A stretch of 64,000 nucleotides of DNA. Source: Azolla caroliniana (Eukaryota; Plantae; Polypodiophyta). Shown here one piece after another: positions 1-64,000 of the stretch. A program made the position numbers and the translations under genes. The stretch covers positions 20,584,001 to 20,648,000 of the forward strand of contig JBHGNT010000005.1 of NCBI GenBank assembly GCA_043228905.1, in the 5' to 3' direction. A model generated the notes under the pieces. That model was not told the DNA's origin, made no database searches, and worked only from the letters and a program-made list of their open reading frames with translations. Within the stretch, counting starts at the first letter, position 1, and the number at the start of each line of letters is the position of its first letter.

Positions 1-600
1 GGAGTGGTGGGCCGGTTTATGAGCAATCCCGGCAAGGAGCACTGGAATGCAGTAAAATGGATACTCCGATACTTGAAAGGCACCTCAAGTATGTGTCTCC
101 GATTCGGCTCCGGTAAACCCCAACTTGACGGTTTCACCGATTCGGATATGTCGGTTGATGTGGATACTAACCGGTTAACATCGGGATATGTTATGACATA
201 TGCAGGGGGAGTTGTTTCGTGGCAGTCTAGGCTGCAAAAGACAGTTGCGTTGTCAACCACAGAGGCGGAGTACATGGCGGCTGTGGAAGCCGGCAAGGAA
301 ATACTATGGATGAAGGACTTCATCGGAGAGCTAGGGATCTGGCAAGAGGAATACCGGCTCTATTGCAACAGTCAAAGTGCCATCCACCTTGCGAAGAACA
401 CAACGTATCATTCCAGGACGAAGCACATCCAACGTAGGTACCACTGGATCCGAGAGTGAGTTGAAGATCAAGAGTTCGTGTTGATGAAGATCCACACGGA
501 GGAGAACGGGTCAGATATGTTGACCAAAGTGTTGACACCTGACAAGTTGGACGCATGCCGGAAGCGAATTGGACTAACCAGTCATCCCATGCCGGAGTGA
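1..600 (+). pseudogene. Ty1/copia pol C-terminus (end of RT and RNase H) with an in-frame stop
   Basis: Motifs FMSNPGKEHWNAVKWILRYLKG, VALSTTEAEY and HSRTKHI. A TGA at 457-459 interrupts the frame, which continues to the TGA at 598-600. Confidence 0.9.
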
Positions 601-1220
601 AGGGGGAGTTTGTTAGGATTTCGAGCCCTCCGTATGGGATGATGAAGGCCCGGCGTGAACCGGATGATGAAGGCCCGATGTGAACCGGATGTTGCACGCC
701 CGGTGAGAACCTCTCACCGGATGAAGGGACACATATGAAAATATGTTCCAGAGAGCCCATTGTGGCTATATTTGTAAATAGCCCGAAAGTCATATTAGTA
801 TAAATATGACATAGGGCAAACACTTGAGTGTGGTTAGTTGTTGTATAGAGTTATTTGGTGGAACTACTGTATAGAGCGTAACACAGAGAGAGAGAGAACG
901 ATACAGAGAGTGTGTCTCTGTTGTAACCGCCGCCAGGCGAAGGTTGAGAGCAAGAGGTCGTTTCCTTTGTGCTCCTTGTTGTATTTTCCTTGACATAGTG
1001 ATAGTTTGGAGTCTGTGGGCTCCCGTGGTTTTTCTCTCTTAGGGTTTTCCACGTTAACATACTGTGTACTCTCTCTCATATTGGCCGTGTATATGTGCAT
1101 TTACCTTCGTTGCCCATTTCTTTTGTGGTTGTGATTCTAACGAAGTGATTGAAGTCTCGGTTGTGGCCGAGCATTATTCTGTATATTATTGTCAATTTCC
1201 TACGCGAAAGCGGAACAACA
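601..1220 (+). mobile_element. PPT and 3' LTR of a copia element
   Basis: PPT AGGGGGAG at 601. LTR begins TGTTAG at 611 and probably ends CAACA at 1220. Homologous to the solo LTR at 27961-28658. Confidence 0.75.
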
Positions 1221-4200
1221 CGACATAATTTGGTGAACCCGATGTGAAACAAGGAGGCAGAGGAGTAGAAGATGAGGGGATCAGAGCTCGTTGAAGCCAT
1301 GGCGGCAACAGTCGATCACATAGTAAGTGCTCGCGAGGGCACATGCGCCCTCGATAGGGCCATTGAAGCAATTGTCAGCACAATAGGCCGGTTCGGTGGG
1401 AAGGACTCCACGAGCTATTTGGAGGCCTACCGAGTCGAGATGGTCATGAGGGACATTCCGGAGGATAGGCGTTTGGCCGGGTTCCCTCGGGTGGCGACAC
1501 CGAGCATCGACACAGAGGTGCTCGAGGTATAGGCTGGATGCCGGACCTGGGGAGAATTCGAAGCACGGCTCCTCAAAAGGTACGGGCTTGATGACGCGCT
1601 TCGGTTATTGAAGCGGGACTTCATGGAGTGGGTGGAAACCCCTGGAAAGGGGAGGAACGCGTCGGCGCTCTTCCGGGAGTTCGAAGAATGCTTTGCACGG
1701 CTCTCGGCACTAGACAAGACCGTGCTAGACACAAGCCGTGTTCTGTTGTTCGTCAAAGTGGTGGACATGCGGGATCGGGATCAAGTGGGTCTCCTGGTTG
1801 AGACAGATGATGGGCCGACGACCGATTGGGCCACGGTCAAAAGAGTCTGCAACTATTTTGACAAGCGGCGTGAGTGGGGCGATTTGGGATTGTTGGCGGT
1901 GAGACCCGTCTTGGCAAGGAAGTTCGACGAGCCTTCGCTGGCACGAAAGGAGGAAACCCGGGATTGGCTTGAGACGGGCTCGACCTCGACCGGCGTGGTC
2001 AAGGGCCCATCCGGAGGAGCGACTCTGGAAGAGCTTACGCAGATGGTGTGTGATCTCCAGATCGCACAAGCCCGGAGAGACAATGGCGAACAATCCTGTG
2101 ACCGGAGGCCTCCGGCTAGGCAGCGGTGCATGTGGTGCGACGCGTTCGGCCACACCCGGAAAGAGTGCGCGGATTTTGCAGACGCTCTTAGAAGTAATGT
2201 GGTGTACCTGTGGAACGGGCGGGTGCACACTGGTGATACCGGAGACCCCTAGAGACGAACTTCGAGCACGGCGGAATGAAGAGGTTGATGGAAGAAGCAA
2301 CAGCGCATCATGCAAAGGCCGTCCATTATTCGGTGTTGGCCAGAATCCGGGCCGGAAGCGACGAGGGCCGAAAGACGGAAGACTCCGGATTCTGGCCGTT
2401 GGTGATAGAAGGCCTCACCGGCATACAACTAAGGAAGGAGGAAGTGGACCGTGCGGAGAAGCGGATCCTAGAGGTTACCGGGTGGGACGACCCGGTAAAG
2501 GAGAAGATCGGCTTCGTGGAGGCCGTGTGCCAAAACTACGAGGTTCTGGTGGATGACAACAAGGCAGGGAAGGCCGGTGGAACTGCAACCCCGAATCAGT
2601 ACGAGACCCGGTTTGGGCCGAAGAAGAAGGATGCCGGCAATCCCGGCATGGCGGACAAAACAAAGCCGACCGGTTACCAACTGGGCACCGAAATAGAAAG
2701 GACAACTGACCTATGGAAGGTCCTCGAGGAGCGGATTCTCGACAGCAAGGTGGAGTTGTTGCTGAGGGAGGTGCTCCGGATCGCCAAGAGGGAGTTCCAC
2801 GATTCCATCGTGGACTTGGTGAAGCGTAAATGGCTCTCGACGGAGCCGGAGCCGGAGAAGCAAGTGGAGGTGCGAACGACGCACCTAGAGGACGTGGCCA
2901 TGGAAGACGAGTTGGCGGAGAGCCACTATTCGAAGTTGCACTGGGCAAGGGCTACTACGGAAACCCCTGTTCGGGTCGGGGAGGTCCAAGAGCCAGTAGT
3001 GGCGTTGATCGACCACGGATCAAAGATCAACTATTCGAAGTTGCACTGGGCAAGGGCTACTATGGAAACCCCTATTTGGGTCGGGGACGTCCAGGAGCCG
3101 GTAGTGGCGCTGATCGACCACGGATCGAAGATCAACCTAATGTCTATGGACTTCTATAAGAAAGGGAAGTGGTTGATCAACACCAAGCACGGGTGGAAGA
3201 TACGCGCGACAACACACGCCACGGAGGAGCTGCACGGGGCCTGCCCGAATGTACGTGTAAAAATCGGCGATGTCGAGATTGATCAACACTTCTTCGTGCA
3301 AGAGACATCCTCACACCCGGTGATACTTGGTGAACCGTACATTACGGCGGCACACATGGAGACAAAGGTGTTGGATAACGGTTCAACATACGCACGTGTG
3401 AAAAGCCAAGATGGGCGACACTCCATCCAATTTCTGACAGTGCGACTGAACCATGAGCGTAACTACGAGACCCTCGGTGGCGACAACCGAGCGGATTTTT
3501 AGAGAGGGCTATCAAGCCATGGGGCCGTGATAGTCCGGACACTCCAGCAGAACCCCACAAGTGTACTATGGGTAGGAAGTTTTGGGTCTCCAACAATGGA
3601 AGTTGTACAATAGCCAGCGTCGGTGGCCAGGAGAAGAAGAGGGCCGAGGAACGTTTCAGAGAGTGTGGTGTCCTCCCCGACGAAGAAATTAGCAGCGCCG
3701 TGGAGGCGGCCTCTTTCCACGACACCTTGGGGGAAATGGGAAAGGTGATCGATGAAGGCCTCAATGAAGACCGAGTGATTCCAGTCAACTCGGTGGAGAT
3801 GTACGAAGTCATTGCCGACTTTGGGGAAAGGGTCATGTTGGATCGGACGGCCTGTGTAGATACAAAATACAAGACTGTGGACCGGAAGGTGAGGCCAGTC
3901 GCGGCTCCCTTGCCGGAGGGCAGCAGGGAGTGGAGAAAGGGGGTTGCGTTGGACCCAAGTTTACGGAATCCGGCTTGCATAGAACACCGGTTCACCAACA
4001 TAACGCTACAGGAGCTCAAGGTCGGTGGGGGTGGCTTCCTACTGCCAGCGGAGGAGGAGAGGTTTCGGAGAATGCTCGGAAGGCACGGGAAGGCCTTCAC
4101 ATTCGCGTCGGGGGAGATCGGGTGTGTAGACCCGACAATCGTGGAACCAATGGTGATCTTCGTGGTACTGCATGTGTCGTGGAATCTCAAGCTGATTCCG

Positions 4201-5466
4201 GTACCCAAAGCTCACATCCCGAGGTTGATGGAGCTACTGAAGCAGAAGGTGGAGTTGGGCATCCTCGAGCCATCGAGTGCCCCATATTCGAATCGTTGTT
4301 TTAGTGTGCCGAAGACGAACGGGACGTTGCGCTTTATTCAAGACCTGCAGTCGGTCAACAAGGTGACCATTCGGAACACAAGTGTCAGACCGACCATTGA
4401 CGAGTTCGCAGAGGCCTTCACTAGAAGGTCGATCTATTTGGTCAATGATCTATATTCAGGGTACGATCAATTCCAACTAGCCGTGGAGAGTAGGGATATC
4501 ACGACGATGCAGACTCCTCTTGGGCTAGTGTGGATGTGTACCCTACCGCAAGGAGGGACCAACTCAGTGGCACACATGGTGAATGAGATGAACAAGGTGT
4601 TGAGGGACAGCATCCCGGACATCACCCGTTCTTGGACGACATCCCAATAAAGGGGTGTCCGATGGAAGAGAAGGACGAAACGGTTGGGCTGGATGGATGT
4701 CGAAGATTCGTAGTGCACCACATCGGCGACTGTGAGAAGGTGCTTCAAAGACTTGAGGACGCGCGGCTCACCTTCTCGGGAGAGAAATCAGCTTTCGGGC
4801 AGTCGGAGATCCTAGTGGTCGGGCACTTGTGCGGGCCTTACGGCCGGAAGCCGTCTCCTGCAAAAGTAGAAGCCATCTTCACAATGAAGGAAGAATGCAA
4901 GTTGGTTACAAAGGTGTGGAGGTTCCTATGCACGTGCGCATTCTACCATATCTGGATTCCGCATTATGCACACGTCGTGGAGCCGCTTTACGGGTTGCTG
5001 AAGAAGGGACATAAATTCGAGTGGGGCGACGAGCAGGCAGAGTCGGTTCGAAGATTGAAGGAGGCACTGACCGCGGCACCAACACTCCGGAAAGCGGTTT
5101 ACGGCAAGGACGTCCCAATTTACATTACGGTAGACATGAGCCTAATCGGGATAGGATGGGCGGTCAACCAGGAGGACGAAACCGGCACGAGGTTCCCCAT
5201 CCGGTTTGGAGCGAAGGTGCTAAGTGAGCGGCAGCGAGGATACGCCCAAGTAAAACGCGAACTCTGGGGTATCGTTTCGGTTGTCAAGGCCGATAAAGAC
5301 TACTTGATCGGGATGGAGGTGATAATCGAGACAGACTGTCTACCGATCCTTGGTATGATTTCCGGATGCGCGACGCAGGACCTGGCAATGCTCAGGTGGA
5401 TCGCATACATTAAGTCTCTAAACCCAAAGATACGGCACATCTTCGGTAAAGACAACGCCATGGCCG
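1221..5466 (+). mobile_element. Decayed, 3'-truncated tRNA-Trp-primed Ty3/gypsy element (gag-PR, RT, RNase H)
   Basis: LTR end CGACA, then PBS TGGTGAACCCGATGTGAA (1231-1248). Gag CCHC CMWCDAFGHTRKEC, PR ALIDHGS, RT and RH collinear with the intact element at 38605. Stop at 1530-1532, frameshifts near 2250 and 4630, breaks off after KDNAMA. Confidence 0.9.
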
Positions 5467-8081
5467 GATTTGGTACATACATATGTATGGGGACCTACAG
5501 AAAATGCCTCAATTGGTGACTGTAGGTTTTATGTAACATTCATTAATGATTGCTCAAAGAAAACATGGGTTTACTTCATGAAAGAGAAGAGTGAAGTATT
5601 TGATTTCTTTTGTAAGTTCAAATGGAAAGCAAAATAGGTTGCCTTTCCCTCATGAAAGACATATAAGCAAAAACTTGTTGGATTTGGTACATACAAATGT
5701 ATGGGGACCTAAAAAAATGCCTTAATTGGTGGCTTCGGGTTTTATGTAACATTCATTGATGATTGCTCAAAGAAAACATGGGTTCACTTCATGAAAGAGA
5801 AGGATGAAGTATTTGATTGATTTCGTAAGTTCAAATGCATGGTAGAAAAGCAAGTCGGGACTAAAATAAAATGTTTACGGTCTAATGGAGGAGGAGAATA
5901 CTTCTCAAATGAATTTTCTGATTTTCTCTGCAATCAAGGAATAAGGAGATAGTTCACATGTAGTTGTACTCCACAACAAAATGGAATGGCTGAGAGGAAA
6001 AATAGAACTTTGGTAAACATAGCAATAGCTTTGATGATTGAAAAAAATATGTCATTGTATTACTAGGCAGAGGTTGTAAATACAACAAACTATAATCTAA
6101 ATATATGCGTAACATCTGGAGTACATGTAGTAACTCCTGAAGAATGTTTCTATGGCAGGAAACCTAGTTTAGGACACTTAAAAGTGTTTGGAAGCATTGC
6201 TTATGTTCATATACATGCTGAAGTAAGGAGTAAGTTTGATCAAAATGCTGAAAAATGTGTTTTTGTAGTATATTCAGAGGAGCAAAAAGGGTATAGATGT
6301 TATAACCCTTTAACAAAAAAGATTGTAGTAAGCCATGATATAATATTTGATGAGTTGGGCAGTTGGTACAGCCCAAAACAAAATGTAGAAACTGATGAAG
6401 ACAATGAAAATGAAGACAAAGATAAATCTAAAAATGGAAGACATTGCCATGGAAATGGAAATAAGGTTGGACAAAAAAGTTCAACGTCAATAGAATGTAC
6501 TAGACCATCTGAAAACTCAGGTAGTAAATCTGATTCAAATTCATGGAGTGGAAAAAATGTAAGACATAAAAAATATTATGATAAAAAGGGAAAACAGAAA
6601 AATGGCAGAATATGAAATGTTTGATGAAGGATCTAGAAACATGGGAAATGTAGATTCAGATGTATCATTGGATGATGAGTTGGGTACACGAGTCCTGAAA
6701 ATCCCTGGTATTGAAAAAAAAACAAAAGATGCAAATCAGAAATTGAGAAGATCAAATAGAGAGAAAAAAATCGTTGAAAGATTTGGTTATGATACATACA
6801 TGGCTATGCATTATGCATATATGTCTAAAGTGGTACAAATCCCTAATCCAAATAGTTTTGATGAAGTAAAAGCTGAGAAGAAATGGGTAAATACAATGCA
6901 AGAAGAAATGGATGCATTGGCTGAAAAAGGCTTTCTATGGACTGAAACAAGCACCGAGAGCACTTTCAGAATCTCTGAAAGAAATTGCTTTCAAAATGTA
7001 AAGGTTGATCCATCATTGTATGTAAAAAGGATAAATGATTGCATTGTTGTTATTTTGATTTATGTAGATGATTTAATCAATGGAGGTGATTCTATGGATG
7101 AAATAAGCAAGCTGGAAAAAAATCTAGAAATGCAGTTTCGTATGACGGACTTGGGAGAGCAGAAATACTTTCTTGGTATTGAGACGATCAGATCTGAAAG
7201 TGGAATATATATGCTGCAAAAATAGTATGTTACAACTATGCTGAAAAAATATGGAATGCTTGGATGCAAACTTATTGATATACCACTGGATAAGAACTGC
7301 AAATTGAGAGCTGATTTGGGAGCAAAAATTGCATATGTCAACATGTACAGGTCTATGGTGGGCAACTTCATATACTTGACTATAACAAGACCTGATTTGA
7401 GTTATGCAGTTGGATTAGTTAGCCAGTTTATGCAACATGCAACAAAGCCACATTTGGATTGCATTAGGAGAATTTTGAGGTATGTAAAAGCTACTCAAAA
7501 CTATGGACTGTTTTACATGATTGATTTGGACATAAAGTTGGAAGGATATACATATGCGGATTGGGCTGGAAGTCAAACTGATAGAAGATCCATGAGTGGA
7601 TATATGTTTACATTAGGAAGTGCAGCTATTTCATGGAGTAGCAAGAAAGAATCTATTGTTGCATTATCAAGTACTAAAGCTGAATATAGAGGAGTTGCAA
7701 TAGCTACTTGTGAAGAAGTATGGATTAGAAGATTGCTTGCTGATTTGGGAGAGTATATAGATGATGCAGTCACAATTTGGTGTGACAATATGAGCAACAT
7801 TCAATTCGCATAGAAAAACATACACAATTTAAAGACATGATGGGAGTTATAAGCATTGATATGATAACCAAAAAGCATGATGGAAAAGAAGATTGATGAT
7901 GATCTCAAGAGTGGATAAGTTGAGCTTGAGGTGGAGTGTTAAAAAACAAGCTCAACAAAAGCATGTGATGCTTATTGGTAACTGAGATCTTCTATAGTAA
8001 CTATTAGGAAATTAGCTACTATTAGACATATAGGTAAAACAACTATTTAGCCACTCACAGCTATTTAGTTGAATATGTAAG
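5467..8081 (+). mobile_element. Decayed AT-rich Ty1/copia element A (integrase, partly deleted RT, RNase H, start of 3' LTR)
   Basis: FGSIAYVH, LIYVDDL, TRPDLSYAVGLVSQFM, ALSSTKAEY. PPT-like GAGGTGGAG then TGTT at 7937. The LTR is interrupted at 8082 by element B and resumes after 12727. Confidence 0.85.
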
Positions 8082-8275
8082 TGTTGAGAGTCGAACTCAA
8101 CTTCCCATAGTAATAGGTTTCACACTAGCTCATGGTCATACCAGGCTAGTTTTGTAAATAGTAGAAAGGGCACTTGCCCTAGTTTAGTTGGTATTTAAAC
8201 CAACCCCTTGTAACTTAGTTACTGTTGGAAGTATTTTGGTTAATGCAATATACAGTCTTTTATCTTTGTCTTAAG

Positions 8276-8311
<36 letters not shown>

Positions 8312-11300
8312 GTTTTGCCTTACGTGCATACACACAGTCCTTCCGATGCATTTCAACCACTCTTGCTCCTCATTTTATTTACATGGTATCAGAGTGTGTG
8401 GTTGCATAATCGAATCTATTCAACTGTGTTGTGGTACACGCCGATGATCAACATAACCGGCTCATCAACAGAGAAGAAATCGACATAATGAACACTCAGA
8501 TGGGAAGCGCTCTTCCTACCGAGAAGCTTGACAGAACGAACTTCGCATCTTGGGAATATAAGATGCATCAATACCTTGTTGGGCAAGGTTAATAGAGCTA
8601 CATTGAAGGAGCTCATGAAACTCAACCCAACTCAACACACACTGACTATCCCGTTTGGGAGCAGGCCGCAAGTCGTGTGTTGTATTGCCTTGCATCATGT
8701 GTTCATGATCGTATGCTTGGCTATATTCAAGATTCGAAAACACCGAAAGAAGCTTGGGGAAACCTCAAGAAGATTTTTGCGGCCAACACGACTGCATGAA
8801 AGCTCCAACTTTGACAGGAGCTAAACAACATGCAACAGAGGGACGTGTCGATCACAGGCTATACCTTAAAGATCAAGGAGCTATGCGATGCCCTCGGTTC
8901 GCTTAATGTCGTAATCGACAATGACAAGATGGTGCAAATATGCCTCAGCGGCTTAGCACCCCGATTTGGCTCGATTAGATCGGCCATCCTTGCAAGGGAG
9001 AACCCTCCTTCATTTTTCGATCTCCAATCAATATTGTTGGTTGAGGAAAATCACGCCTGACAAAGGAGCAACGCACCAGAGGGTCATATGCTCTACTCCC
9101 AGTCGGATGATAGAAGAAATTTCGGTCGTGGAAATAGAGGTCGATTCAAACAAGGTCGTAATGGTCAACAGACTCAAGAGCGTAACCCCCACCAATGGCA
9201 AGCGGACATGAACAGTCCCAGAGAGTTCGGCAGAAGGGGGAGTCATCACGCCGGACCGAGCAATCGTAACAACCCGATCGAATGCGAGTATTGTGGAAAA
9301 CACGACTACTATGAAGAGGAGTGCCGGAAAAAGGTACGAGACTCGGCCTCAACTAGCCGACAGCTCACGAACTACGCATCGAATTCCGACTACGACAACC
9401 GTAGCGGAATGTTTACAGATTACACCACGAATTCCGACTACGACGACCGTGGCGAAATGTTCGTAATGAGACACGAAGCATGCCAGTTCGGAAAGCAACG
9501 CCGACATCCATTCCTAAAAGAGAGGAATGTGAGCAAAGGGATCCTGGATGTTGTACATTCAGATGTATGGGGACCGGCCTAGGCAAGCACACTCGGCGTA
9601 TGCCGATATTACGTTACATTCATCGACAACTTCTCCAGGAACACTTGGATCTACCCGATGAAACAAAAGAGCGAAGTGTTTGGATACTTCCAAAGATTCA
9701 AAGCCAAAGTCGAAAAAGCTACGGATCGACACGTACGCTGCCTTCGATCGAATGGAGGCAAAAAATACTTTTCGGATGAGTTTACGGCATATCTCCGAAA
9801 GGAAGGAATCCGACAAGAATTCTCATGTTGTCACACACCTCAACAGCACGGTGTAGCTAAGCGTAAAAACTGGCACATAGTAGAAGTGGCGCGGGCAATG
9901 ATGAATGAGAACAACCTGTCGACATCGTACTGGCCAGAAGCGGCAAACATGGATGTATACCTCATGAATAGGTGCACAACCTCGGGAGTACACGACGTAA
10001 CTCCTCATGAGAAGTTCTTTGGAAAGAAGCCGAACTTATCACATGTCCACATTTTCGGCGCAATTGCTTACGTACATATTCCCGATGATACGCAACAAAA
10101 GCTCGACCCGAAGTCAGAGAAATGTATCCTCATAGGATACTCACTCGAACAAAAGGGGTACAAATGCTACAACCCATCTACCCGAAAAGCTCGAACAAGT
10201 CGAGATGTAGTCTTCGACGAGTCGGCATCCTAGTACGCACCAGAAACAACTTCGACTCTGACTCCACTCGACCTGGAATCCGCCGAAATGGAGATAGAAG
10301 ACGAAGATCGGGTCACACGCATGTTCAAAGAAAGCCCGATTATGACACGGCTTCGTGGACCACGGGAGCCCCCGAGTGACCAAAGCACATTTCGACCGAG
10401 TCCGAAACTCGACAAAGGGAAGGCCAAGATGTCTGAATACGAAGATCCAATCGATAATGCGTCGACTCACTCCCTCGACAATGAGTTCGAAGGCCTGGAC
10501 ATCCCAATCATCCGGATAGATGGAGCGAAGAAAGCCCTAGTATCTACAAATGAGAAACTCCGTCGATCGACCCGTGAAAAGAACCCCGTAAGCCATTTCG
10601 GCTACAACAATTATATGGCGTACCATTACGCCTTCATGTTGAAGGTAGCGTCAATACAGGAGCCGGAGACGCTTTCCGAAGCCGTAAAGGATCTGCAATG
10701 GGTCGATGCGATGAATGAGGAAATGGAAGCGTTATGCAAAAACGAGACCTAGGATCTCGTCCCTCACACGCCGCACAAGAAAGTGATTGGTTGTCGATGG
10801 ATTTACAAAGTGAAACACAATGTCGACGGCTCAGTAAATCGCTTTAAAGCACGGCTCGTTGCGAAAGGATATGCGCAAAAGCGCGGCATAGACTACGAAG
10901 AGACCTTTGCCCCAGTGGCAAAGATGACAACTGTGCGGACCGTAATTGCAATCGTGGCAGCAAAAGGGTGGCACCTCCACTAGATGGACGTCAATAACGC
11001 CTTTCTTCAAGGCGAATTGGAAGAGGAGGTGTACATGATCCAACCACCCGGTTTTGAATCATGCAATCATTCAAACGTCGTGTGCCACCTCAAGAAGCCA
11101 CTATACAGCTTCAAACAAGCATGTCGTGCGTGGCACTCGAAGATCACGCAATATCTTCATCAGATCGGATTTCGAATGTCAAAATCTGATACTTCCTTGT
11201 ACATCCGACATGAGTTGGATAGCCCGATTGTCATCATCCTTTACGTGGATGATTTGGTCATCAGAGGAAAGGATATCGCCGAGATTAACAAAGTCAAATC

Positions 11301-12722
11301 ACTTCTCTCTGACAGATTCGAAATGAAAGACCTGCACGAGCTCCATTACTTCCTAGGCATTGAAGTAATTCGGACATCAGTCGGAATAATGATCTCACAA
11401 CGGCACTACGTTCTCAACTTGCTGTACATGTTCGGAATGACCGAATGCAAACCTGTGTCCACCCCTCTCGATCGTAATCTCAAGATGGATGTCGATTCCA
11501 GCACAGCCATGTGCGAGTCAACTCAGTATCATCAATTGATCGACAACTTAATCTATCTCACCATTACTCGACTCGATCTCAATTATTCGGTTGGCCTACT
11601 TAGCCAATTCATGCAGAATCCGTGAAGCCTTCATCTCGATTGCGCTAAGAGGATACTCTTGTATGTCAGTACCACGATGGATTATGGCATTATGTATAAG
11701 TCCAATACGCCCATTCGATTCGAAGGATACATAGACGCGGACTAGGCAGGATACAAAGCAGATAGACAATCCACATCCGGATTCGTCTTCTCCCGCGGCA
11801 ACGGAGCGATCTCCTGGATTAGTAAGAAGCAACCGACAGTCGCACAATTGAGCACGGAAGCCGAATACAGGGGCGCGACAGTCGCCACATGCGAAGCTGT
11901 ATGGCTCAAGCGCATACTAAAGGATCTGGGCATTCCCATTACGGATCCAATTCGCCTCTTCTGCGACAACATGAGCAGCATCTACCTCGCTCGGAACCCC
12001 ATCTTCCACGCGTGGACTAAACACATCGAAGTGTACTACCACTTCATCCGCATGTGTGTATAGGCCGAAGATATCAATCTGCAACATATCAGTATGCACC
12101 TCCAGATTGCTGATATTTTTATGAAGGCCTTAGGAGTCGACAAGCTCGGGCAATTCACATCAGATCTTGGTCTCACGGCATCCACATTGCCGAGCTTGAG
12201 GAGGAGTATTCCGAGTGACATGCGCGCACTATACGCATTTGATCGAGTACACAATATGCAACGATACGTGAGTACGCAACACGAGCACGAAGCCGAAAAG
12301 CCAAACAATCCAGTTCGAGGATTACGAATGCCGGAAGCCTTATTCCAAAGACAGAACCGAAACAAATTTTCGACAAATGGAAGTTGTGTTCGAAGGGGCG
12401 TTTTGAGAGTCGAACTCAACTTCCCATAGTAATAGGTTTCACACTAGCTCATGGTCATACTAGGCTAGTTTTGTAAATAGTAGAAAGGGCACTTGCCCAA
12501 GTTTAGTTGGTATTTAAACCAACCCCTTGTAACTTAGTTATTGTTGGAAGTATTTTGGTTAACGTAATATACAATCTTTTATCTTTGTCTTAAGCTCTCT
12601 CACTCACTCTCTCTCCCTCCCTCTCTCAGTTTTGCCTTATGTGCATACACACACACACACACGCACGCACGCGCAGTCCTTCCGCTGCATCTCAGCCACC
12701 CTTGCTCCTCATTTTATTTATA
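8082..12722 (+). mobile_element. Ty1/copia element B, two LTRs, internally deleted and decayed
   Basis: LTRs 8082-8383 and 12401-12722; TSD GTAAG (8077-8081 and 12723-12727); PBS TGGTATCAGAG 8384-8394 (tRNA-iMet). Gag CEYCGKHDYYEEEC is joined directly to the integrase (protease missing). RT LYVDD; many premature stops. Confidence 0.93.
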
Positions 12723-13099
12723 GTAAGTCACTTATATACTTAGGTAAAAAAGTAAGACTGAGTAGGAGAGTGTAGAGAAGATAGAGAGAAGAGAAGAGAA
12801 AAGAGAGAGAGGTTTTTTCTCTGCGTAATGAAACAAAACGTTTTTGGGCTGCTAAAGAGGTTAGTCTCCTTCCCCCCTTTCCTTCCTCTCTTGAACACAC
12901 TAACGATCTTGCACATCACGATCCGTTGTGCACTAAGAAGAGCCGCAACGCCTTCGTAACACTTTCGACTTGAGATTGTGTAACCCCTCTTTAATATTGC
13001 ACTTGTTATGCTAATCTCGTGTTTCAAGACTATTCTTGTACATTAATAATTGATCTACTTGTGAGCGCAAGTGTGCAAAGGAGAGGAACACGTTGCACC

Positions 13100-13350
13100 T
13101 TTCGACTCTACGGAGCATTCGACTCTAGTGAGCCTCCGAGTCCCACAAAGCCTTTGACTATGGAGAACCTTCGACCCTAGGGAGCGTTCGCCTCCTGCCA
13201 GCTTCCGACTCTAGGAGGTCTCGACTTTGACGAGCCTTCGAGTCCTAGGAGCCTTCGACGCTAAGGAGCCTTCAGCTCTAATGAGCTTTCGCGGCCTAGG
13301 AGCTTTCAAGTCTATTGAGCTTTCGACTTCTAGGAGTCTTCGAGCCCCGT
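13100..13350. repeat. Degenerate ~17-18 bp tandem repeat (approx. GAGCCTTCGACTCTAG)
   Basis: A dozen or so imperfect copies of CTTCGAC/CTAGGAG-type units are visible. Origin unclear. Confidence 0.6.
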
Positions 13351-13572
13351 AACATGTGCGCCCTGTTAAGCCCTTAGTGTCCTTCGTAGTTGACGACCCC
13401 ATGTGGTCCTGCCTGAGTAGCGCATGCGCACACGCGATTACGCCACAACGTTTCAGGGCAAGGCCTCGAGCAAGGCGGGTGAGCGGACACGCAACGCAGT
13501 GACGATGGCCAACGATTCCCATTCCTTCTTTCTTCTTTTTTGTCCGCCTTCTTCTGTCCGCAATGACGAAAA

Positions 13573-13603
<31 letters not shown>

Positions 13604-13741
13604 CTTTATGTCCGGCTTCTTCTGTCCCAAAAGAGAAAAAGAGAGAGAAGAGAAGAAGAATCCATGGCCATACCCTCCCTCTCTCTGTCTTCTGTCTCTG
13701 TCTCTGTCTGCCATTCAAACTGGAAAAAAAAGCTCCTGCTC

Positions 13742-13751
13742 TCTAACGGCT
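13742..13751 (+). promoter_or_regulatory. Candidate MSA (M-phase-specific activator) element upstream of the kinesin
   Basis: TCTAACGGCT fits YCYAACGGYY, ~260 nt upstream of the ATG of a cytokinetic kinesin. Single short motif. Confidence 0.45.
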
Positions 13752-14003
13752 CCATCTCCTCCTTCCCCCAATTTTCAATAATGGCGCCCATCTCATGCTT
13801 CTCTGCTCTCTTCCTTCTTCTTCTTCTTCCTCTCATGTCTGCCTCCTGCCTGTCTATGCCCCTCCATCCTTCCCTCTGCAGGTGAAGAAGAAGAAGAAGA
13901 AGCTTCTCTCTCTCTTTTACCTTCTTCGGATCTGATTTCCTTCTGATCTTCCCATCCATCTATCCATTCATCCATCTATCCATCCATCCATCCATCCATA
14001 CCC

Positions 14004-17000
14004 ATGGCTCCCCGACATAGCTCTCGCTTCTCTCGCAGCCGGGAGCCCTTCTCTGCTGCAACCCCTCCCCGCCAGAAATACGTCTTCCCTCTCGTTAACA
14101 CCCCTGTTCGCAGATCTAGGGAGAACTGCGAGAATTTCCCACCCGAGAATGCTTCTTCTCTCTCTAACCCTAACCCTAACCCTAACCTTAACAGTAGCCC
14201 CTTCTCGGAGTTCAAGCCTTCTCCTTCTCTCGCTAGATCTTCCTCGAAACCCAAGCCCAGTGCAAATAATCTCTCCTTACCTTTGCCTTCTCGCAATGCT
14301 TTGTCTCGTCCTTCACCTATTTCTTCAGTCCACACTGTGGAAGTCCACACTATGGCCGTGGATGGCAACGAAAACCCTGGAAATGCAAAGAGGAAGCTTA
14401 ACCTTGAAGCCCTACAGCCTGCAAACGAATCTGCGGAACACGACCATGGCGTCAATGTAACAAATTTCTTTCTTTCTGTTGCTATTGCTTCTCTCTCTCT
14501 CTCTGTGCAGCTGTTTCTCATCTAGGATCAATTCCCTCTGTGAGATTTCGCGAACTGTTTCTAACTATGCGTTATTTTCATAGTGTTTCCATGGTCTCTT
14601 TCTGAATTCGTCGCAAATTCTCTGCTTTATTCTATTTCCCCTTCAGATTATGATAAGGATTCGCCCAGGTAACTCTAAAGAAGCCACAGAAGAAGCCACA
14701 GAGATCGTTGACAAGCTCTCAGAAACCTCCTTGAGCTTGTTAGATCATCAATTCACATTTGATCGTATCGCAGGGGGAGATACATCCCAGGTAAAATCTC
14801 CTGAGAACTGAACCAATAAATTCGCAAATATCCCATTGTAACACAGTTTTTGAAGTTAATGTTTCCTGGTTCTGTCTCAATTTGCAGAAATATTAGCTTA
14901 ATATACTCTAAACATAAGGTTTCCCTGTATAAATTTAGGCAGCTAGATGTTAATATCACCTATTTGCAGAAATTCTTGATAATCAGTACCCAGTTTCTCT
15001 GCATTGAGCTCTGGCGAACTTGGTACATATTTGAGTTCGTCAGACTCCACGACAAGGGTTTTCTTTGAGGAACTGTAGAAACTTGCAGAGATCGTTCTTA
15101 ACAGGGAAAAATTTCTTTACAATGATTGATAGGATTTCACAGAGCGAGGTCAATGAGCTTCGAAACTAGGATTTTCCTCTGAGTAAAATTAGGAATTTGA
15201 CCAAATCGAGGTCAATAAGCTTCCAAATTAGGAATTTTTTTCCTAATTAGAATTTAGGATTTTTTATTCTCGGCGTCAAAATGTTGCACAGGTCAAGCTA
15301 ATTTAACTGAACAACTACTGAATATTGTCTATATTTTTCCCTGGTTTCCCAGCCATGAAATTGTTGTATAACACCATTTCTTTGTTATATCCAGCAAGGA
15401 ATGTTTCAGATGGTTGGCTTGCCTTTCGTTGAGAACTGTCTGAAAGGCTTTAACAGTTCTCTTTTCACCTATGGGCAGGTACTTTACTTTTGTTGAAAAT
15501 TCTTCAATTATACTCATTTGATGGTCAAAGATATTTTGTCTTTAATTCAGCTACCTAATTATACGTTTAATCTTCATTGTCTCATAAAAGACTGGAAGTG
15601 GGAAAACATACACCATGTGGGGTCCTACAGAAGGACTAATACAAAGATCCATGGAAGAGAAAGGTTTAGCACCTCGTGTCTTCGAATGTCTGTTTCTAAG
15701 AATAAAGGAGGTCAGTGTAGAGTTGTGTTGTTATGGTAGATATGTGGTTCCATTGATTGTACTATACTCATCACTCACAACAGTGCTCTTGTTTTCTTCC
15801 TCTTAATTGGACAGGAAGAAGGAAAACACAAAGGTGAACAATTCTCGTATCAATGCCGGTGCTCCTTTCTTGAGGTTTTCTCTCAACATCTTTATCGGTT
15901 AATGTTTTAAACAAAGAAATGTGTTAAGCTATTTGTAACTGGGAAAATCGAGATGAGGAAAAGGAATCCAGAGTTTGCAATATGAATGCCTGTTTATTTG
16001 TTTATTGATTGTATTTTTTTCCACTGATCATCAAACCACAATATAGGCTTAAACTTAATGGTGGTCATTCAGGAAATGATATGCTGCAGTATCCATAGTC
16101 TGTCTTCAGTTTGAATGGTGCAATCAATTCTCCATCAGAAAAGATTTGTAAAATGGACTTAGTATTGATACATTTGGAAACTTGGGCAAAGTCTCTGAAG
16201 AGTAGATGTAGTGAAGTGAAATTAACCAAAAATTAAGGTTCTTGGATTGTTTAAATAGTCATTTCTGCAGAAATTGGCTTGTTGCCAGTGACTACATGCA
16301 GAATTATGTGGAGAAAGAAAAGAGGACGGATACACTTGAAGAGATTTTGCTGTATAGCATAGTAACCAAAAGATGGGATCACATAATACTTGTCACCATG
16401 CATTAGCACTGTAATTTCATGTTCTTCATGTAACGCCGTATATATATTGTTGGCTTACAGATCTACAATGAGCAGATAACAGATTTGCTAGAGCCCTCCC
16501 AGAAAAATCTCCAGGTAACAATTGAGCTCAAGCTAGTATGTGCGTATGTATAAATATGTGTCTGTATCTTGTGACAAGTCCTCAAATTTTCTCATTATTG
16601 TAAACTCTGTAGATCCGCGAGGATACAAAAATGGGTGTGTATGTTGAAAACCTTACGGAAGAGTATGTTTCTTGTGTAGAAGACGTGTTTAGCCTAATAT
16701 TGAAGGTATAGTTTTGTTCATCAGTTCTCATATGTTCATATTCTTCCTTCCATGCATTGAAGCTACATGTACTCTTTCTTGATGCAATAGGGTTTGGGAA
16801 ATCGGAAAATTGGCTCAACCAGCATGAATTCAGATAGTTCTCGCTCACACACTGTATTCATTTGTACAATTGAGTCACGATGCAAGGTACACAATCTCTA
16901 TTGAAAGAGTAAGAAGTTTGAAGGCAAGATAATTGATGCTAACAGTCATCACATATACTGTTTCTATTACGTAATAGTTTGATTTCTCATGCTGAATCAT

Positions 17001-20000
17001 TCATATATTTTACAACAGAGTGCTAATGGCGTAAGCTGCGTCAAGACAAGCAGGATGAATTTAGTGGATCTAGCTGGTTCAGAGCGTCAAAAATCAACAA
17101 GGGCTGCTGGACAACGTCTGAAAGAGGCAGGAAACATTAATCGTTCCCTTTCACAGCTAGGGTAAGAAGCAGGGGAGTTCATTTTTTCCATACCATGCTG
17201 ATTGAAACTTGTTTTACAATTTTCTAGTCATTTGATGGTCACTGCAGGAATGTGATCAATATCCTTGCTGAGATGTCGCAGACAGGAAAACCACGGCACA
17301 TCCCCTACCGTGACTCAAGACTAACTTTCCTTCTTCAAGAATCTCTTGGTGGGAATGCAAAACTGGCAGTTATTTGCACAATATCTCCAATGAGCAGGTA
17401 GGCATTTTGTTGATCAATAGTTATAATATGTATGATTGAAATATATATAGTACACCAATGGTTTTGCTCGTGCAGCTGCAAAAATGAGACCTTGAGTACG
17501 TTAAGGTTTGCTCAACGAGCAAAAGCCATAAAGAATGAGGCAATGGTCAATGAGAAAACGGAAGATGAAGTTCAATCACTGAGGGAACAAATTCGGCAAC
17601 TAAAAGTAAGGATATTATCTTTACTTAAGCATTTGAACAATAGAAAATGTTAATAGTTTTTACCTTTCATAGTAGCAATGGGTAGAAAGTACAACTTGTG
17701 TCATGATTGAATGAGCAGGATGAACTTATGAAGATGAAAAACGAAATTCCATCGAATGGTCTCGGGAATGCTGCCTCTCTTTGGAATGCACGGCGAAGCT
17801 ACAATCTTCTCAGGATGAGCCTAAAACGATCAATGATACTACCTCACCCTGATAGCGATAGTGATGAGGATATGGAGTTTGAAGATGCAGAAGATGGTTC
17901 TAATGATTCACCACCTAAAAATCAGGATGAGTTACCTCTTTCCAGTGACAAGAAAAGCCGTCCACTGAATCTTTCTGATGGGGAACTAAATGCTGAAGAT
18001 TCAGAATGTCGTGCAAGTAAGAAAGGGAGGCTTCTGAATGGGTCTGATAATCCTACATCACCAACAAGTATAGGTGCAATTTGCTTGCTGGAATTCCCAT
18101 GATTCTATTTTCAAATCATCGTTTTATATATGTATGACTGTGTAACTTGGCAGGTAACTCTGAAATAATTCCCTCTGATGATGTTGAAGAGGGCACCGTC
18201 GGCATGGGATTGGAACCTTTGAAACCTCATCAACAAGAAGATGAAAACAAGGGTAGATGCTCCCACAGTGTTTTGGCAAGTTCGGAATTTGCAGCAGCCA
18301 CAGACATTCACCTTCCACAAATCTCATTTGATGCATCAAATGGAAATGAAAACTCTCACATGTCTGAATGTGAAATATTCCATTACAATACTGAAGCTAC
18401 AGATCAAATGCAGGTGGCTGTATCACCAAACACAAGCATGGTCAAGAGTTGTCCTCAAGTGCCTGCATTGAGTGTTTCTCCAAGTTTCCAAGCAGTTAAC
18501 GTGACAACCTCATGCAAAGGATCATTTTTCGCTGACAATGCTGGAACTCTGCCCATGGAAGATATAGAAATTGACCAATATGAGCAATCCAGAGCTCTAA
18601 ATGGAAGCTTATGTGGAGAAGAGAACAATAAGATTCTATCTTCTTCCACTAAAGAGTTGGTCGCAAGTCCTGGAATTGAAAACTCTGACATGTGTGAATG
18701 TGACACATTGTGCTACAATGGTGATGCTGCAGAGGCAATGCAATTGGTTGTCTCTCCAAGTTCAAGCATACTCAAAGGTAAGCTCCAAGTGCCTACATTG
18801 TGTGTTTCTCCAAGAATGCAGGAGATTAAAAAGGTAAGTCCATGCATTGTATCTGCTTCCACCTCCAATATTCAAGCTTTGCCCAATAAGTTTGTGCAAC
18901 CTGGAGCCATACATCGAAGTCTTTGTGTTGTAGATAATAATGGTATATTGCCAGTGCAGTCAAAAAGTTTGTCCTCTCCCACTGAACGGCTTGCTGCAAG
19001 TCTTTATCGCGGCTTGCAGATTCTAGAAAACCATCAGAAAAAGATTGCAAATAACCGTGCATCATATACATCTTCCTTCTCCTTACAAAATCTGTCCAAA
19101 TCTGTTGTGGACAAAAGTGTACAGACTTCACCAATGATGTCTCCTAAAAAAGCAGACCCTTTACATGTTGCCATTACTCAAGATGTTGGCTTGCCAGAGC
19201 ATCAAACATTTGATATACCAGAATGTGATGCAAGTGCTCATGAGAATCCAAGCATGGGAAGTCAATGCCATGAGGATGATCCTCTGATTAGTGTGGAGGA
19301 CACAATAATAGGCCAATGCGATGAATACACCAATACAGAATGTGTTTTGGTTGATACATTTGCCGATCCATCAACTGTGTCACAGTCTCATCAAGATGAA
19401 TATGGTAAGCCCACATGCACTATGGTTGGTACAGAAGAACCAAGCACTGGACCTCAATGTGAAGAACTCCAGGTAGAGGATTATCTTCGTGGATGTAACT
19501 AAAATTTTTTGTATGCAAATTGTTATAGATCTTATCAATTCATTCGGTTTTGTCTATTGATACAGAACCTGAAGGCTCTTTTAGCCGGAGCTTTAAGGAG
19601 GGAATGTGCTGCTGAAGAAGCTTTGAACAAGAAAAATATGGAAATCGAGCAGCTAAACCGACTGGTAACCAATCGATTTGAGATTGTCTTTACTAATCGC
19701 CTATTGATATTGTCTATATTTGATGGTTTTCCATTATGTAGGTAAATCAATACAAACATGAAAGAGGGTGCAATGCTGTGCTACAAGAAAGTGGTGAACT
19801 CAAAATGGCCAGGCTTCAGAATCTTATGGAGGGAACCATGCCCACTGATGCTTTCATGAATGAGCAATGGGCTTCTCTAGTGAATGAACACAAGGTAACA
19901 TCTTTTCTTTTCTTTTGGTGATATGTGATTGATAATTTAAGCCATTCCTCTCATGTTTGTGCATTCTTTGATTTCTGATATGATTGTTTATGATTTTTCA

Positions 20001-21148
20001 CTTTTACCAGATTTTACAAGGAAAATATGATAGACATCCTGATGTGACACTAGCTAATTTAGCACAACACCGTCTCAATGAGGAGCTTGAGAAGTATCGG
20101 AATTTCTATGATTGTGGAGAACGGGATGAACTACTTAGCGAGATTAGCCAGCTGAAGAGCAAATTGCATGATTCTCTAGAGAAAAACAAATTGGTTGGTG
20201 CTATACCTGAGGAAGAATATGGGAAAGAAAGTTCATCTTCAGAGCAGAAGTTCACATCTATGATTAGTGACCTAATGATGCAAGTTGAAGATTACAAGCG
20301 TATTGCGGAACAGAAGGAGACAGAATTAGAGGGTGAGCACAGGTGTGCAAATGAGATGAAAGAAGCTCTACAAGTGGCAATGGAAGGGCATGCACGTTTG
20401 TTAGATCAATATGCTGAATTGCAAGAGAAGCATATAAGGTTACTAGCAAAGCATAGGAAGATGAGAGAAGCCATAGCTGATGCTAAGAAGAAAGGTGGAA
20501 AGATGGGTTGTTTCAGAGGTAAGTGGTTTGAAGCTCAAGCAGCTGAATTGGCTGCAATTAAGATTGAACAGGAGCAAGAAAGAAAAAGAGCAAAAGAACA
20601 GATAGAAGAACTCCAAGCTCAAGTTCATGATACTGCTGATGCTGTCCAGGCTGCTGGTGAGCTTCTTGTTCGGCTGCGAGAAGCATATGAATCGGTATTG
20701 GTTGCTGAGGTAAACAATGCAATTGAATGATTTGATATTTATGTGGTTATGAAGGTTGCTATTTGCAATTGGCGGAATTTTATTCCAAATAAAGGATTGC
20801 TATCGACTTCATGCTAACTAATTCAGTGGATTGACTGTTAGACTCAATAGATTGGCTTCCTCTTCTATGTGGTTACAGGATGCTGCAGAACTTGCTGCCC
20901 AAGATGTGGAAAAGCTTCATCGGGAGAATGAGAGGCTAAAGAGAAAGCATTCGACCGAAATTGCTACAATGCAGCAAAGGCTGATGGAGGCGAGGTTTCA
21001 AAAGACAACAGTGTGTCCAATGTGCTTAATGGCGGAAAGAGTCAAATTTCAATTCCCAGAAGTTAATGCAGAAGAGGCCCAAGCAGCCATTGAAGCAGAG
21101 CAACTTGCAGCTGGAGAAGAGGATGAAACATTGAATTCATTCACATGA
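14004..21148 (+). CDS. Kinesin-12 class II (PAKRP1/KIN12A/B-like phragmoplast kinesin), 17 exons, ~1473 aa
   Basis: GT-AG exons with consistent phase: 14004-14456, 14647-14790, 15395-15478, 15591-15710, 15815-15874, 16461-16514, 16613-16705, 16791-16886, 17019-17161, 17248-17397, 17476-17605, 17719-18073, 18154-19472, 19566-19664, 19742-19894, 20011-20709, 20879-21148 (4422 nt). Motor motifs YGQTGSGKT, SSRSH, DLAGSE, HIPYRDS. KIN12-II motifs [25 protein letters not shown]; C-terminal coiled coil. Confidence 0.95.
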
Positions 21149-23940
21149 ATAGAACATTGTCATCATCGTTGTGATGTTAAGCATTATTATCATCATCAAC
21201 ATCATTGCATGATTATCAGCTTCCCTGTCAAGTAATCATTATCATGTTGAATATTTCAACTAAGCATCCCCTGTTTATAAATGGCAGCCCTTAGCATCTT
21301 ATTCTTGCAAGTAGTAGTGGTTGTAATAGGGCAGATCTCATGCCCTTGAATTGCTGATTAAGAAGACTGGTATTATTTATACATATGTGTGAGTGATTAA
21401 ACTCACTAAGGTTTGTCATTACATAAGAATTTCATTTTTTATTATTGCAAATTGAGTCCCATGAGAAATTGGTAGTTCATCTATGACTATGAAATGAAAT
21501 TGGTAGTCCATCTATAACCAAGTAGCAAGGAAGGTTGACAATTCTTGAGTCAAACATTCTCCGTGGTTCTAAGGTTGTGAGTAGTGAAGGCGTAGCAACC
21601 GGATATTCCCATCTTAAATACCAAGAAAGTCTCCAGGAACATTATACAATTTTGGTGGTTTTCTTGGAGATATTTCAGCTACTAGAGGCGTTTCCTTCAG
21701 TTGAGTGGCTCGTAAGTGCTATGCACCGTTTCTTTACTAAGCTAATGAACACTACGATCTATGTATACATGAAATCACTTTGCTGAATGCTCGATTTAGT
21801 GGTATCTCTATGGGGATCACATTCATTTTTGGTTTCTTATCCGGAATTTCTTGAGTTTCTTTTTGCATGGTTGTAAGATGGCATGTGGATACTAGGAGAT
21901 TGTGGCCAATCTTAATACACTATTGAGGCACATTATTTTATGACATTGGAGCATGGAACCCAGCATGTGACACTATAGCATGTTACAAAAGTGCAATTGG
22001 GGACTAGGAGGCAAAGGGAGCCTCGCTAACTCTTCTAGTGTCACACAAGAGAAGTCCACCCGCTAACTCTTCTAGTTGTAGTCCATTTGCCACATGATTA
22101 ACCTATGCCGCAAGCAAGCTAAGTGGAAATATGTGGGCGGCATAGGTGTGCTTCAATAAGAGCTAAACCCTAAACCTTAAATCTTACTAGGTTGGAGTGC
22201 ACGGTTGTGTTCGGGTGGTGAATTCAAGAAGTCACACGAGGGTTGCTGAAGTTGATGCATTAGGCAGCCACAAAGGCCTTTCTCCATGCCTATGAATCAA
22301 TGAAGTTGTACCTTCCGTTGATTCGTTGGCCTAGGATCTCGATTGACATATACCCTTTTGGTGACAAACCGGGCCATGGTAATTGTCAAGCACCTTTGAG
22401 GTACTAGTTTACTTAACGTTGGTTATTAGTACTTAGGCTCACACACACTCTCTTGCAGAGAGACCTTAATATAGAAACAAAGAAGATATAAGAAATCATA
22501 CACTACTTCTAATTACAAAGAGGTTTAGCACCGTACAAGAGTGTAGAGATTAAGGTTCTCTTAATTAGCTTAACCTTAATTTTTCTTAGTTCTAATGGAT
22601 ATTAAGGGAAGTAGGAGCTTTAATTCATTAAAGGAAAGTCGAAATCCTATGATTGGGTAAGAGCAACAAAAGTGACCAAAATGTGGCTTTTATTGCGTTT
22701 TACAAGGCAGGTGGGTTCTTTCTACACTAGGTTTCGCATGGGATGGTTATTTTGTTTGTTTAATTTGGTTTTTCCTATGGTTAATTGAGCTCAGTGTCCC
22801 TTATGAGTGCCTCAGTCTCAAGAGTTGGGTACTTAACATCCTCCCAACCTAATGAGTGCACAATCCTAGGCGCACGACACTAGGCATTTGTTATGGGTGA
22901 ATGCGGAGGAGGGGGATCAGAAGTGACAAGGATGGAGTATGGTGACTTGGGTGGGTGAGATGGGTTGAGCAAGCATTGTGGATGTGGGTGGGGTCGGAGG
23001 CGATGAATGTTGATGGGGGGAGTATGATATCTTGCATCTAATTTATGGTTGTGAAAAACTCCTTGAATTTGCCAAAGAGCAATGTGGAGGTAACATAGAT
23101 TGTGAAGAGGGAAGGTGGTGTTCCACTAAAACTAATGTATGCAGGTGTAAACCATGTGTCAATCATGGTTTCAAAATCCCATTTGTAGGCCAGAGGAAGA
23201 ATGTTAACACATTTTCACAAACCAACTAGTTGCCACCAGGTTGGCCTGTTATTTATTAAGTCAAATGTTAGTCCCCATGATGGATGCTTATGTTGTTAGA
23301 ACTGACGTGCGTAAAATGGGGGTGAGTCGAGTAACACCTTCAAGAACTACCAAATTTGAATGGCGACCTCAAGGACCTCGAGGTAGGTTTGAATGAAGTG
23401 CCTCATTAATTCAAGCATCCTAGCTTCTATCAATATTTTTTGCGCGGGCTTATGAAGAGTGACCAAGCGAATTGAAGGGTTATGAGCCCTTATCGCAATG
23501 TAAGGAAGTTTGTCCATGACCAACGTCATGGAAGTGGAAAGAACATAGGCTTGTTGTGTCTTTCTGGGGCGTGCATCACAAAATAATGCCAAAATGGCTG
23601 GTTATCAAACCATAGGAGAGGCCACAGGGGTTGAAGGCCGGGTGGCTCGGTTAGGGGGTTGGTAACTACACATGACCATCTTTGTGTCAAGATGGGTGTG
23701 GAAGTGAACCACGCCAACATCTTTGTTGGCCGGACAGGATGGCCAAAGGTGTGAAAGGGTAAAAGAAGCCAAGCACAAAAAGATGAACAAAAGGCATTAC
23801 TATAATGCCAAATATTCAATGAGTAAAAAGCGATTGTAACTGACCATGCTCCCCAAAAATAGGACGCATGGAATCTTATATCAGGGCGGAGTGAATGAAT
23901 GAGAGTGCGACTGTAATTTTAGACGAGAGACATGAACTAG

Positions 23941-24378
23941 TGTAAGCATTAGATAAGGATAGAATATAGATAAATAGATAGAAAGGAGAGAGAGAAAGAA
24001 GGGTGCCGATCCACCCGGCCACCCCCGAACGAAGGGATCGAGACGGACTCGAGCCTCAATCGGCATCCCATACCACCGTCGTGGCGTCGAGTCGTACCTG
24101 GTGCTGGCGCGCTCGCTATAAGAGTTGACCCACCACAAGATAGAGTCTCGACGTAGTCAACAAGATGATGAAATGAGGGTAGCTAGGCCTCTTATTTATA
24201 GCGATCCCCAAGGCCCCCAACCATGTTCACACTTGGCCTAATGGGTTGTCTCAATCCCGAGGATTAAAAGTAATCCTCCCCTTCTTTGCACTCTTGTTTA
24301 ACCCTCACACTTATCCACGTGTATAGAATACTACGGTAAATTCTGACCACGGGATATTATATGGTCATGCCCGTAACA
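23941..24378 (-). mobile_element. Solo or truncated LTR of the family at 37054-37505
   Basis: Reverse complement matches 37054 onward (TGTTAC..GCATGACCATATAATATCCCGTGG...). Flanks ACTAG/ACAAG may be a mutated TSD. A further fragment lies at ~24658-24790. Confidence 0.75.
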
Positions 24379-27300
24379 ACAAGAGAGGAGAGCACTTTTA
24401 GAGAGAACAAAGAGCTATACCGATAGTCGATCGATACTTGTAACAATGTTGTATTACTAATATATTATCTCTTTCTTGTGGGGAAACCCTTGTGGTCTAT
24501 TTGTGTTATCAGGTGTGCGGATCTCATGTGACTATGTAGTCGTGTGCCCTTAATCGGTTGTAGTCGATTCGACAGGGTCCCTATCCCTATGTTCCTTGCG
24601 AGTCTATAGGAATCAGTATGTGTCTTTGAGTGTCGTACGGAGCTGACGAGCAGGCATTGTTAGAGCTAGATCCTAATGTAAGCATGAGATAAGGATATAA
24701 GAGATGGATAGATAAGAAAGGGGGGAGAGAGAAAGAAGCAGACACCGATCGAGGCTCGAGTCCGTCTCAATCCCTTCAGTCGGGGGTGGTTAAGTTAGGA
24801 TATAGCTCTAATAATTGATATCACCACTAGATCCGAATGTAAGCATGTGATAAAGATATAAGAGGCATCCTCAGAGTGAGATATCATGGAGTCCCTAGAG
24901 CAAGGTTGTCACTAGCTCCCATATCTGACTGAGTGCACGGTCGACGGGATGACCCGAAACTCTTTCCCTCCTTCCTACCACAATACCTTGATCTGGTTAT
25001 GTGGAAGTAGTAACCGAGAGTGTGTTCCTATATGTAAAAAGAATAGCGTGCGGAAGCAATAGAAAACCGAACACAGAAATGCAGGTTTAATGGAGAGCTT
25101 GAATATACACATTACCCAGGGGAGAGGGAGAGAGAGAGAGAGAGAGAGAGAGTCAATACACACAACTCAATTCAAAAAATAATACGTAGTCTGTACATAG
25201 GATGTGCTCAGTGAGCACTTTTATACAAGTCCATACGGACTGACAAAAGTATTGACACGTACTTCAATGCTCATAATTGAGCTCTACACTAACTCCCAAA
25301 ATATATTCCTACGCAGAATATCTTTCCAACGGCCTCATAGTTTACGCACCGCTACGGCTTCTTGTTGCGCATCGGTCTGCGCACGGGTTTACACACCCGG
25401 TTTATGCATCGGTCCGGCCTAACCGATCGATCCCAACTGATCCGGTTCTCAGCTTGCACAGCCAATTCGGCCAATGTTGAGCTTGTACCTCAACACTCCC
25501 CCTCAAGCTCAACTTGAGGTTCCATCTGCTCTTCTGGATCTACGCTCCGATTCCTTCTCGCTTCACGCCTTGCTCGCGCTCCTCGACCTGTTCGATTCCG
25601 CACGCCTCGACCCTTCCGGTCGGTTTGCGTGCTTGTGCGGCCCTTCTCAGCTCCGTTGATGTCACGGTGTTGGCGCTTCTTCTGCTGCCTTCTCTTCCAC
25701 TTGGCCCTCAGTTGATTCAGCGTATCCGAATCAATCATCCAAACCGACTCGGCTTCCTCCGATCAGTTTTCGCTTTCGTCAGAGTTGGCTGTCTCCAACT
25801 CGTCTTCGGTCTTCTCACCCTTGATGGTGTCGTCTCCCCCACGCTTGGTTGGCTTCAGCTCTTTCTTTCGACTTCTCCCCTTATGTCCGCTTTCGGAATC
25901 TTCTGCGGATTTGCCCTCGGCTTCTTTAGCCGATCTGAAATCGAAATCATCATCCGACCCGGCGTCGTGGTCTTCCGGAACTTCTCTCCCCCTTCTGTGG
26001 TCATTCGGAACATCTCTCCCCCTCAAGTTCGGCACATCGAGGTGACGCAACCCAAGCGCACTTGAGAATTGCCACAACTTGTCCAAACCAAGAGGCTTGG
26101 TGAAGATGTCGACGGTCTGCCGATCCGTCGGAACATACTGAAGTTTGACTTCACTAGAGAGGACACACTCACGGACGAAATGGTAGTGCACCTCAATGTG
26201 CTTAGGCCGGGCATGGAAGACGGGGTCTTTGCTAGCTGGATGTTATTGAGGTTGTCGCAGTAGATTGTCGTTGGATCGGATACCTCCACCTGTAGATCCT
26301 TAAGTAGCCGTGTCAACCATATTGCTTCGTATGTCGCGATAGCCACTCCTCTATACTCGGCTTCAGTGCTTGACAATGCAATTGTCGGCTGCTTCTTGCT
26401 ACTCCACGCGATCGCGACACTCCCAAGAGAGAACGCGAAACCGAACGTGGATCGGCGATCGACGACGTTGCCGGCCCAGTTGGCATCGGTGTAGCTGACC
26501 AACTGCGGGGCTGTACCGGTCCGATATAGTAGCCCCCGGTCCTTAGTGCTGCTTACATACCGCTGTACCCGTTGCGCACACTGAAGGTGCTCCTCGGTAG
26601 GTCGCGCCATGAACTGACTAATCACCCCGACTGGGTAGCTGAGATCTGGTCGAGTGATGGTCAAGTATATAAGGCTTCCGACTATCTGTCGGAACCTCGT
26701 CAGGTCGCATACCTTTCCGGAATCGGGGCAAAGCTTGACGGTTCTATGTAGAGGAGTCAAGACGGACTTATAGTCGGCCATCCCGAATTTGAAGAGCATA
26801 CTTAGCATGTAATGCCGTTGGCTGATCAGTATGCCTTCAGGGGTGCGGATCACTTCGATCCCGAGGAAGTAATGAAGGTCCCCCAGATCCGTCATGTCGA
26901 ATGATGCCACAAGCTAGAGCTTCACGCGGTCAATCTCACCTAGGTCGGCGCCGGTGATGACCAAGTCATCAACATAATGTAAAATGCTAACCGGCCTGAG
27001 TCGACCTTTCCGGATGAACGAGGAGTTTGATTTTGACGTTGCAAAACCCATCCGACGCAATCGTTGCGAGATCTTCGAGTTCCAGGTACACGGGGTTTGC
27101 TTTAGTCCGTAAAGGGACTTCTTCAACCGGCACATTGCCGAGGTGTTCGTTCCGAATTGAAATCCGGGGGGTTGTACCATGTATACCTGTTCCTCAAGCT
27201 CACCTTGCAGGAACACATTCTTTACATCCATCTTATGTAAGTGCCACCCCTTCGCCGCAGCCACTGCGAGCAAAGCGTGGACGGTCGTCATCTTCGCGAC

Positions 27301-27960
27301 TGGTGCAAACGTCTCATCGTAGTCGATGCCATGTTGCTACGCGTAGCCTTTCGCTACTAACCGGGCCTTGTATTGGTTGACCGAGCCGTTGGTGTTGTAC
27401 TTGACCTTGTACACCCACCTACATCCGATCGGCTCCACACCTTTCGGTGCGTCAACCAGGTCCCAGGTTTCATTTTCTGCCAATGCGCGCATCTCTTCCT
27501 CCATTGCGGCATGCCAATTCGTGTCCTTCGCCGCTTCTGCATAGCTCTCCGGCTCACGCACTTCCGCTACACGGGTCATGTACGCATAGTGATGCGCCAT
27601 GTACTCATTGTATTCGAACCTCACAACAGGGTTCTTCTGGCAGGTAGATCGGCGTAATTGCTCATTAGCTGATGTTGAGGCTTTCCTGGCCGATGCGGAC
27701 TTTGCTCTTGAAGACCCGTCATCACTTCCCTCGGAGTCGGACTCGCGTCGATCCTACTCGTTCCTATCCATGCCGTAATTAGACACCTTCTTCTTCCCTT
27801 TTTCCTTGCGCATAAGCTGTCTCCTCGGCTTCCTACGCGGGGAATGCATGACCGAGTCTCCACTACTCGCCGACTCTTCTTCGGATTGGTCAAACCGACC
27901 CAGTCGCTCATACGGTCCACTTAGCCAAAATGAAATCGGACTCTCATCAAGGGTCTTGAT

Positions 27961-28658
27961 TGACGGGAACTAAACGCTCCTTATGTGCAACGCTTGGCCA
28001 CAACCGAGCTTAGGATCATACACAGAAAACGGGAAAGAAAACACGACACGAAGAAGAGAAGAGTACACTGGATGTTTACGTGGAAAACCCCAAACTAGGG
28101 TAAAAACCACGGCAGCCCACAGGCTGCAAACTATCACTATGTTAGAATGTACAACAGTGAGTTCACAGAGGCAACGACCTCGTGCTCACGATCTTCGCCA
28201 CAGGCGGCGGTTACAACAGAGGCAACGACCTCTCTCTCTCTCTCTCTGTACACAGTTACGCGCTCTCTCACACCTTTCGCCAACAAGAATGACAACAACT
28301 GTTACTAGAAGTTTGCCCTAAGTCATATTTATACTAATATGACTTTTCGGCTATTTACAAATATAGCCTCGATGGACTCTCAGAAACATATTTACGAATA
28401 TGTCTCTTCATCCGGTGAGCATTCTTCACCGGGTCTGCACCATCCGGCTCTCCGTAGCCGGGTACTCCTCATCCGGTCTTCACCGGGTCTGCACCATCCA
28501 GCTCTCCGTAGCCGGGTACTCCTCATCCGGTCTTCACCGGGTCTGCACCATCCGGCTTTCCGTAGCCGGGTACTCCTCATCTGGTTTCGGCCTCGGCCGA
28601 GTTTGTTCATCTGCACTGTTCTTCTCCCTTCCCATCCGGAGGGACCTGTCTCCCAACA
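27961..28658 (-). mobile_element. Copia solo LTR inserted in element C
   Basis: TG...CA on the minus strand; TSD TTGAT/TTTAT. The host reading DDREI|KTLDESP is restored on removal. Related to LTR 611-1220; contains three 54-bp tandem units at ~28425-28585. Confidence 0.88.
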
Positions 28659-30542
28659 TTTATTTCGCGGTCATCCGGAGGCATTTTAGCCTCGCTGACC
28701 TCATCGTCAGAACTCAGGTCCCAAGATCCGGAGTTGGAGTTGAGGTCCGGAGTCGGAGGCAAGTACCAGGACGCGGACTCGTCAAACACAACATCACGAC
28801 TCACGCGAGCTTGTTTGGTTCGGGTCATAACACTTATAAACCTTATGTTCGTCCGAATAGCCGACTAAGATACATTTCTCAGCTTTCGTGTCCAACTTCC
28901 TCCATTTCTCCTTCGGCAGATGCACATACGCAATGCTACCGAAAAATCTCAAGTGTCGTAGATTCAATTTCCTTCCGAAATACAACTCATGCGCCGACAC
29001 TTTGTCTCCGATCCAATTCTGGATGTACACCATGGTTCGTATCGCCTTGGCCCAATAGAACTTGGGCAAGCTCTTTTCTTCCAACATTGCCCGCGGCGCT
29101 TCTACAATTGACCTGTGCTGGCCCCCATACATCGGAATGTATCAAGTCGAGCTTGTTTCGGCTCCGATTACACTCGTTAGGGAAAGGAAGTCGGTGTTGC
29201 TTCCCTAGCTGGCAGGCTTCACAAATTTGTGCCTTCCGGCCACTAAATTTGGGCAAATTGAATCAGAACACCAGTTGTTTCGATTGCAAGTCCTGAAGCC
29301 GTTGATAGTTGACTTGGCCTATCCGCTTGTGCCATAAGTCGATATCCGACTCGACTTTATGTCCTTTCGCAAACATTACGGTGCCACCATCACTGGAGTC
29401 GAGGATAAACATGCTCCCGTCTTTGCGCCCTTGCGCAATAACTCGGCCTTCTTCTTCGATGAAGCACTCGAGATGCGTAAAACGAACATGCATCCCCTGG
29501 TCAACCATCTGTCCGATCGACACAAGGTTCTTCGTGATTGTTGGTTAGTTTCCCTTTCTACCCGACATGGCTCAAGGGAACTTCACCGACATTCGCGTTT
29601 GGATGCGGAGTCTTGTCTCCAGTTGCGACTACTTCCGGTTGCATCGGTTTCTCAAGGTATGAGAACCACTCCTTGTGGCACATCATGTGGTTTGATGCGC
29701 CGAAGTCGACGTACCACACCTCGTCCGCCACGACCACGGGGCCTATCTCCCTCCGTGTATAGCATCTTGCTATCGGCATGCGTGCTCGTCGAAGCACCCA
29801 CGTGGTTCTCCTTTATAAGGAGCATCGACTGTAGGTTGAAAAACGACGACGTATTCTCCCGTGTCACACAATAGTTCAGAACGCTCCGAATGTCGACGCC
29901 AGTCCCTCGAGACAGATTTGCACCATCTCGTCTTCCTCGACGTTCACATCGATAGAGGCTAAGGAGTCACATATCTCTTTGATCTTCGAGGTGTAATCAG
30001 CCACCGACAAGTCGCGTTGTCGTAAGTTGCTCAACTCCTGTTGGAGCTGAAGCTTCCTGGCTGTGGTGCTTATAGCGAAAAGTTTCTTTAGATTTCCCCA
30101 AGCATCTTTCGGCGTTTTCGCAACCCGAATGTAGCTTAGAAGTTGTTCGCCCACAGAAGATGCGAAGTAGTAGAGGACACTGCTCGCCGACTATTCCCAC
30201 ATTGGGAAATCTCTATGTGTCGAATCGGGTGTTGTGTCATTTGCTCTGTCGACGTAGCTCCAGTAACCGTGCCCGAGCAGGTACTGGTGCATCTTGTAAG
30301 ACCAAGACGCGTAGTTGTTTCTATCGAGCTTCTTTGTTGGAAGCAAGCTAGCCATGCCTCTATCCATTTTGTTTTTCCTATTCTTTACGAAGTTTAGGTT
30401 TTCTTCTTTGAGCTAAGGTCGGCTGCAGAGGTTCTCAACCCTCGCGCTATGATACCATGTAAAACGAATAACGTGCGGAAGCAATAGAAAACTGAACACA
30501 GAAACGTAGGTTTAATGGAGAGCTTGAATATACACAATACGC

Positions 30543-30580
<38 letters not shown>

Positions 30581-30904
30581 ATACACACAACTCAATTCTA
30601 CTGACACGTACTTCAATGCTTATAATTGAGCTCTACACTAACTCCCAAAATATATTCCTACGCGGAATATCTTTCCAACGGCCTCGCGGTTTACGCACTG
30701 CTACGACTTCTCGTTGCACACCGGTCTAGGCACCAGTTTACGCACCTATCATGAACACATGACCATTATGGCGTCACCCGGACTTGAACCTCGAACCTTG
30801 TAATTTATACTTGAAAACCTCAACCATTAAGATAGCTTATTTTTATATGAAACAATAAAAGCTACTTCTTGTATTACATTGATTATTGTAAAAACTCTAG
30901 ATTA

Positions 30905-30968
30905 TTCTAGAATGTTCTAGAATGTCCTAGAGCATTCTAGGTCTAGAACATTCTAGAACATTCTAGAA
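30905..30968. promoter_or_regulatory. Heat-shock-element-like array in U3 (also present in the 3' LTR)
   Basis: TTCTAGAATGTTCTAGAA...TCTAGAACATTCTAGAACATTCTAGAA, alternating nGAAn units just upstream of TATAAAT at 30994. Confidence 0.65.
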
Positions 30969-31164
30969 ATCTCTAAGCTATTCTATAGGAACCTATAAAT
31001 AAGCGCATACATGTATTCTCAAATCAATTCGAATCAACACCAGTCTTTAGCTCTCATTACATATCTTGTATCCATTCCCTTTCTTTCTCTATCTTATACA
31101 TCCATTCTTCTCTATCCTTCTTCCATCACTCTATCTTTTATCCTTGGTTCTGACAGTTTGATTC

Positions 31165-31204
<40 letters not shown>

Positions 31205-31229
31205 CCTCCTTTGTAACCATCCTGAAACC

Positions 31230-32392
31230 ATGGCTGCCATTAACTCAGAAGAATATCTCACCCTTGTTGCAGAAATGGAGAACCTTAAATCCAAGTTCGC
31301 ATCTCTTGAAGTAGAGAATCACGTCTACTTGGGGATCTACAAAAGGTTACTATAGAGAAGCAACAACAACAAGAGGAGTTCACGCGACGAGTGCAACAGT
31401 TAGAGTCGACAATCGTCATGTTACAACAACAAAGGGTTGAAGGTCAGGGACTTATCAAGGAGCCCAAAATTAGCCTCCCAGCTAAATTTGATGGGTCAAG
31501 GGCGCATTTCCGAGGTTTTTTGAATCAAGTACGGTTGGTGATTCAAATGCATCCCGCACGTTATCCAACAGATGCATCACGAGTCGGGCTAGTGGGCACT
31601 TTATTGACTGGCATAGCGTTGTCGTGGTTTGCTCCATTGGTAGAGACCAATTCTCCTCTACTAAATAATTTCGAGGAATTTATCAAGGAATTTAAGGCTT
31701 GTTTCGGAGATACTGATGGGGCGAGAACAACTATCAACAAGATTCGTACACTTCCTCAAGGTGATCAACCAGCTTCAACATATGCTGCCAATTTCCGTCT
31801 CATCGCAAGCGATATTCCTTGGGATGAACAAGCCCTAATGGAGCAATTCCGTTCAGGCCTTCGTAGTGATGTCAAAGACTTACTTCTTACCTTCCCCGAG
31901 GATCCAAGGTCATTTACAGAAGCTATTAGTTGAGCAATACGGTGTGATAATCGCCTTTTTGAGCGTCGATGTGAGCGACAACAACAAATAACAAGATCTA
32001 GATTCACACCAATTTATGCATCAGTAACGACGCAATCATCCCCAAGGCAAATGTATAGCCCTGCTCCAACTCCAAGGCAAACACGTAGTCCAGTCCCAAT
32101 GGATAGTCCTACACCCATGGAGATCGATATGACTCAACGACGAGGACCGTTGTCAGACGAAGAGAAGCAACGTCGTCGAGCAAACCATCTGTGCTTATAT
32201 TGTGGAGGTCCAGGACATATAGCCATTCATTGCTCCCGTAGGCCGAGACGTCAGGTAAATCAAATTCATTATGACAATAAAAATGAGTCCAACATTTTAG
32301 AAGTAGTTAGTGAATCTAATATTATGAATAATCCACCCTTGTCCAATAAATTTGAAGTCCTAAGCCAATTAGAAGAGGAGTCAAACGAATAA
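31230..32392 (+). pseudogene. gag of the Tcn1-like element (disrupted)
   Basis: EPKISLPAKFDG, PTPMEID and CLYCGGPGHIAIHC. Lesion near 31350 and TGA at 31931-31933. Confidence 0.85.
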
Positions 32393-35300
32393 GTCCGGCC
32401 AAAATAGGAGCCATTTGGTTGGACAACCCTAGATATGTACAACCTGGTGTGGGTTCCATTTCTTCCAAGCATGTTAGTAGAGTCTTCTCAGCCCTAGTAC
32501 AAGTTAGGACACCCAGTTGTCAACTTCAAGTCCAAGCCCTCTTAGATACTGGACCCAATTCTTGTTTCATGGATAGAGATTTTGCCCAGAAACACCAAAT
32601 ATCCTTGCATACACTTCCTTGTCCAGTTTCCGTAGTAGTGATTGATGGACGCCCCATAGCTTCTGGGAAGATATTTGAAGAGTCTGAGCCAATACACATA
32701 CTCTTGGGTGATTTAGGATGTGTAGTTTCCTTTAACATAATCCGTAGTCCTGAGCATCCAATTGTCCTCGGTTTGCCATGGTTCGAGCTACATAACCCTA
32801 GAATCGATTGGAGGAAGCGAGAAATTAGGTGCCCTTTAGCAAAAAATATCATTGTCAAGGATCGAACTCGGGATTATCCTCCCAAAGTATATAGTTCTAC
32901 CGATGCACCATATCCTTCTCATCAAATTTCAGCCATCACATTGCAACAATTGCACCAAGAGGGAGGCAAGGAGGACCTTTTCTTATTTGCAGTATCAGTG
33001 ACACCTTCTAGTGTCACTCAAGGGAATTCAAACATCCAAATTCCCAAAAAATATCAAGACTATGCTGATGTTTTCGACAAAGTCAAAGCTAGTGTTCTTC
33101 CAAAGCATCGGCCGTACGACTGTCCTATTGATCTCCAACCAGGAAAAGAGCCTCCGTGGGGTCCGATTTACAATTTATCACCCACTGAGCTTGAGGTTCT
33201 TCGAGAATACATCGAGGAAAATCTTGCACATGGGTTTATTCGACATTCAAAGTCTCCAGCTGGTGCTCCTATCTTTTTTGTGAAGAAAAAGGACGGCTCC
33301 CTTCGTTTGGTCGTGGACTATCGAGGCTTAAATAAAGTCACCATAAGGAATAGGTATGCTTTACCTTTAATCTCCAATCTCTTAGAACGCATTGGTGGGG
33401 CAAAGCATTTTACCAAAATTGATCTAAGGGGTGCATATAATCTTGTTCGAATTCGGCCAGGAGATGAGTGGAAAACAACATTTCGTACTCGGTATGGTCA
33501 TTTCGAGTATACAGTCATGCCTTTCGGGCTCACAAATGCACCTGCCGTATTCCAACATATGGCAAATGACATCTTCCGGGATTTCTTGGATATTTTTCTA
33601 ATCATCTACCTAGATGATCTATTGATTTACTCTAAAACACAGGGGGAGCATGATATACATGTGCGGCAAGTACTTGAACGCCTAAGGAAGTATGGTCTTT
33701 ACGCCAAACTTGAGAAATGCAGTTTTGATTGCAAACAAGTCAAATTTTTGGGATACACTATTTCATCCCAGGGTGTTTTCATGGACCCGGCAAAAGTCCA
33801 AACAATATTGGAATGGAAACCCCCATGCTCAGTTCGGGATGTCCAATGTTTCCTCGGATTTGCGAACTTCTATCGCAAATTCATACATAATTATTCAAGC
33901 ATTGTGTTGCCCCTTACTCAACTCACCAAGAAAAATCAAGCATTTTTTTGGAGTATCGAAGCGGACAAGGCTTTTACGCAGCTAAAAGAGGCATTCACAT
34001 CAGCACCCATCCTAGCACATATTGATCCCGAAAAGCCATTTACTATTGAGGCGGATGCATCAGACTTTGCATTGGGGAGTATCCTATCACAACCAGGCGA
34101 GGACGGGCAGATACATCCAGTCGCGTTTCACTCGAGAAAGTTTACTGTTTCGGAGATAAACTATGAGGTGCATGACAAGGAGTTACTAGCTGTGGTCGAC
34201 TCATTCGAGCAATGGCGTCATTTTCTAGAAGGATCACCTCATCAGATTATCATTTATAGTGATCACAAAAATCTCACATATTTTCAAACAGCTCGAGTAT
34301 TAAATAGACGACAAGCTTGGTGGGCCCAATTTCTAACGCGTTTCGATTTCAAGATCATTTTTCGCCCCGGAAAACAACAAGGGAAAGCAGATGCTCTGTC
34401 TCGACGTTCATATCTAGCACTTCGACCTGGAGATCCGGCCTTTGACAATCAAAAGCAAACTCTCCTCGGGCCATCAAAGCTATAGGTAACAACAATTTAT
34501 GCCACACCACTTGATTCTACCCTTCTTGACACTATTCGGCAACAACTTCATTCGGATGATTTTGCTAAGGATGTCTTAGCCCACTGTGGTTCAAGTCGTC
34601 CATCTTGCTCCACATTGCCAGGGTCATCTCAACATTATAAGGACTTCAAGTGGCAAGATGGTTTACTCTTCTACAAGAATCTCCTTTACGTCCCCGACGG
34701 ATCACCCCGACTTCAAGTGTTGGAACATTGTCATGATGCCCCCATGGCTGGACATTTTGGTATTTCCAAGACCATTGAGCTGGTGAAACGTTCGTTTTGG
34801 TGGCCTCACTTGCAAAAATTTGTCGAAGATTATGTTCGCACTTGTGACACATGCTGTCGCGCCAAAATACCCCGGCATCACCCTTATGGCTTACTACAAC
34901 CATTACCCCCTCCCAACAAGCCATGGCAGTCTATTTCTATGGATTTCATTACGGATCTGCCACCTTCCAAAGGCTTTGATACTATTTTAACAGTAGTGGA
35001 TTGGTTCACCAAGATGGCACATTTTGTACCATGTGTAAAGACCATCAATAGTGAAGAAATTGCAGATCTCATTATGAGTGAAGTGTTTCGCCATCATGGT
35101 CTCCCGAATGATATTATTAGCGATCGAGGTCCTCAATTTATCTCACACTTTTGGAAGCACCTATGGGCAGGCCTCAAAATCTCTTGCAAACTCTCTTCGG
35201 CTTATCATCCACAAACTGACGAACAAACAGAGCGCACAAATCAAACGCTCGAGCAATATCTTCGATGTTTCATTAGTTATCAACAAGATGATTGGAGTAA

Positions 35301-36048
35301 AATTTTACATCTTGCTGAGTTTGCATACAACAACACGGTCCACTCTTCTACCAAAGTTACACCTTTCTTTGCCTACACCGGAAACCACCCTCGATGGTGT
35401 ATACTGGATCTTCCCGAGGTGTCACGAAACCCTAGTGTGGCGCATCACCTCCACCGACTACAACAAATCCAGTTCGAGTTATCGTCACATCTTCAGAAAG
35501 CGCAAGCACACCATAAGACCAATGCCGATCGACATCGTCTTAAGTCTCCGTTTAAGGTTGGTGACCGTGTATGGTTGCTTCGTCGTCACATCAAGACTAC
35601 CCGACCGTGTGCTAAGCTTGACTATCAACGCTTAGGTCCTTTTGTCATCACGACGCAGATTAATGATGCAACATTTCGTCTTAACCTTCCTGCACATATG
35701 CGGCTTCACCCTGTCTTTCATAGCTCTCTTTTGGAACCTTGCCACACCTCTTTAATTCCTGATCGTGTCGTGCCACCACCGCCTTCTGTACAACTTGTGG
35801 ACGGCCCCGAATACGAGGTAGCTGCTATTCTCGATTCTAAGATTGTGCGCAATAAGCTTTATTATCTAGTTGATTGGCTTGGTTATCCTCTGAGTGATCG
35901 CACTTGGGAACCCATCGATAACGTTTGTAATGTTGAAGCTCTGGTCAACGACTTCCATCGTCACTATCCAAACAAGCCCAGCCCAACAATGTTAACGCCG
36001 ACTTCCACTCTGCGTTCTCGAAGGAGGGATAGTGTCATGAACACATGA
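32380..36048 (+). pseudogene. pol (PR-RT-RH-IN-chromodomain) of the Tcn1-like element, one premature stop
   Basis: ALLDTG, YLDD, EADASD, IN HHCC and ISDRGPQF, chromodomain EYEVAAILDSK...YYLVDWLGY...TWEP. TAG at 34483-34485. -1 frame relative to gag. Confidence 0.93.
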
Positions 36049-36857
36049 CCATTATGGCGTCACCCGGACTTGAACCTCGAACACATGACCATTATGGCGT
36101 CACCCGGACTTGAACCTCGAACCTTGTAATTCATACTTGAAAACCTCAACCATTAAGATAGCTTATTGTTATATGAAACAATAAAAGCTACTTCTTGTAT
36201 TACATTGATTATTGTAAAAACTCTAGATTATTCTAGAATGTTCTAGAATGTCCTAGAGCATTCTAGGTCTAGAACATTCAAGAACATTCTAGAAATCTCT
36301 AAGCTATTCTATAGGAACCTATAAATAAGCGCATACATGTATTCTCAAATCAATTCGAATCAACACCAGTCTTTAGCTCTCATTACATATCTTGTATCCA
36401 TTCTCTTTCTTTCTCTATCTTATACATCCATTCTTCTCTATCCTTCTTCCATCACTCTATCTTTTATCCTTGGTTCTGACAGCACCCGGTTTACGCACCG
36501 GTCCGGCCTAACCGATCAATCCCAACCGATCCGGTTCTCGGCTTGCACAACCGATCCAGCCAATGTTGAGCTTGTATCTCAACACTCTAGAGGGGAGTAA
36601 CACAATTTGGCACGCCTGGTTCAAACTGTGAGTACACTGCGAACAAGCAAAGGAGGAATATCCAGTCGTAGGAACAACACGGCACAACAGACCACGTGCA
36701 GAACAAGAAGAGAGTGTGGAAAAATCCGCACTCACTAAGCAACCTCTCCAGGATTGGAAGCCCAACAAATTGCGCTTCCTGATACAACATCAACCAACGA
36801 TAGTAGTTGAGAGGTCGAACACCCCGAAGACAACAACCCACTTCAGGGGGTACAAGG

Positions 36858-37519
36858 TGTTACATGCATGACCATATAATATCCCATAATAAGATTGTAC
36901 CATAGTATTCTATACACATGGACAAAGTGTGAGGGTTAAACGAGAGTGAAAAGAAGGGAATGATTACTTTTTATCCTTGGGATTGAGACAACCCATTAGG
37001 CCAAGTGTGAACTTGCTTGGGGGCCTTAGGTTTGGCTATAAATATGAGGCCTATGTTACCGGCATGACCATATAATATCCCGTGGTGAGAATTTACCGTA
37101 GTATTCTATACACGTGGATAAGTGTGAGGGTTAAACGAGAGTGTAAAGAAGGGGAGAATTACTTTTAATCCACGGGATAGAGACAACCCATTAGGCCAAG
37201 TGTGAACTCGCTTGGGGGCCTTGGGTCTCGCTATAAATATGAGGCCTAGCTACCCTCATTTCATCATCTCTTGACTACGTCGAGACACTGTTTCGTGGTG
37301 GGTCAACTCTTGTAGCGAGCGCGCCAACACTAGGTACGACTCGACACCACAACGGTGGTATGGGACGACGATCGAGGCTCGAATCCATCTCAATCCCTTC
37401 TCTCGGAGGTGGTCGGGTGGATCGACACCCTTCTTTCACTCTCCTTTCTTATTTCATATATATTATATCCTTATCATATGATCACATTAGATCATCACTC
37501 TAACAGTTGGTATCCGAGC
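36858..37519 (+). mobile_element. Partial LTR (36858-37053) followed directly by a full LTR of the same family (37054-37505) and a tRNA-iMet PBS
   Basis: Both copies start TGTTAC..GCATGACCATATAATATCCC. The first follows a purine-rich tract. The second ends CTAACA and is followed by TGGTATCCGAGC (37508-37519). Confidence 0.8.
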
Positions 37520-39473
37520 TTATGTTTCTAATGTTTCTTTTGTTGGTTTTTGTTGTCTTCTTGATGGATGATGATCAATCGACGTGCGGTCGACCTTGAT
37601 CTAGATAACGATCAACAAAGGAACTTCGGTAACTCTTTCTTCATTGGGTCTATTAGTGCCATGTTGTAAGTTACTAATGACACATGCCTCGAGAGCACTT
37701 TGAGATTGCCGAAGTTCGGACATTTGATGAGCGGTTGAACTAAGGAAATTTTGTATTTGTAAGAAATACGACTCAATGGAGATTAGCCCAAGAGGATTTC
37801 CTTGAGTTCCTTCCACTTGAGCGGATGACATCGGGTCATTATTATAAGCCATTGAATGATAATTTTTGGCAAAGAAATAGGATAAGGTCAGACAAATAGT
37901 CATAACATCATGTCGTGATGTAAACATATCATGGGCCAACATTAATCGATATCATGATCTCACGTCAATACCCCTCTAGACGTATGAGATGAGGTTTAAG
38001 ATCAGGTTACTATGGTAACACAAAGGTGTTTTAAAAACCATGGGGGTGACAAATGAATGTCTTTCCCTCATCTCTATATTGATTTTTTCTTGACGGCTCC
38101 CTGAGGCTCAACCATGTATGTTTGCGTCATGAATAGTTTATACACGAAAACAATGTTAACAATAAACTATGTTTTTGTGCCCACGTATGTGGTTTCGGCT
38201 CTTTAAGTCCTATTACGAGGACCCCGAAGTGCACTTAGACCTAAAGTCTAAACATGTACTATAGTCATATGTATCAACAATGGTGTATGGTCTTGATCAT
38301 ATTTGAGCTCGAGACCTCGAGAACAAATGCATTAAACACTTCGGCTAACCAAATAGGTTGCTCGTGTTGAATGTTTAATATTTTATGCGTATAAGCGAGG
38401 CATATGCCCATATATGTTTTCTTTAAAAGAAACATATATGTCAAGAGTCCTTATTTCCCTCTCATTTACCACAAACTATGTTGGTACGTTACCTAACCTC
38501 AAGTCTCATAATTGCGATGGCATACGCCAAAGTGCAACCTAATGGTCAAGCCAAATGAGCCCTCTTTTCGTAGTAGGCCCACATGGCCCATCACATGGTT
38601 ACGTTGTCGTAGTGTAGGTTGCACACTATGTGGAAATTATATTTTTGTCCCTCCGGATAGAGAATGGAGTGCTCGGTGAGAACCGGAAGAAAACGGCATA
38701 CCGGCAAGGAGGAAAACGGCATACCGGCAAGGAAGAAAACGGCATACCGGCAAGGAAGAGCCGGATAAAGAGACATAAATGTAAAAAAAAAAATAATAAA
38801 AAGGAAATACTCACTACTGCGCAGGGCATGATTTGAACTCTGCACCTCCACGTTGACAAACCCCAACCTTACCATTACATTAACTTATCTTAAGTGTTTT
38901 AAATATAGATTTAATAGGTATAAGACCTTTATTTATGCATACCTTTAAAAGGTAAATCGTGTATTTTTTTATATATGAAAAAAAGAAAAGAAAAGAAAAA
39001 CACGAGACACTAAAAAATAACTCATGCACATCTAGCGTGCATGAGCCCTATATTTAGGAAATAAAAAAAAGCATCACATGCACATTTAGTGGACATGAAC
39101 ACTTTTTGTAAAAAAAAAAGCATGAAGCCATGCTTAGCTCTTCCTTCCTTATATAAGGAGGAGAGAAATATGTATATGGTTGTTGATTTTTTTTGGATTA
39201 AGAATTAATCAATACAAAAATTATTCGTGGGATTCACGATTTATACATCTACTTCTCTCTTAACACCCTAAGTACCAATTAATATAGTATACTCGTGTGA
39301 TTCACGAGTTTCTTATCTTTCTCTTTGCTATTTACTCATAATTAATCTCTATCTCACGAACTTCTTTCTCCTAGTCCAAGACCTCTGTGGTTCCCACCCG
39401 ACTCACGCAACGATCCGGAGCCGAAAGGCACGACACAGTTGGTGAACCCGACGTGAAGACGGGTGGCAAGGAG

Positions 39474-41513
39474 ATGGAGGCTCAACAAGCTAACAATATG
39501 ATGGCGATGTTCGAACGGATGCTTCAAGAACAACGCACGATGTCGGAGATTTCGGCATCAGTAGAGCGGCTCATGCAACGCAACGGGCAATTTAATGGTA
39601 AGGATGTGTCGCGATATTTGCAGGACTACAAGGCGGAGATGCTCCGGTGCCGGGCTTCGGAAGGACTGCAAGTGACATCCTTTAACCGGGTGGCGACCGA
39701 CGGGCTTCAAGGGAGTATCCACGGGTTGCAACAACAAAATCCGACGTGGGAAGCATTCGAAGAGGCGTTAAAGACCACGTTTGCCATCGAGGACTCCTCC
39801 AAGGCAACGTGGAGGGGATTCGAGGATTGGGTGGAAACGTCAGGTAAGGGGCTGAAGGTCCTCGAAGTGTTTTCGACATTCGAAAGTCAGTTCGGGAGGT
39901 TGTCCGCGAGAGATCAAACTATTCTTGCACCGGACAAAGTCATCATGTTTTTGCGAGCTGTGGACGTCCGGGACCGGAAAGATCTCGGAGTGCTTCTTGA
40001 GGACACGACCACCGAAAGCGGCCTCACCGAAACATGGGAAAGCGTGCGGGATATCGTCGCGCGGTACACGAAGAGGGGGCAATGGCTTGCCAACGAAGAA
40101 AAGAGGGTTTCGGAACCGATTCCGAAACCGAGAACGGGACTGGAAGACCATCAACCGAGGGCTCGGGAGATTACGGCCGAGAAGGGAGTCGACGCGTCTA
40201 CGGTGGAGCAGCTGCTGAAGGAGATGGAGAATCTAAAGATCGCGATGGTGAAGAAGTCGGATGACCGCCCCACAAGCTCCAAATATACGGATCGACGGTG
40301 CATATGGTGCGATAGCGCCGAACACGATCGGAGGGATTGCGACGACCATAAGGAGGCGCTACGACGGGATCTCATCTACTACGAGGGAAACCGGATTCAT
40401 TCGATGGACTCTCGGAAGCCACTCCGACCGAACTTCCGGAAAGGCGGCATGAAGAAGGTGCTCGAGGAGGAGTTAGCGGCAAGAAGCAACTATGCGACAA
40501 CCGCGGGAATATGTGTCGGGGAGTCATCGGGAGCGAAGGCGTCTTTCTGGCCGGAGGTGCTAGGAAACACCGAGAAAACCGACTCCAACGATATCCGAAA
40601 CACCGCGGAAGGCGTCCGGGAAGCTACGGGATGGGAGTGCCCTGTCGACAAAAATAGCATATACGCCCTGTGTCAATTACATGAGGTGTATGTGGACGAG
40701 AAACGACGGCGCACGGAGGATGCGGCCGGACCATCGAAGATACCGGAAAGCTGGAACTCCGGAGGTAAGGGAAAAGAAAAGGCGACTCCGGCATTCAAGC
40801 TCGCCTCGAACATAGAACAACAAACCGACTTGAAAAGAGTGTTCGAGGAAAGAATCTTGGATAGCCGGGTAGATTTTTCGCTGCGGGAACTACTCGGAAT
40901 AGCGAAGAAGGAGTTTCACGATCTTCTCGTGGATCTCGTGAAAAGGAAGAGACAAAGTACGGAGGAAAATGCTCCAAGGGTGAATGCAAATACCGTTTCA
41001 ATGAACGACACCGAAGTGGAAGGCGAAATTCCGAACTCCCACTATACAAGGCCACACTGGGCACGTGCGACTACGGAGACTCCGGTCCGAATCGGCAGCA
41101 TCAAAGAACCCGTGCTAGCATTGATTGATCACGGATCGGAGATCAACTTGATGTCCAAGGAGTTCTACCGAAAGGGGAAGTGGCCTATAAACACCAACCA
41201 TGGATGGAAGATTCGGGCAGCCACGAAAACGACAAAAGACCTATTTGCAGCTTGTCCGGATGTGACGGTAAAGATCGGGGATGTCGAAATTGACCAAAAT
41301 TTCTTTGTGCAGGATGAGGTTTCACATTCTGTCATCCTCGGCCAACCCTTTATCACGGCTTCACGGATGGAGACGAAGGTGCTCGATAGTGGTGCGGCTT
41401 TTGCGCGAATTCGGAGCCAAAACGGAGGGAAATCCGTCCAATTCCTAACGGTGCCGGCAAATCACGAAAGGAACAAGAGGGAACTCTTGTCCCAAGTGAG
41501 AATGGATTTTTAA
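39474..41513 (+). CDS. Gag-protease polyprotein
   Basis: Uninterrupted ORF; first ATG after the PBS at 39474. CCHC CIWCDSAEHDRRDC; protease ALIDHGSEINLM...VILGQPF. Confidence 0.9.
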   Translation: MEAQQANNMMAMFERMLQEQRTMSEISASVERLMQRNGQFNGKDVSRYLQDYKAEMLRCRASEGLQVTSFNRVATDGLQGSIHGLQQQNPTWEAFEEALKTTFAIEDSSKATWRGFEDWVETSGKGLKVLEVFSTFESQFGRLSARDQTILAPDKVIMFLRAVDVRDRKDLGVLLEDTTTESGLTETWESVRDIVARYTKRGQWLANEEKRVSEPIPKPRTGLEDHQPRAREITAEKGVDASTVEQLLKEMENLKIAMVKKSDDRPTSSKYTDRRCIWCDSAEHDRRDCDDHKEALRRDLIYYEGNRIHSMDSRKPLRPNFRKGGMKKVLEEELAARSNYATTAGICVGESSGAKASFWPEVLGNTEKTDSNDIRNTAEGVREATGWECPVDKNSIYALCQLHEVYVDEKRRRTEDAAGPSKIPESWNSGGKGKEKATPAFKLASNIEQQTDLKRVFEERILDSRVDFSLRELLGIAKKEFHDLLVDLVKRKRQSTEENAPRVNANTVSMNDTEVEGEIPNSHYTRPHWARATTETPVRIGSIKEPVLALIDHGSEINLMSKEFYRKGKWPINTNHGWKIRAATKTTKDLFAACPDVTVKIGDVEIDQNFFVQDEVSHSVILGQPFITASRMETKVLDSGAAFARIRSQNGGKSVQFLTVPANHERNKRELLSQVRMDF

Positions 41514-44500
41514 AGCGGACTGTTGCGGAGTGGGGAAGTGATAGTCCGAGAAGCCCTGATACCCCACACAGGAAGAAAACTCTCGGAGCAAAACAAGTAC
41601 GAATCGGCCTGGATGGGGCATCTACGTACACGGCCGTAACCGGAGGAATGAAGAAACAATACCGACAAGTGGAGGATAAGTTACGGTCGGCATCAATAAT
41701 AAAAGAAGACGAAGAAATCGTGGGAGTGATCGAGGAAGTGTTCTATGGGAATACACTACAACGGCTTGAAGAGCTTGCGGAAGATAAAAGCCAAGGGAAC
41801 CGGGTAGTCCCGGTGGAATCGGTCGAGATGTACGAGATCGTTGCGAAAATGGGGCCGGATGCGCTCCGCAAAGAAGAAGCAATGGTAAGTACGAAATACA
41901 AGACCGTGGAGAAGAAGGTGAAACCGGCCGCGGGACCACTACCCGCCGATAGCGAACAAAAGAAGAAAGAAGTCTCGGGAGATCCGACACTTCGGAAGTC
42001 CGTGGATATCGGACATGCCTTCACAGATGAGACCCGGAAGAAACTTCGGATCGGTGGAGGTGGGTTCCTCTTACAAGAAGAAGAAAAACGGTTTCGAGAG
42101 ATGTTGGAGCAACATGGCAAAGCATTCGCGTTCACATCGAGGGAGATCGGATGCATTGATCCAAAGATAGTGGAGCCGATGGTGATTTTCACGATTGATC
42201 ATGTACCGTGGAACCTGAAGCCGATTCCGGTGCCACGGGCGCATATTCCGAAAGTCATCGACTTGCTCAAGGAGAAGGTGGCGATGGGGATTCTAGAGCC
42301 ATCAAGTGCTCCGTACTCAAATCGATGGTTTACGGTTCCGAAGAAGAATGGGTCACTCCGATTCATCCAAGACTTGCAACCGGTGAACAAGGTCACGATC
42401 CGGAACTCGGGAGTCGGTCCGATAGTGGACGAATTCGCGGAAGCTTTTGCCGGACGTGCGATATACTCCATCGGGGACCTATACTCGGGGTATGACCAAT
42501 TCCAACTAGCCGTGGAGAGCCGAGACATCACTACCATGCGGACACCGATAGGACTAGTTCGAATGTGCACACTACCACAAGGAGCGACAAACTCGGTTGC
42601 ACATATGATGAACGCGATGAACAAGGTGCTTCGAGATTGCATCCCGGAGATAACGATGCCGTTTCTAGATGACATTCCGATGAAAGGATGCGCGGTGGAA
42701 GAAAAAGATGAGACTATGGATGATCGGGGATGCCGAAAGTTCGTGGTCGACCATATTCATGATTGCGAGAAAGTGTTGCGAAAGCTAGAAGATGTGCACC
42801 TAACACTTTCCGGGGAGAAATCGGCATTCGGGCAAGAAGAAATATTGGTGGTCGGACATCTATGTGGACCCTACGGCCGAAGACCGTCACCAACAAAGGT
42901 CGATGCGATTCAAGCTATGAAGGAAGTATGTGAGTCAACATCGGAAGTCCGAAGGTTTCTGGGTGCGTGTGCATTCTATCACATATGGATTCCACACTAT
43001 GCACATATAGCGGACCCGCTCTATCACTTGTTGCGGAAAGGTAAGAAATTCGAGTGGAAACCGGAACACACTAAAGCCATGAGGAAGCTCAAGAAGACAC
43101 TATGGAGGGCGGAATCACTTAAGAAGCCAAGCTACGAGCGGCCAATCATAGTAACGGTTGATACAAGTCCAACCGGTATCGGGTGGGTCATCAATCAAGC
43201 CGACTCGGATGGTTCGCGGTATCCGATCCGATTTGGAGCAAAGGTCCTCAACGAAAGGCAACGCGGATATGCACAAGTCAAAAGAGAATTGTGGGGAGTC
43301 GTGTCGGCGATAAAATCGGATCGGGATTATTTGATCGGAGCTGAAGTGGTGATCGAGACGGATTGTCTTCCGATACTCGGGATGATGCGGTGTTGTACGA
43401 TACCGGATGTGGCTATGCTAAGGTGGATTGCATATGTCAAGTCACTTAATCCGGAGGTTCGACACATCTCGGGGAAGGACAACGCGGTAGCGGACATGTT
43501 ATCGAGGGCGCGGTTTGAAGACGACATAACCGAATCAGATAATGAAGAAGTTTCCGAAGACTACTTCACGTCAGAACACATATGCCGAGTGAACGTGATC
43601 CGAGAATTCCGGGAAGAAGAATACGAGGGGGAAACCTTGATGATCGGAAAGATGCTACAAGAGGTCGAGGATTCAACCAATGATAAAGAAAGGAGAGCCG
43701 AGATCCGAAGGAAGAAGAGGCAAGTCCAAAAGTTCTTCTTGGAAAACGGTTTAATATGGAGGACGCCGAAAAGACCGGATGGGATACCACTTCGAGTAGT
43801 CGGGACGAAAGAGCAACGAAACCGGATAATGTCCAAGTTCCACGAATCCGATTGGGCTGGACATCGAGGAACATGGGCAACTTTTGTGAAAATCAAGCAA
43901 AGATATTGGTGGAAGAACATGTATAAAGATGTCGCGGAGTTCACAGAAAGCTGCGAGAAATGTCAAGTCTACTCCGGGGTCCGACACCGAGATGAGCTGC
44001 ATCCGACATTCTCACCGACAATCAACTTCAAGTGGATGGTCGACATTGTAGCTATGCCGATCGGGATTGGAAAAAAGAAATACTTGGTGTTAGCTCGAGA
44101 AGATCTCACAAACCAAGTTGAAGGTCGAGCGCTTCGGAGGAAAACGTGTGCCGCGGTGTGCCAATTTCTTTTGGAAGAAGTGTTTTGTAGGTACGGCTGC
44201 GTAGGACAAGTGATTGCGGACCGGGGAGAACTCGACTCGGACAAAGCTAGGGGATTCTTCGCCAAACATGGAGTTCGGTTAACGTTGACAACGGCCTACA
44301 ATCCGGAGGCCAACGGGAAGATCGAACGAGGACATAGTCCGATCGTGAAAGCACTTGCGAAGGCATGCGACGGAAGGGTGAAGGATTGGCCACAAATGCT
44401 TCCGTATGCACTATGGGCGGATCGGACGACGCATAGCTCCGTGACCTGTTACATGCCGGCAGAACTCATGACCGGACAAGCACCGGTAATGCCAACGGAA

Positions 44501-45115
44501 ACCGCAATCGCGACATGGACAATACTACCGTGGAAGGAAGAGATGAGTCGGGAAGAACTACTAGCGGTCCGGATACGACAACTGGAGGGAAGACCGAAAG
44601 ATGTAGCGGAAGCGTCACGCCGACAACAAGAAGCACGGTTCCGGAACAAAAGCCGGTTCGACACAAAGCACCGACTACGACCGAGGAGGATTGAAGAAGG
44701 AGATTGGGTGATCGTCTATGATAGTAGCTTGGACCATCAACATACAACGATGCGGAAATTCGCGAAAAGGTGGTTCGGGCCGTACGAGGTTCGGAAGGTC
44801 TTCGACAACGGGACGTACCGACTGTCCGAGTTGGATGGAACAATACTACGAGTGCCTATAGCCGGGAAGCGGGTGAAGATTTTCAAGAAGCGGACCGACG
44901 ACAAACCTTATGTGATCCAAGTCGAGGCCGACAACGAGGAGCAATCGGACGAAGACCACAATGATGCGGGAAGCGAAGAAAGTGGATTACAACTCATAGT
45001 CGACATAAGGGGAGAATCGGAGGAAGCTTCGGATGAAGACGGATACGAAGAATCAAGAACTTCGGCACATACCGGAGGATGTGCGGGTTTGGAGGGGGCG
45101 AGTGTCGTAGTGTAG
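41510..45115 (+). CDS. Pol (RT-RNase H-integrase), probably expressed by -1 frameshift
   Basis: Frame is open from 41510 to 45115. RT DLYSGY/FLDD, RH VDTS...DNAVADMLSR, IN H-H-CxxC, ADRGE, NGKIER, GPY. Confidence 0.92.
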   Translation, partial: LKRTVAEWGSDSPRSPDTPHRKKTLGAKQVRIGLDGASTYTAVTGGMKKQYRQVEDKLRSASIIKEDEEIVGVIEEVFYGNTLQRLEELAEDKSQGNRVVPVESVEMYEIVAKMGPDALRKEEAMVSTKYKTVEKKVKPAAGPLPADSEQKKKEVSGDPTLRKSVDIGHAFTDETRKKLRIGGGGFLLQEEEKRFREMLEQHGKAFAFTSREIGCIDPKIVEPMVIFTIDHVPWNLKPIPVPRAHIPKVIDLLKEKVAMGILEPSSAPYSNRWFTVPKKNGSLRFIQDLQPVNKVTIRNSGVGPIVDEFAEAFAGRAIYSIGDLYSGYDQFQLAVESRDITTMRTPIGLVRMCTLPQGATNSVAHMMNAMNKVLRDCIPEITMPFLDDIPMKGCAVEEKDETMDDRGCRKFVVDHIHDCEKVLRKLEDVHLTLSGEKSAFGQEEILVVGHLCGPYGRRPSPTKVDAIQAMKEVCESTSEVRRFLGACAFYHIWIPHYAHIADPLYHLLRKGKKFEWKPEHTKAMRKLKKTLWRAESLKKPSYERPIIVTVDTSPTGIGWVINQADSDGSRYPIRFGAKVLNERQRGYAQVKRELWGVVSAIKSDRDYLIGAEVVIETDCLPILGMMRCCTIPDVAMLRWIAYVKSLNPEVRHISGKDNAVADMLSRARFEDDITESDNEEVSEDYFTSEHICRVNVIREFREEEYEGETLMIGKMLQEVEDSTNDKERRAEIRRKKRQVQKFFLENGLIWRTPKRPDGIPLRVVGTKEQRNRIMSKFHESDWAGHRGTWATFVKIKQRYWWKNMYKDVAEFTESCEKCQVYSGVRHRDELHPTFSPTINFKWMVDIVAMPIGIGKKKYLVLAREDLTNQVEGRALRRKTCAAVCQFLLEEVFCRYGCVGQVIADRGELDSDKARGFFAKHGVRLTLTTAYNPEANGKIERGHSPIVKALAKACDGRVKDWPQMLPYALWADRTTHSSVTCYMPAELMTGQAPVMPTETAIATWTILPWKEEMSREELLAVRIRQLEGRPKDVAEASRRQQEARFRNKSRFDTKHRLRPRRIEEGDWVIVYDSSLDHQHTTMRKFAKRWFGPYEVRKVFDNGTYRLSELDGTILRVPIAGKRVKIFKKRTDDKPYVIQVEADNEEQSDEDHNDAGSEESGLQLIVDIRGESEEASDEDGYEESRTSAHTGGCAGLEGASVVV

Positions 45116-46272
45116 GTTGCACACTATGTGGAAATTATATTTTTGTCCCTCCGGATAGAGAATGGAGTGCTCGGTGAGAACCGGAAGAAAATGGCATACC
45201 GGCAAGGAGGAAAACGGCATACCGGCAAGGAAGAAAACGGCATACCGGCAAGGAAGAGCCGGATAAAGAGACATAAATGTAAAAAAAATAATAATAAAAA
45301 GGAAATACTCACTACTGCGCAGGGCATGATTCGAACTCTACACCTCCACGTTGACAAACCCCAACCTTACCATTACATTAACTTATCTTAAGTGTTTTAA
45401 ATATAGATTTAATAGGTATAAGACCTTTATTTATGCATACCTTTAAAAGGTAAATCGTGTATTTTTTTATATATGAAAAAAAGAAAAGAAAAGAAAAACA
45501 CGAGACACTAAAAAATAACTCATGCACATCTAGCGTGCATGAGCCCTATATTTAGGAAATAAAAAAAAGCATCACATGCACATTTAGTGGACATGAACAC
45601 TTTTTGTAAAAAAAAAAGCATGAAGCCATGCTTAGCTCTTCCTTCCTTATATAAGGAGGAGAGAAATATGTATATGGTTGTTGATTTTTTTTGGATTAAG
45701 AATTAATCAATACAAAAATTATTCGTGGGATTCACGATTTATACATCTACTTCTCTCTTAACACCCTAAGTACCAATTAATATAGTATACTCGTGTGATT
45801 CACGAGTTTCTTATCTTTCTCTTTGCTATTTACTCATAATTAATCTCTATCTCACGAACTTCTTTCTCCTAGTCCAAGACCTCTGTGGTTCCCACCCGAC
45901 TCACGCAACGATCCGGAGCCGAAAGGCACGACAACGTCAGTACGAATGCCTTCGTTCGTAAGAATGCTCTCATGGTGGCATCGTATCCATGTAATGAGGG
46001 AGGGGTCGAAGCATGCTACGGTGTACCAACTTTTGGCCAAAAATTTAGTACTAAATCGAAGAAGAAAAGAAACATTAAAAATTGTAAATAAATTTCAAAA
46101 AACCAAAAACAAATTCATTACGTCACACTCGAATGTTCAAAGATATTATACGTCACACTCGAATGTCCCTAGGCCATATTTAATGCATTAAGTGTTGCCC
46201 CAGTCTCCTAGGTAGAGTTGTACGAAAGCACACCTGGAGAAGGTTTCCATTGTGACAGGTGGTCAGTGTCAA

Positions 46273-46327
46273 TCTCTCTCTCTCTGGTATTGGTAGTCGA
46301 ACGTGTCAGTTGGTATGTCTCTCTCTC

Positions 46328-46371
<44 letters not shown>

Positions 46372-46460
46372 GTCTCGAAGTTGTCAGACAGACACCTTCG
46401 AAGGTCTGTTTCTCTCTGTCTCTCACTCACTCTCTGTCTCTCTGTCTGTCTGTCTGTCTG

Positions 46461-46516
<56 letters not shown>

Positions 46517-46710
46517 GTCTCGAAGTTGTCAGACAGACACCGTCGAGGGTCTGTTTCTCTTTGTCTCTCACTCACTCTCTGTCTCTCTCTCTCTCTCTTC
46601 TACCTCGAAGTTGTCAGACAGACACCTTCGAAGGTCTGTTTCTCTCTGTCTCTCACTCCACCTTCGAAGGTCTCTTTCTTTCTTTCTTTCTGTTTCTCTC
46701 TCTCACTCCA
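46273..46710 (+). repeat. (CT)n microsatellites interleaved with three copies of TCGAAGTTGTCAGACAGACACCTTCGAAGGTCTGTTT
   Basis: Directly visible. Lies upstream of a likely 5'-UTR intron (CAG|GTA ~46962 to TAG| 47630) of the accessory gene. Confidence 0.85.
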
Positions 46711-47634
46711 CCTTCGATTCTCTGTTTCCCCGTTGTTGTTCTTGTGTTCCCCTCTGTGCCAGGTTCGATCTCTGAACTCTGTATACGCAGCAGCCTCTGA
46801 AGTTTGTCTCCTCTGCAGCAGCCTCTGAAGTTTGCTCGTTTGTCTCCTCTGCAGCAGCCTCTGACGTTTTGCTCGTTTGTCATCCTGAAGTTTTCTCGTT
46901 TGTCTCCCAAGGTATCGAAATCAAGACGGTGTGGTACCTCTGCAAGTTTAGCGACCTCCAGGTATTCTCTGTGTTGCATGCCCAACTGGTATGTATTCTT
47001 TTTCTGAATGTTTCCTCTCTGTCTGTTTTTTATTTGTATGTGTATGACCATTTGTAGGTTTTGATTATTCATAGTCTATGTGTTGCATGCCCAACTGGTA
47101 TGTTTTTGTTTTCTCTGTGTTTCTCTGTGTTTCTTTTAAAAATGTATCACAATATTTTGTTCGATGTGGTTGTGTGTTAGACATGTTTGTACATGTGGCC
47201 AAAATGGAGTTGGCTATGATGAGTTGCTATGTTTTTGTTTTGTTAATGTTTCATGTCCATCTGTTTTTATTTTGTGTGAGTTTGGCATGGATGAGTTTTT
47301 TTCCTACTATTTTGGGTTTTTGTATGTTGGACATGGCTTGTACATGCGATGTGATGGAGTTGGTTATGATGATTTACAAAGTTTTCGTTTTCTTTGACTT
47401 TCCTATTCGTCTGTTTTTATTTTCTGTGTGTTTGACATGGATGAGTTTTATTTTCTGTGTGTTTGACTATTTAGGGTTATTGTGTGTTGATTTGCAATGT
47501 GATGATTTGCTATGTGGTTTGTACATGTGGTTTGTACATGCAATGTGATGATTTGCTATGTGTTGATGGTAATTGCGATGTGTTGATGGTAATTGATTTG
47601 CTATGTGTTGATGAGAATTGTGTTGACTAGGAAA

Positions 47635-50600
47635 ATGACGAGAAGGACACCCATAAAGAAGACATTGATGAAAGAGAAAGTGAAGACACCAGTGAAGGAA
47701 GGAAGAAGGACACCCATGAAAGAAAGCAAGAAGACACCCACAAGAGAAAGGGTGATGAATTCATCAACACAGAGAAAGAAGACCTGGCAGTACCAGTCCA
47801 TCAGTCGAGACACACCTCTTGGATGGAATTATTTCCTTCGGGCACGACCTGACGTTTACCCAGAGTTGAGAGAGTGGTTGTTAAAAACCTGGGGGTCAGC
47901 ACATCCCGACACAAGGCGAGGATTCCACATGAGTGGTTTGAAGAGGGAATACATCAATTTATTGAAGACGAGATACGAACATGTTTATGATACAAATCAA
48001 ATCACTAACAATGAGGTGGGTACTGTTTTTGCACGTGCTTTTGCATGTGAAGTTCAAGGTGGCATCGACGTTAATTGGGAAGATTTTAATCGGCACCGGT
48101 CAGAACATTACAAAGGGTCCTCCAGTACCAACACTGGCTTGAAGTCATCTGGAACCTCTCATGTGGATATTCCAGCTACAACACCTGTCCAACAAGTTCT
48201 AGAGGCAAAGGTACGGGCCACAATGACTGAAAAACATGAACAGATGATGGCTGGTTGCATAGCTTCTATGAGCTCAAGAATACAAGCACTACTTGCTGAT
48301 TTGGAAGCAGTTAAATCAGCTGAGATACAGGCAGAAAAGAAATTTTCTTCAATAAAGACTACATATGAATGGATTGCATCGACAATCCAAAATTCAGAAA
48401 GTGAGGTGTTGAAAGAGGAGTTGAAGAAAGAGCTGAACAATATGGGTGCTCAATTACATTCACAGATGACAGACCTTGATACTTGTAGGAATGCACATGA
48501 AGAAATAGATAATAAGTTGTCAGCCTTAAAGTTGCATTCTGAGAACCTTGCATGCTTGATGCAGGATTTAAAACATAATGGTTTTGATACTTTGTGTCCA
48601 TCTGTAATTGAGCACCCAAGTGGTATAGAAAGTACCATTACTAGTATAGCTATATCACGGTATTAGCTTTAAAAGTTATTTATTTCTACTTTTATGGTAT
48701 AAATAAGTGAGCAGCTAATATATTATAACTTGTGTTTGCAATCTTCCAGGTGTATATTTTGTGGCCTCGGATTCAAGCTGGAGGCTATGGATGTTGTGAT
48801 TACACCATGCTTGCACACATATCATGTGCTATGTGCTAAGTATCATTTTGAGAAAGAGAATACATGTATGGACTGTAAAACTACAATTGCGGCTGAGTGG
48901 TACTATGCTTGGGGTTTAAAAGTACACCCGTACGGTATGTGGCTCTACTATTCTATTGTTTGTATTATATAATGTCAATTATCATTTGGACTAGAACTAG
49001 TGTATGCCACAATTCATACTTAAAATTTAGGAGAACAATGGATTAGTATTAGTGTATCTCTAACAACAATGGGATAGTATTGGCAGTACTCTTAATATAT
49101 AATTGGTATGTGTAGTTAGTTGAAGGGATATTTTCCAGAATTAGTAGTACTAAAAGGGAACCAGGTACAACATCGTCCAATCTATATTGTAACTTGCCTA
49201 GTATTAGTTTAGTAAACACTATACTTATAGTACACTGTTGACTGTTAGTATTGTTTGTGTAACTTGGAAATTAGTACTAGTAATGTAATTTGGGAACAAG
49301 GTGTCACTTAAATTGCTGAATAATAGTACAGTTTCTGTAATTTGGAAATGAGGTGTGTGAAACACATATCACGTTTAGTACTAATACTGTTCAAGTTCAA
49401 TACTGTTGGTGTAATTAGTACAAGTTATGTAACTAGGTGTGTAGAACACATATCACGTTTAGTATTACTTGTGTGCAAAATACCAATCTACATTTGTTGG
49501 ATTAGTACTTAGTAATTACTACATTGTTCATGATTAGTACTAGTTTTGTACTTTGTGAACTAAGTTTCTAGTACATTGCTCATGATTAGTAATAGTTTTG
49601 TAACTAAGTGAGTAGTACATTGCTCATGATTAGTACTAGTTTTGTAATTTGGGAACTGAGTAGTACTTTGTTCCCTATTAGTACTAGATTTGTACCTTAT
49701 TTGTGTAAATTGGTAACTAAGTGAGTAGTATATTGTGCATGATTAGTACTATTTGTGTAATTTGGGAACTAAGTGAGCAGTACATTGTTCGGGATTAGTA
49801 CTAGTTCAGTGATTTAGGAAATAAGTGAGTAGTACATTGTTCAAGATTAGTACTACTTATAAATTTGACAAAGTCAGTGGTGCATTTTTCGGGATTAGTA
49901 CTTGTGCATGATTAGTACTACTTGTGTATATTGTGCATGATTAGTACTATTTGTGTAATTTGCGAACTAAGTGAGCAGTACATTGTTCCTTATAAGTACT
50001 AGTCCACTAATTTAGGAAACAAGTGAGTAGTACATTGTTCATGATTAGTACAGTGGTACATTGTTCGGGATTAGTACTCCTTGTGTAACATGGTAACTAA
50101 GTGAGTAGTATATTCTGCATGATTAGTACTACTTGTGTATATTGTGCATGATTAGTACTACTTGTGTAAATTGGGAACTAAGTGAGCAGTACATTGTTCC
50201 TTATTAGTACTAGTTCAGTAAATTAGGAACTATGTGAGGAGTACATTGTGACCTACATTGTATATTTTAGATGATGGTACTAACGTTCAACGTTTTTTTG
50301 TTTCTTGCAATGAATGTCGTAGTGTCAAGCAACTCCACGCCAGGGAAGGTCATGGAACTACCAGCCCCTGTGCCTAAACCCTCAATATCTGCCGCACATT
50401 CCAAGGTTCAGGGACCATCATTACCAATAACCTATGATTTTTATGATGAGGATGAATGTATGAGAAGGGCCATTGGAGCAGTGGAACATATGCTTCTACA
50501 AACAAATTCCCCAAGCTCCGGTCAACAATTTGAAATAGAGCCCACTAAGAAGAGAAATGATGTGTCTTTAGAAATAGAGCCCAGTAAGAAGAGAAATGCT

Positions 50601-52136
50601 GCAAGAATGTTGTATGGAAACGGCAAGAAAAGGAAAGTTGAATGCAATGGTGAGTCATATAAGTTCTCACCTGTCAGGAGCGTTGTCAACCTAATCCATT
50701 GTCTAATACCATGTACTTGTGTTGCTAGCTGATGACGAAATGATATTTGGTGACGGAGATACGAGTTCAAAACCTGATCGTGAAGACGAATTTATCACAC
50801 TCCCAGGTAAACGTCAAAAGCCAGACTTTGAAAACAATGATTTAGCTCATAACAACCCTATTATATTGTTGCTTTTGGTGCATTCTATAGATCATAGCAA
50901 CACTGTTGAGCACCTAGATGTTGTGGAGAAGATGACCGAGCCCACCACTTGCAATGGGGTATCTACGGCTGTACAGTATGACCATGTAACATTAGGTAAA
51001 AATGTGGCCCAAAACCCTATGTTCATTGTTTGCAAACTTTTGAGTATGTGAGTTGATACTAATATTGTTTGGAATCCCATTAATTAGGTTTACAAGAGCA
51101 GCCTGAATCGGGAACTTCATGGAGCACAAGTGCAGAGTCAGATTCTGGGATTAACCTTTCCACGGAGGCAGATTCTGGAAGCACATCTTCCACACATGAG
51201 GATTGTGAGAAAAACGAAGCATTCATATGTGAAGAGCAGCTGGCATGTCCAAACAACAGTATGTCTAAAGAAGCCCATGAGGAGTGTGGAAAGAATATGG
51301 CAAGTACTGAAGAGAAGATTGAAGCCCATGAAGAGTCTGGAAAGAATATGGCAAGTACTGAAGAGAAGATTGAAGCCTATGAAGACTCTGGAAAGAATAT
51401 GGCAAGTACTGAAGAGAAGATTGAAGCTCATGAAGAGTGTGGAAAGAATATGGCAAGTACTGAAGAGAAGACTGAAGCCCATGAAGAGTGTGGAAAGAAT
51501 ATGGCAAGTACTGAAGAGCAGACTGATTGTACTGATAATGTGTTAGTAGTGTCTACTGATAATGTGCTAGTACTGTCTAAAGATTCTGATGAGGAGTATG
51601 GAAAGAACATTGCTAGTAATGAAGAGGAGCTTGATTGTACTGAGAATGCCCAAATGGATCGTGGAAAGAACATCGCTTTCCCTGAAGATAAGCCTGATTG
51701 TACAGAATCACATGAGGAGCCTGATTGTACAGATAAGCCTGATTGTACACGTAGTCTTAAGAATGAGTTGACAGCCACCGTACAAGAGGAGTTGACCATG
51801 ACTACTACCATAGTCCACATACAGGAGTCTAATAAGAACGAGTGTACAGGCATCATTGATGATGATAGGGGAATAAAGATGAGTGATAATTTGACTATCG
51901 ACAGCACCTTTGTGGATTTGTGTACAAGCATTGCAGTTGCAGAAAACACAGTTGCTCTCTCAAGCTTGCCACCAGTACAAGGTGCCCGCGCATCCACGCC
52001 TATCTCTGATGCCTCTGATGATGAAGTGCCACTTAGTCAGCTCATACCTAAAGGCTTTAAGATAAAGAAGAATGTAAAATCTGGCACCAACAACAAGCGC
52101 ATTACAAGATCGGCCAAGTTACCCTCTAGTGCCTGA
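47635..52136 (+). CDS. Transposon accessory protein: coiled coil + RING-H2 finger + acidic repeats, 6 exons, ~922 aa
   Basis: GT-AG exons 47635-48659, 48750-48934, 50323-50649, 50729-50806, 50891-50995, 51088-52136 join in frame (2769 nt, no stops). RING CIFC...CLHTYHVLC...CMDC. Confidence 0.75.
49490..50250. repeat. Degenerate ~55-60 bp TAGTAC-rich tandem array in intron 2 of the accessory gene
   Basis: Recurring ATTAGTACTA...GGGAACTAAGTGAGTAGTACATTGTTCATG. Confidence 0.8.
51270..51524 (+). repeat. Five 51-bp coding repeats (EAHEECGKNMASTEEKI)
   Basis: Visible in both DNA and translation. Confidence 0.9.
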
Positions 52137-53056
52137 TTTTCTTCCGATTGTACTTGAACTTTAGCTGTTAGTGATGTCTGAAATACCTCTATTTGGATAC
52201 CAAAATACTGTTTCAATTGCCAATGTCAAAATTCCACTTCTGTATTTTGTAGAAACAATGGGAATATACTTTTTGATCTAAGTATTCCTCTTTTTACAAC
52301 GTTTTGTTTCTTTTTTGAGATCATCTCCTGATGAGTTGCCAAGTCTTTGAGTCTGTTGTAGATAAAATGCTTGAAATTCTTCTTAGCTTGCTAGGAAAAT
52401 TTAGGTTTTCAGGTGTTAATGATGATAAACAGAAAATATCGGGTGTTATTGAAGTATAGACTGTTTCATCAATCCCATTTGGAGGGTAACCAGAATTTGT
52501 GCAAATTGTTGAAGCAATGTGGGCCATATTTTGATGATATCATCCCAATGGATGAACTATCCACTAACAGTAGTAAGGAAACACTCCCCTTTTTGAGCTA
52601 TCACAAATTATTGTTTCAGGAGTTGGATTATTTTGTTAAGGAATTTGAGGCTTCATTGCACATTTGCTTCTTGAAGAATGAACTTACAGTATAAAATCTT
52701 ACAATATTAAAGTCATAATTTGAATTCAACTTACAGATTTATGTGCCTACAGAGGACACACCAACGGCAATGAATCTAGACTTTATCAAGAAGATATACA
52801 ATATTTTTACTCATTTTACCATGGCTCTGCAAAACTTCTATGCTCAAATAACATCAGGAAACATGAGCAATATCGGCAATGAAGAAATCCAAGTCTTGTT
52901 GACAACAACTAATATATTATGAAAGATAAGTACAAGTGGTTGACAGGCATAAACACTTTAGAAGAAAGATGAAATATATCAATTCATTTGTCAATCATCA
53001 AAATTAATAGTGAACTCCAAGTATTGAGAGGGTACAATGTATTGAGAGGGTGACTT

Positions 53057-56000
53057 TCAAGCATTAAATAGAGAGACCTCCCCTAATATGTGCTCATGAA
53101 CCTCTTGGGGGACCTTGTAGACAGTGTTGTATCCCTTAACCTTGTGCTTTGCTTGAGTCATATTGAATTTGATCGCAAGAATGGCATCAACGTAGATTAT
53201 TGCGATGGGTGCTTCTTTTAGTAATGCATATGTGTTCTTGCACTGCGGCAACTTTGCATAATAGTTTCCATACACGACAGACTCACCAACGTTGAAATTG
53301 TTGCCCCAGCCATCCCTCACCACTTCTTTCAATAATGTCTTTCCTTGCTTGCACACCACAATGTAGTAGTCTTCTAAATCTTCATTCTGAGGAGATTTGA
53401 GCACTGCAAAATGATCTCCAACTTCCAATAAAACTGCCAAGTCTTGATTTTGGTTGTAGTATACAATATCGTTTGAATGCACATCATCTTCAATATCATC
53501 TTGTCGTTCAGGCTCAAGCTTCTGCAACTTCCAGGGCTCCACGATTGATAGGTTGATGCATTTATCCCAAGCTTCATCTATACACATGGAACAAAAGCAT
53601 GATAAACTACGTAGTAACAATTGTGTTGTGTCCTTGCGGCTAAACCCTAACACACAATGGGTGCTGCGTGTGCCTTTCACGGTTTTACAACCATATGATT
53701 TAGTTCTATCGACCTCATCAGCGCGAACTTCAACAAACAATCTGTTCTTACCATCATTTGACATCTTCCATGTTAGCCACTGCACAACATCATGTGCATT
53801 TTGTAGCTTAGCACCATTATTATCCAACTGCTCACTTGTAAGGGCACGTTTGATCACAGCCCCCGCGCCATCATGCTCTCCTTTTCCATGTCCAGACCCG
53901 AAGTAATTCCATTGCATACGAATGTTGAATAAGGAGAAATACCTGCTTTTGTAACTCAGGTTTCCAACAAAATTAGTACTATGTTGTCAATAGAGAGTAC
54001 TACACTTCCATTAATACTGGCATCCATTTAATACTAACTTAGTATGGATATAACTTAGTACTAACTTAGTCTGGTTTATACTATGAGTACAAGATGAGTA
54101 CTTTACATCCCCTTGTATAGTACAATGTGTCTATGGAGAACCCTTCACATGGATTAAAACATAATTAGTACAATTCTCTTAAGGACGGACAATACTATAA
54201 GTACAAGATGAGTACTTTACATCCTTTTGTAAACACAACATAGTACAGAAGCAACACACAACATAGTACAATGTGTCTATGGAGAACCCTTCACATTGAT
54301 TAGTCGATACTTAGTACAATTCTTAGTACTAACTTAGTCTGGTTTATACTATGAGTACAAGATGAGTACTTAACATCCTCTTGTATAGTACAATGTGTCT
54401 ATGGAGAACCCTTCACATGGATTAAAACATAATTAGTACAATTCTCTTAAGGACGGACAATACTATAAGTACAAGATGAGTACTTTACATCCTTTTGTAA
54501 ACACAACATAGTACAGAACCAACACACAACATACTACAATGTGTCTATGGAGAACCCTTCACATTGATTAATCGATACTTAGTATGGATATAACTTAGTA
54601 CTAACTTAGTATGGTTTATACTATGAGTAGAAGATGAGTACTTTACATCCTCTTGTATAGTACAATGTGTCTATGGAGAACCCTTCACATGGATTAAAAC
54701 ATACTTAGTACAATGCTCTTAAGGACGGACAATACTATGAGTACAAGATGAGTACTTTACATCCTCCTGTAAACACAACATAGTACAGATACAACACACA
54801 ACATAGTACAATGTGTCTATGGAGAACCCTTCACATGGATTAAAACATACTTAGTACAATGCTCTTAAGGACGGACAATACTATGAGTACAAGATGAGTA
54901 CTTTACATCCTCCTGTAAACACAACATAGTACAGATACAACACACAACATAGTACAATGTGTCTATGGAGAACCCTTCACATGGATTAAAACATACTTAG
55001 TACAATGCTCTTAAGGACGGACAATACTATGAGTACAAGATGAGTACTTTACATCCTCCTGTAAACACAACATAGTACAGATACAACACACAACATAGTA
55101 CAATGTGTCTATGGAGAACCCTTCACATGGATTAAAACATAGTACAAACAAAATTAGTATGCATGCATCCATTCACAAGTGCAAGATTCGAATAGTTACA
55201 AACATAATTAGTATGCATCCATGTGAATAGTACTGTTTGTTAATAATTACAAACATAATTAGTATGCATGCACTAACACAAGAATTACTTCCTTACACAT
55301 TGCATGGTAAGTACTAAACATATGGATTAAAAATTACCTGGCGATAAAGTAGAACGATCGTGCCGCCTTAAACTGCGAGGCAGCACCATCAGACCAAACC
55401 CAATGACGGTTAAAGGTTACCCCTAGAGAAAATAAATCTGCATGGTGAAGCTTAAAACAATGTTGAACAAATAGTGTATCATGCTTTTTATCATCTGAAA
55501 TGTAAAATATTGATTTCTTATGTAACTCACCGTCTTGCCTCCAATAGCAAATATGCACAAGTATTGTACATTGATCATTGTACCAATGCATTGATTGAAC
55601 CTCATTCTGAACTTTAAATGTATAGTTTTCTGCAAAGTCAATAACAGATACGATGACACCCGTTGGTAAGTTATTAATACATTCCTTGAATTGTGAATTT
55701 TGCCAATAACTCCGGAAGTTATGTGGAATGAACTCCCCAAGTTGTTTCTTAAATTCTGAGACAAGGGTAGCAGCACATGTCTCCTTATATACTTCCTTGA
55801 TACGCTTAGTTACAACTCCCTTGCCAATATTTTCAGTCACATACTCTAAATATTTCCATTTCACGATATGACTGTTTCCCAAATCAAGCTCCTGCATACA
55901 AAATAATGGTAGCGGACAAACCTTACATGTTCTTAATAGACATGTACGACGATGCCACTCACATGATGGTTCTTTTTCACAAACACAAGACCTCCATAGC

Positions 56001-56985
56001 TCAGAAACAGATGCATAAGTCATGTTTCGTGCATTACACCTATTATCCTCCCCATTTGGTCTACATATCTCACAAGTGCAGACACATAATTCCCCGTGTA
56101 TACCCTTACAATCAGTACGCATTGCATTCACGGCTAGCCTTAACATGTCCATCTTCACATGGTACACACAACAACATGTATTCCTCTCATTTAATTTTCT
56201 AACATAAAATGGTTTCAAACCTTGGAACTTGCGGAATCCAACAGTCAAGCTTGGATGTTGATCTTTAAAGTTCATGTACAATTCAGCCTACATCAACCAA
56301 TATATATAGCAAACATTAATATACAGTTGGTCAAAACACAAAGTTATGGAATGTGAAATGATATAAAAAAATGGAATACCTCTGTCATCTCCAAGAAGTG
56401 TCTAGGGTGAATCTGGTACTTACCCTGACTTATTCGTTGTCTACACACGTCCTTCTTATTTGGTGAGACACGCGTATTTTTGGCCCAAAATGAATCCACT
56501 TTCTCAATAATCTCTTGAGATAAGGCATCACATCGTCGTCTACGTCCCAACCCCATCCACTTGAATTTGTTTGAGTGTATATTTTGGCGATGTTTCCTCA
56601 AGTTCCTTCTTTGAATACCCAGGGCTAAGGCAACTTTAGTATCACTATATTTTTTTCCTCTCGCACCGTTCACAACCATGTGTAGGGCTGCCCTCTTTGC
56701 AGCAAGTTTGTCTAAGCTCTCTACACCTTTCACTAAGTCTAGGGATGACTTCATAGACTCTACAATCTCTTCTGAAACACATTGGTCCCTAAATTTTATT
56801 CTCTCCATGTCTTCATTCAAACTTTGATGGTGTAACACTCTACAGATAATATCCCTACGATCCTCTTCACTAAATCTCTTTGTTATTTCTACCAAATAAC
56901 GGACTATGTGAAGAACCACTCGTCTCTTAGTCCTTTCAGATATGCATGAGTTACTTGACAACTCACTCTCGTTAGGAACCCCCAT
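53057..56985 (-). CDS. Sola2-like DDD transposase, 3 exons, ~813 aa (start uncertain)
   Basis: Exons 56985-56380, 56287-55338 and 53942-53057 with GT-AG introns, in frame. Motifs TCCCVYH, DFAENY..EVQSMHW, ISDDKKHD, SDGAASQFK, WNYFGSGHGKGEHDGAGAVIKR, SCFCSMC. Confidence 0.85.
54035..55145. repeat. Tandem array (8 anchors, 146 and 122-126 bp periods) in transposase intron 2
   Basis: GTGTCTATGGAGAACCC recurs at 54127, 54273, 54395, 54541, 54667, 54813, 54959 and 55105. Confidence 0.92.
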
Positions 56986-57064
56986 TCGGTCACTAGATTT
57001 ATCCGCAAAAATTAAGTGGCTTGCAAAAGTAGTTAATGTTATATAGACTCAACCAAGAAAACAC

Positions 57065-57660
57065 AATCAAATGTTTTTAAATGTGGCCTGCAAAGTGAAA
57101 GATATTTCGTTTCAAACATTAGAATTACATATCAAATATGACAATTGTCAGTTCTAAAATTTTTGTACTGAAATATGAAGAAATGTAACATTTTAGTACT
57201 GAAAATAAAAAAAACGGTTTGGTGAAAGGAACCTCCAATGGTGGACGGAGCGTTGGATATGCCGCCTCGATTTGGTGGAAGGAACCTCCAATGCCGCCTC
57301 GATTTGGTGGAAAAAGCCACAAATCACCACGACACCAAATCAAATGTTTTTAAATGTGGCCTGCAAAGTGAAAGATATTTCGTTTCAAACATTAGAATTA
57401 CATATCAAATATGACAATTGTCAGTTCTAAAATTTTTGTACTGAAATATGAAGAAATGTAACATTTTAGTACTGAAAATAAAAAAAACGGATGGAAGGAA
57501 CCTCGAATGGATGGAGGGGGCGTTGGATATGCCGCCTCGATTTGGTGGAAGGAACCTCCAATGGTGGACGGAGCGTTGGATATGCCACCTCGATTTGGCG
57601 GAAGGAACCTCCAATGCCGCCTCGATTTGGTGGAAAAAGCCACAAATCACCACGACACCA
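57065..57660. repeat. ~270-320 bp tandem duplication upstream of the transposase, with internal GCCGCCTCGATTTGGTGGA units
   Basis: AATCAAATGTTTTTAAATGTGGCCTGC occurs at ~57065 and ~57338. Confidence 0.85.
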
Positions 57661-58507
57661 ACTTCAATGGATGGATGTAAGAAAGTCGTTGTCGAAGAAG
57701 TCACTATTGGCTGCTACCAACAGTCTCTGTACCTCGACCTAAACCCTAACAAAAACAGAAACCCTAAAAAAATCAGAAATCCTCAACTTAAACGCTCAAA
57801 ACAGACATGGATGTCTGAGATTTAGATTGGAGGAAATCAGAAACTGAACATGGATCTGTGATGAAAAGCTCAGAGGGATAGAGGAAGAGGAGTATGAGGG
57901 GAACCGCCAAAACGACGTGAGGGGAAGCGCCAAAATCGACGTGAGGGGAAAATAGCCCCCAAAATGGAATGAACATCTCCTCACCTGTTCCCCCCACTCC
58001 TTCTACAATAAATGACACTTGTACTACAGTCACCCCACTCTCCAAAATCGATTTTCTTTTTCTCTGATTTTTTTTTTTTGAATTATTCATACTAACAGTA
58101 CTAAAAGTACTGACAATTTTTGTGGCCAAAAACAGTACTTTTCTGGTACACCGTAGCGTGCTTCTACCCGGAGGGATGTTGGATATGTGTCATAGGCGCA
58201 ACCTCACATGGAGTGGGTCAAGCCCAATGTTCTAAACATCATTGTGGCTATGATCGTTTCGTTACGTAACAAAATCGACGTGACCAACGGGGATGTCAAC
58301 AAAACAAATTGTTGAAAAAAGGATGGTGACTACGTCATTCTCACAAAAATGTGAGGACGGCCACCAAGATCCTTTCCCCGAATAACTAATATCCACATGT
58401 ATATTTATCACATATATATGATCAAATAAATATACACATGACCACATATGGATATATTAAAAAAATCGTAATATCAAATAACCAACAATGATGTAATCGA
58501 GATACGT

Positions 58508-61300
58508 TGTCGTGAAGATCCGTCACTAGGCGCGGATCGCAAGGCGGAACCGTCGGGGTTCTGGATCGGAAGGATCGAAGTTCGCACCAAGCTTTAGCGG
58601 GAAAGGAATTAAGATAGATTGAAAGAGAGAGAGATTGAGATAAGATAGAACGCTTGGTTTTAGATTGACAGAGAGGTTAAGAACTCTTGACTTTAGATTT
58701 CAAGAACAAGGTATATCATCAAAACAAATTTTCTTCTTAATATTAATTTTGATTTAAAGTACAAAGCTTTCTTTTTCCAAGAAAAAAATCCCCCATTGAT
58801 ATTTAATTCCCTCTTTTTTAGATGCCCTCATGCATTTGAGGGTTTAAGACATGCATAAAATGTATGTTTGCCATTTAGCGCTCATGCATTACATGTGGTG
58901 CATGATAACCATGTCACTCATTTTAGCTCTTATGTAAAAGTACAATGATAAAAATATAATTTCAACTAAATATCTTGGCTTAGTAGTAAGCCAATTGACT
59001 CCTAACTTGGAGGTGCAAGGTTCAAATCCTTACTTGTCCTCCATCGCCGGTCCGGTTTTGGTCGGCCAAAACCTTTACGAGTGGCTAGGCCTCCTCCACT
59101 CTTAGTTCAAGTTACCTTAAACTCTCTATGCTCCACACATAGACAGAAAGATAATAGTTTTTGCTCTACCTTATATATGATGAGAGTTGTATTTGTCGTG
59201 CCTATGTGGGATATCTCACAATTTTCTCTTTTCCTTTCACAAATTTTATACCCTTATATCTTGACATCTAGTTGTCCATTTCTCGTGTAATAAAGTGCAT
59301 TCGAAAGCTCTTGAAGACCTGCATTATTTTGCACTTAGATACTTCACTATTATTGTTCTATATGTGATTCATACTTGATTTTGTACGTTTTATGTGATTT
59401 TCACACCATTGCCGAAAATCTTCACGACATCCACCCCCACCAAACCGCACGTCCTCCGGTACGTGCCAAGAAGAGAGAAAGTGAGATTTCGGCAATGGTG
59501 ATCAACATGACTAATCCACGTCGGCATGTCCTTTCCTTTGCACTCGAATCATGGGTGCCAACCAATCCACCATATCATTCTTCTTTTCTTTGCTTTACCA
59601 TGACTTGTTGTCATGGCCCCTTGCTCCCTTCCTGAGTATTCCCTTCCTGAGGATAATTGTTTAGGTCTCATAAATGGTCCGCCTTTGTCTCGATCGTCTC
59701 CTTTCTCAAGGCACTTGGACTCATTCACAATAGTGTCTTTGATAGATGTTTTGATCACATCCGTCAAATCCTCATGGCTCGCTTGGCCATCGCCATCCCT
59801 TGCCATATTTTGCGCAAATTCTTCGTTGCATGCATAAGCTTTAACCCTTACTTCTTCCCCGTCACTATCCTTCTGTTCGGTCTTACATTGGTTAAAGCCC
59901 AAGTCTCCGGAAAGAGTGTGGACCCATACATTTCCGTCGTTTGCCTTTTTTATGCCGCACTTAGCCATTTCCATCTTAATGTTTCTTGAATAAGCGATTT
60001 GACGTGCTTCGGACATGTCCCTCTGATTCATCTCCCTTCTATATGCATCAAGGAACTTCGTAACGTTCCTTCCATCGAATTGGCCCTCGAGCTCTACGAC
60101 ACGATCAACAAACTTCTCCACACTCGTGTCGTTGTCCCGAGATCTCATCATTGGCTCGACGATTAGCATCATCCTTTCGAGCTCTCCCGCTTGGTTGCTT
60201 GAGGACGCCATCTCCAAGTATTAATCTCGGCTTGATCCTTCCTACCGCCTCTTTCACGTCAGGTTCACCACTTAATTATGTCGTGAAGATCCGTCACTAG
60301 GCACGGATCGCGAGGCGGAACCGTCGGGGTTCTGGACCGGAAGGATCGAAGTTCGCACCAAGCTTTAGCGGGAAAGGAATTAAGATAGATTGAAAGAGAG
60401 AGAGATTGAGATAAGATAGAACGGTTGGTTTTAGATTGACAGAGAGATTAAGAACTCTTGACATTAGATTTCAAGAACAAGGTATATCATCAAAAGGATA
60501 ACGAATTTTCTTCTTAATATTAATTTTGATTTAAAGTACAAAGCTTTCGTTTTCCAAGAAAAAAATCCCCCATTGATCTTTTTCATTCCCTCTTTTATAG
60601 ATGCCCTCATGCATTTGAGGGTTCAAGACATGCATAAAATGCATGTTTGCCATTTAGCGCTCATGTATTACATGTGGTACATGATAACCATGTCTCTCAT
60701 TTTAGCTCTCATGTAAAAGTACAATGATAGAAATATAATTTCAACTAAATATCTTTGCTTAGTGGTAAGCCAATTGGCTCCTAACTTGGAGGTGCAAGGT
60801 TGAAATCCTTACTTGTCCTCCTTGTATATGTATATATATATATTTATTTATTTATCTAGTCTTCGGTTCGCCGAATGTCGTCGCCTCGCCGACATCGGAT
60901 GCCGCCGAATGTTGCCTCGCTGGTTACGCCGGCTCCATTGCCAGTCCAGTTTTGGTCGGCCAAAACCTTTACAAGTGGCTAGGCCACCTCCACTCTTAAT
61001 TCAAGTTACCTTGAACTCTCTATGCTCCACACACAAACACAAAGATAATAGCATTTGCTCTACCTTATATATGATGAGAGCCGTATTTGTCGTGCCTATG
61101 TGGGATATCGAGCACAGTTTTCTCTTTTCCTTTCACAAACTTTATACCCTCATATCTTAACATCTAGTTGTCTGTTTCTCGTGTAATAAAGTGCATTCGA
61201 AAGCTCTTGAAGACCTCCATTATTATTGTTCCATGTGATTCATACTCGATTTTGTACGTTTTATGTGATTTTCACACCATTGCCGAAAATCTTCACTACA
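58508..61300 (-). mobile_element. Non-autonomous tRNA-Trp-primed LTR element with a gag-only internal region
   Basis: LTRs 58508-59429 and 60279-61300; TSD ACGT; PBS 60253-60270; PPT GGTGGGGGTGGA on the minus strand next to 59429. Confidence 0.92.
59549..60217 (-). CDS. Truncated or chimeric Gag-like ORF (222 aa)
   Basis: GQFDGRNVTKFLDAYRREM is homologous to GQFNGKDVSRYLQDYKAEM in the gag at 39474. Confidence 0.6.
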   Translation of the reverse strand: MEMASSSNQAGELERMMLIVEPMMRSRDNDTSVEKFVDRVVELEGQFDGRNVTKFLDAYRREMNQRDMSEARQIAYSRNIKMEMAKCGIKKANDGNVWVHTLSGDLGFNQCKTEQKDSDGEEVRVKAYACNEEFAQNMARDGDGQASHEDLTDVIKTSIKDTIVNESKCLEKGDDRDKGGPFMRPKQLSSGREYSGREQGAMTTSHGKAKKRRMIWWIGWHP

Positions 61301-61599
61301 ACGTAATCGAGGCATATAGCCTCTACGCACACGAACCATCAAAAAATAAGGGTTAATCGTAATACGCAAATGAGGTATTGACCTCTTATGCATACGTAAC
61401 ATATGTATGTAAACGTAATAGGCAATTGTGGTATTAACCTCATACACATACGGCACGAATCACATATCAAATATATGTTAAATGAGGTATTGATCTCATA
61501 CACATGAATATGTTTTATACAACCAATCCGTTACCACTACAACATCATTGAATCAATAAATAAAAAACATATTGACTATACATTATTAGATTGGGAGAA

Positions 61600-62258
61600 G
61601 AAAGATGCAACCTCTTATCCAAGTTACTAAAAAAGATAACTCCGGTTCTCTGGACCCCGGCGGCACATATAGTTTTTGAGACCCTCAAAGTAGCTTTTCT
61701 CCCAGCCCCAGTGTTGGTTCACCTTGACCCCAAGAGACCGATGCCTCCGACTTCATCATTGGCGCGGTTTTGTCCCAACCAGATGACGATGACACACTAC
61801 ATTTGGTCACCTTCTACTCCCCAAAGTTTACAACCTCGGAAATCAATTATCTAGTCGACGATAGGGAGCTGGCAGCTATCATCTCTGCCTTCGGCAAAAT
61901 GGCAACCCTATCTCGCGGGGACCAACATCGTATCCAAGTGCTGACTGACCACAAGAATCTCATCTACTTCACCACCAGTCGTATGTTGAATCAGAGACAA
62001 GCTCGTTGGTCATCTTTTCTCGCCGACTACGACGTCGAAATCTTGTTTCGACTCGGCATTCAACATGGGAAAGCGAATGCCCTCTCTCGGCAACCAGATT
62101 TTGCGCTACACCCAGGTGACGATGCATATTCTCAGCAATCACATTGTTTATTGCGGCCCGATCAACTCCACATGTTCGCAACCTACATGTTGCATGATGA
62201 TTCCTTGCTCAACGAAATCGCCCAGGCTACCATGTTAGACCCATTCGCTACCGACATC
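61600..62258 (+). pseudogene. Degraded chromovirus RNase H fragment
   Basis: APVLVHLDP, SEINY..DRELAAI, TDHKNL and HGKANALSR; similar to the Tcn1-like pol at ~34000-34550; frameshifted. Confidence 0.85.
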
Positions 62259-64000
62259 TGTTGACCGGTCAGAAGAGCAAGGACAAGTGGGAAGGCGGAG
62301 TCGGATCGGATAATAGGAAGTAAATAATAGTATAATTATTATTTGGAGGGACGGATCCAGACCGATTCGGATGCCGGTTGCCTAAGCGCACCGATTGTAA
62401 CCTTGCCGGATGCCTATAAAAGGATCCGATGATTTGTAAAGTCTTTACGAAAGTAATACAGAAGTAATTATTGCGTGTTTATCTGTATCTTTGTATTGTT
62501 TTACCGTCTGTGCTTAATTGTAATCATCTTACGCGTGTAACCTAGCATCCAATCCTTACCATCCCTTTGGAGAAGTGTCGGATAGACACTTGTGTTGAGG
62601 CTAGTCCGGCCAGGCAGACAACACTATTTTGGCGACCACGATTCCTGCAAAGTGCAGAGGACCACATCATCGAACGAGGGAGACGATACACCGAACGAGA
62701 GCAACGACGGGAAGCCCTACAGCAAGCCGTCGACGAGATCCGGCGAGATCGGTCATTCTCCAGAACTCTTCGGAGAGTCGCAGAAGAAGCACTGCAGTTC
62801 CGGGTTCTGCAAGTCCCCGACGAAGGCAGTAGCATAACAAGCCTGCAAGAGGTGGAAATGATACTACAGACGCTCGCCGGGTCGACGGGGACTCGGAAGC
62901 ATTCGCAACACTTGAGGCGGAGTCGGAAAGCGACGGAAGCGTTGCATCCCGGTATAAAAGCAGCCACAACACACCAAACGACCCGGGGGAAGAGGGGTCG
63001 GAAGACTCAGTAACACCGGAGCCAGAGGAAGAAATAACCTTGGAGTTCGGTGACCGGCAATCGCCGAGGGAGGCTGACCGGATACCGACAACACCCGCGA
63101 AGGAACCGGAGGAGCGGATACCGACAACACCCGCGAAGGAACCGAAGGAGCGGATACCGACAACACCCACGAAGGAACCGAAGGAGCAGATACCGACAAC
63201 ACCCGCGGAGGAACCAAAGGACCGGACACCGGCAACACCCGCGGAGGAACTGAAGGAGCGGATACCGGCACGAACCGCAGAGGAACCAAAGGTTCTCACA
63301 CCAACAGCGGAGAAAGCAGGAGAGTCAGTTGGACGACACGATGCCGTACCCATACCCAAAGTACCGGGATGAGCCAAACGCTGAGGCACACGTGTACGCA
63401 TTCCTCCAAACATGGGAAGCCAACCATGTCTCCCAAAGACTGACGGAGCCCGAAGGCGAACGATCCAAAGTCACCGAATTTGGCATGACCTTAGAAGGAC
63501 CGGCGGCCCGATGGCACGCAAAGCACTTACCGGGCAGCTTTGCCACATTCGATGCCTTGAAGGCCAAATTCCTCAGGCTTTTTCACAGACAAGTTGAGCA
63601 AAGGGAATTGGTCGGGCAGTTCTACACCACCCGGCAGGAAGAGAACGAGACTGTGCCACAATTCATCATTCGGTTTCAGACCCTGCACAACCAACTAACG
63701 AGAGCACCACCCGAAGACGAAGCCAAAGCAGTCTTTTTGGCCGCGCTGAAAGAGCCACTTCGAACAATGTGCGGAGTCCTTGATTTCCGCACCAGCACAA
63801 TGGACCAAGTTATTGATCGGGTCTTAGAAATGGACAAGACTAGCTCCTTCTTGTCGATGGGGATGTTACACCGGCCACTCCCGAAGGAGGAAGACCTGAG
63901 GTTCCGACAGGCCTTATAATGCACAACATGCCTAAATTCAGGCCACTCAATGGTAGACTGCACCCTGCAGACACAATGTATGATCTGCAACTCTCGAGCC
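62259..64000 (+). mobile_element. 5' end of a tRNA-Arg-primed Ty3/gypsy element (LTR, PBS, disrupted gag)
   Basis: LTR TGTTG (62259) to CAACA (62623). PBS TGGCGACCACGAT 62630-62642 resembles the complement of a plant tRNA-Arg 3' end. Gag-like 63329-63919 followed by a C-x2-C-x4-H-x4-C remnant. Confidence 0.8.
63079..63294 (+). repeat. About six 36-bp coding repeats (RIPTTPAKEPEE) in the gag leader
   Basis: Visible in the DNA and in ORF 63040-63372. Confidence 0.9.

Follow-up and report, generated by a model that had tools for sequence, protein, structure and literature searches.

Results

Architecture of the Element

The window, the whole stretch of 64,000 nucleotides of Azolla caroliniana DNA analyzed here, contains a 12-kb element with two open genes that converge on opposite strands (Table 1). 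The original prediction had described terminal inverted repeats (TIRs) of 26 bp starting with GGG, a 4-bp target site duplication (TSD), a stop-free, spliced DDD transposase of about 813 amino acids on the minus strand, and a convergent, spliced accessory gene on the plus strand, and all of these were seen again. The two TIRs match at 24 of 26 positions. Both ends start with GGG, in keeping with the 5′-GRG termini that are a Sola2 trait, and the TIR length lies inside the published range for the group (11–1124 bp). The left boundary is the same in 29 of the 30 left-end loci referred to in Table 1; the other, L026, lacks the exact core used as search word. An empty site, which the prediction had proposed as a check, is present in two of three aligned paralogous flank repeats (L201 and L202), each with a single GGAG at the insertion point; in the third (L203), divergence starts before the insertion junction.

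The three transposase exons join across GT..AG introns into 813 amino acids with no internal stop, and the catalytic triad consists of D419, D502, and D543, within DFAENY, SDG, and GHGKGEHDG, respectively. The five accessory exons join to 950 amino acids without a stop, or to 943 or 936 if one of the other intron 2 acceptors is used.

Table 1. Features of the element and its target site, in window coordinates
Feature	Position	Strand	Remarks
Left TSD copy, GGAG	45999..46002	+	Single GGAG at empty site in paralogous repeats L201, L202
Sola2-type element	46003..58169		12 kb, two open genes
Left TIR, 26 bp, GGG start	46003..46028	+	Boundary identical in 29/30 left-end loci
Subterminal AGTACT, left end	46047..46052	.	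Palindrome
CT-microsatellite and 85/145-bp repeat block	46318..46723	+	Upstream of accessory gene
Accessory exon 1: basic N terminus, helical N-domain (about aa 55–160), coiled coil	47635..48659	+	Start inferred; alternative 47611; dN/dS 0.08–0.52
Accessory exon 2: RING-H2 finger	48750..48934	+	Four X8 reads join sister-family exon 1 end at 48749
Accessory intron 2: ~52-bp tandem array, 20 AGTACT	48935..50322	+	Acceptor uncertain: 50322/50343/50364
Accessory exon 3	50323..50649	+	dN/dS 0.29–0.54
GT..AG intron, canonical, antisense to accessory gene	50545..50670	-	Joined in X2, X3, X6 contigs, two studies
Accessory exon 4	50729..50995	+	Downstream intron 50996–51087 joined in X1
Accessory exon 5: acidic low-complexity tail, five 17-aa repeats, basic C terminus	51088..52136	+	6 AGTACT inside
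Transposase exon 3: GHGKGEHDG (D543), GTR motif, cysteine cluster, C-terminal domain	53942-53057	-	
Transposase intron 2: 146/268-bp tandem array, 15 AGTACT	53943..55337	-	Missing from distant relatives; joined in X1
Transposase exon 2: Cys-rich region, DFAENY (D419), SDDxxHD, SDG (D502)	56287-55338	-	
In-frame 108-nt cryptic intron within exon 2, between catalytic aspartates 1 and 2	55423..55530	-	One X1 contig
Transposase intron 1	56288..56379	-	Position common to distant relatives; joined in X1 contigs
Transposase exon 1	56985-56380	-	Start codon inferred
Right arm: duplicated blocks, 5 AGTACT (3 within 75 bp of end)	56986..58143	.	
Right TIR	58144..58169	-	Pairs with left TIR
Right TSD copy, GGAG	58170..58173	+	Flanks right end

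The Transposase Is of Sola2 Type

Compared by eye, the 813-residue protein follows the published Sola2 alignment (PMC3627910 Additional file 10) motif by motif and in the same order, from the N terminus to GTR, which upholds the assignment first drawn from the motif set DFxENY/SDG..Q/GHGKG..DG. The element shares with this group a 4-bp TSD, short TIRs, Cys-rich motifs upstream of the catalytic core, and a DDD domain with DFxENY, QxxHW, SDDxxHD, SDGAxxQ(F/Y)K, W.(F/Y)FxxxHGKxxxDG, and GTR. The upstream motifs RVSPNKKD, LKP, NTCCCVYH, and CxxCxxC of the published alignment are present, and seven cysteines are invariant among 29 homologs. No transposase exon has a family match in Pfam, as is expected of Sola transposases (PMC5751038, in excerpt), and the library searched holds no Sola2 model. 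A structural model of exon 2 (pLDDT 76.8) has weak RNase H-like matches: the top Foldseek rows name PIWI, RNase H, Hermes, and Transib, with E above 0.001 throughout.

The homologs that carry names belong to Ceratodon, Calypogeia, and Klebsormidium. A tree was built from 104 catalytic-core rows, each of them a search hit, mostly unnamed and with no curated Sola1/2/3 reference among them; in it, the window protein falls with these three in a clade of 46 rows (100/99) that excludes a bivalve protein, which suggests an old streptophyte lineage. Membership of Sola1 or another superfamily with 4-bp TSDs could be argued from the lack of curated references in this tree and from the GGGT-ended moss elements labeled Sola2, Sola1, or both in the available part of PMC12973397, but the order of motifs, matched by eye from the N-terminal set onward, makes it very improbable.

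Recent Copies and Older Layers

When either element end or transposase exon 2 was compared with the genome (523 Mb, contigs C1–C22), each query gave 14–16 matches at 99–100% identity among the 40 scored per query, out of 288–489 candidates. The copy set comprises the element in the window and 30 fetched loci (31 in all), with both ends located in 24 of them; for the other seven, one end was not found within the fetched stretch. A 4-bp TSD flanks every one of the 24 two-ended copies, so the TIR/TSD structure is not a product of chance. These TSDs are 72% AT and have no fixed sequence, AWWT occurring in 3 of 24.

Fifteen copies are full length and young (11.9–12.4 kb), and both reading frames are open in all 15. 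On average, two of them differ at 5.8 of 9012 gap-free, non-repeat sites (0.064%). The changes are mostly private, and 25 of the 44 private ones are C>T or G>A. Plant substitution rates lie near 1e-8 per site per year, so the set may be, as a rough estimate that assembly polishing could bias, some tens of thousands of years old. Older layers have an identical layout: subfamily B, with transposases 96–98% identical, and a sister family, C, at 74–84%. The genome-wide search for TIRs and TSDs that the original prediction had called for has thus produced both full-length copies and consistent duplications. Its suggestion of an intact and possibly still mobile element is borne out, as to recent movement, by these near-identical open copies, and its placement in a land plant agrees with 17 AUX/IAA matches in the genome. 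We regard the element in the window as almost certainly real, recently mobile, and of Sola2 type.

The Accessory Gene Is Conserved and Old

The RING-H2 finger follows the pattern C-x2-C-x15-C-x-H-x2-H-x2-C-x10-C-x2-C, with all eight zinc ligands in C3H2C3 order, and scores E = 4.5e-5 against PF13639, under the curated cut-off. The preceding N-domain has no Pfam match in the window or its relatives, and no accessory exon or relative matches DUF1985 or DUF287 in Pfam. A structural model of the N-domain (pLDDT 84.8) has no Foldseek match among PDB structures at E ≤ 0.001 and a best Z of 3.1, from which neither novelty of fold nor a function can be concluded. The N-domain of a metagenomic relative, L113, has Atlas neighbors at 0.88–0.89, with PF20167/PF03078, domains of Athila-type additional ORFs, in 10% and 17% of cluster members; an Atlas search with the window's own accessory exon gave no usable match, and a search for longer homologs of accessory exon 1 found none. 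A three-sequence profile returned 20 matches, partly look-alikes of its seeds, and the L113 N-domain used as query had no match in the window's genome.

Purifying selection acts on both genes of the element. Transposase dN/dS is mostly 0.10–0.38. For the accessory N-domain, the ratio is 0.08–0.14 against subfamily B and 0.44–0.52 against family C; it is 0.24–0.28 for the coiled coil and 0.23–0.28 for the RING finger, and no accessory segment with sufficient change reaches 1, against either subfamily B or family C. Rows with partial or frameshifted alignments (exon 3 of C16_13.88 and C15_3.0, and exon 2 of C1_17.3) were set aside. Between families A and C, dN is about 0.3 in the N-domain and about 0.1 in the transposase.

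Metagenomic relatives were represented by 80 loci in 57 distinct groups. Sixteen groups extend 4 kb or more beyond the transposase on its downstream side. There, a RING finger and/or an N-domain follows on the opposite strand, tail to tail with the transposase, in 12 of the 16, whose transposases are 35–42% identical to that of the window; in the other four, the accessory gene was not seen. Five of the 12 had seeded the profiles used, and eight were already matched by the window protein alone. L113 has the complete order of N-domain, coiled coil, RING finger, and acidic tail. An unbiased search of the 80 loci for TIRs with TSDs gave no convincing complete element. Since 12 of 16 such distant relatives carry the convergent RING or N-domain, the accessory gene is an old component of the lineage and not a passenger.

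RING-H2 genes are common in plants, and the accessory tail diverges fast, as might be expected if the second gene were a host RING gene captured in the manner of a Pack-MULE. However, dN/dS values well below 1, an orientation kept beside transposases of 35–47% identity, and the coincidence with element copies of all 16 exact or near-exact N-domain matches in the genome (among at least 150 matches) largely refute a captured host gene, which we consider scarcely credible. The second gene is very probably functional.

Transcripts

Three poly(A) runs contributed 55, 23, and 77 reads, lying on opposite strands over the two genes. All 155 are 90–99% alike to the window and none reaches 99%, and they are therefore assigned to related copies. 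Contigs from X1, putatively RNA, bridge accessory intron 4 and the two transposase introns. The splice junctions foreseen by the original prediction are thus matched for these three introns in putative RNA, but not by raw reads at 99% or more identity to the window. In contigs from X2, X3, and X6, the canonical intron on the strand opposite the accessory gene is joined as well, which makes antisense transcription of the locus likely.

Two further joints in X6 (55119/55337 and 51163/55098) were set aside, as they come from one contig and the 22-mer concerned occurs eight times in the intron array. We also rejected the 108-nt cryptic intron as the source of a P-element-like repressor isoform: it is joined in one contig, with 20 letters on the short side, and its acceptor is missing in family C.

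Palindrome Arrays in Introns and Arms

The palindrome AGTACT, mostly in the form TAGTACTA, occurs 47 times in the 12.2-kb element, versus three times in 51.8 kb of flank. Accessory intron 2 holds 20 of these sites and transposase intron 2 holds 15; the tail exon and the arms have six each. The 35 sites in the two large introns are at least 2.8 kb from the nearer element end. Counted by independent context, the 47 sites come to 20; the arrays of the two introns have only AGTACT in common. Tandem unit lengths vary (52, 146, and 51 bp); nucleosome-length spacing was discarded as a rule, given units of 52 and 146 bp here and different-looking ones in family C.

In sister family C, both introns retain AGTACT arrays; compared with the window by blastn, its accessory intron 2 is unalignable and its transposase intron 2 yields only matches of 22–25 bp. 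We take the motif, like the accessory gene, to be under selection. The arrays of distant relatives consist of other words and lie mostly in transposase intron 1. In L109 and L112, the element's own word recurs in two separate regions; the arm of L103 contains an unrelated 12-bp repeat, and L113, L167, and L143 have the accessory gene and no strong array. Of the five termini tested, all five have the word of their family no more than 100 bp from the end, versus 4 of 30 mismatched pairs of word and terminus; the chance of this at a single terminus is 0.02–0.12. AGTACT partly echoes the inner TIR, and the inner TIR of L119 and L109 resembles the array word.

Discussion

What Binds the Arrays?

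DDE/D enzymes act by cut-and-paste with a staggered cut, and the DDD transposase would excise and reinsert the element with a cut staggered by 4 nt. In the model that we favor, the accessory protein would dimerize through its coiled coil, and its N-domain would read the TAGTACTA palindrome in the introns and at the ends. The RING-H2 finger might ubiquitinate chromatin or silencing proteins, the acidic tail might behave like an activation region, and binding of the protein to its own arrays would counter host silencing of the family. The arrays and the second gene resemble the VANDAL/VANC system. In favor of the model are also the open frames of the young copies, purifying selection on the accessory gene, its convergent position in most informative relatives, and the enrichment of AGTACT and its retention in family C. 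The mechanism as a whole has, in our judgment, a little less than an even chance of being correct.

Against it, several accessory-bearing relatives have no strong array, and four of the 16 informative relatives show no accessory gene; in addition, the N-domain lacks the VANC domains DUF1985 and DUF287, its sole lead being an Atlas match below 0.9 obtained with a relative.

Alternatively, the transposase itself may bind the palindrome at the ends and in the introns, for synapsis and self-activation. The RING protein would then have another task, such as assisting transposition as a cofactor or adjusting the amount of transposase as a ligase. The own word found near the end in all five termini would suit such a binder, but En/Spm and Harbinger accessory proteins also bind subterminal motifs, so position near the ends is not decisive. 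The inner TIRs of L119 and L109, with their likeness to the array word, point toward the transposase, as does the constancy of the motif between families A and C, which parallels the slower evolution of the transposase relative to the N-domain. A precedent is an Arabidopsis transposase (bioRxiv 10.64898/2026.08.24.746577, in excerpt) that has no accessory gene, binds the motifs in its TIRs, and serves as the activator of its cognate copies; however, binding in introns is not reported for it in that excerpt, and introns are where 35 of the 47 sites lie, far from either end. Binding by the transposase is a serious candidate at somewhat under even chances, and we rank the accessory protein narrowly above it as the binder.

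The arrays might instead be neutral tandem-repeat expansions bound by nothing, beside an accessory gene that is functional and unrelated to them. Tandem amplification inflates any word, as the reduction of 47 sites to 20 contexts illustrates; unit lengths vary, the L103 arm repeat differs, and some relatives have no arrays. Against this, one word is central to the non-homologous arrays of the element and of family C, whose introns cannot be aligned, and in both L109 and L112 the element's own word recurs in separate regions. We consider neutral expansion improbable.

In its broadest form, the accessory-binder model would hold that the Sola2 elements found in seed-free plants have long possessed an anti-silencing module that arose independently and is addressed by sequence. 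In it, a DNA-binding domain of undescribed fold, fused to a RING ubiquitin ligase, would dock on family-specific palindrome arrays and ubiquitinate chromatin or silencing factors on its own element, and the family in the window would still be mobile. Taken together, these proposals are unlikely to hold in full, at perhaps half the confidence that we would give an even bet.

Prior Descriptions and Significance

The original prediction supposed that an intron-containing plant member with a second gene might be an undescribed family. This held in part. Plant Sola2 elements are not new, because Ceratodon clusters with similar TIRs and cypress elements are already published. In its available part, PMC12973397 tabulates four active plant Sola clusters, 4006–4009, from moss and fern; the representative sequences of rows 4008 and 4009 appear to be swapped relative to their TIRs. 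The length filter given there ended at 12,000 bp, and 13 of our 15 copies are longer. An excerpt of a cypress preprint names Sola2 as the most abundant DNA-transposon superfamily in that genome, and an excerpt of the fern genome paper (PMC6786969) reports many SOLA elements in Azolla. According to reviews (PMC10741241, PMC9033089, both in excerpt), Sola elements are rare in plants, where they have been recorded in Physcomitrella, and the portions available of PMC4455052, PMC3985635, PMC11728184, and bioRxiv 2021.09.26.461848 added nothing decisive.

The RING accessory gene and the palindrome arrays were not found in print. In the accessible main text of PMC12973397, the word RING is absent and accessory proteins are treated for MULEs, although its domain table S6 may list one. 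No Sola2 with a RING accessory gene is described in the literature searched; Repbase, Dfam, or supplements could hold one. What is new here, as far as that literature goes, is the conserved RING accessory gene and the family-specific palindrome arrays, neither of which the original prediction characterized.

We know of no biochemically studied Sola2 member, and the 15 intact, near-identical copies could directly supply the material for a first transposition assay of this group. The family might also be developed into a tagging tool for seed-free plants. Should the second protein read the arrays, it would represent a counter-silencing system outside Mutator and CACTA that works via a ubiquitin ligase, and the related families with different motifs form a natural swap series for tests of specificity.

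Comparison with Known Systems

PIF/Harbinger and En/Spm elements resemble the element in having two genes and an accessory DNA-binding protein that acts on subterminal motifs, a function that is putative here; they differ in their 3-bp TSDs, their unrelated transposases, and their use of Myb/SANT or TnpA proteins. The Ectocarpus element Sola1-1_Ec32 (PMC12477816, in excerpt, which also mentions tail-to-tail Harbinger genes) is likewise a large Sola with an opposite-strand accessory gene proposed to act on its own element, but it belongs to Sola1, measures 21.5 kb, and encodes ParB and a methyltransferase in place of an N-domain, coiled coil, and RING finger.

In the VANDAL/VANC anti-silencing system of Arabidopsis, VANC proteins carry tandem peptide repeats and bind short motifs that are tandemly repeated in introns and at element ends (PMC5735166, in excerpt). 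Both systems have a second gene in a DNA transposon, family-specific motif arrays in introns and ends, and tandem peptide repeats in a variable part of the protein, which here are the 17-residue repeats of the tail. In contrast, VANDALs are Mutator-like and VANC has DUF1985/DUF287; the Azolla protein has neither domain and carries a RING finger, and the motif here is palindromic.

A close counterpart is Ceratodon cluster_4006 (PMC12973397 Table S2, as available), which has a Sola2 domain, a 26-bp GGGT TIR, a 4-bp TSD, a length of about 10.9 kb, and recent activity; the moss clusters in that source number 2–3 copies, versus 15 here. Relative to the amoebozoan Sola2 elements of PMC3627910, whose TSDs are AWWT, target sites here are mildly AT-rich, and the second genes described in that work are Fanzor nucleases. 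To the features of the Sola2 group as a whole, the element in the window adds a spliced, conserved RING gene and intronic palindrome arrays.

Antisense and Cryptic Introns

The minus-strand intron that crosses the accessory gene is canonical and is joined in assembled contigs. It may reflect read-through out of the transposase unit, and the RNA spliced in this antisense orientation may be a source of double-stranded RNA. A second, cryptic intron lies in frame within the transposase; its splicing would remove the SDDxxHD segment from the catalytic core, and its acceptor is not conserved in the sister family, family C.

Further features of the Sola2 element and of the sequence to its left
Feature	Window position	Strand	Observation
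Cryptic intron, transposase (in frame)	55423-55530	minus	one contig
Predicted small β-rich domain, transposase C terminus	53060-53400	minus	conserved in moss and algal homologs P0028 and P0016
Canonical intron antisense to accessory gene	50545-50670	minus	joined in contigs from three runs, two studies
Gypsy-type LTR retrotransposon	38605-45402		terminal repeats 300 nt, 99% identical
Gypsy element with chromodomain	30753-36378		terminal repeats 99% identical
Long inverted repeat pair	23988-24378 and 36858-37443		88-94% complementary, ∼12.7 kb apart
Two frames, 454 aa and 248 aa	18138-20730	plus	

Defective Copies and Neighboring Elements

An 8.4-kb host-genome copy with an internal deletion (L093, G000:C19:13789946-13798339) lacks half of the transposase and retains both TIRs, with the TSD AGTA; it is a non-autonomous derivative of the Sola2 element. 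One young-subfamily copy (L089 and L090, G000:C6:21283000-21297250) matches over the first 4.95 kb only, where the match ends, and is truncated or interrupted.

The Gypsy element nearest to the Sola2 element, ∼600 bp to its left, has open frames of 712 aa and 1241 aa (RT, RNase H, integrase), and the chromodomain element has frames of 709 aa and 520 aa separated by one in-frame stop. The long inverted repeats enclose retrotransposon sequence and are either nested or inverted LTRs or else a TIR element. The two leftmost frames have no Pfam match at E ≤ 0.001.

Gene Layout in Relatives and the Transposase C Terminus

In two relatives, a single long frame of the convergent gene (L126:7029-8732 and L167:3686-5302, minus) encodes both the N-domain and the coiled coil, and the available sequence contains no match to a RING finger. 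One locus (L175, L177, L179) carries a pair of transposase genes of the Sola2 type that lie on opposite strands, ∼6.4 kb from each other. The predicted C-terminal domain of the transposase has no match in Pfam and lies outside the span of the published Sola2 alignment.

Follow-up and report, generated by a model that had tools for sequence, protein, structure and literature searches.

A complete two-gene Sola2 transposon in Azolla caroliniana carries a convergent RING-H2 accessory gene with a proposed role in escape from host silencing

Analysis of a 64,000-nt stretch of the Azolla caroliniana genome (contig JBHGNT010000005.1, positions 20,584,001 to 20,648,000; hereafter the window) revealed a complete Sola2 DNA transposon in which an accessory gene and a transposase gene are convergent. 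The accessory gene is an old partner of the transposon and not a captured host gene, and comparison of the encoded proteins shows its predicted core, composed of an N-terminal domain (N-domain), a coiled coil, and a RING-H2 domain, to be common to distant plant Sola2 lineages. We tentatively favor a reading, which may well prove correct, wherein the product of this second gene of an intact two-gene element would bind the palindrome arrays of its own family through the N-domain and loosen host silencing, likely by means of the RING.

The element occupies 46003..58169 (12,167 bp) and shows the terminal inverted repeat (TIR) pattern at both ends, with a 26-bp left TIR (46003..46028, plus strand) that begins with GGG and agrees at 24 of 26 letters with the 26-bp right TIR (58144..58169, minus strand). 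Copies of the 4-bp target-site duplication (TSD) GGAG flank it at 45999..46002 and 58170..58173 (both plus strand), and contigs representing the empty site, with a single GGAG, are present in X2, X3, and X4. Exact TIR matches number 182, versus 0 for a reversed control. A 4-bp TSD is present at the window copy and at all 20 other copies with two TIRs (19 perfect, one with a single mismatch); L172, which has no exact left TIR, was left out of this count. Sola2 TIRs start with 5′-GRG, a pattern that fits the GGG of the window element, and a second Sola2 family in the same genome starts with GGGT. CACTA elements have CACTA termini and a 3-bp TSD. The GGG termini, 4-bp TSD, and Sola2 transposase blocks rule out a CACTA identity, and the TIR, the TSD, and the transposase likewise rule out a MULE or VANDAL identity, MULE TSDs being given as 7-12 bp in the excerpted text of PMC10741241. 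The host element is Sola2 and therefore neither VANDAL nor CACTA, the two systems that an initial sequence-only reading of this DNA, which left the element unnamed, had cited.

The transposase is encoded on the minus strand by three exons that form an intact 813-aa frame. Exon 1 (56380..56985) is drawn from the first in-frame ATG, with an upstream exon possible; exon 2 (55338..56287) contains a Cys-rich region together with DFAEN (D419) and SDGA (D502); and exon 3 (53057..53942) contains WNYFGSGHGKGEHDG and the third Asp, within GHGKGEHDG (D543). We take D419, D502, and D543 to be the catalytic Asp triad. Both introns flanking exon 2 were found spliced in X3, including the junction with exon 3. 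The dN/dS ratio for the transposase is 0.15, calculated with L039 and L041 left out because the ends of the region were not located in them, and a Pfam search returned no family for the transposase exons or for accessory exon 3. By eye, the transposase motifs agree with the sequence blocks that PMC3627910 (Additional file 10) aligns for Sola2. As described in extracts of PMC3627910 and PMC10741241, Sola2 elements share with the window element the DDD blocks DFAENY, Q-x-HW, SDD-x-x-HD, SDG-A-x-QFK, and HGKG-x-x-DG, short TIRs, and a 4-bp TSD, and its size falls inside the reported range; the window element differs from those described there in having a conserved convergent second gene, and its family differs from amoebozoan Sola2, whose TSDs are AT-rich, in that its TSDs are not so restricted. 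A land-plant review gives only Sola1 for plants in the part of its text consulted (PMC9033089), and our literature search found no description of a RING-bearing Sola2.

The accessory gene was recognized in the sequence-only reading as six exons whose joined frame is obscured by introns, and this structure is borne out: the exons, separated by GT-AG introns with phases 2,1,1,1,1, give 2769 nt encoding 922 aa plus a stop, with 0 internal stops. The chosen splice sites are kept in 10/10 other copies, save for one mutated intron-2 donor. For introns 2-5, other possible acceptors likewise leave the frame open (887-903 aa), and the 922-aa length is therefore contingent on the acceptors chosen. Exon 1 (47635..48659; all accessory exons are on the plus strand) encodes a basic T-P-x-K/R tail (aa 1-50), the N-domain (aa 51-162), and the coiled coil (aa 184-315), for which helices are predicted at aa 184-253 and 257-315. 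Exon 2 (48750..48934) holds the whole C3H2C3 RING (48751-48876, aa 343-384). Exon 3 (50323..50649) encodes the basic clusters PTKKR (aa 477), PSKKR (aa 490), and KKRK (aa 505), which had been likened to nuclear localization signals; it is followed by the predicted exon 4 (50729..50806) and by exon 5 (50891..50995). Exon 6 (51088..52136) contains five occurrences of a 51-nt repeat encoding acidic 17-aa units (51270-51526), the SDDEVPLSQLIPKG motif from 52014, a basic tail, and the stop. The motif SDDEVPL (aa 883-889), previously described as terminal, in fact lies 33 aa short of the protein end. The four N-terminal T-P-x-K/R sites that had been noted are present (TPIK, TPVK, TPMK, and TPTR at aa 5, 18, 26, and 34), with a fifth, TPGK, at aa 409, and by shuffling P=4e-5 for four such sites in 50 aa; they are not independent, however, because a 24-nt tandem repeat at 47682-47750 spans two to three of them. 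Cell-cycle regulation, which the first reading had raised as a possibility on the basis of these sites, would be a feature of close relatives at most: four S/T-P-x-K/R sites also occur in the close homologs P0093, P0061, and P0068, and none were found in the first 110 aa of four distant homologs.

The ~110-aa, mainly helical N-domain (47785..48120, plus strand) is predicted with a pLDDT of 91.6 and a pTM of 0.86, and we consider it a candidate motif reader. A Foldseek search gave no match at E<=0.001, and structure comparison against 48,161 chains matched no known DNA-binding fold (best Z 3.1), which does not by itself prove a new fold. Two N-domain queries of the ESM Atlas yielded no usable match, a fold search with the whole exon-1 model returned generic coiled coils only, and Pfam gave no significant family for exon 1 or for the N-domain alignment, the scores for exons 1 and 6 being weak coiled-coil or spectrin scores below cut-offs. 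Homodimer prediction for aa 51-320 scored 0.01 in a run that did not use the alignment. If the N-domain does read DNA, it would represent a compact domain for which no structural match was found.

A potential target for such a reader is apparent in the element itself. Accessory intron 2 contains a tandem array of 26-52-bp units (array 1, 49500..50250) rich in TAGTACTA/AGTACT, and transposase intron 2 contains a second array of 146- and 268-bp units (array 2, 54037..55141) that also carries AGTACT and is otherwise unrelated to the first, the two sharing short motif-centred matches only (best E 0.13). Three further AGTACT motifs are subterminal at the right end (58097..58139), and one lies at 46047 near the left end. 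TAGTACTA occurs 19 times in the element versus 0 times in the remaining 51.8 kb of the window, and AGTACT 47 versus 3 times; outside the arrays, 16 AGTACT motifs were counted against 2.9 expected (maximum of 9 in 300 simulations). The second family carries a different array motif, TAGCTAATTAGCTA, with 189 occurrences of TAGCTA versus 1 in the window element. In each of the two families of this genome, a family-specific palindrome is concentrated in a pair of mutually unrelated intronic arrays and toward both termini, and two families with different motifs in one genome amount to a built-in specificity control. The conserved N-domain and the family-specific palindrome arrays, both of which the first reading had missed, point to DNA binding.

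By the mechanism that we propose, an accessory gene that lies within the TIRs, faces the DDD transposase, and travels with it would encode a protein whose N-domain, aided by the basic T-P-x-K tail, reads the palindromes piled up in intronic arrays and near the ends. The RING, whose ligands are kept alongside an N-domain and coiled coil under purifying selection in a core found in distant plant Sola2 lineages, would act on chromatin or silencing proteins at palindrome sites, whether by an atypical form of ubiquitin ligation or by providing a zinc-finger scaffold. The effect would be transient and family-specific, like that of VANC on VANDAL, and antisense-spliced transposase read-through would damp it; the outcome would be a loosening of host silencing, such that the element is transcribed and able to move. 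Most of what is known about sequence-specific evasion of silencing by transposons comes from VANC and Spm TnpA, and the element described here offers a candidate in another superfamily and plant lineage, with a candidate reader domain, a per-family motif, and intact young copies.

As reported in PMC5735166, the short motifs to which VANC binds form tandem repeats within introns and terminal regions, and the protein itself carries tandem peptide repeats. The VANDAL/VANC system of Arabidopsis (PMC5735166 and PMC10398659, as excerpted) resembles the window family in two respects: the accessory gene combines a conserved core with tandem peptide repeats that vary, and a family-specific short motif is repeated in tandem in introns and terminal regions. 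It differs in that the host here is Sola2 and not a MULE, the N-domain has no Pfam match, a RING is present, and the motif is palindromic. For the window family, motif binding and a resulting loss of methylation are predictions; as a proxy for the latter, 13 older copies show C-to-T changes over the whole element that affect 4.0% of CG sites and 5.0% of CHG sites, versus 0.6% of CHH sites. The corresponding counts are 2/95 (CG) and 11/248 (CHG) in array 1 and 7/197 and 30/400 in array 2; no clear dip in this decay is seen at the arrays in these copies, and the mutation spectrum thus gives no sign of lasting protection from methylation.

DNA-binding partners are known from other two-protein elements, as exemplified by Spm TnpA and the Harbinger Myb protein, and the accessory protein might instead be a transposition cofactor that binds subterminal and internal motifs and loads or pairs the transposase, with the RING serving as a protein-contact module. 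We regard this alternative as unlikely, even though AGTACT occurs 44 bp inward of the left terminus and, in three copies, no more than 75 bp from the right one, the second family's own motif is also at both element ends, the two genes remain together across deep branches, and the RING is without E2-contact residues. Most of the motifs are intronic, 3-8 kb from the ends; half of the long metagenome loci (9/18) have no RING, which decay or short flanks may explain; and no such partner is named for Sola2 in the extracts of PMC3627910. TnpA arises by alternative splicing within a CACTA element, whose TSD is 3 bp, whereas the accessory gene of the window is separate and convergent, and no homology between them was found. 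The likeness to maize Spm TnpA is that of an accessory protein linked to subterminal repeats and to activating the element that encodes it (bioRxiv 10.64898/2026.08.24.746577, as excerpted). Against the mechanism favored here, the AGTACT motif also occurs near the element ends, where the transposase itself could be its reader, and transposases alone are reported to activate cognate copies (same preprint).

The RING bears the ligand series C343-C346-C362-H364-H367-C370-C381-C384, and Pfam zf-RING_2 scores it at E=3.7e-5 and 24.3 bits, under the 27.3 cut-off. At two positions usual for E2 activation, the RING has a hydrophobic residue (after ligand 1) and a Lys (after ligand 8), and most members have a family-specific Trp 8-9 residues after ligand 8. 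These features, together with the retention of all eight ligands in 40/41 distinct best-scoring copies and in Adiantum and Pteridium homologs, and with basic clusters that suggest a nuclear location, would suit a conventional E3 that degrades a host silencing factor nucleus-wide without binding DNA, the arrays being transposase sites or neutral satellites. The ligand pattern and spacing are indeed those of canonical RING-H2 E3 ligases such as plant ATLs as presented in extracts of PMC3161093, where a Trp four residues after ligand 6 is reported as necessary for an ATL RING-H2 to bind E2; the accessory RINGs differ, since the Trp is absent from 12/12 of them and a Pro following ligand 7 is present in a single one (P0085). 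Among the regions that show both synonymous and nonsynonymous change, none has a lower dN/dS than the N-domain, and a general effect would leave the family-specific motifs unexplained. We therefore judge a conventional E3 to be improbable. Of the original interpretation, a transposon-encoded E3, the accessory-protein part stands and the C3H2C3 ligand set is kept, but the E3 part is weaker than had been assumed. If the RING is active, transposon self-activation would be linked to ubiquitin.

Transcript support for the five accessory junctions, counting only covered parts of transcript contigs, is thin: the exon 5 donor is joined across intron 5 in one contig from one run, presumed by guess to be RNA, and the other four junctions were not found joined. 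Other contigs read unspliced through introns 1, 2, 4, and 5, the deepest exon-1 contigs derive from a frameshifted copy, and X7 and X8 contributed nothing. On the opposite strand, antisense GT-AG introns at 50545-50670 and 50389-50670 cross accessory exon 3, with joints in X1, X4, and X5 (50545-50670 in all three), and a transposase transcript in X1 is spliced from 55337 to 50969, into the antisense strand of the accessory gene; its product would stop at 536 aa, short of the third Asp. This arrangement of convergent genes, and the methylation marks that copies retain, could reflect self-limitation, the protein restraining copy number either as a repressor of the element or by driving turnover of the element's transposase. 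Such a role seems quite improbable: antisense splicing is regulation of the transposase RNA and not evidence on the role of the protein, and both carrier families have undergone recent expansion, with exon-1 matches numbering at least 118 and near-identical transposase matches at least 58.

The claim that the gene is carried by a transposon, and is not a single-copy host gene, is upheld by its copies. At least 118 were recognized as exon-1 matches scored among 543 candidates, and an exact, correctly oriented TIR lies upstream of 47/56 exon-1 matches in contigs C1-C12. Seven full-length copies diverge by 0.07-0.09% and others by about 6-8%, and both frames are intact in 8/8 young copies. Between subfamilies, aa 1-400 of the accessory protein are under purifying selection (dN/dS 0.34, p=0.016), as are the N-domain (0.10, p=0.006) and the coiled coil (0.29, p=0.048). 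Over the whole gene the ratio is 0.90, and the C-terminal half shows no detectable selection, aa 576-880 giving 2.0 (p=0.08) in an alignment that runs through repeats. A passive, Pack-MULE-like cargo captured from a host RING gene is very improbable and largely refuted: the C-terminal half, without detectable selection, and a degenerate stretch resembling coding sequence that separates the two genes (52253..52900, plus strand; no Pfam match, possibly itself captured, with a 188-aa open frame in older copy L035) would accord with it, but selection on aa 1-400, the same placement and orientation beside transposases just 35-45% identical to that of the window, and the finding that, among the best candidates scored in this genome, the matches to three distant homologs all fall in multi-copy families, or are absent, argue against it.

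Relatives of the two-gene arrangement were identified both in this genome and beyond it. The second family in the same genome has a convergent gene with N-domain and RING in 4/4 copies (11.7-12.2 kb, 4-bp TSD). Among metagenome loci, with near-duplicates merged and flanks shorter than 4 kb excluded, 9/18 distinct loci have a related RING on the downstream side of the transposase (convergent in eight), against 0/15 upstream flanks; a same-strand RING at L142 (2.4-kb flank, weak score) was excluded. The later RING profile was built from matches, but 8/9 loci were first found with a profile based solely on the window and its protein homologs. Most long RING-bearing metagenome loci have no motif array. 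RING-bearing elements are scattered over several deep branches of a clade with Klebsormidium, Calypogeia, and Ceratodon transposases. It is possible, if doubtful, that these represent an old lineage of two-gene Sola2 in seed-free plants whose partner joins a new-fold, sequence-specific DNA-binding domain to a RING ubiquitin ligase, each family evolving its own reader and palindrome and so gaining address-specific, ubiquitin-based anti-silencing of an origin separate from that of VANC and TnpA. Second genes are also carried by the large Sola2-Fanzor elements of Dictyostelium and Polysphondylium, where the cargo is a TnpB-like nuclease (extracts of PMC3627910), and by Sola1-1_Ec32 of Ectocarpus, where the second gene is on the opposite strand and has the suggested function of binding and modifying the element that carries it (PMC12477816, in part); the latter cargo is a ParB-methyltransferase, in contrast to the N-domain, coiled coil, and RING-H2 of the window. 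Searches of this genome with P0109 and P0095, a scan of viral contigs, and a search by alignment A2 for long homologs within 813-2320 aa gave no match. Even without a mechanism, these comparisons define a conserved gene that is annotated as 'hypothetical protein' in fern genomes. The Pteridium transcript P0110 encodes an N-domain, a coiled region, and a RING-H2 in one frame, and the basic tail of exon 6 is alignable with the Adiantum homologs P0079 and P0080.

The accessory RING gene at 47635-52136 (plus strand) is a real gene lying inside a transposable element (46003-58169), where it faces a transposase on the minus strand. Inverted repeats of 26 bp close the element on both sides (outermost positions 46003 and 58169) and are flanked by a GGAG duplication, and contigs from three sequencing runs contain an empty insertion site with a single GGAG. 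A search of the 523-Mb genome for the TIR pattern gave 182 exact matches versus 0 for a reversed control, and 4-bp duplications flank 20 of 20 other two-ended copies, being perfect in 19. The 813-aa transposase has three exons, both introns having been seen joined in run X3, and its blocks match the Sola2 alignment of PMC3627910 (Additional file 10); PMC10741241 describes Sola elements as having DDD transposases and 4-bp TSDs. The element is Sola2, and VANDAL/VANC and CACTA, whose accessory proteins the sequence-only reading had named for comparison, were rejected as its identity.

The six exons joined in that reading yield, across GT-AG introns, one 922-aa frame with zero internal stops; the chosen splice sites are conserved in 10 of 10 other copies, save one mutated donor, and alternative acceptors give products of 887-903 aa. 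All four T-P-x-K/R sites, the basic clusters and the acidic 17-aa repeats (n = 5) described from the sequence were recovered, as was SDDEVPL, which lies at aa 883 and is not terminal. The RING has the form C343-x2-C-x15-C-x-H-x2-H-x2-C-x10-C-x2-C384 and matches Pfam at E=3.7e-5, yet under the curated cut-off. The expected coiled coil is predicted by AlphaFold as two helices at aa 184-315, and the model of the N-domain (aa 51-162), built from 31 sequences, reaches a pLDDT of 91.6 and a pTM of 0.86, with zero matches in Pfam, Foldseek and VIA-align. Part of the T-P-x-K/R sites arise from a 24-nt repeat, and the sites are absent from distant homologs; motifs of this type are also able to bind AT-rich DNA, so that the proposed CDK role is just one possible reading.

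Exon 1 has at least 118 matches in the genome (118 scored of 543 candidates). The sequence-only reading asked whether homologs lie inside the same TIRs; an exact TIR is found upstream in 47 of the 56 matches on contigs C1-C12, both TIRs being present for 23. Young copies, which diverge from the window copy by 0.07-0.09%, keep both frames in 8 of 8 cases, window copy counted; of 13 copies in an older subfamily, three have an intact accessory frame and one an intact transposase frame. All eight RING ligands persist in 44 of 45 loci, or 40 of 41 distinct copies, among the best-scoring ones. When the window copy was compared with a consensus of nine older copies, dN/dS was 0.15 for the transposase and 0.90 for the accessory gene as a whole; by region it was 0.34 for aa 1-400 (p=0.016), 0.10 for the N-domain (p=0.006), 0.29 for the coiled coil (p=0.048) and 2.0 for the acidic region (p=0.08), with a single change across 66 RING codons. 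Thus, the selected part is the first 400 aa, and the acidic half changes fast.

This genome holds a second Sola2 family, for which at least 58 transposase matches were counted; it too carries the gene with N-domain and RING-H2 in convergent orientation, and in four of four copies the element spans 11.7-12.2 kb and has a 4-bp TSD. One 11.8-kb copy (contig C7, 3643411-3655192; loci L077-L078) encodes an intronless 619-aa transposase core. In this family the RING exon is followed by a frame that matches the NIF/FCP1-like phosphatases (Pfam E=2.9e-7), with ELDKV where that phosphatase family has DxDxT. Metagenome loci were the best 80 of 293 confirmed, with near-copies merged. Among the 18 distinct loci with at least 4 kb beyond the transposase match, nine carry a related RING 2.8-7.5 kb downstream (eight convergent, one same-strand) and two more an N-domain without RING, one weakly; none of the 15 upstream flanks that reach 4 kb or more holds a RING. 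At metagenome locus L168 (4901-6089), N-domain and RING share the transposase strand instead of facing it. Named relatives of the transposase come from Klebsormidium, Ceratodon and Calypogeia, those from molluscs being more distant. RING-bearing elements occupy several deep branches of the transposase clade with named streptophyte proteins, a distribution that fits an ancestral pairing followed by losses or decay. The accessory protein itself has named relatives in Adiantum and Pteridium, from which the host is probably a fern; its basic tail aligns to two Adiantum proteins. In homolog P0085 and Pteridium transcript P0110 a single frame encodes the N-domain, a coiled region and the RING, which independently supports the joining of exons 1 and 2.

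The element contains TAGTACTA 19 times, versus 0 in the window's remaining 51.8 kb, and AGTACT 47 times, versus three in the rest of the window. The AGTACT-type motif fills two arrays, in accessory intron 2 and transposase intron 2, whose units differ and share only short, motif-centred matches; outside the arrays AGTACT was observed 16 times versus 2.9 expected, and it recurs near both element ends. The second Sola2 family has a different palindrome, TAGCTA (n=189), which occurs in two arrays and also at each end, and repeated words specific to the locus adjoin the transposase at several further related loci; most long RING-bearing metagenome loci show no repeated-word array. In VANDAL, the short motifs bound by VANC form tandem-repeat arrays located in introns and in terminal regions, and VANC itself contains tandem peptide repeats (PMC5735166). 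The element is similar in design, having family motif arrays, yet is not a VANDAL member.

For a gene so placed, travelling with its transposase, selected, conserved and accompanied by motif arrays, we tentatively propose, as the likeliest reading, that the protein would read its own family's palindrome and thereby transiently activate the element, its RING serving as an atypical ligase or scaffold; binding, ubiquitination and anti-silencing are what we infer. Its pairing with the transposase across deep branches could instead suggest a transposition cofactor, an alternative we consider unlikely. Less probable again is the general E3 directed at host silencing that had been predicted: the Trp required for E2 binding by an ATL RING-H2 (PMC3161093) is missing in 12 of 12 accessory-family RINGs. 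That the protein is a self-limiting regulator seems somewhat more doubtful still, and passive cargo is a very improbable description of a gene selected over its first 400 aa. In older copies, C loss affects 4.0% of CG sites and 5.0% of CHG sites versus 0.6% of CHH sites, evenly along the element, so these copies were methylated for most of the time, with no lasting shelter from the arrays. Other cargo is described for Sola elements, namely Fanzor (PMC3627910) and a ParB-methyltransferase (PMC12477816). No report of a RING-bearing Sola2 was found in the literature, the founding Sola paper, Repbase, figures and some supplements lying outside the scope of the search.

Transcript contigs, from runs only presumed to be RNA, bear out the six-exon model at intron 5 (X3, depth 4.9), the sole sense junction seen, and introns 1, 2, 4 and 5 are crossed unspliced in other contigs. 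The deepest exon-1 contigs derive from a frameshifted copy. The commonest joints within the gene are antisense: on the minus strand, an intron at 50545-50670 was joined in X1, X4 and X5 (two studies), and a 4369-nt skip (50969-55337) starts at the donor of transposase exon 2, lands in the accessory gene and would end the transposase at 536 aa. A further antisense intron, at 50389-50670, also belongs to spliced read-through from the transposase. Such read-through could be a source of double-stranded RNA or truncated transposase. Transposase exon 2 (minus strand) also has in-frame alternative introns at 55423-55530 (X3) and 55438-55530 (X1), one contig each, which would yield 777- and 782-aa forms, the former without the SDDKKHD block. 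Upstream of the transposase ATG, at 57070-57650, is a local duplication of ~270 bp with short direct repeats. Between the two genes sits a coding-like fragment (52253-52900), for which a Pfam search gave no match; transcript contigs align there at ~90% and then continue into other sequence, as if host-gene-derived, and an older copy (L035, 5910-6476) holds a 188-aa open frame in the matching fragment.

Elsewhere in the window, exon-like frames with long coiled coils at 17707-21145, a probable host gene, gave nothing significant in Pfam and may represent a kinesin-12-like tail. Inverted repeat copies at 23988-24378 and 36858-37505, 88-94% alike and ~12.5 kb apart, are probably LTRs in opposite orientation. 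A Gypsy element with a chromodomain (~30750-36400 and beyond) contains in-frame stops, and stretches of its LTRs are 99% identical. The Gypsy-type LTR retrotransposon at 38605-45933 has long gag-pol frames between LTRs that are nearly identical; its right end lies 69 bp short of the Sola2 element.
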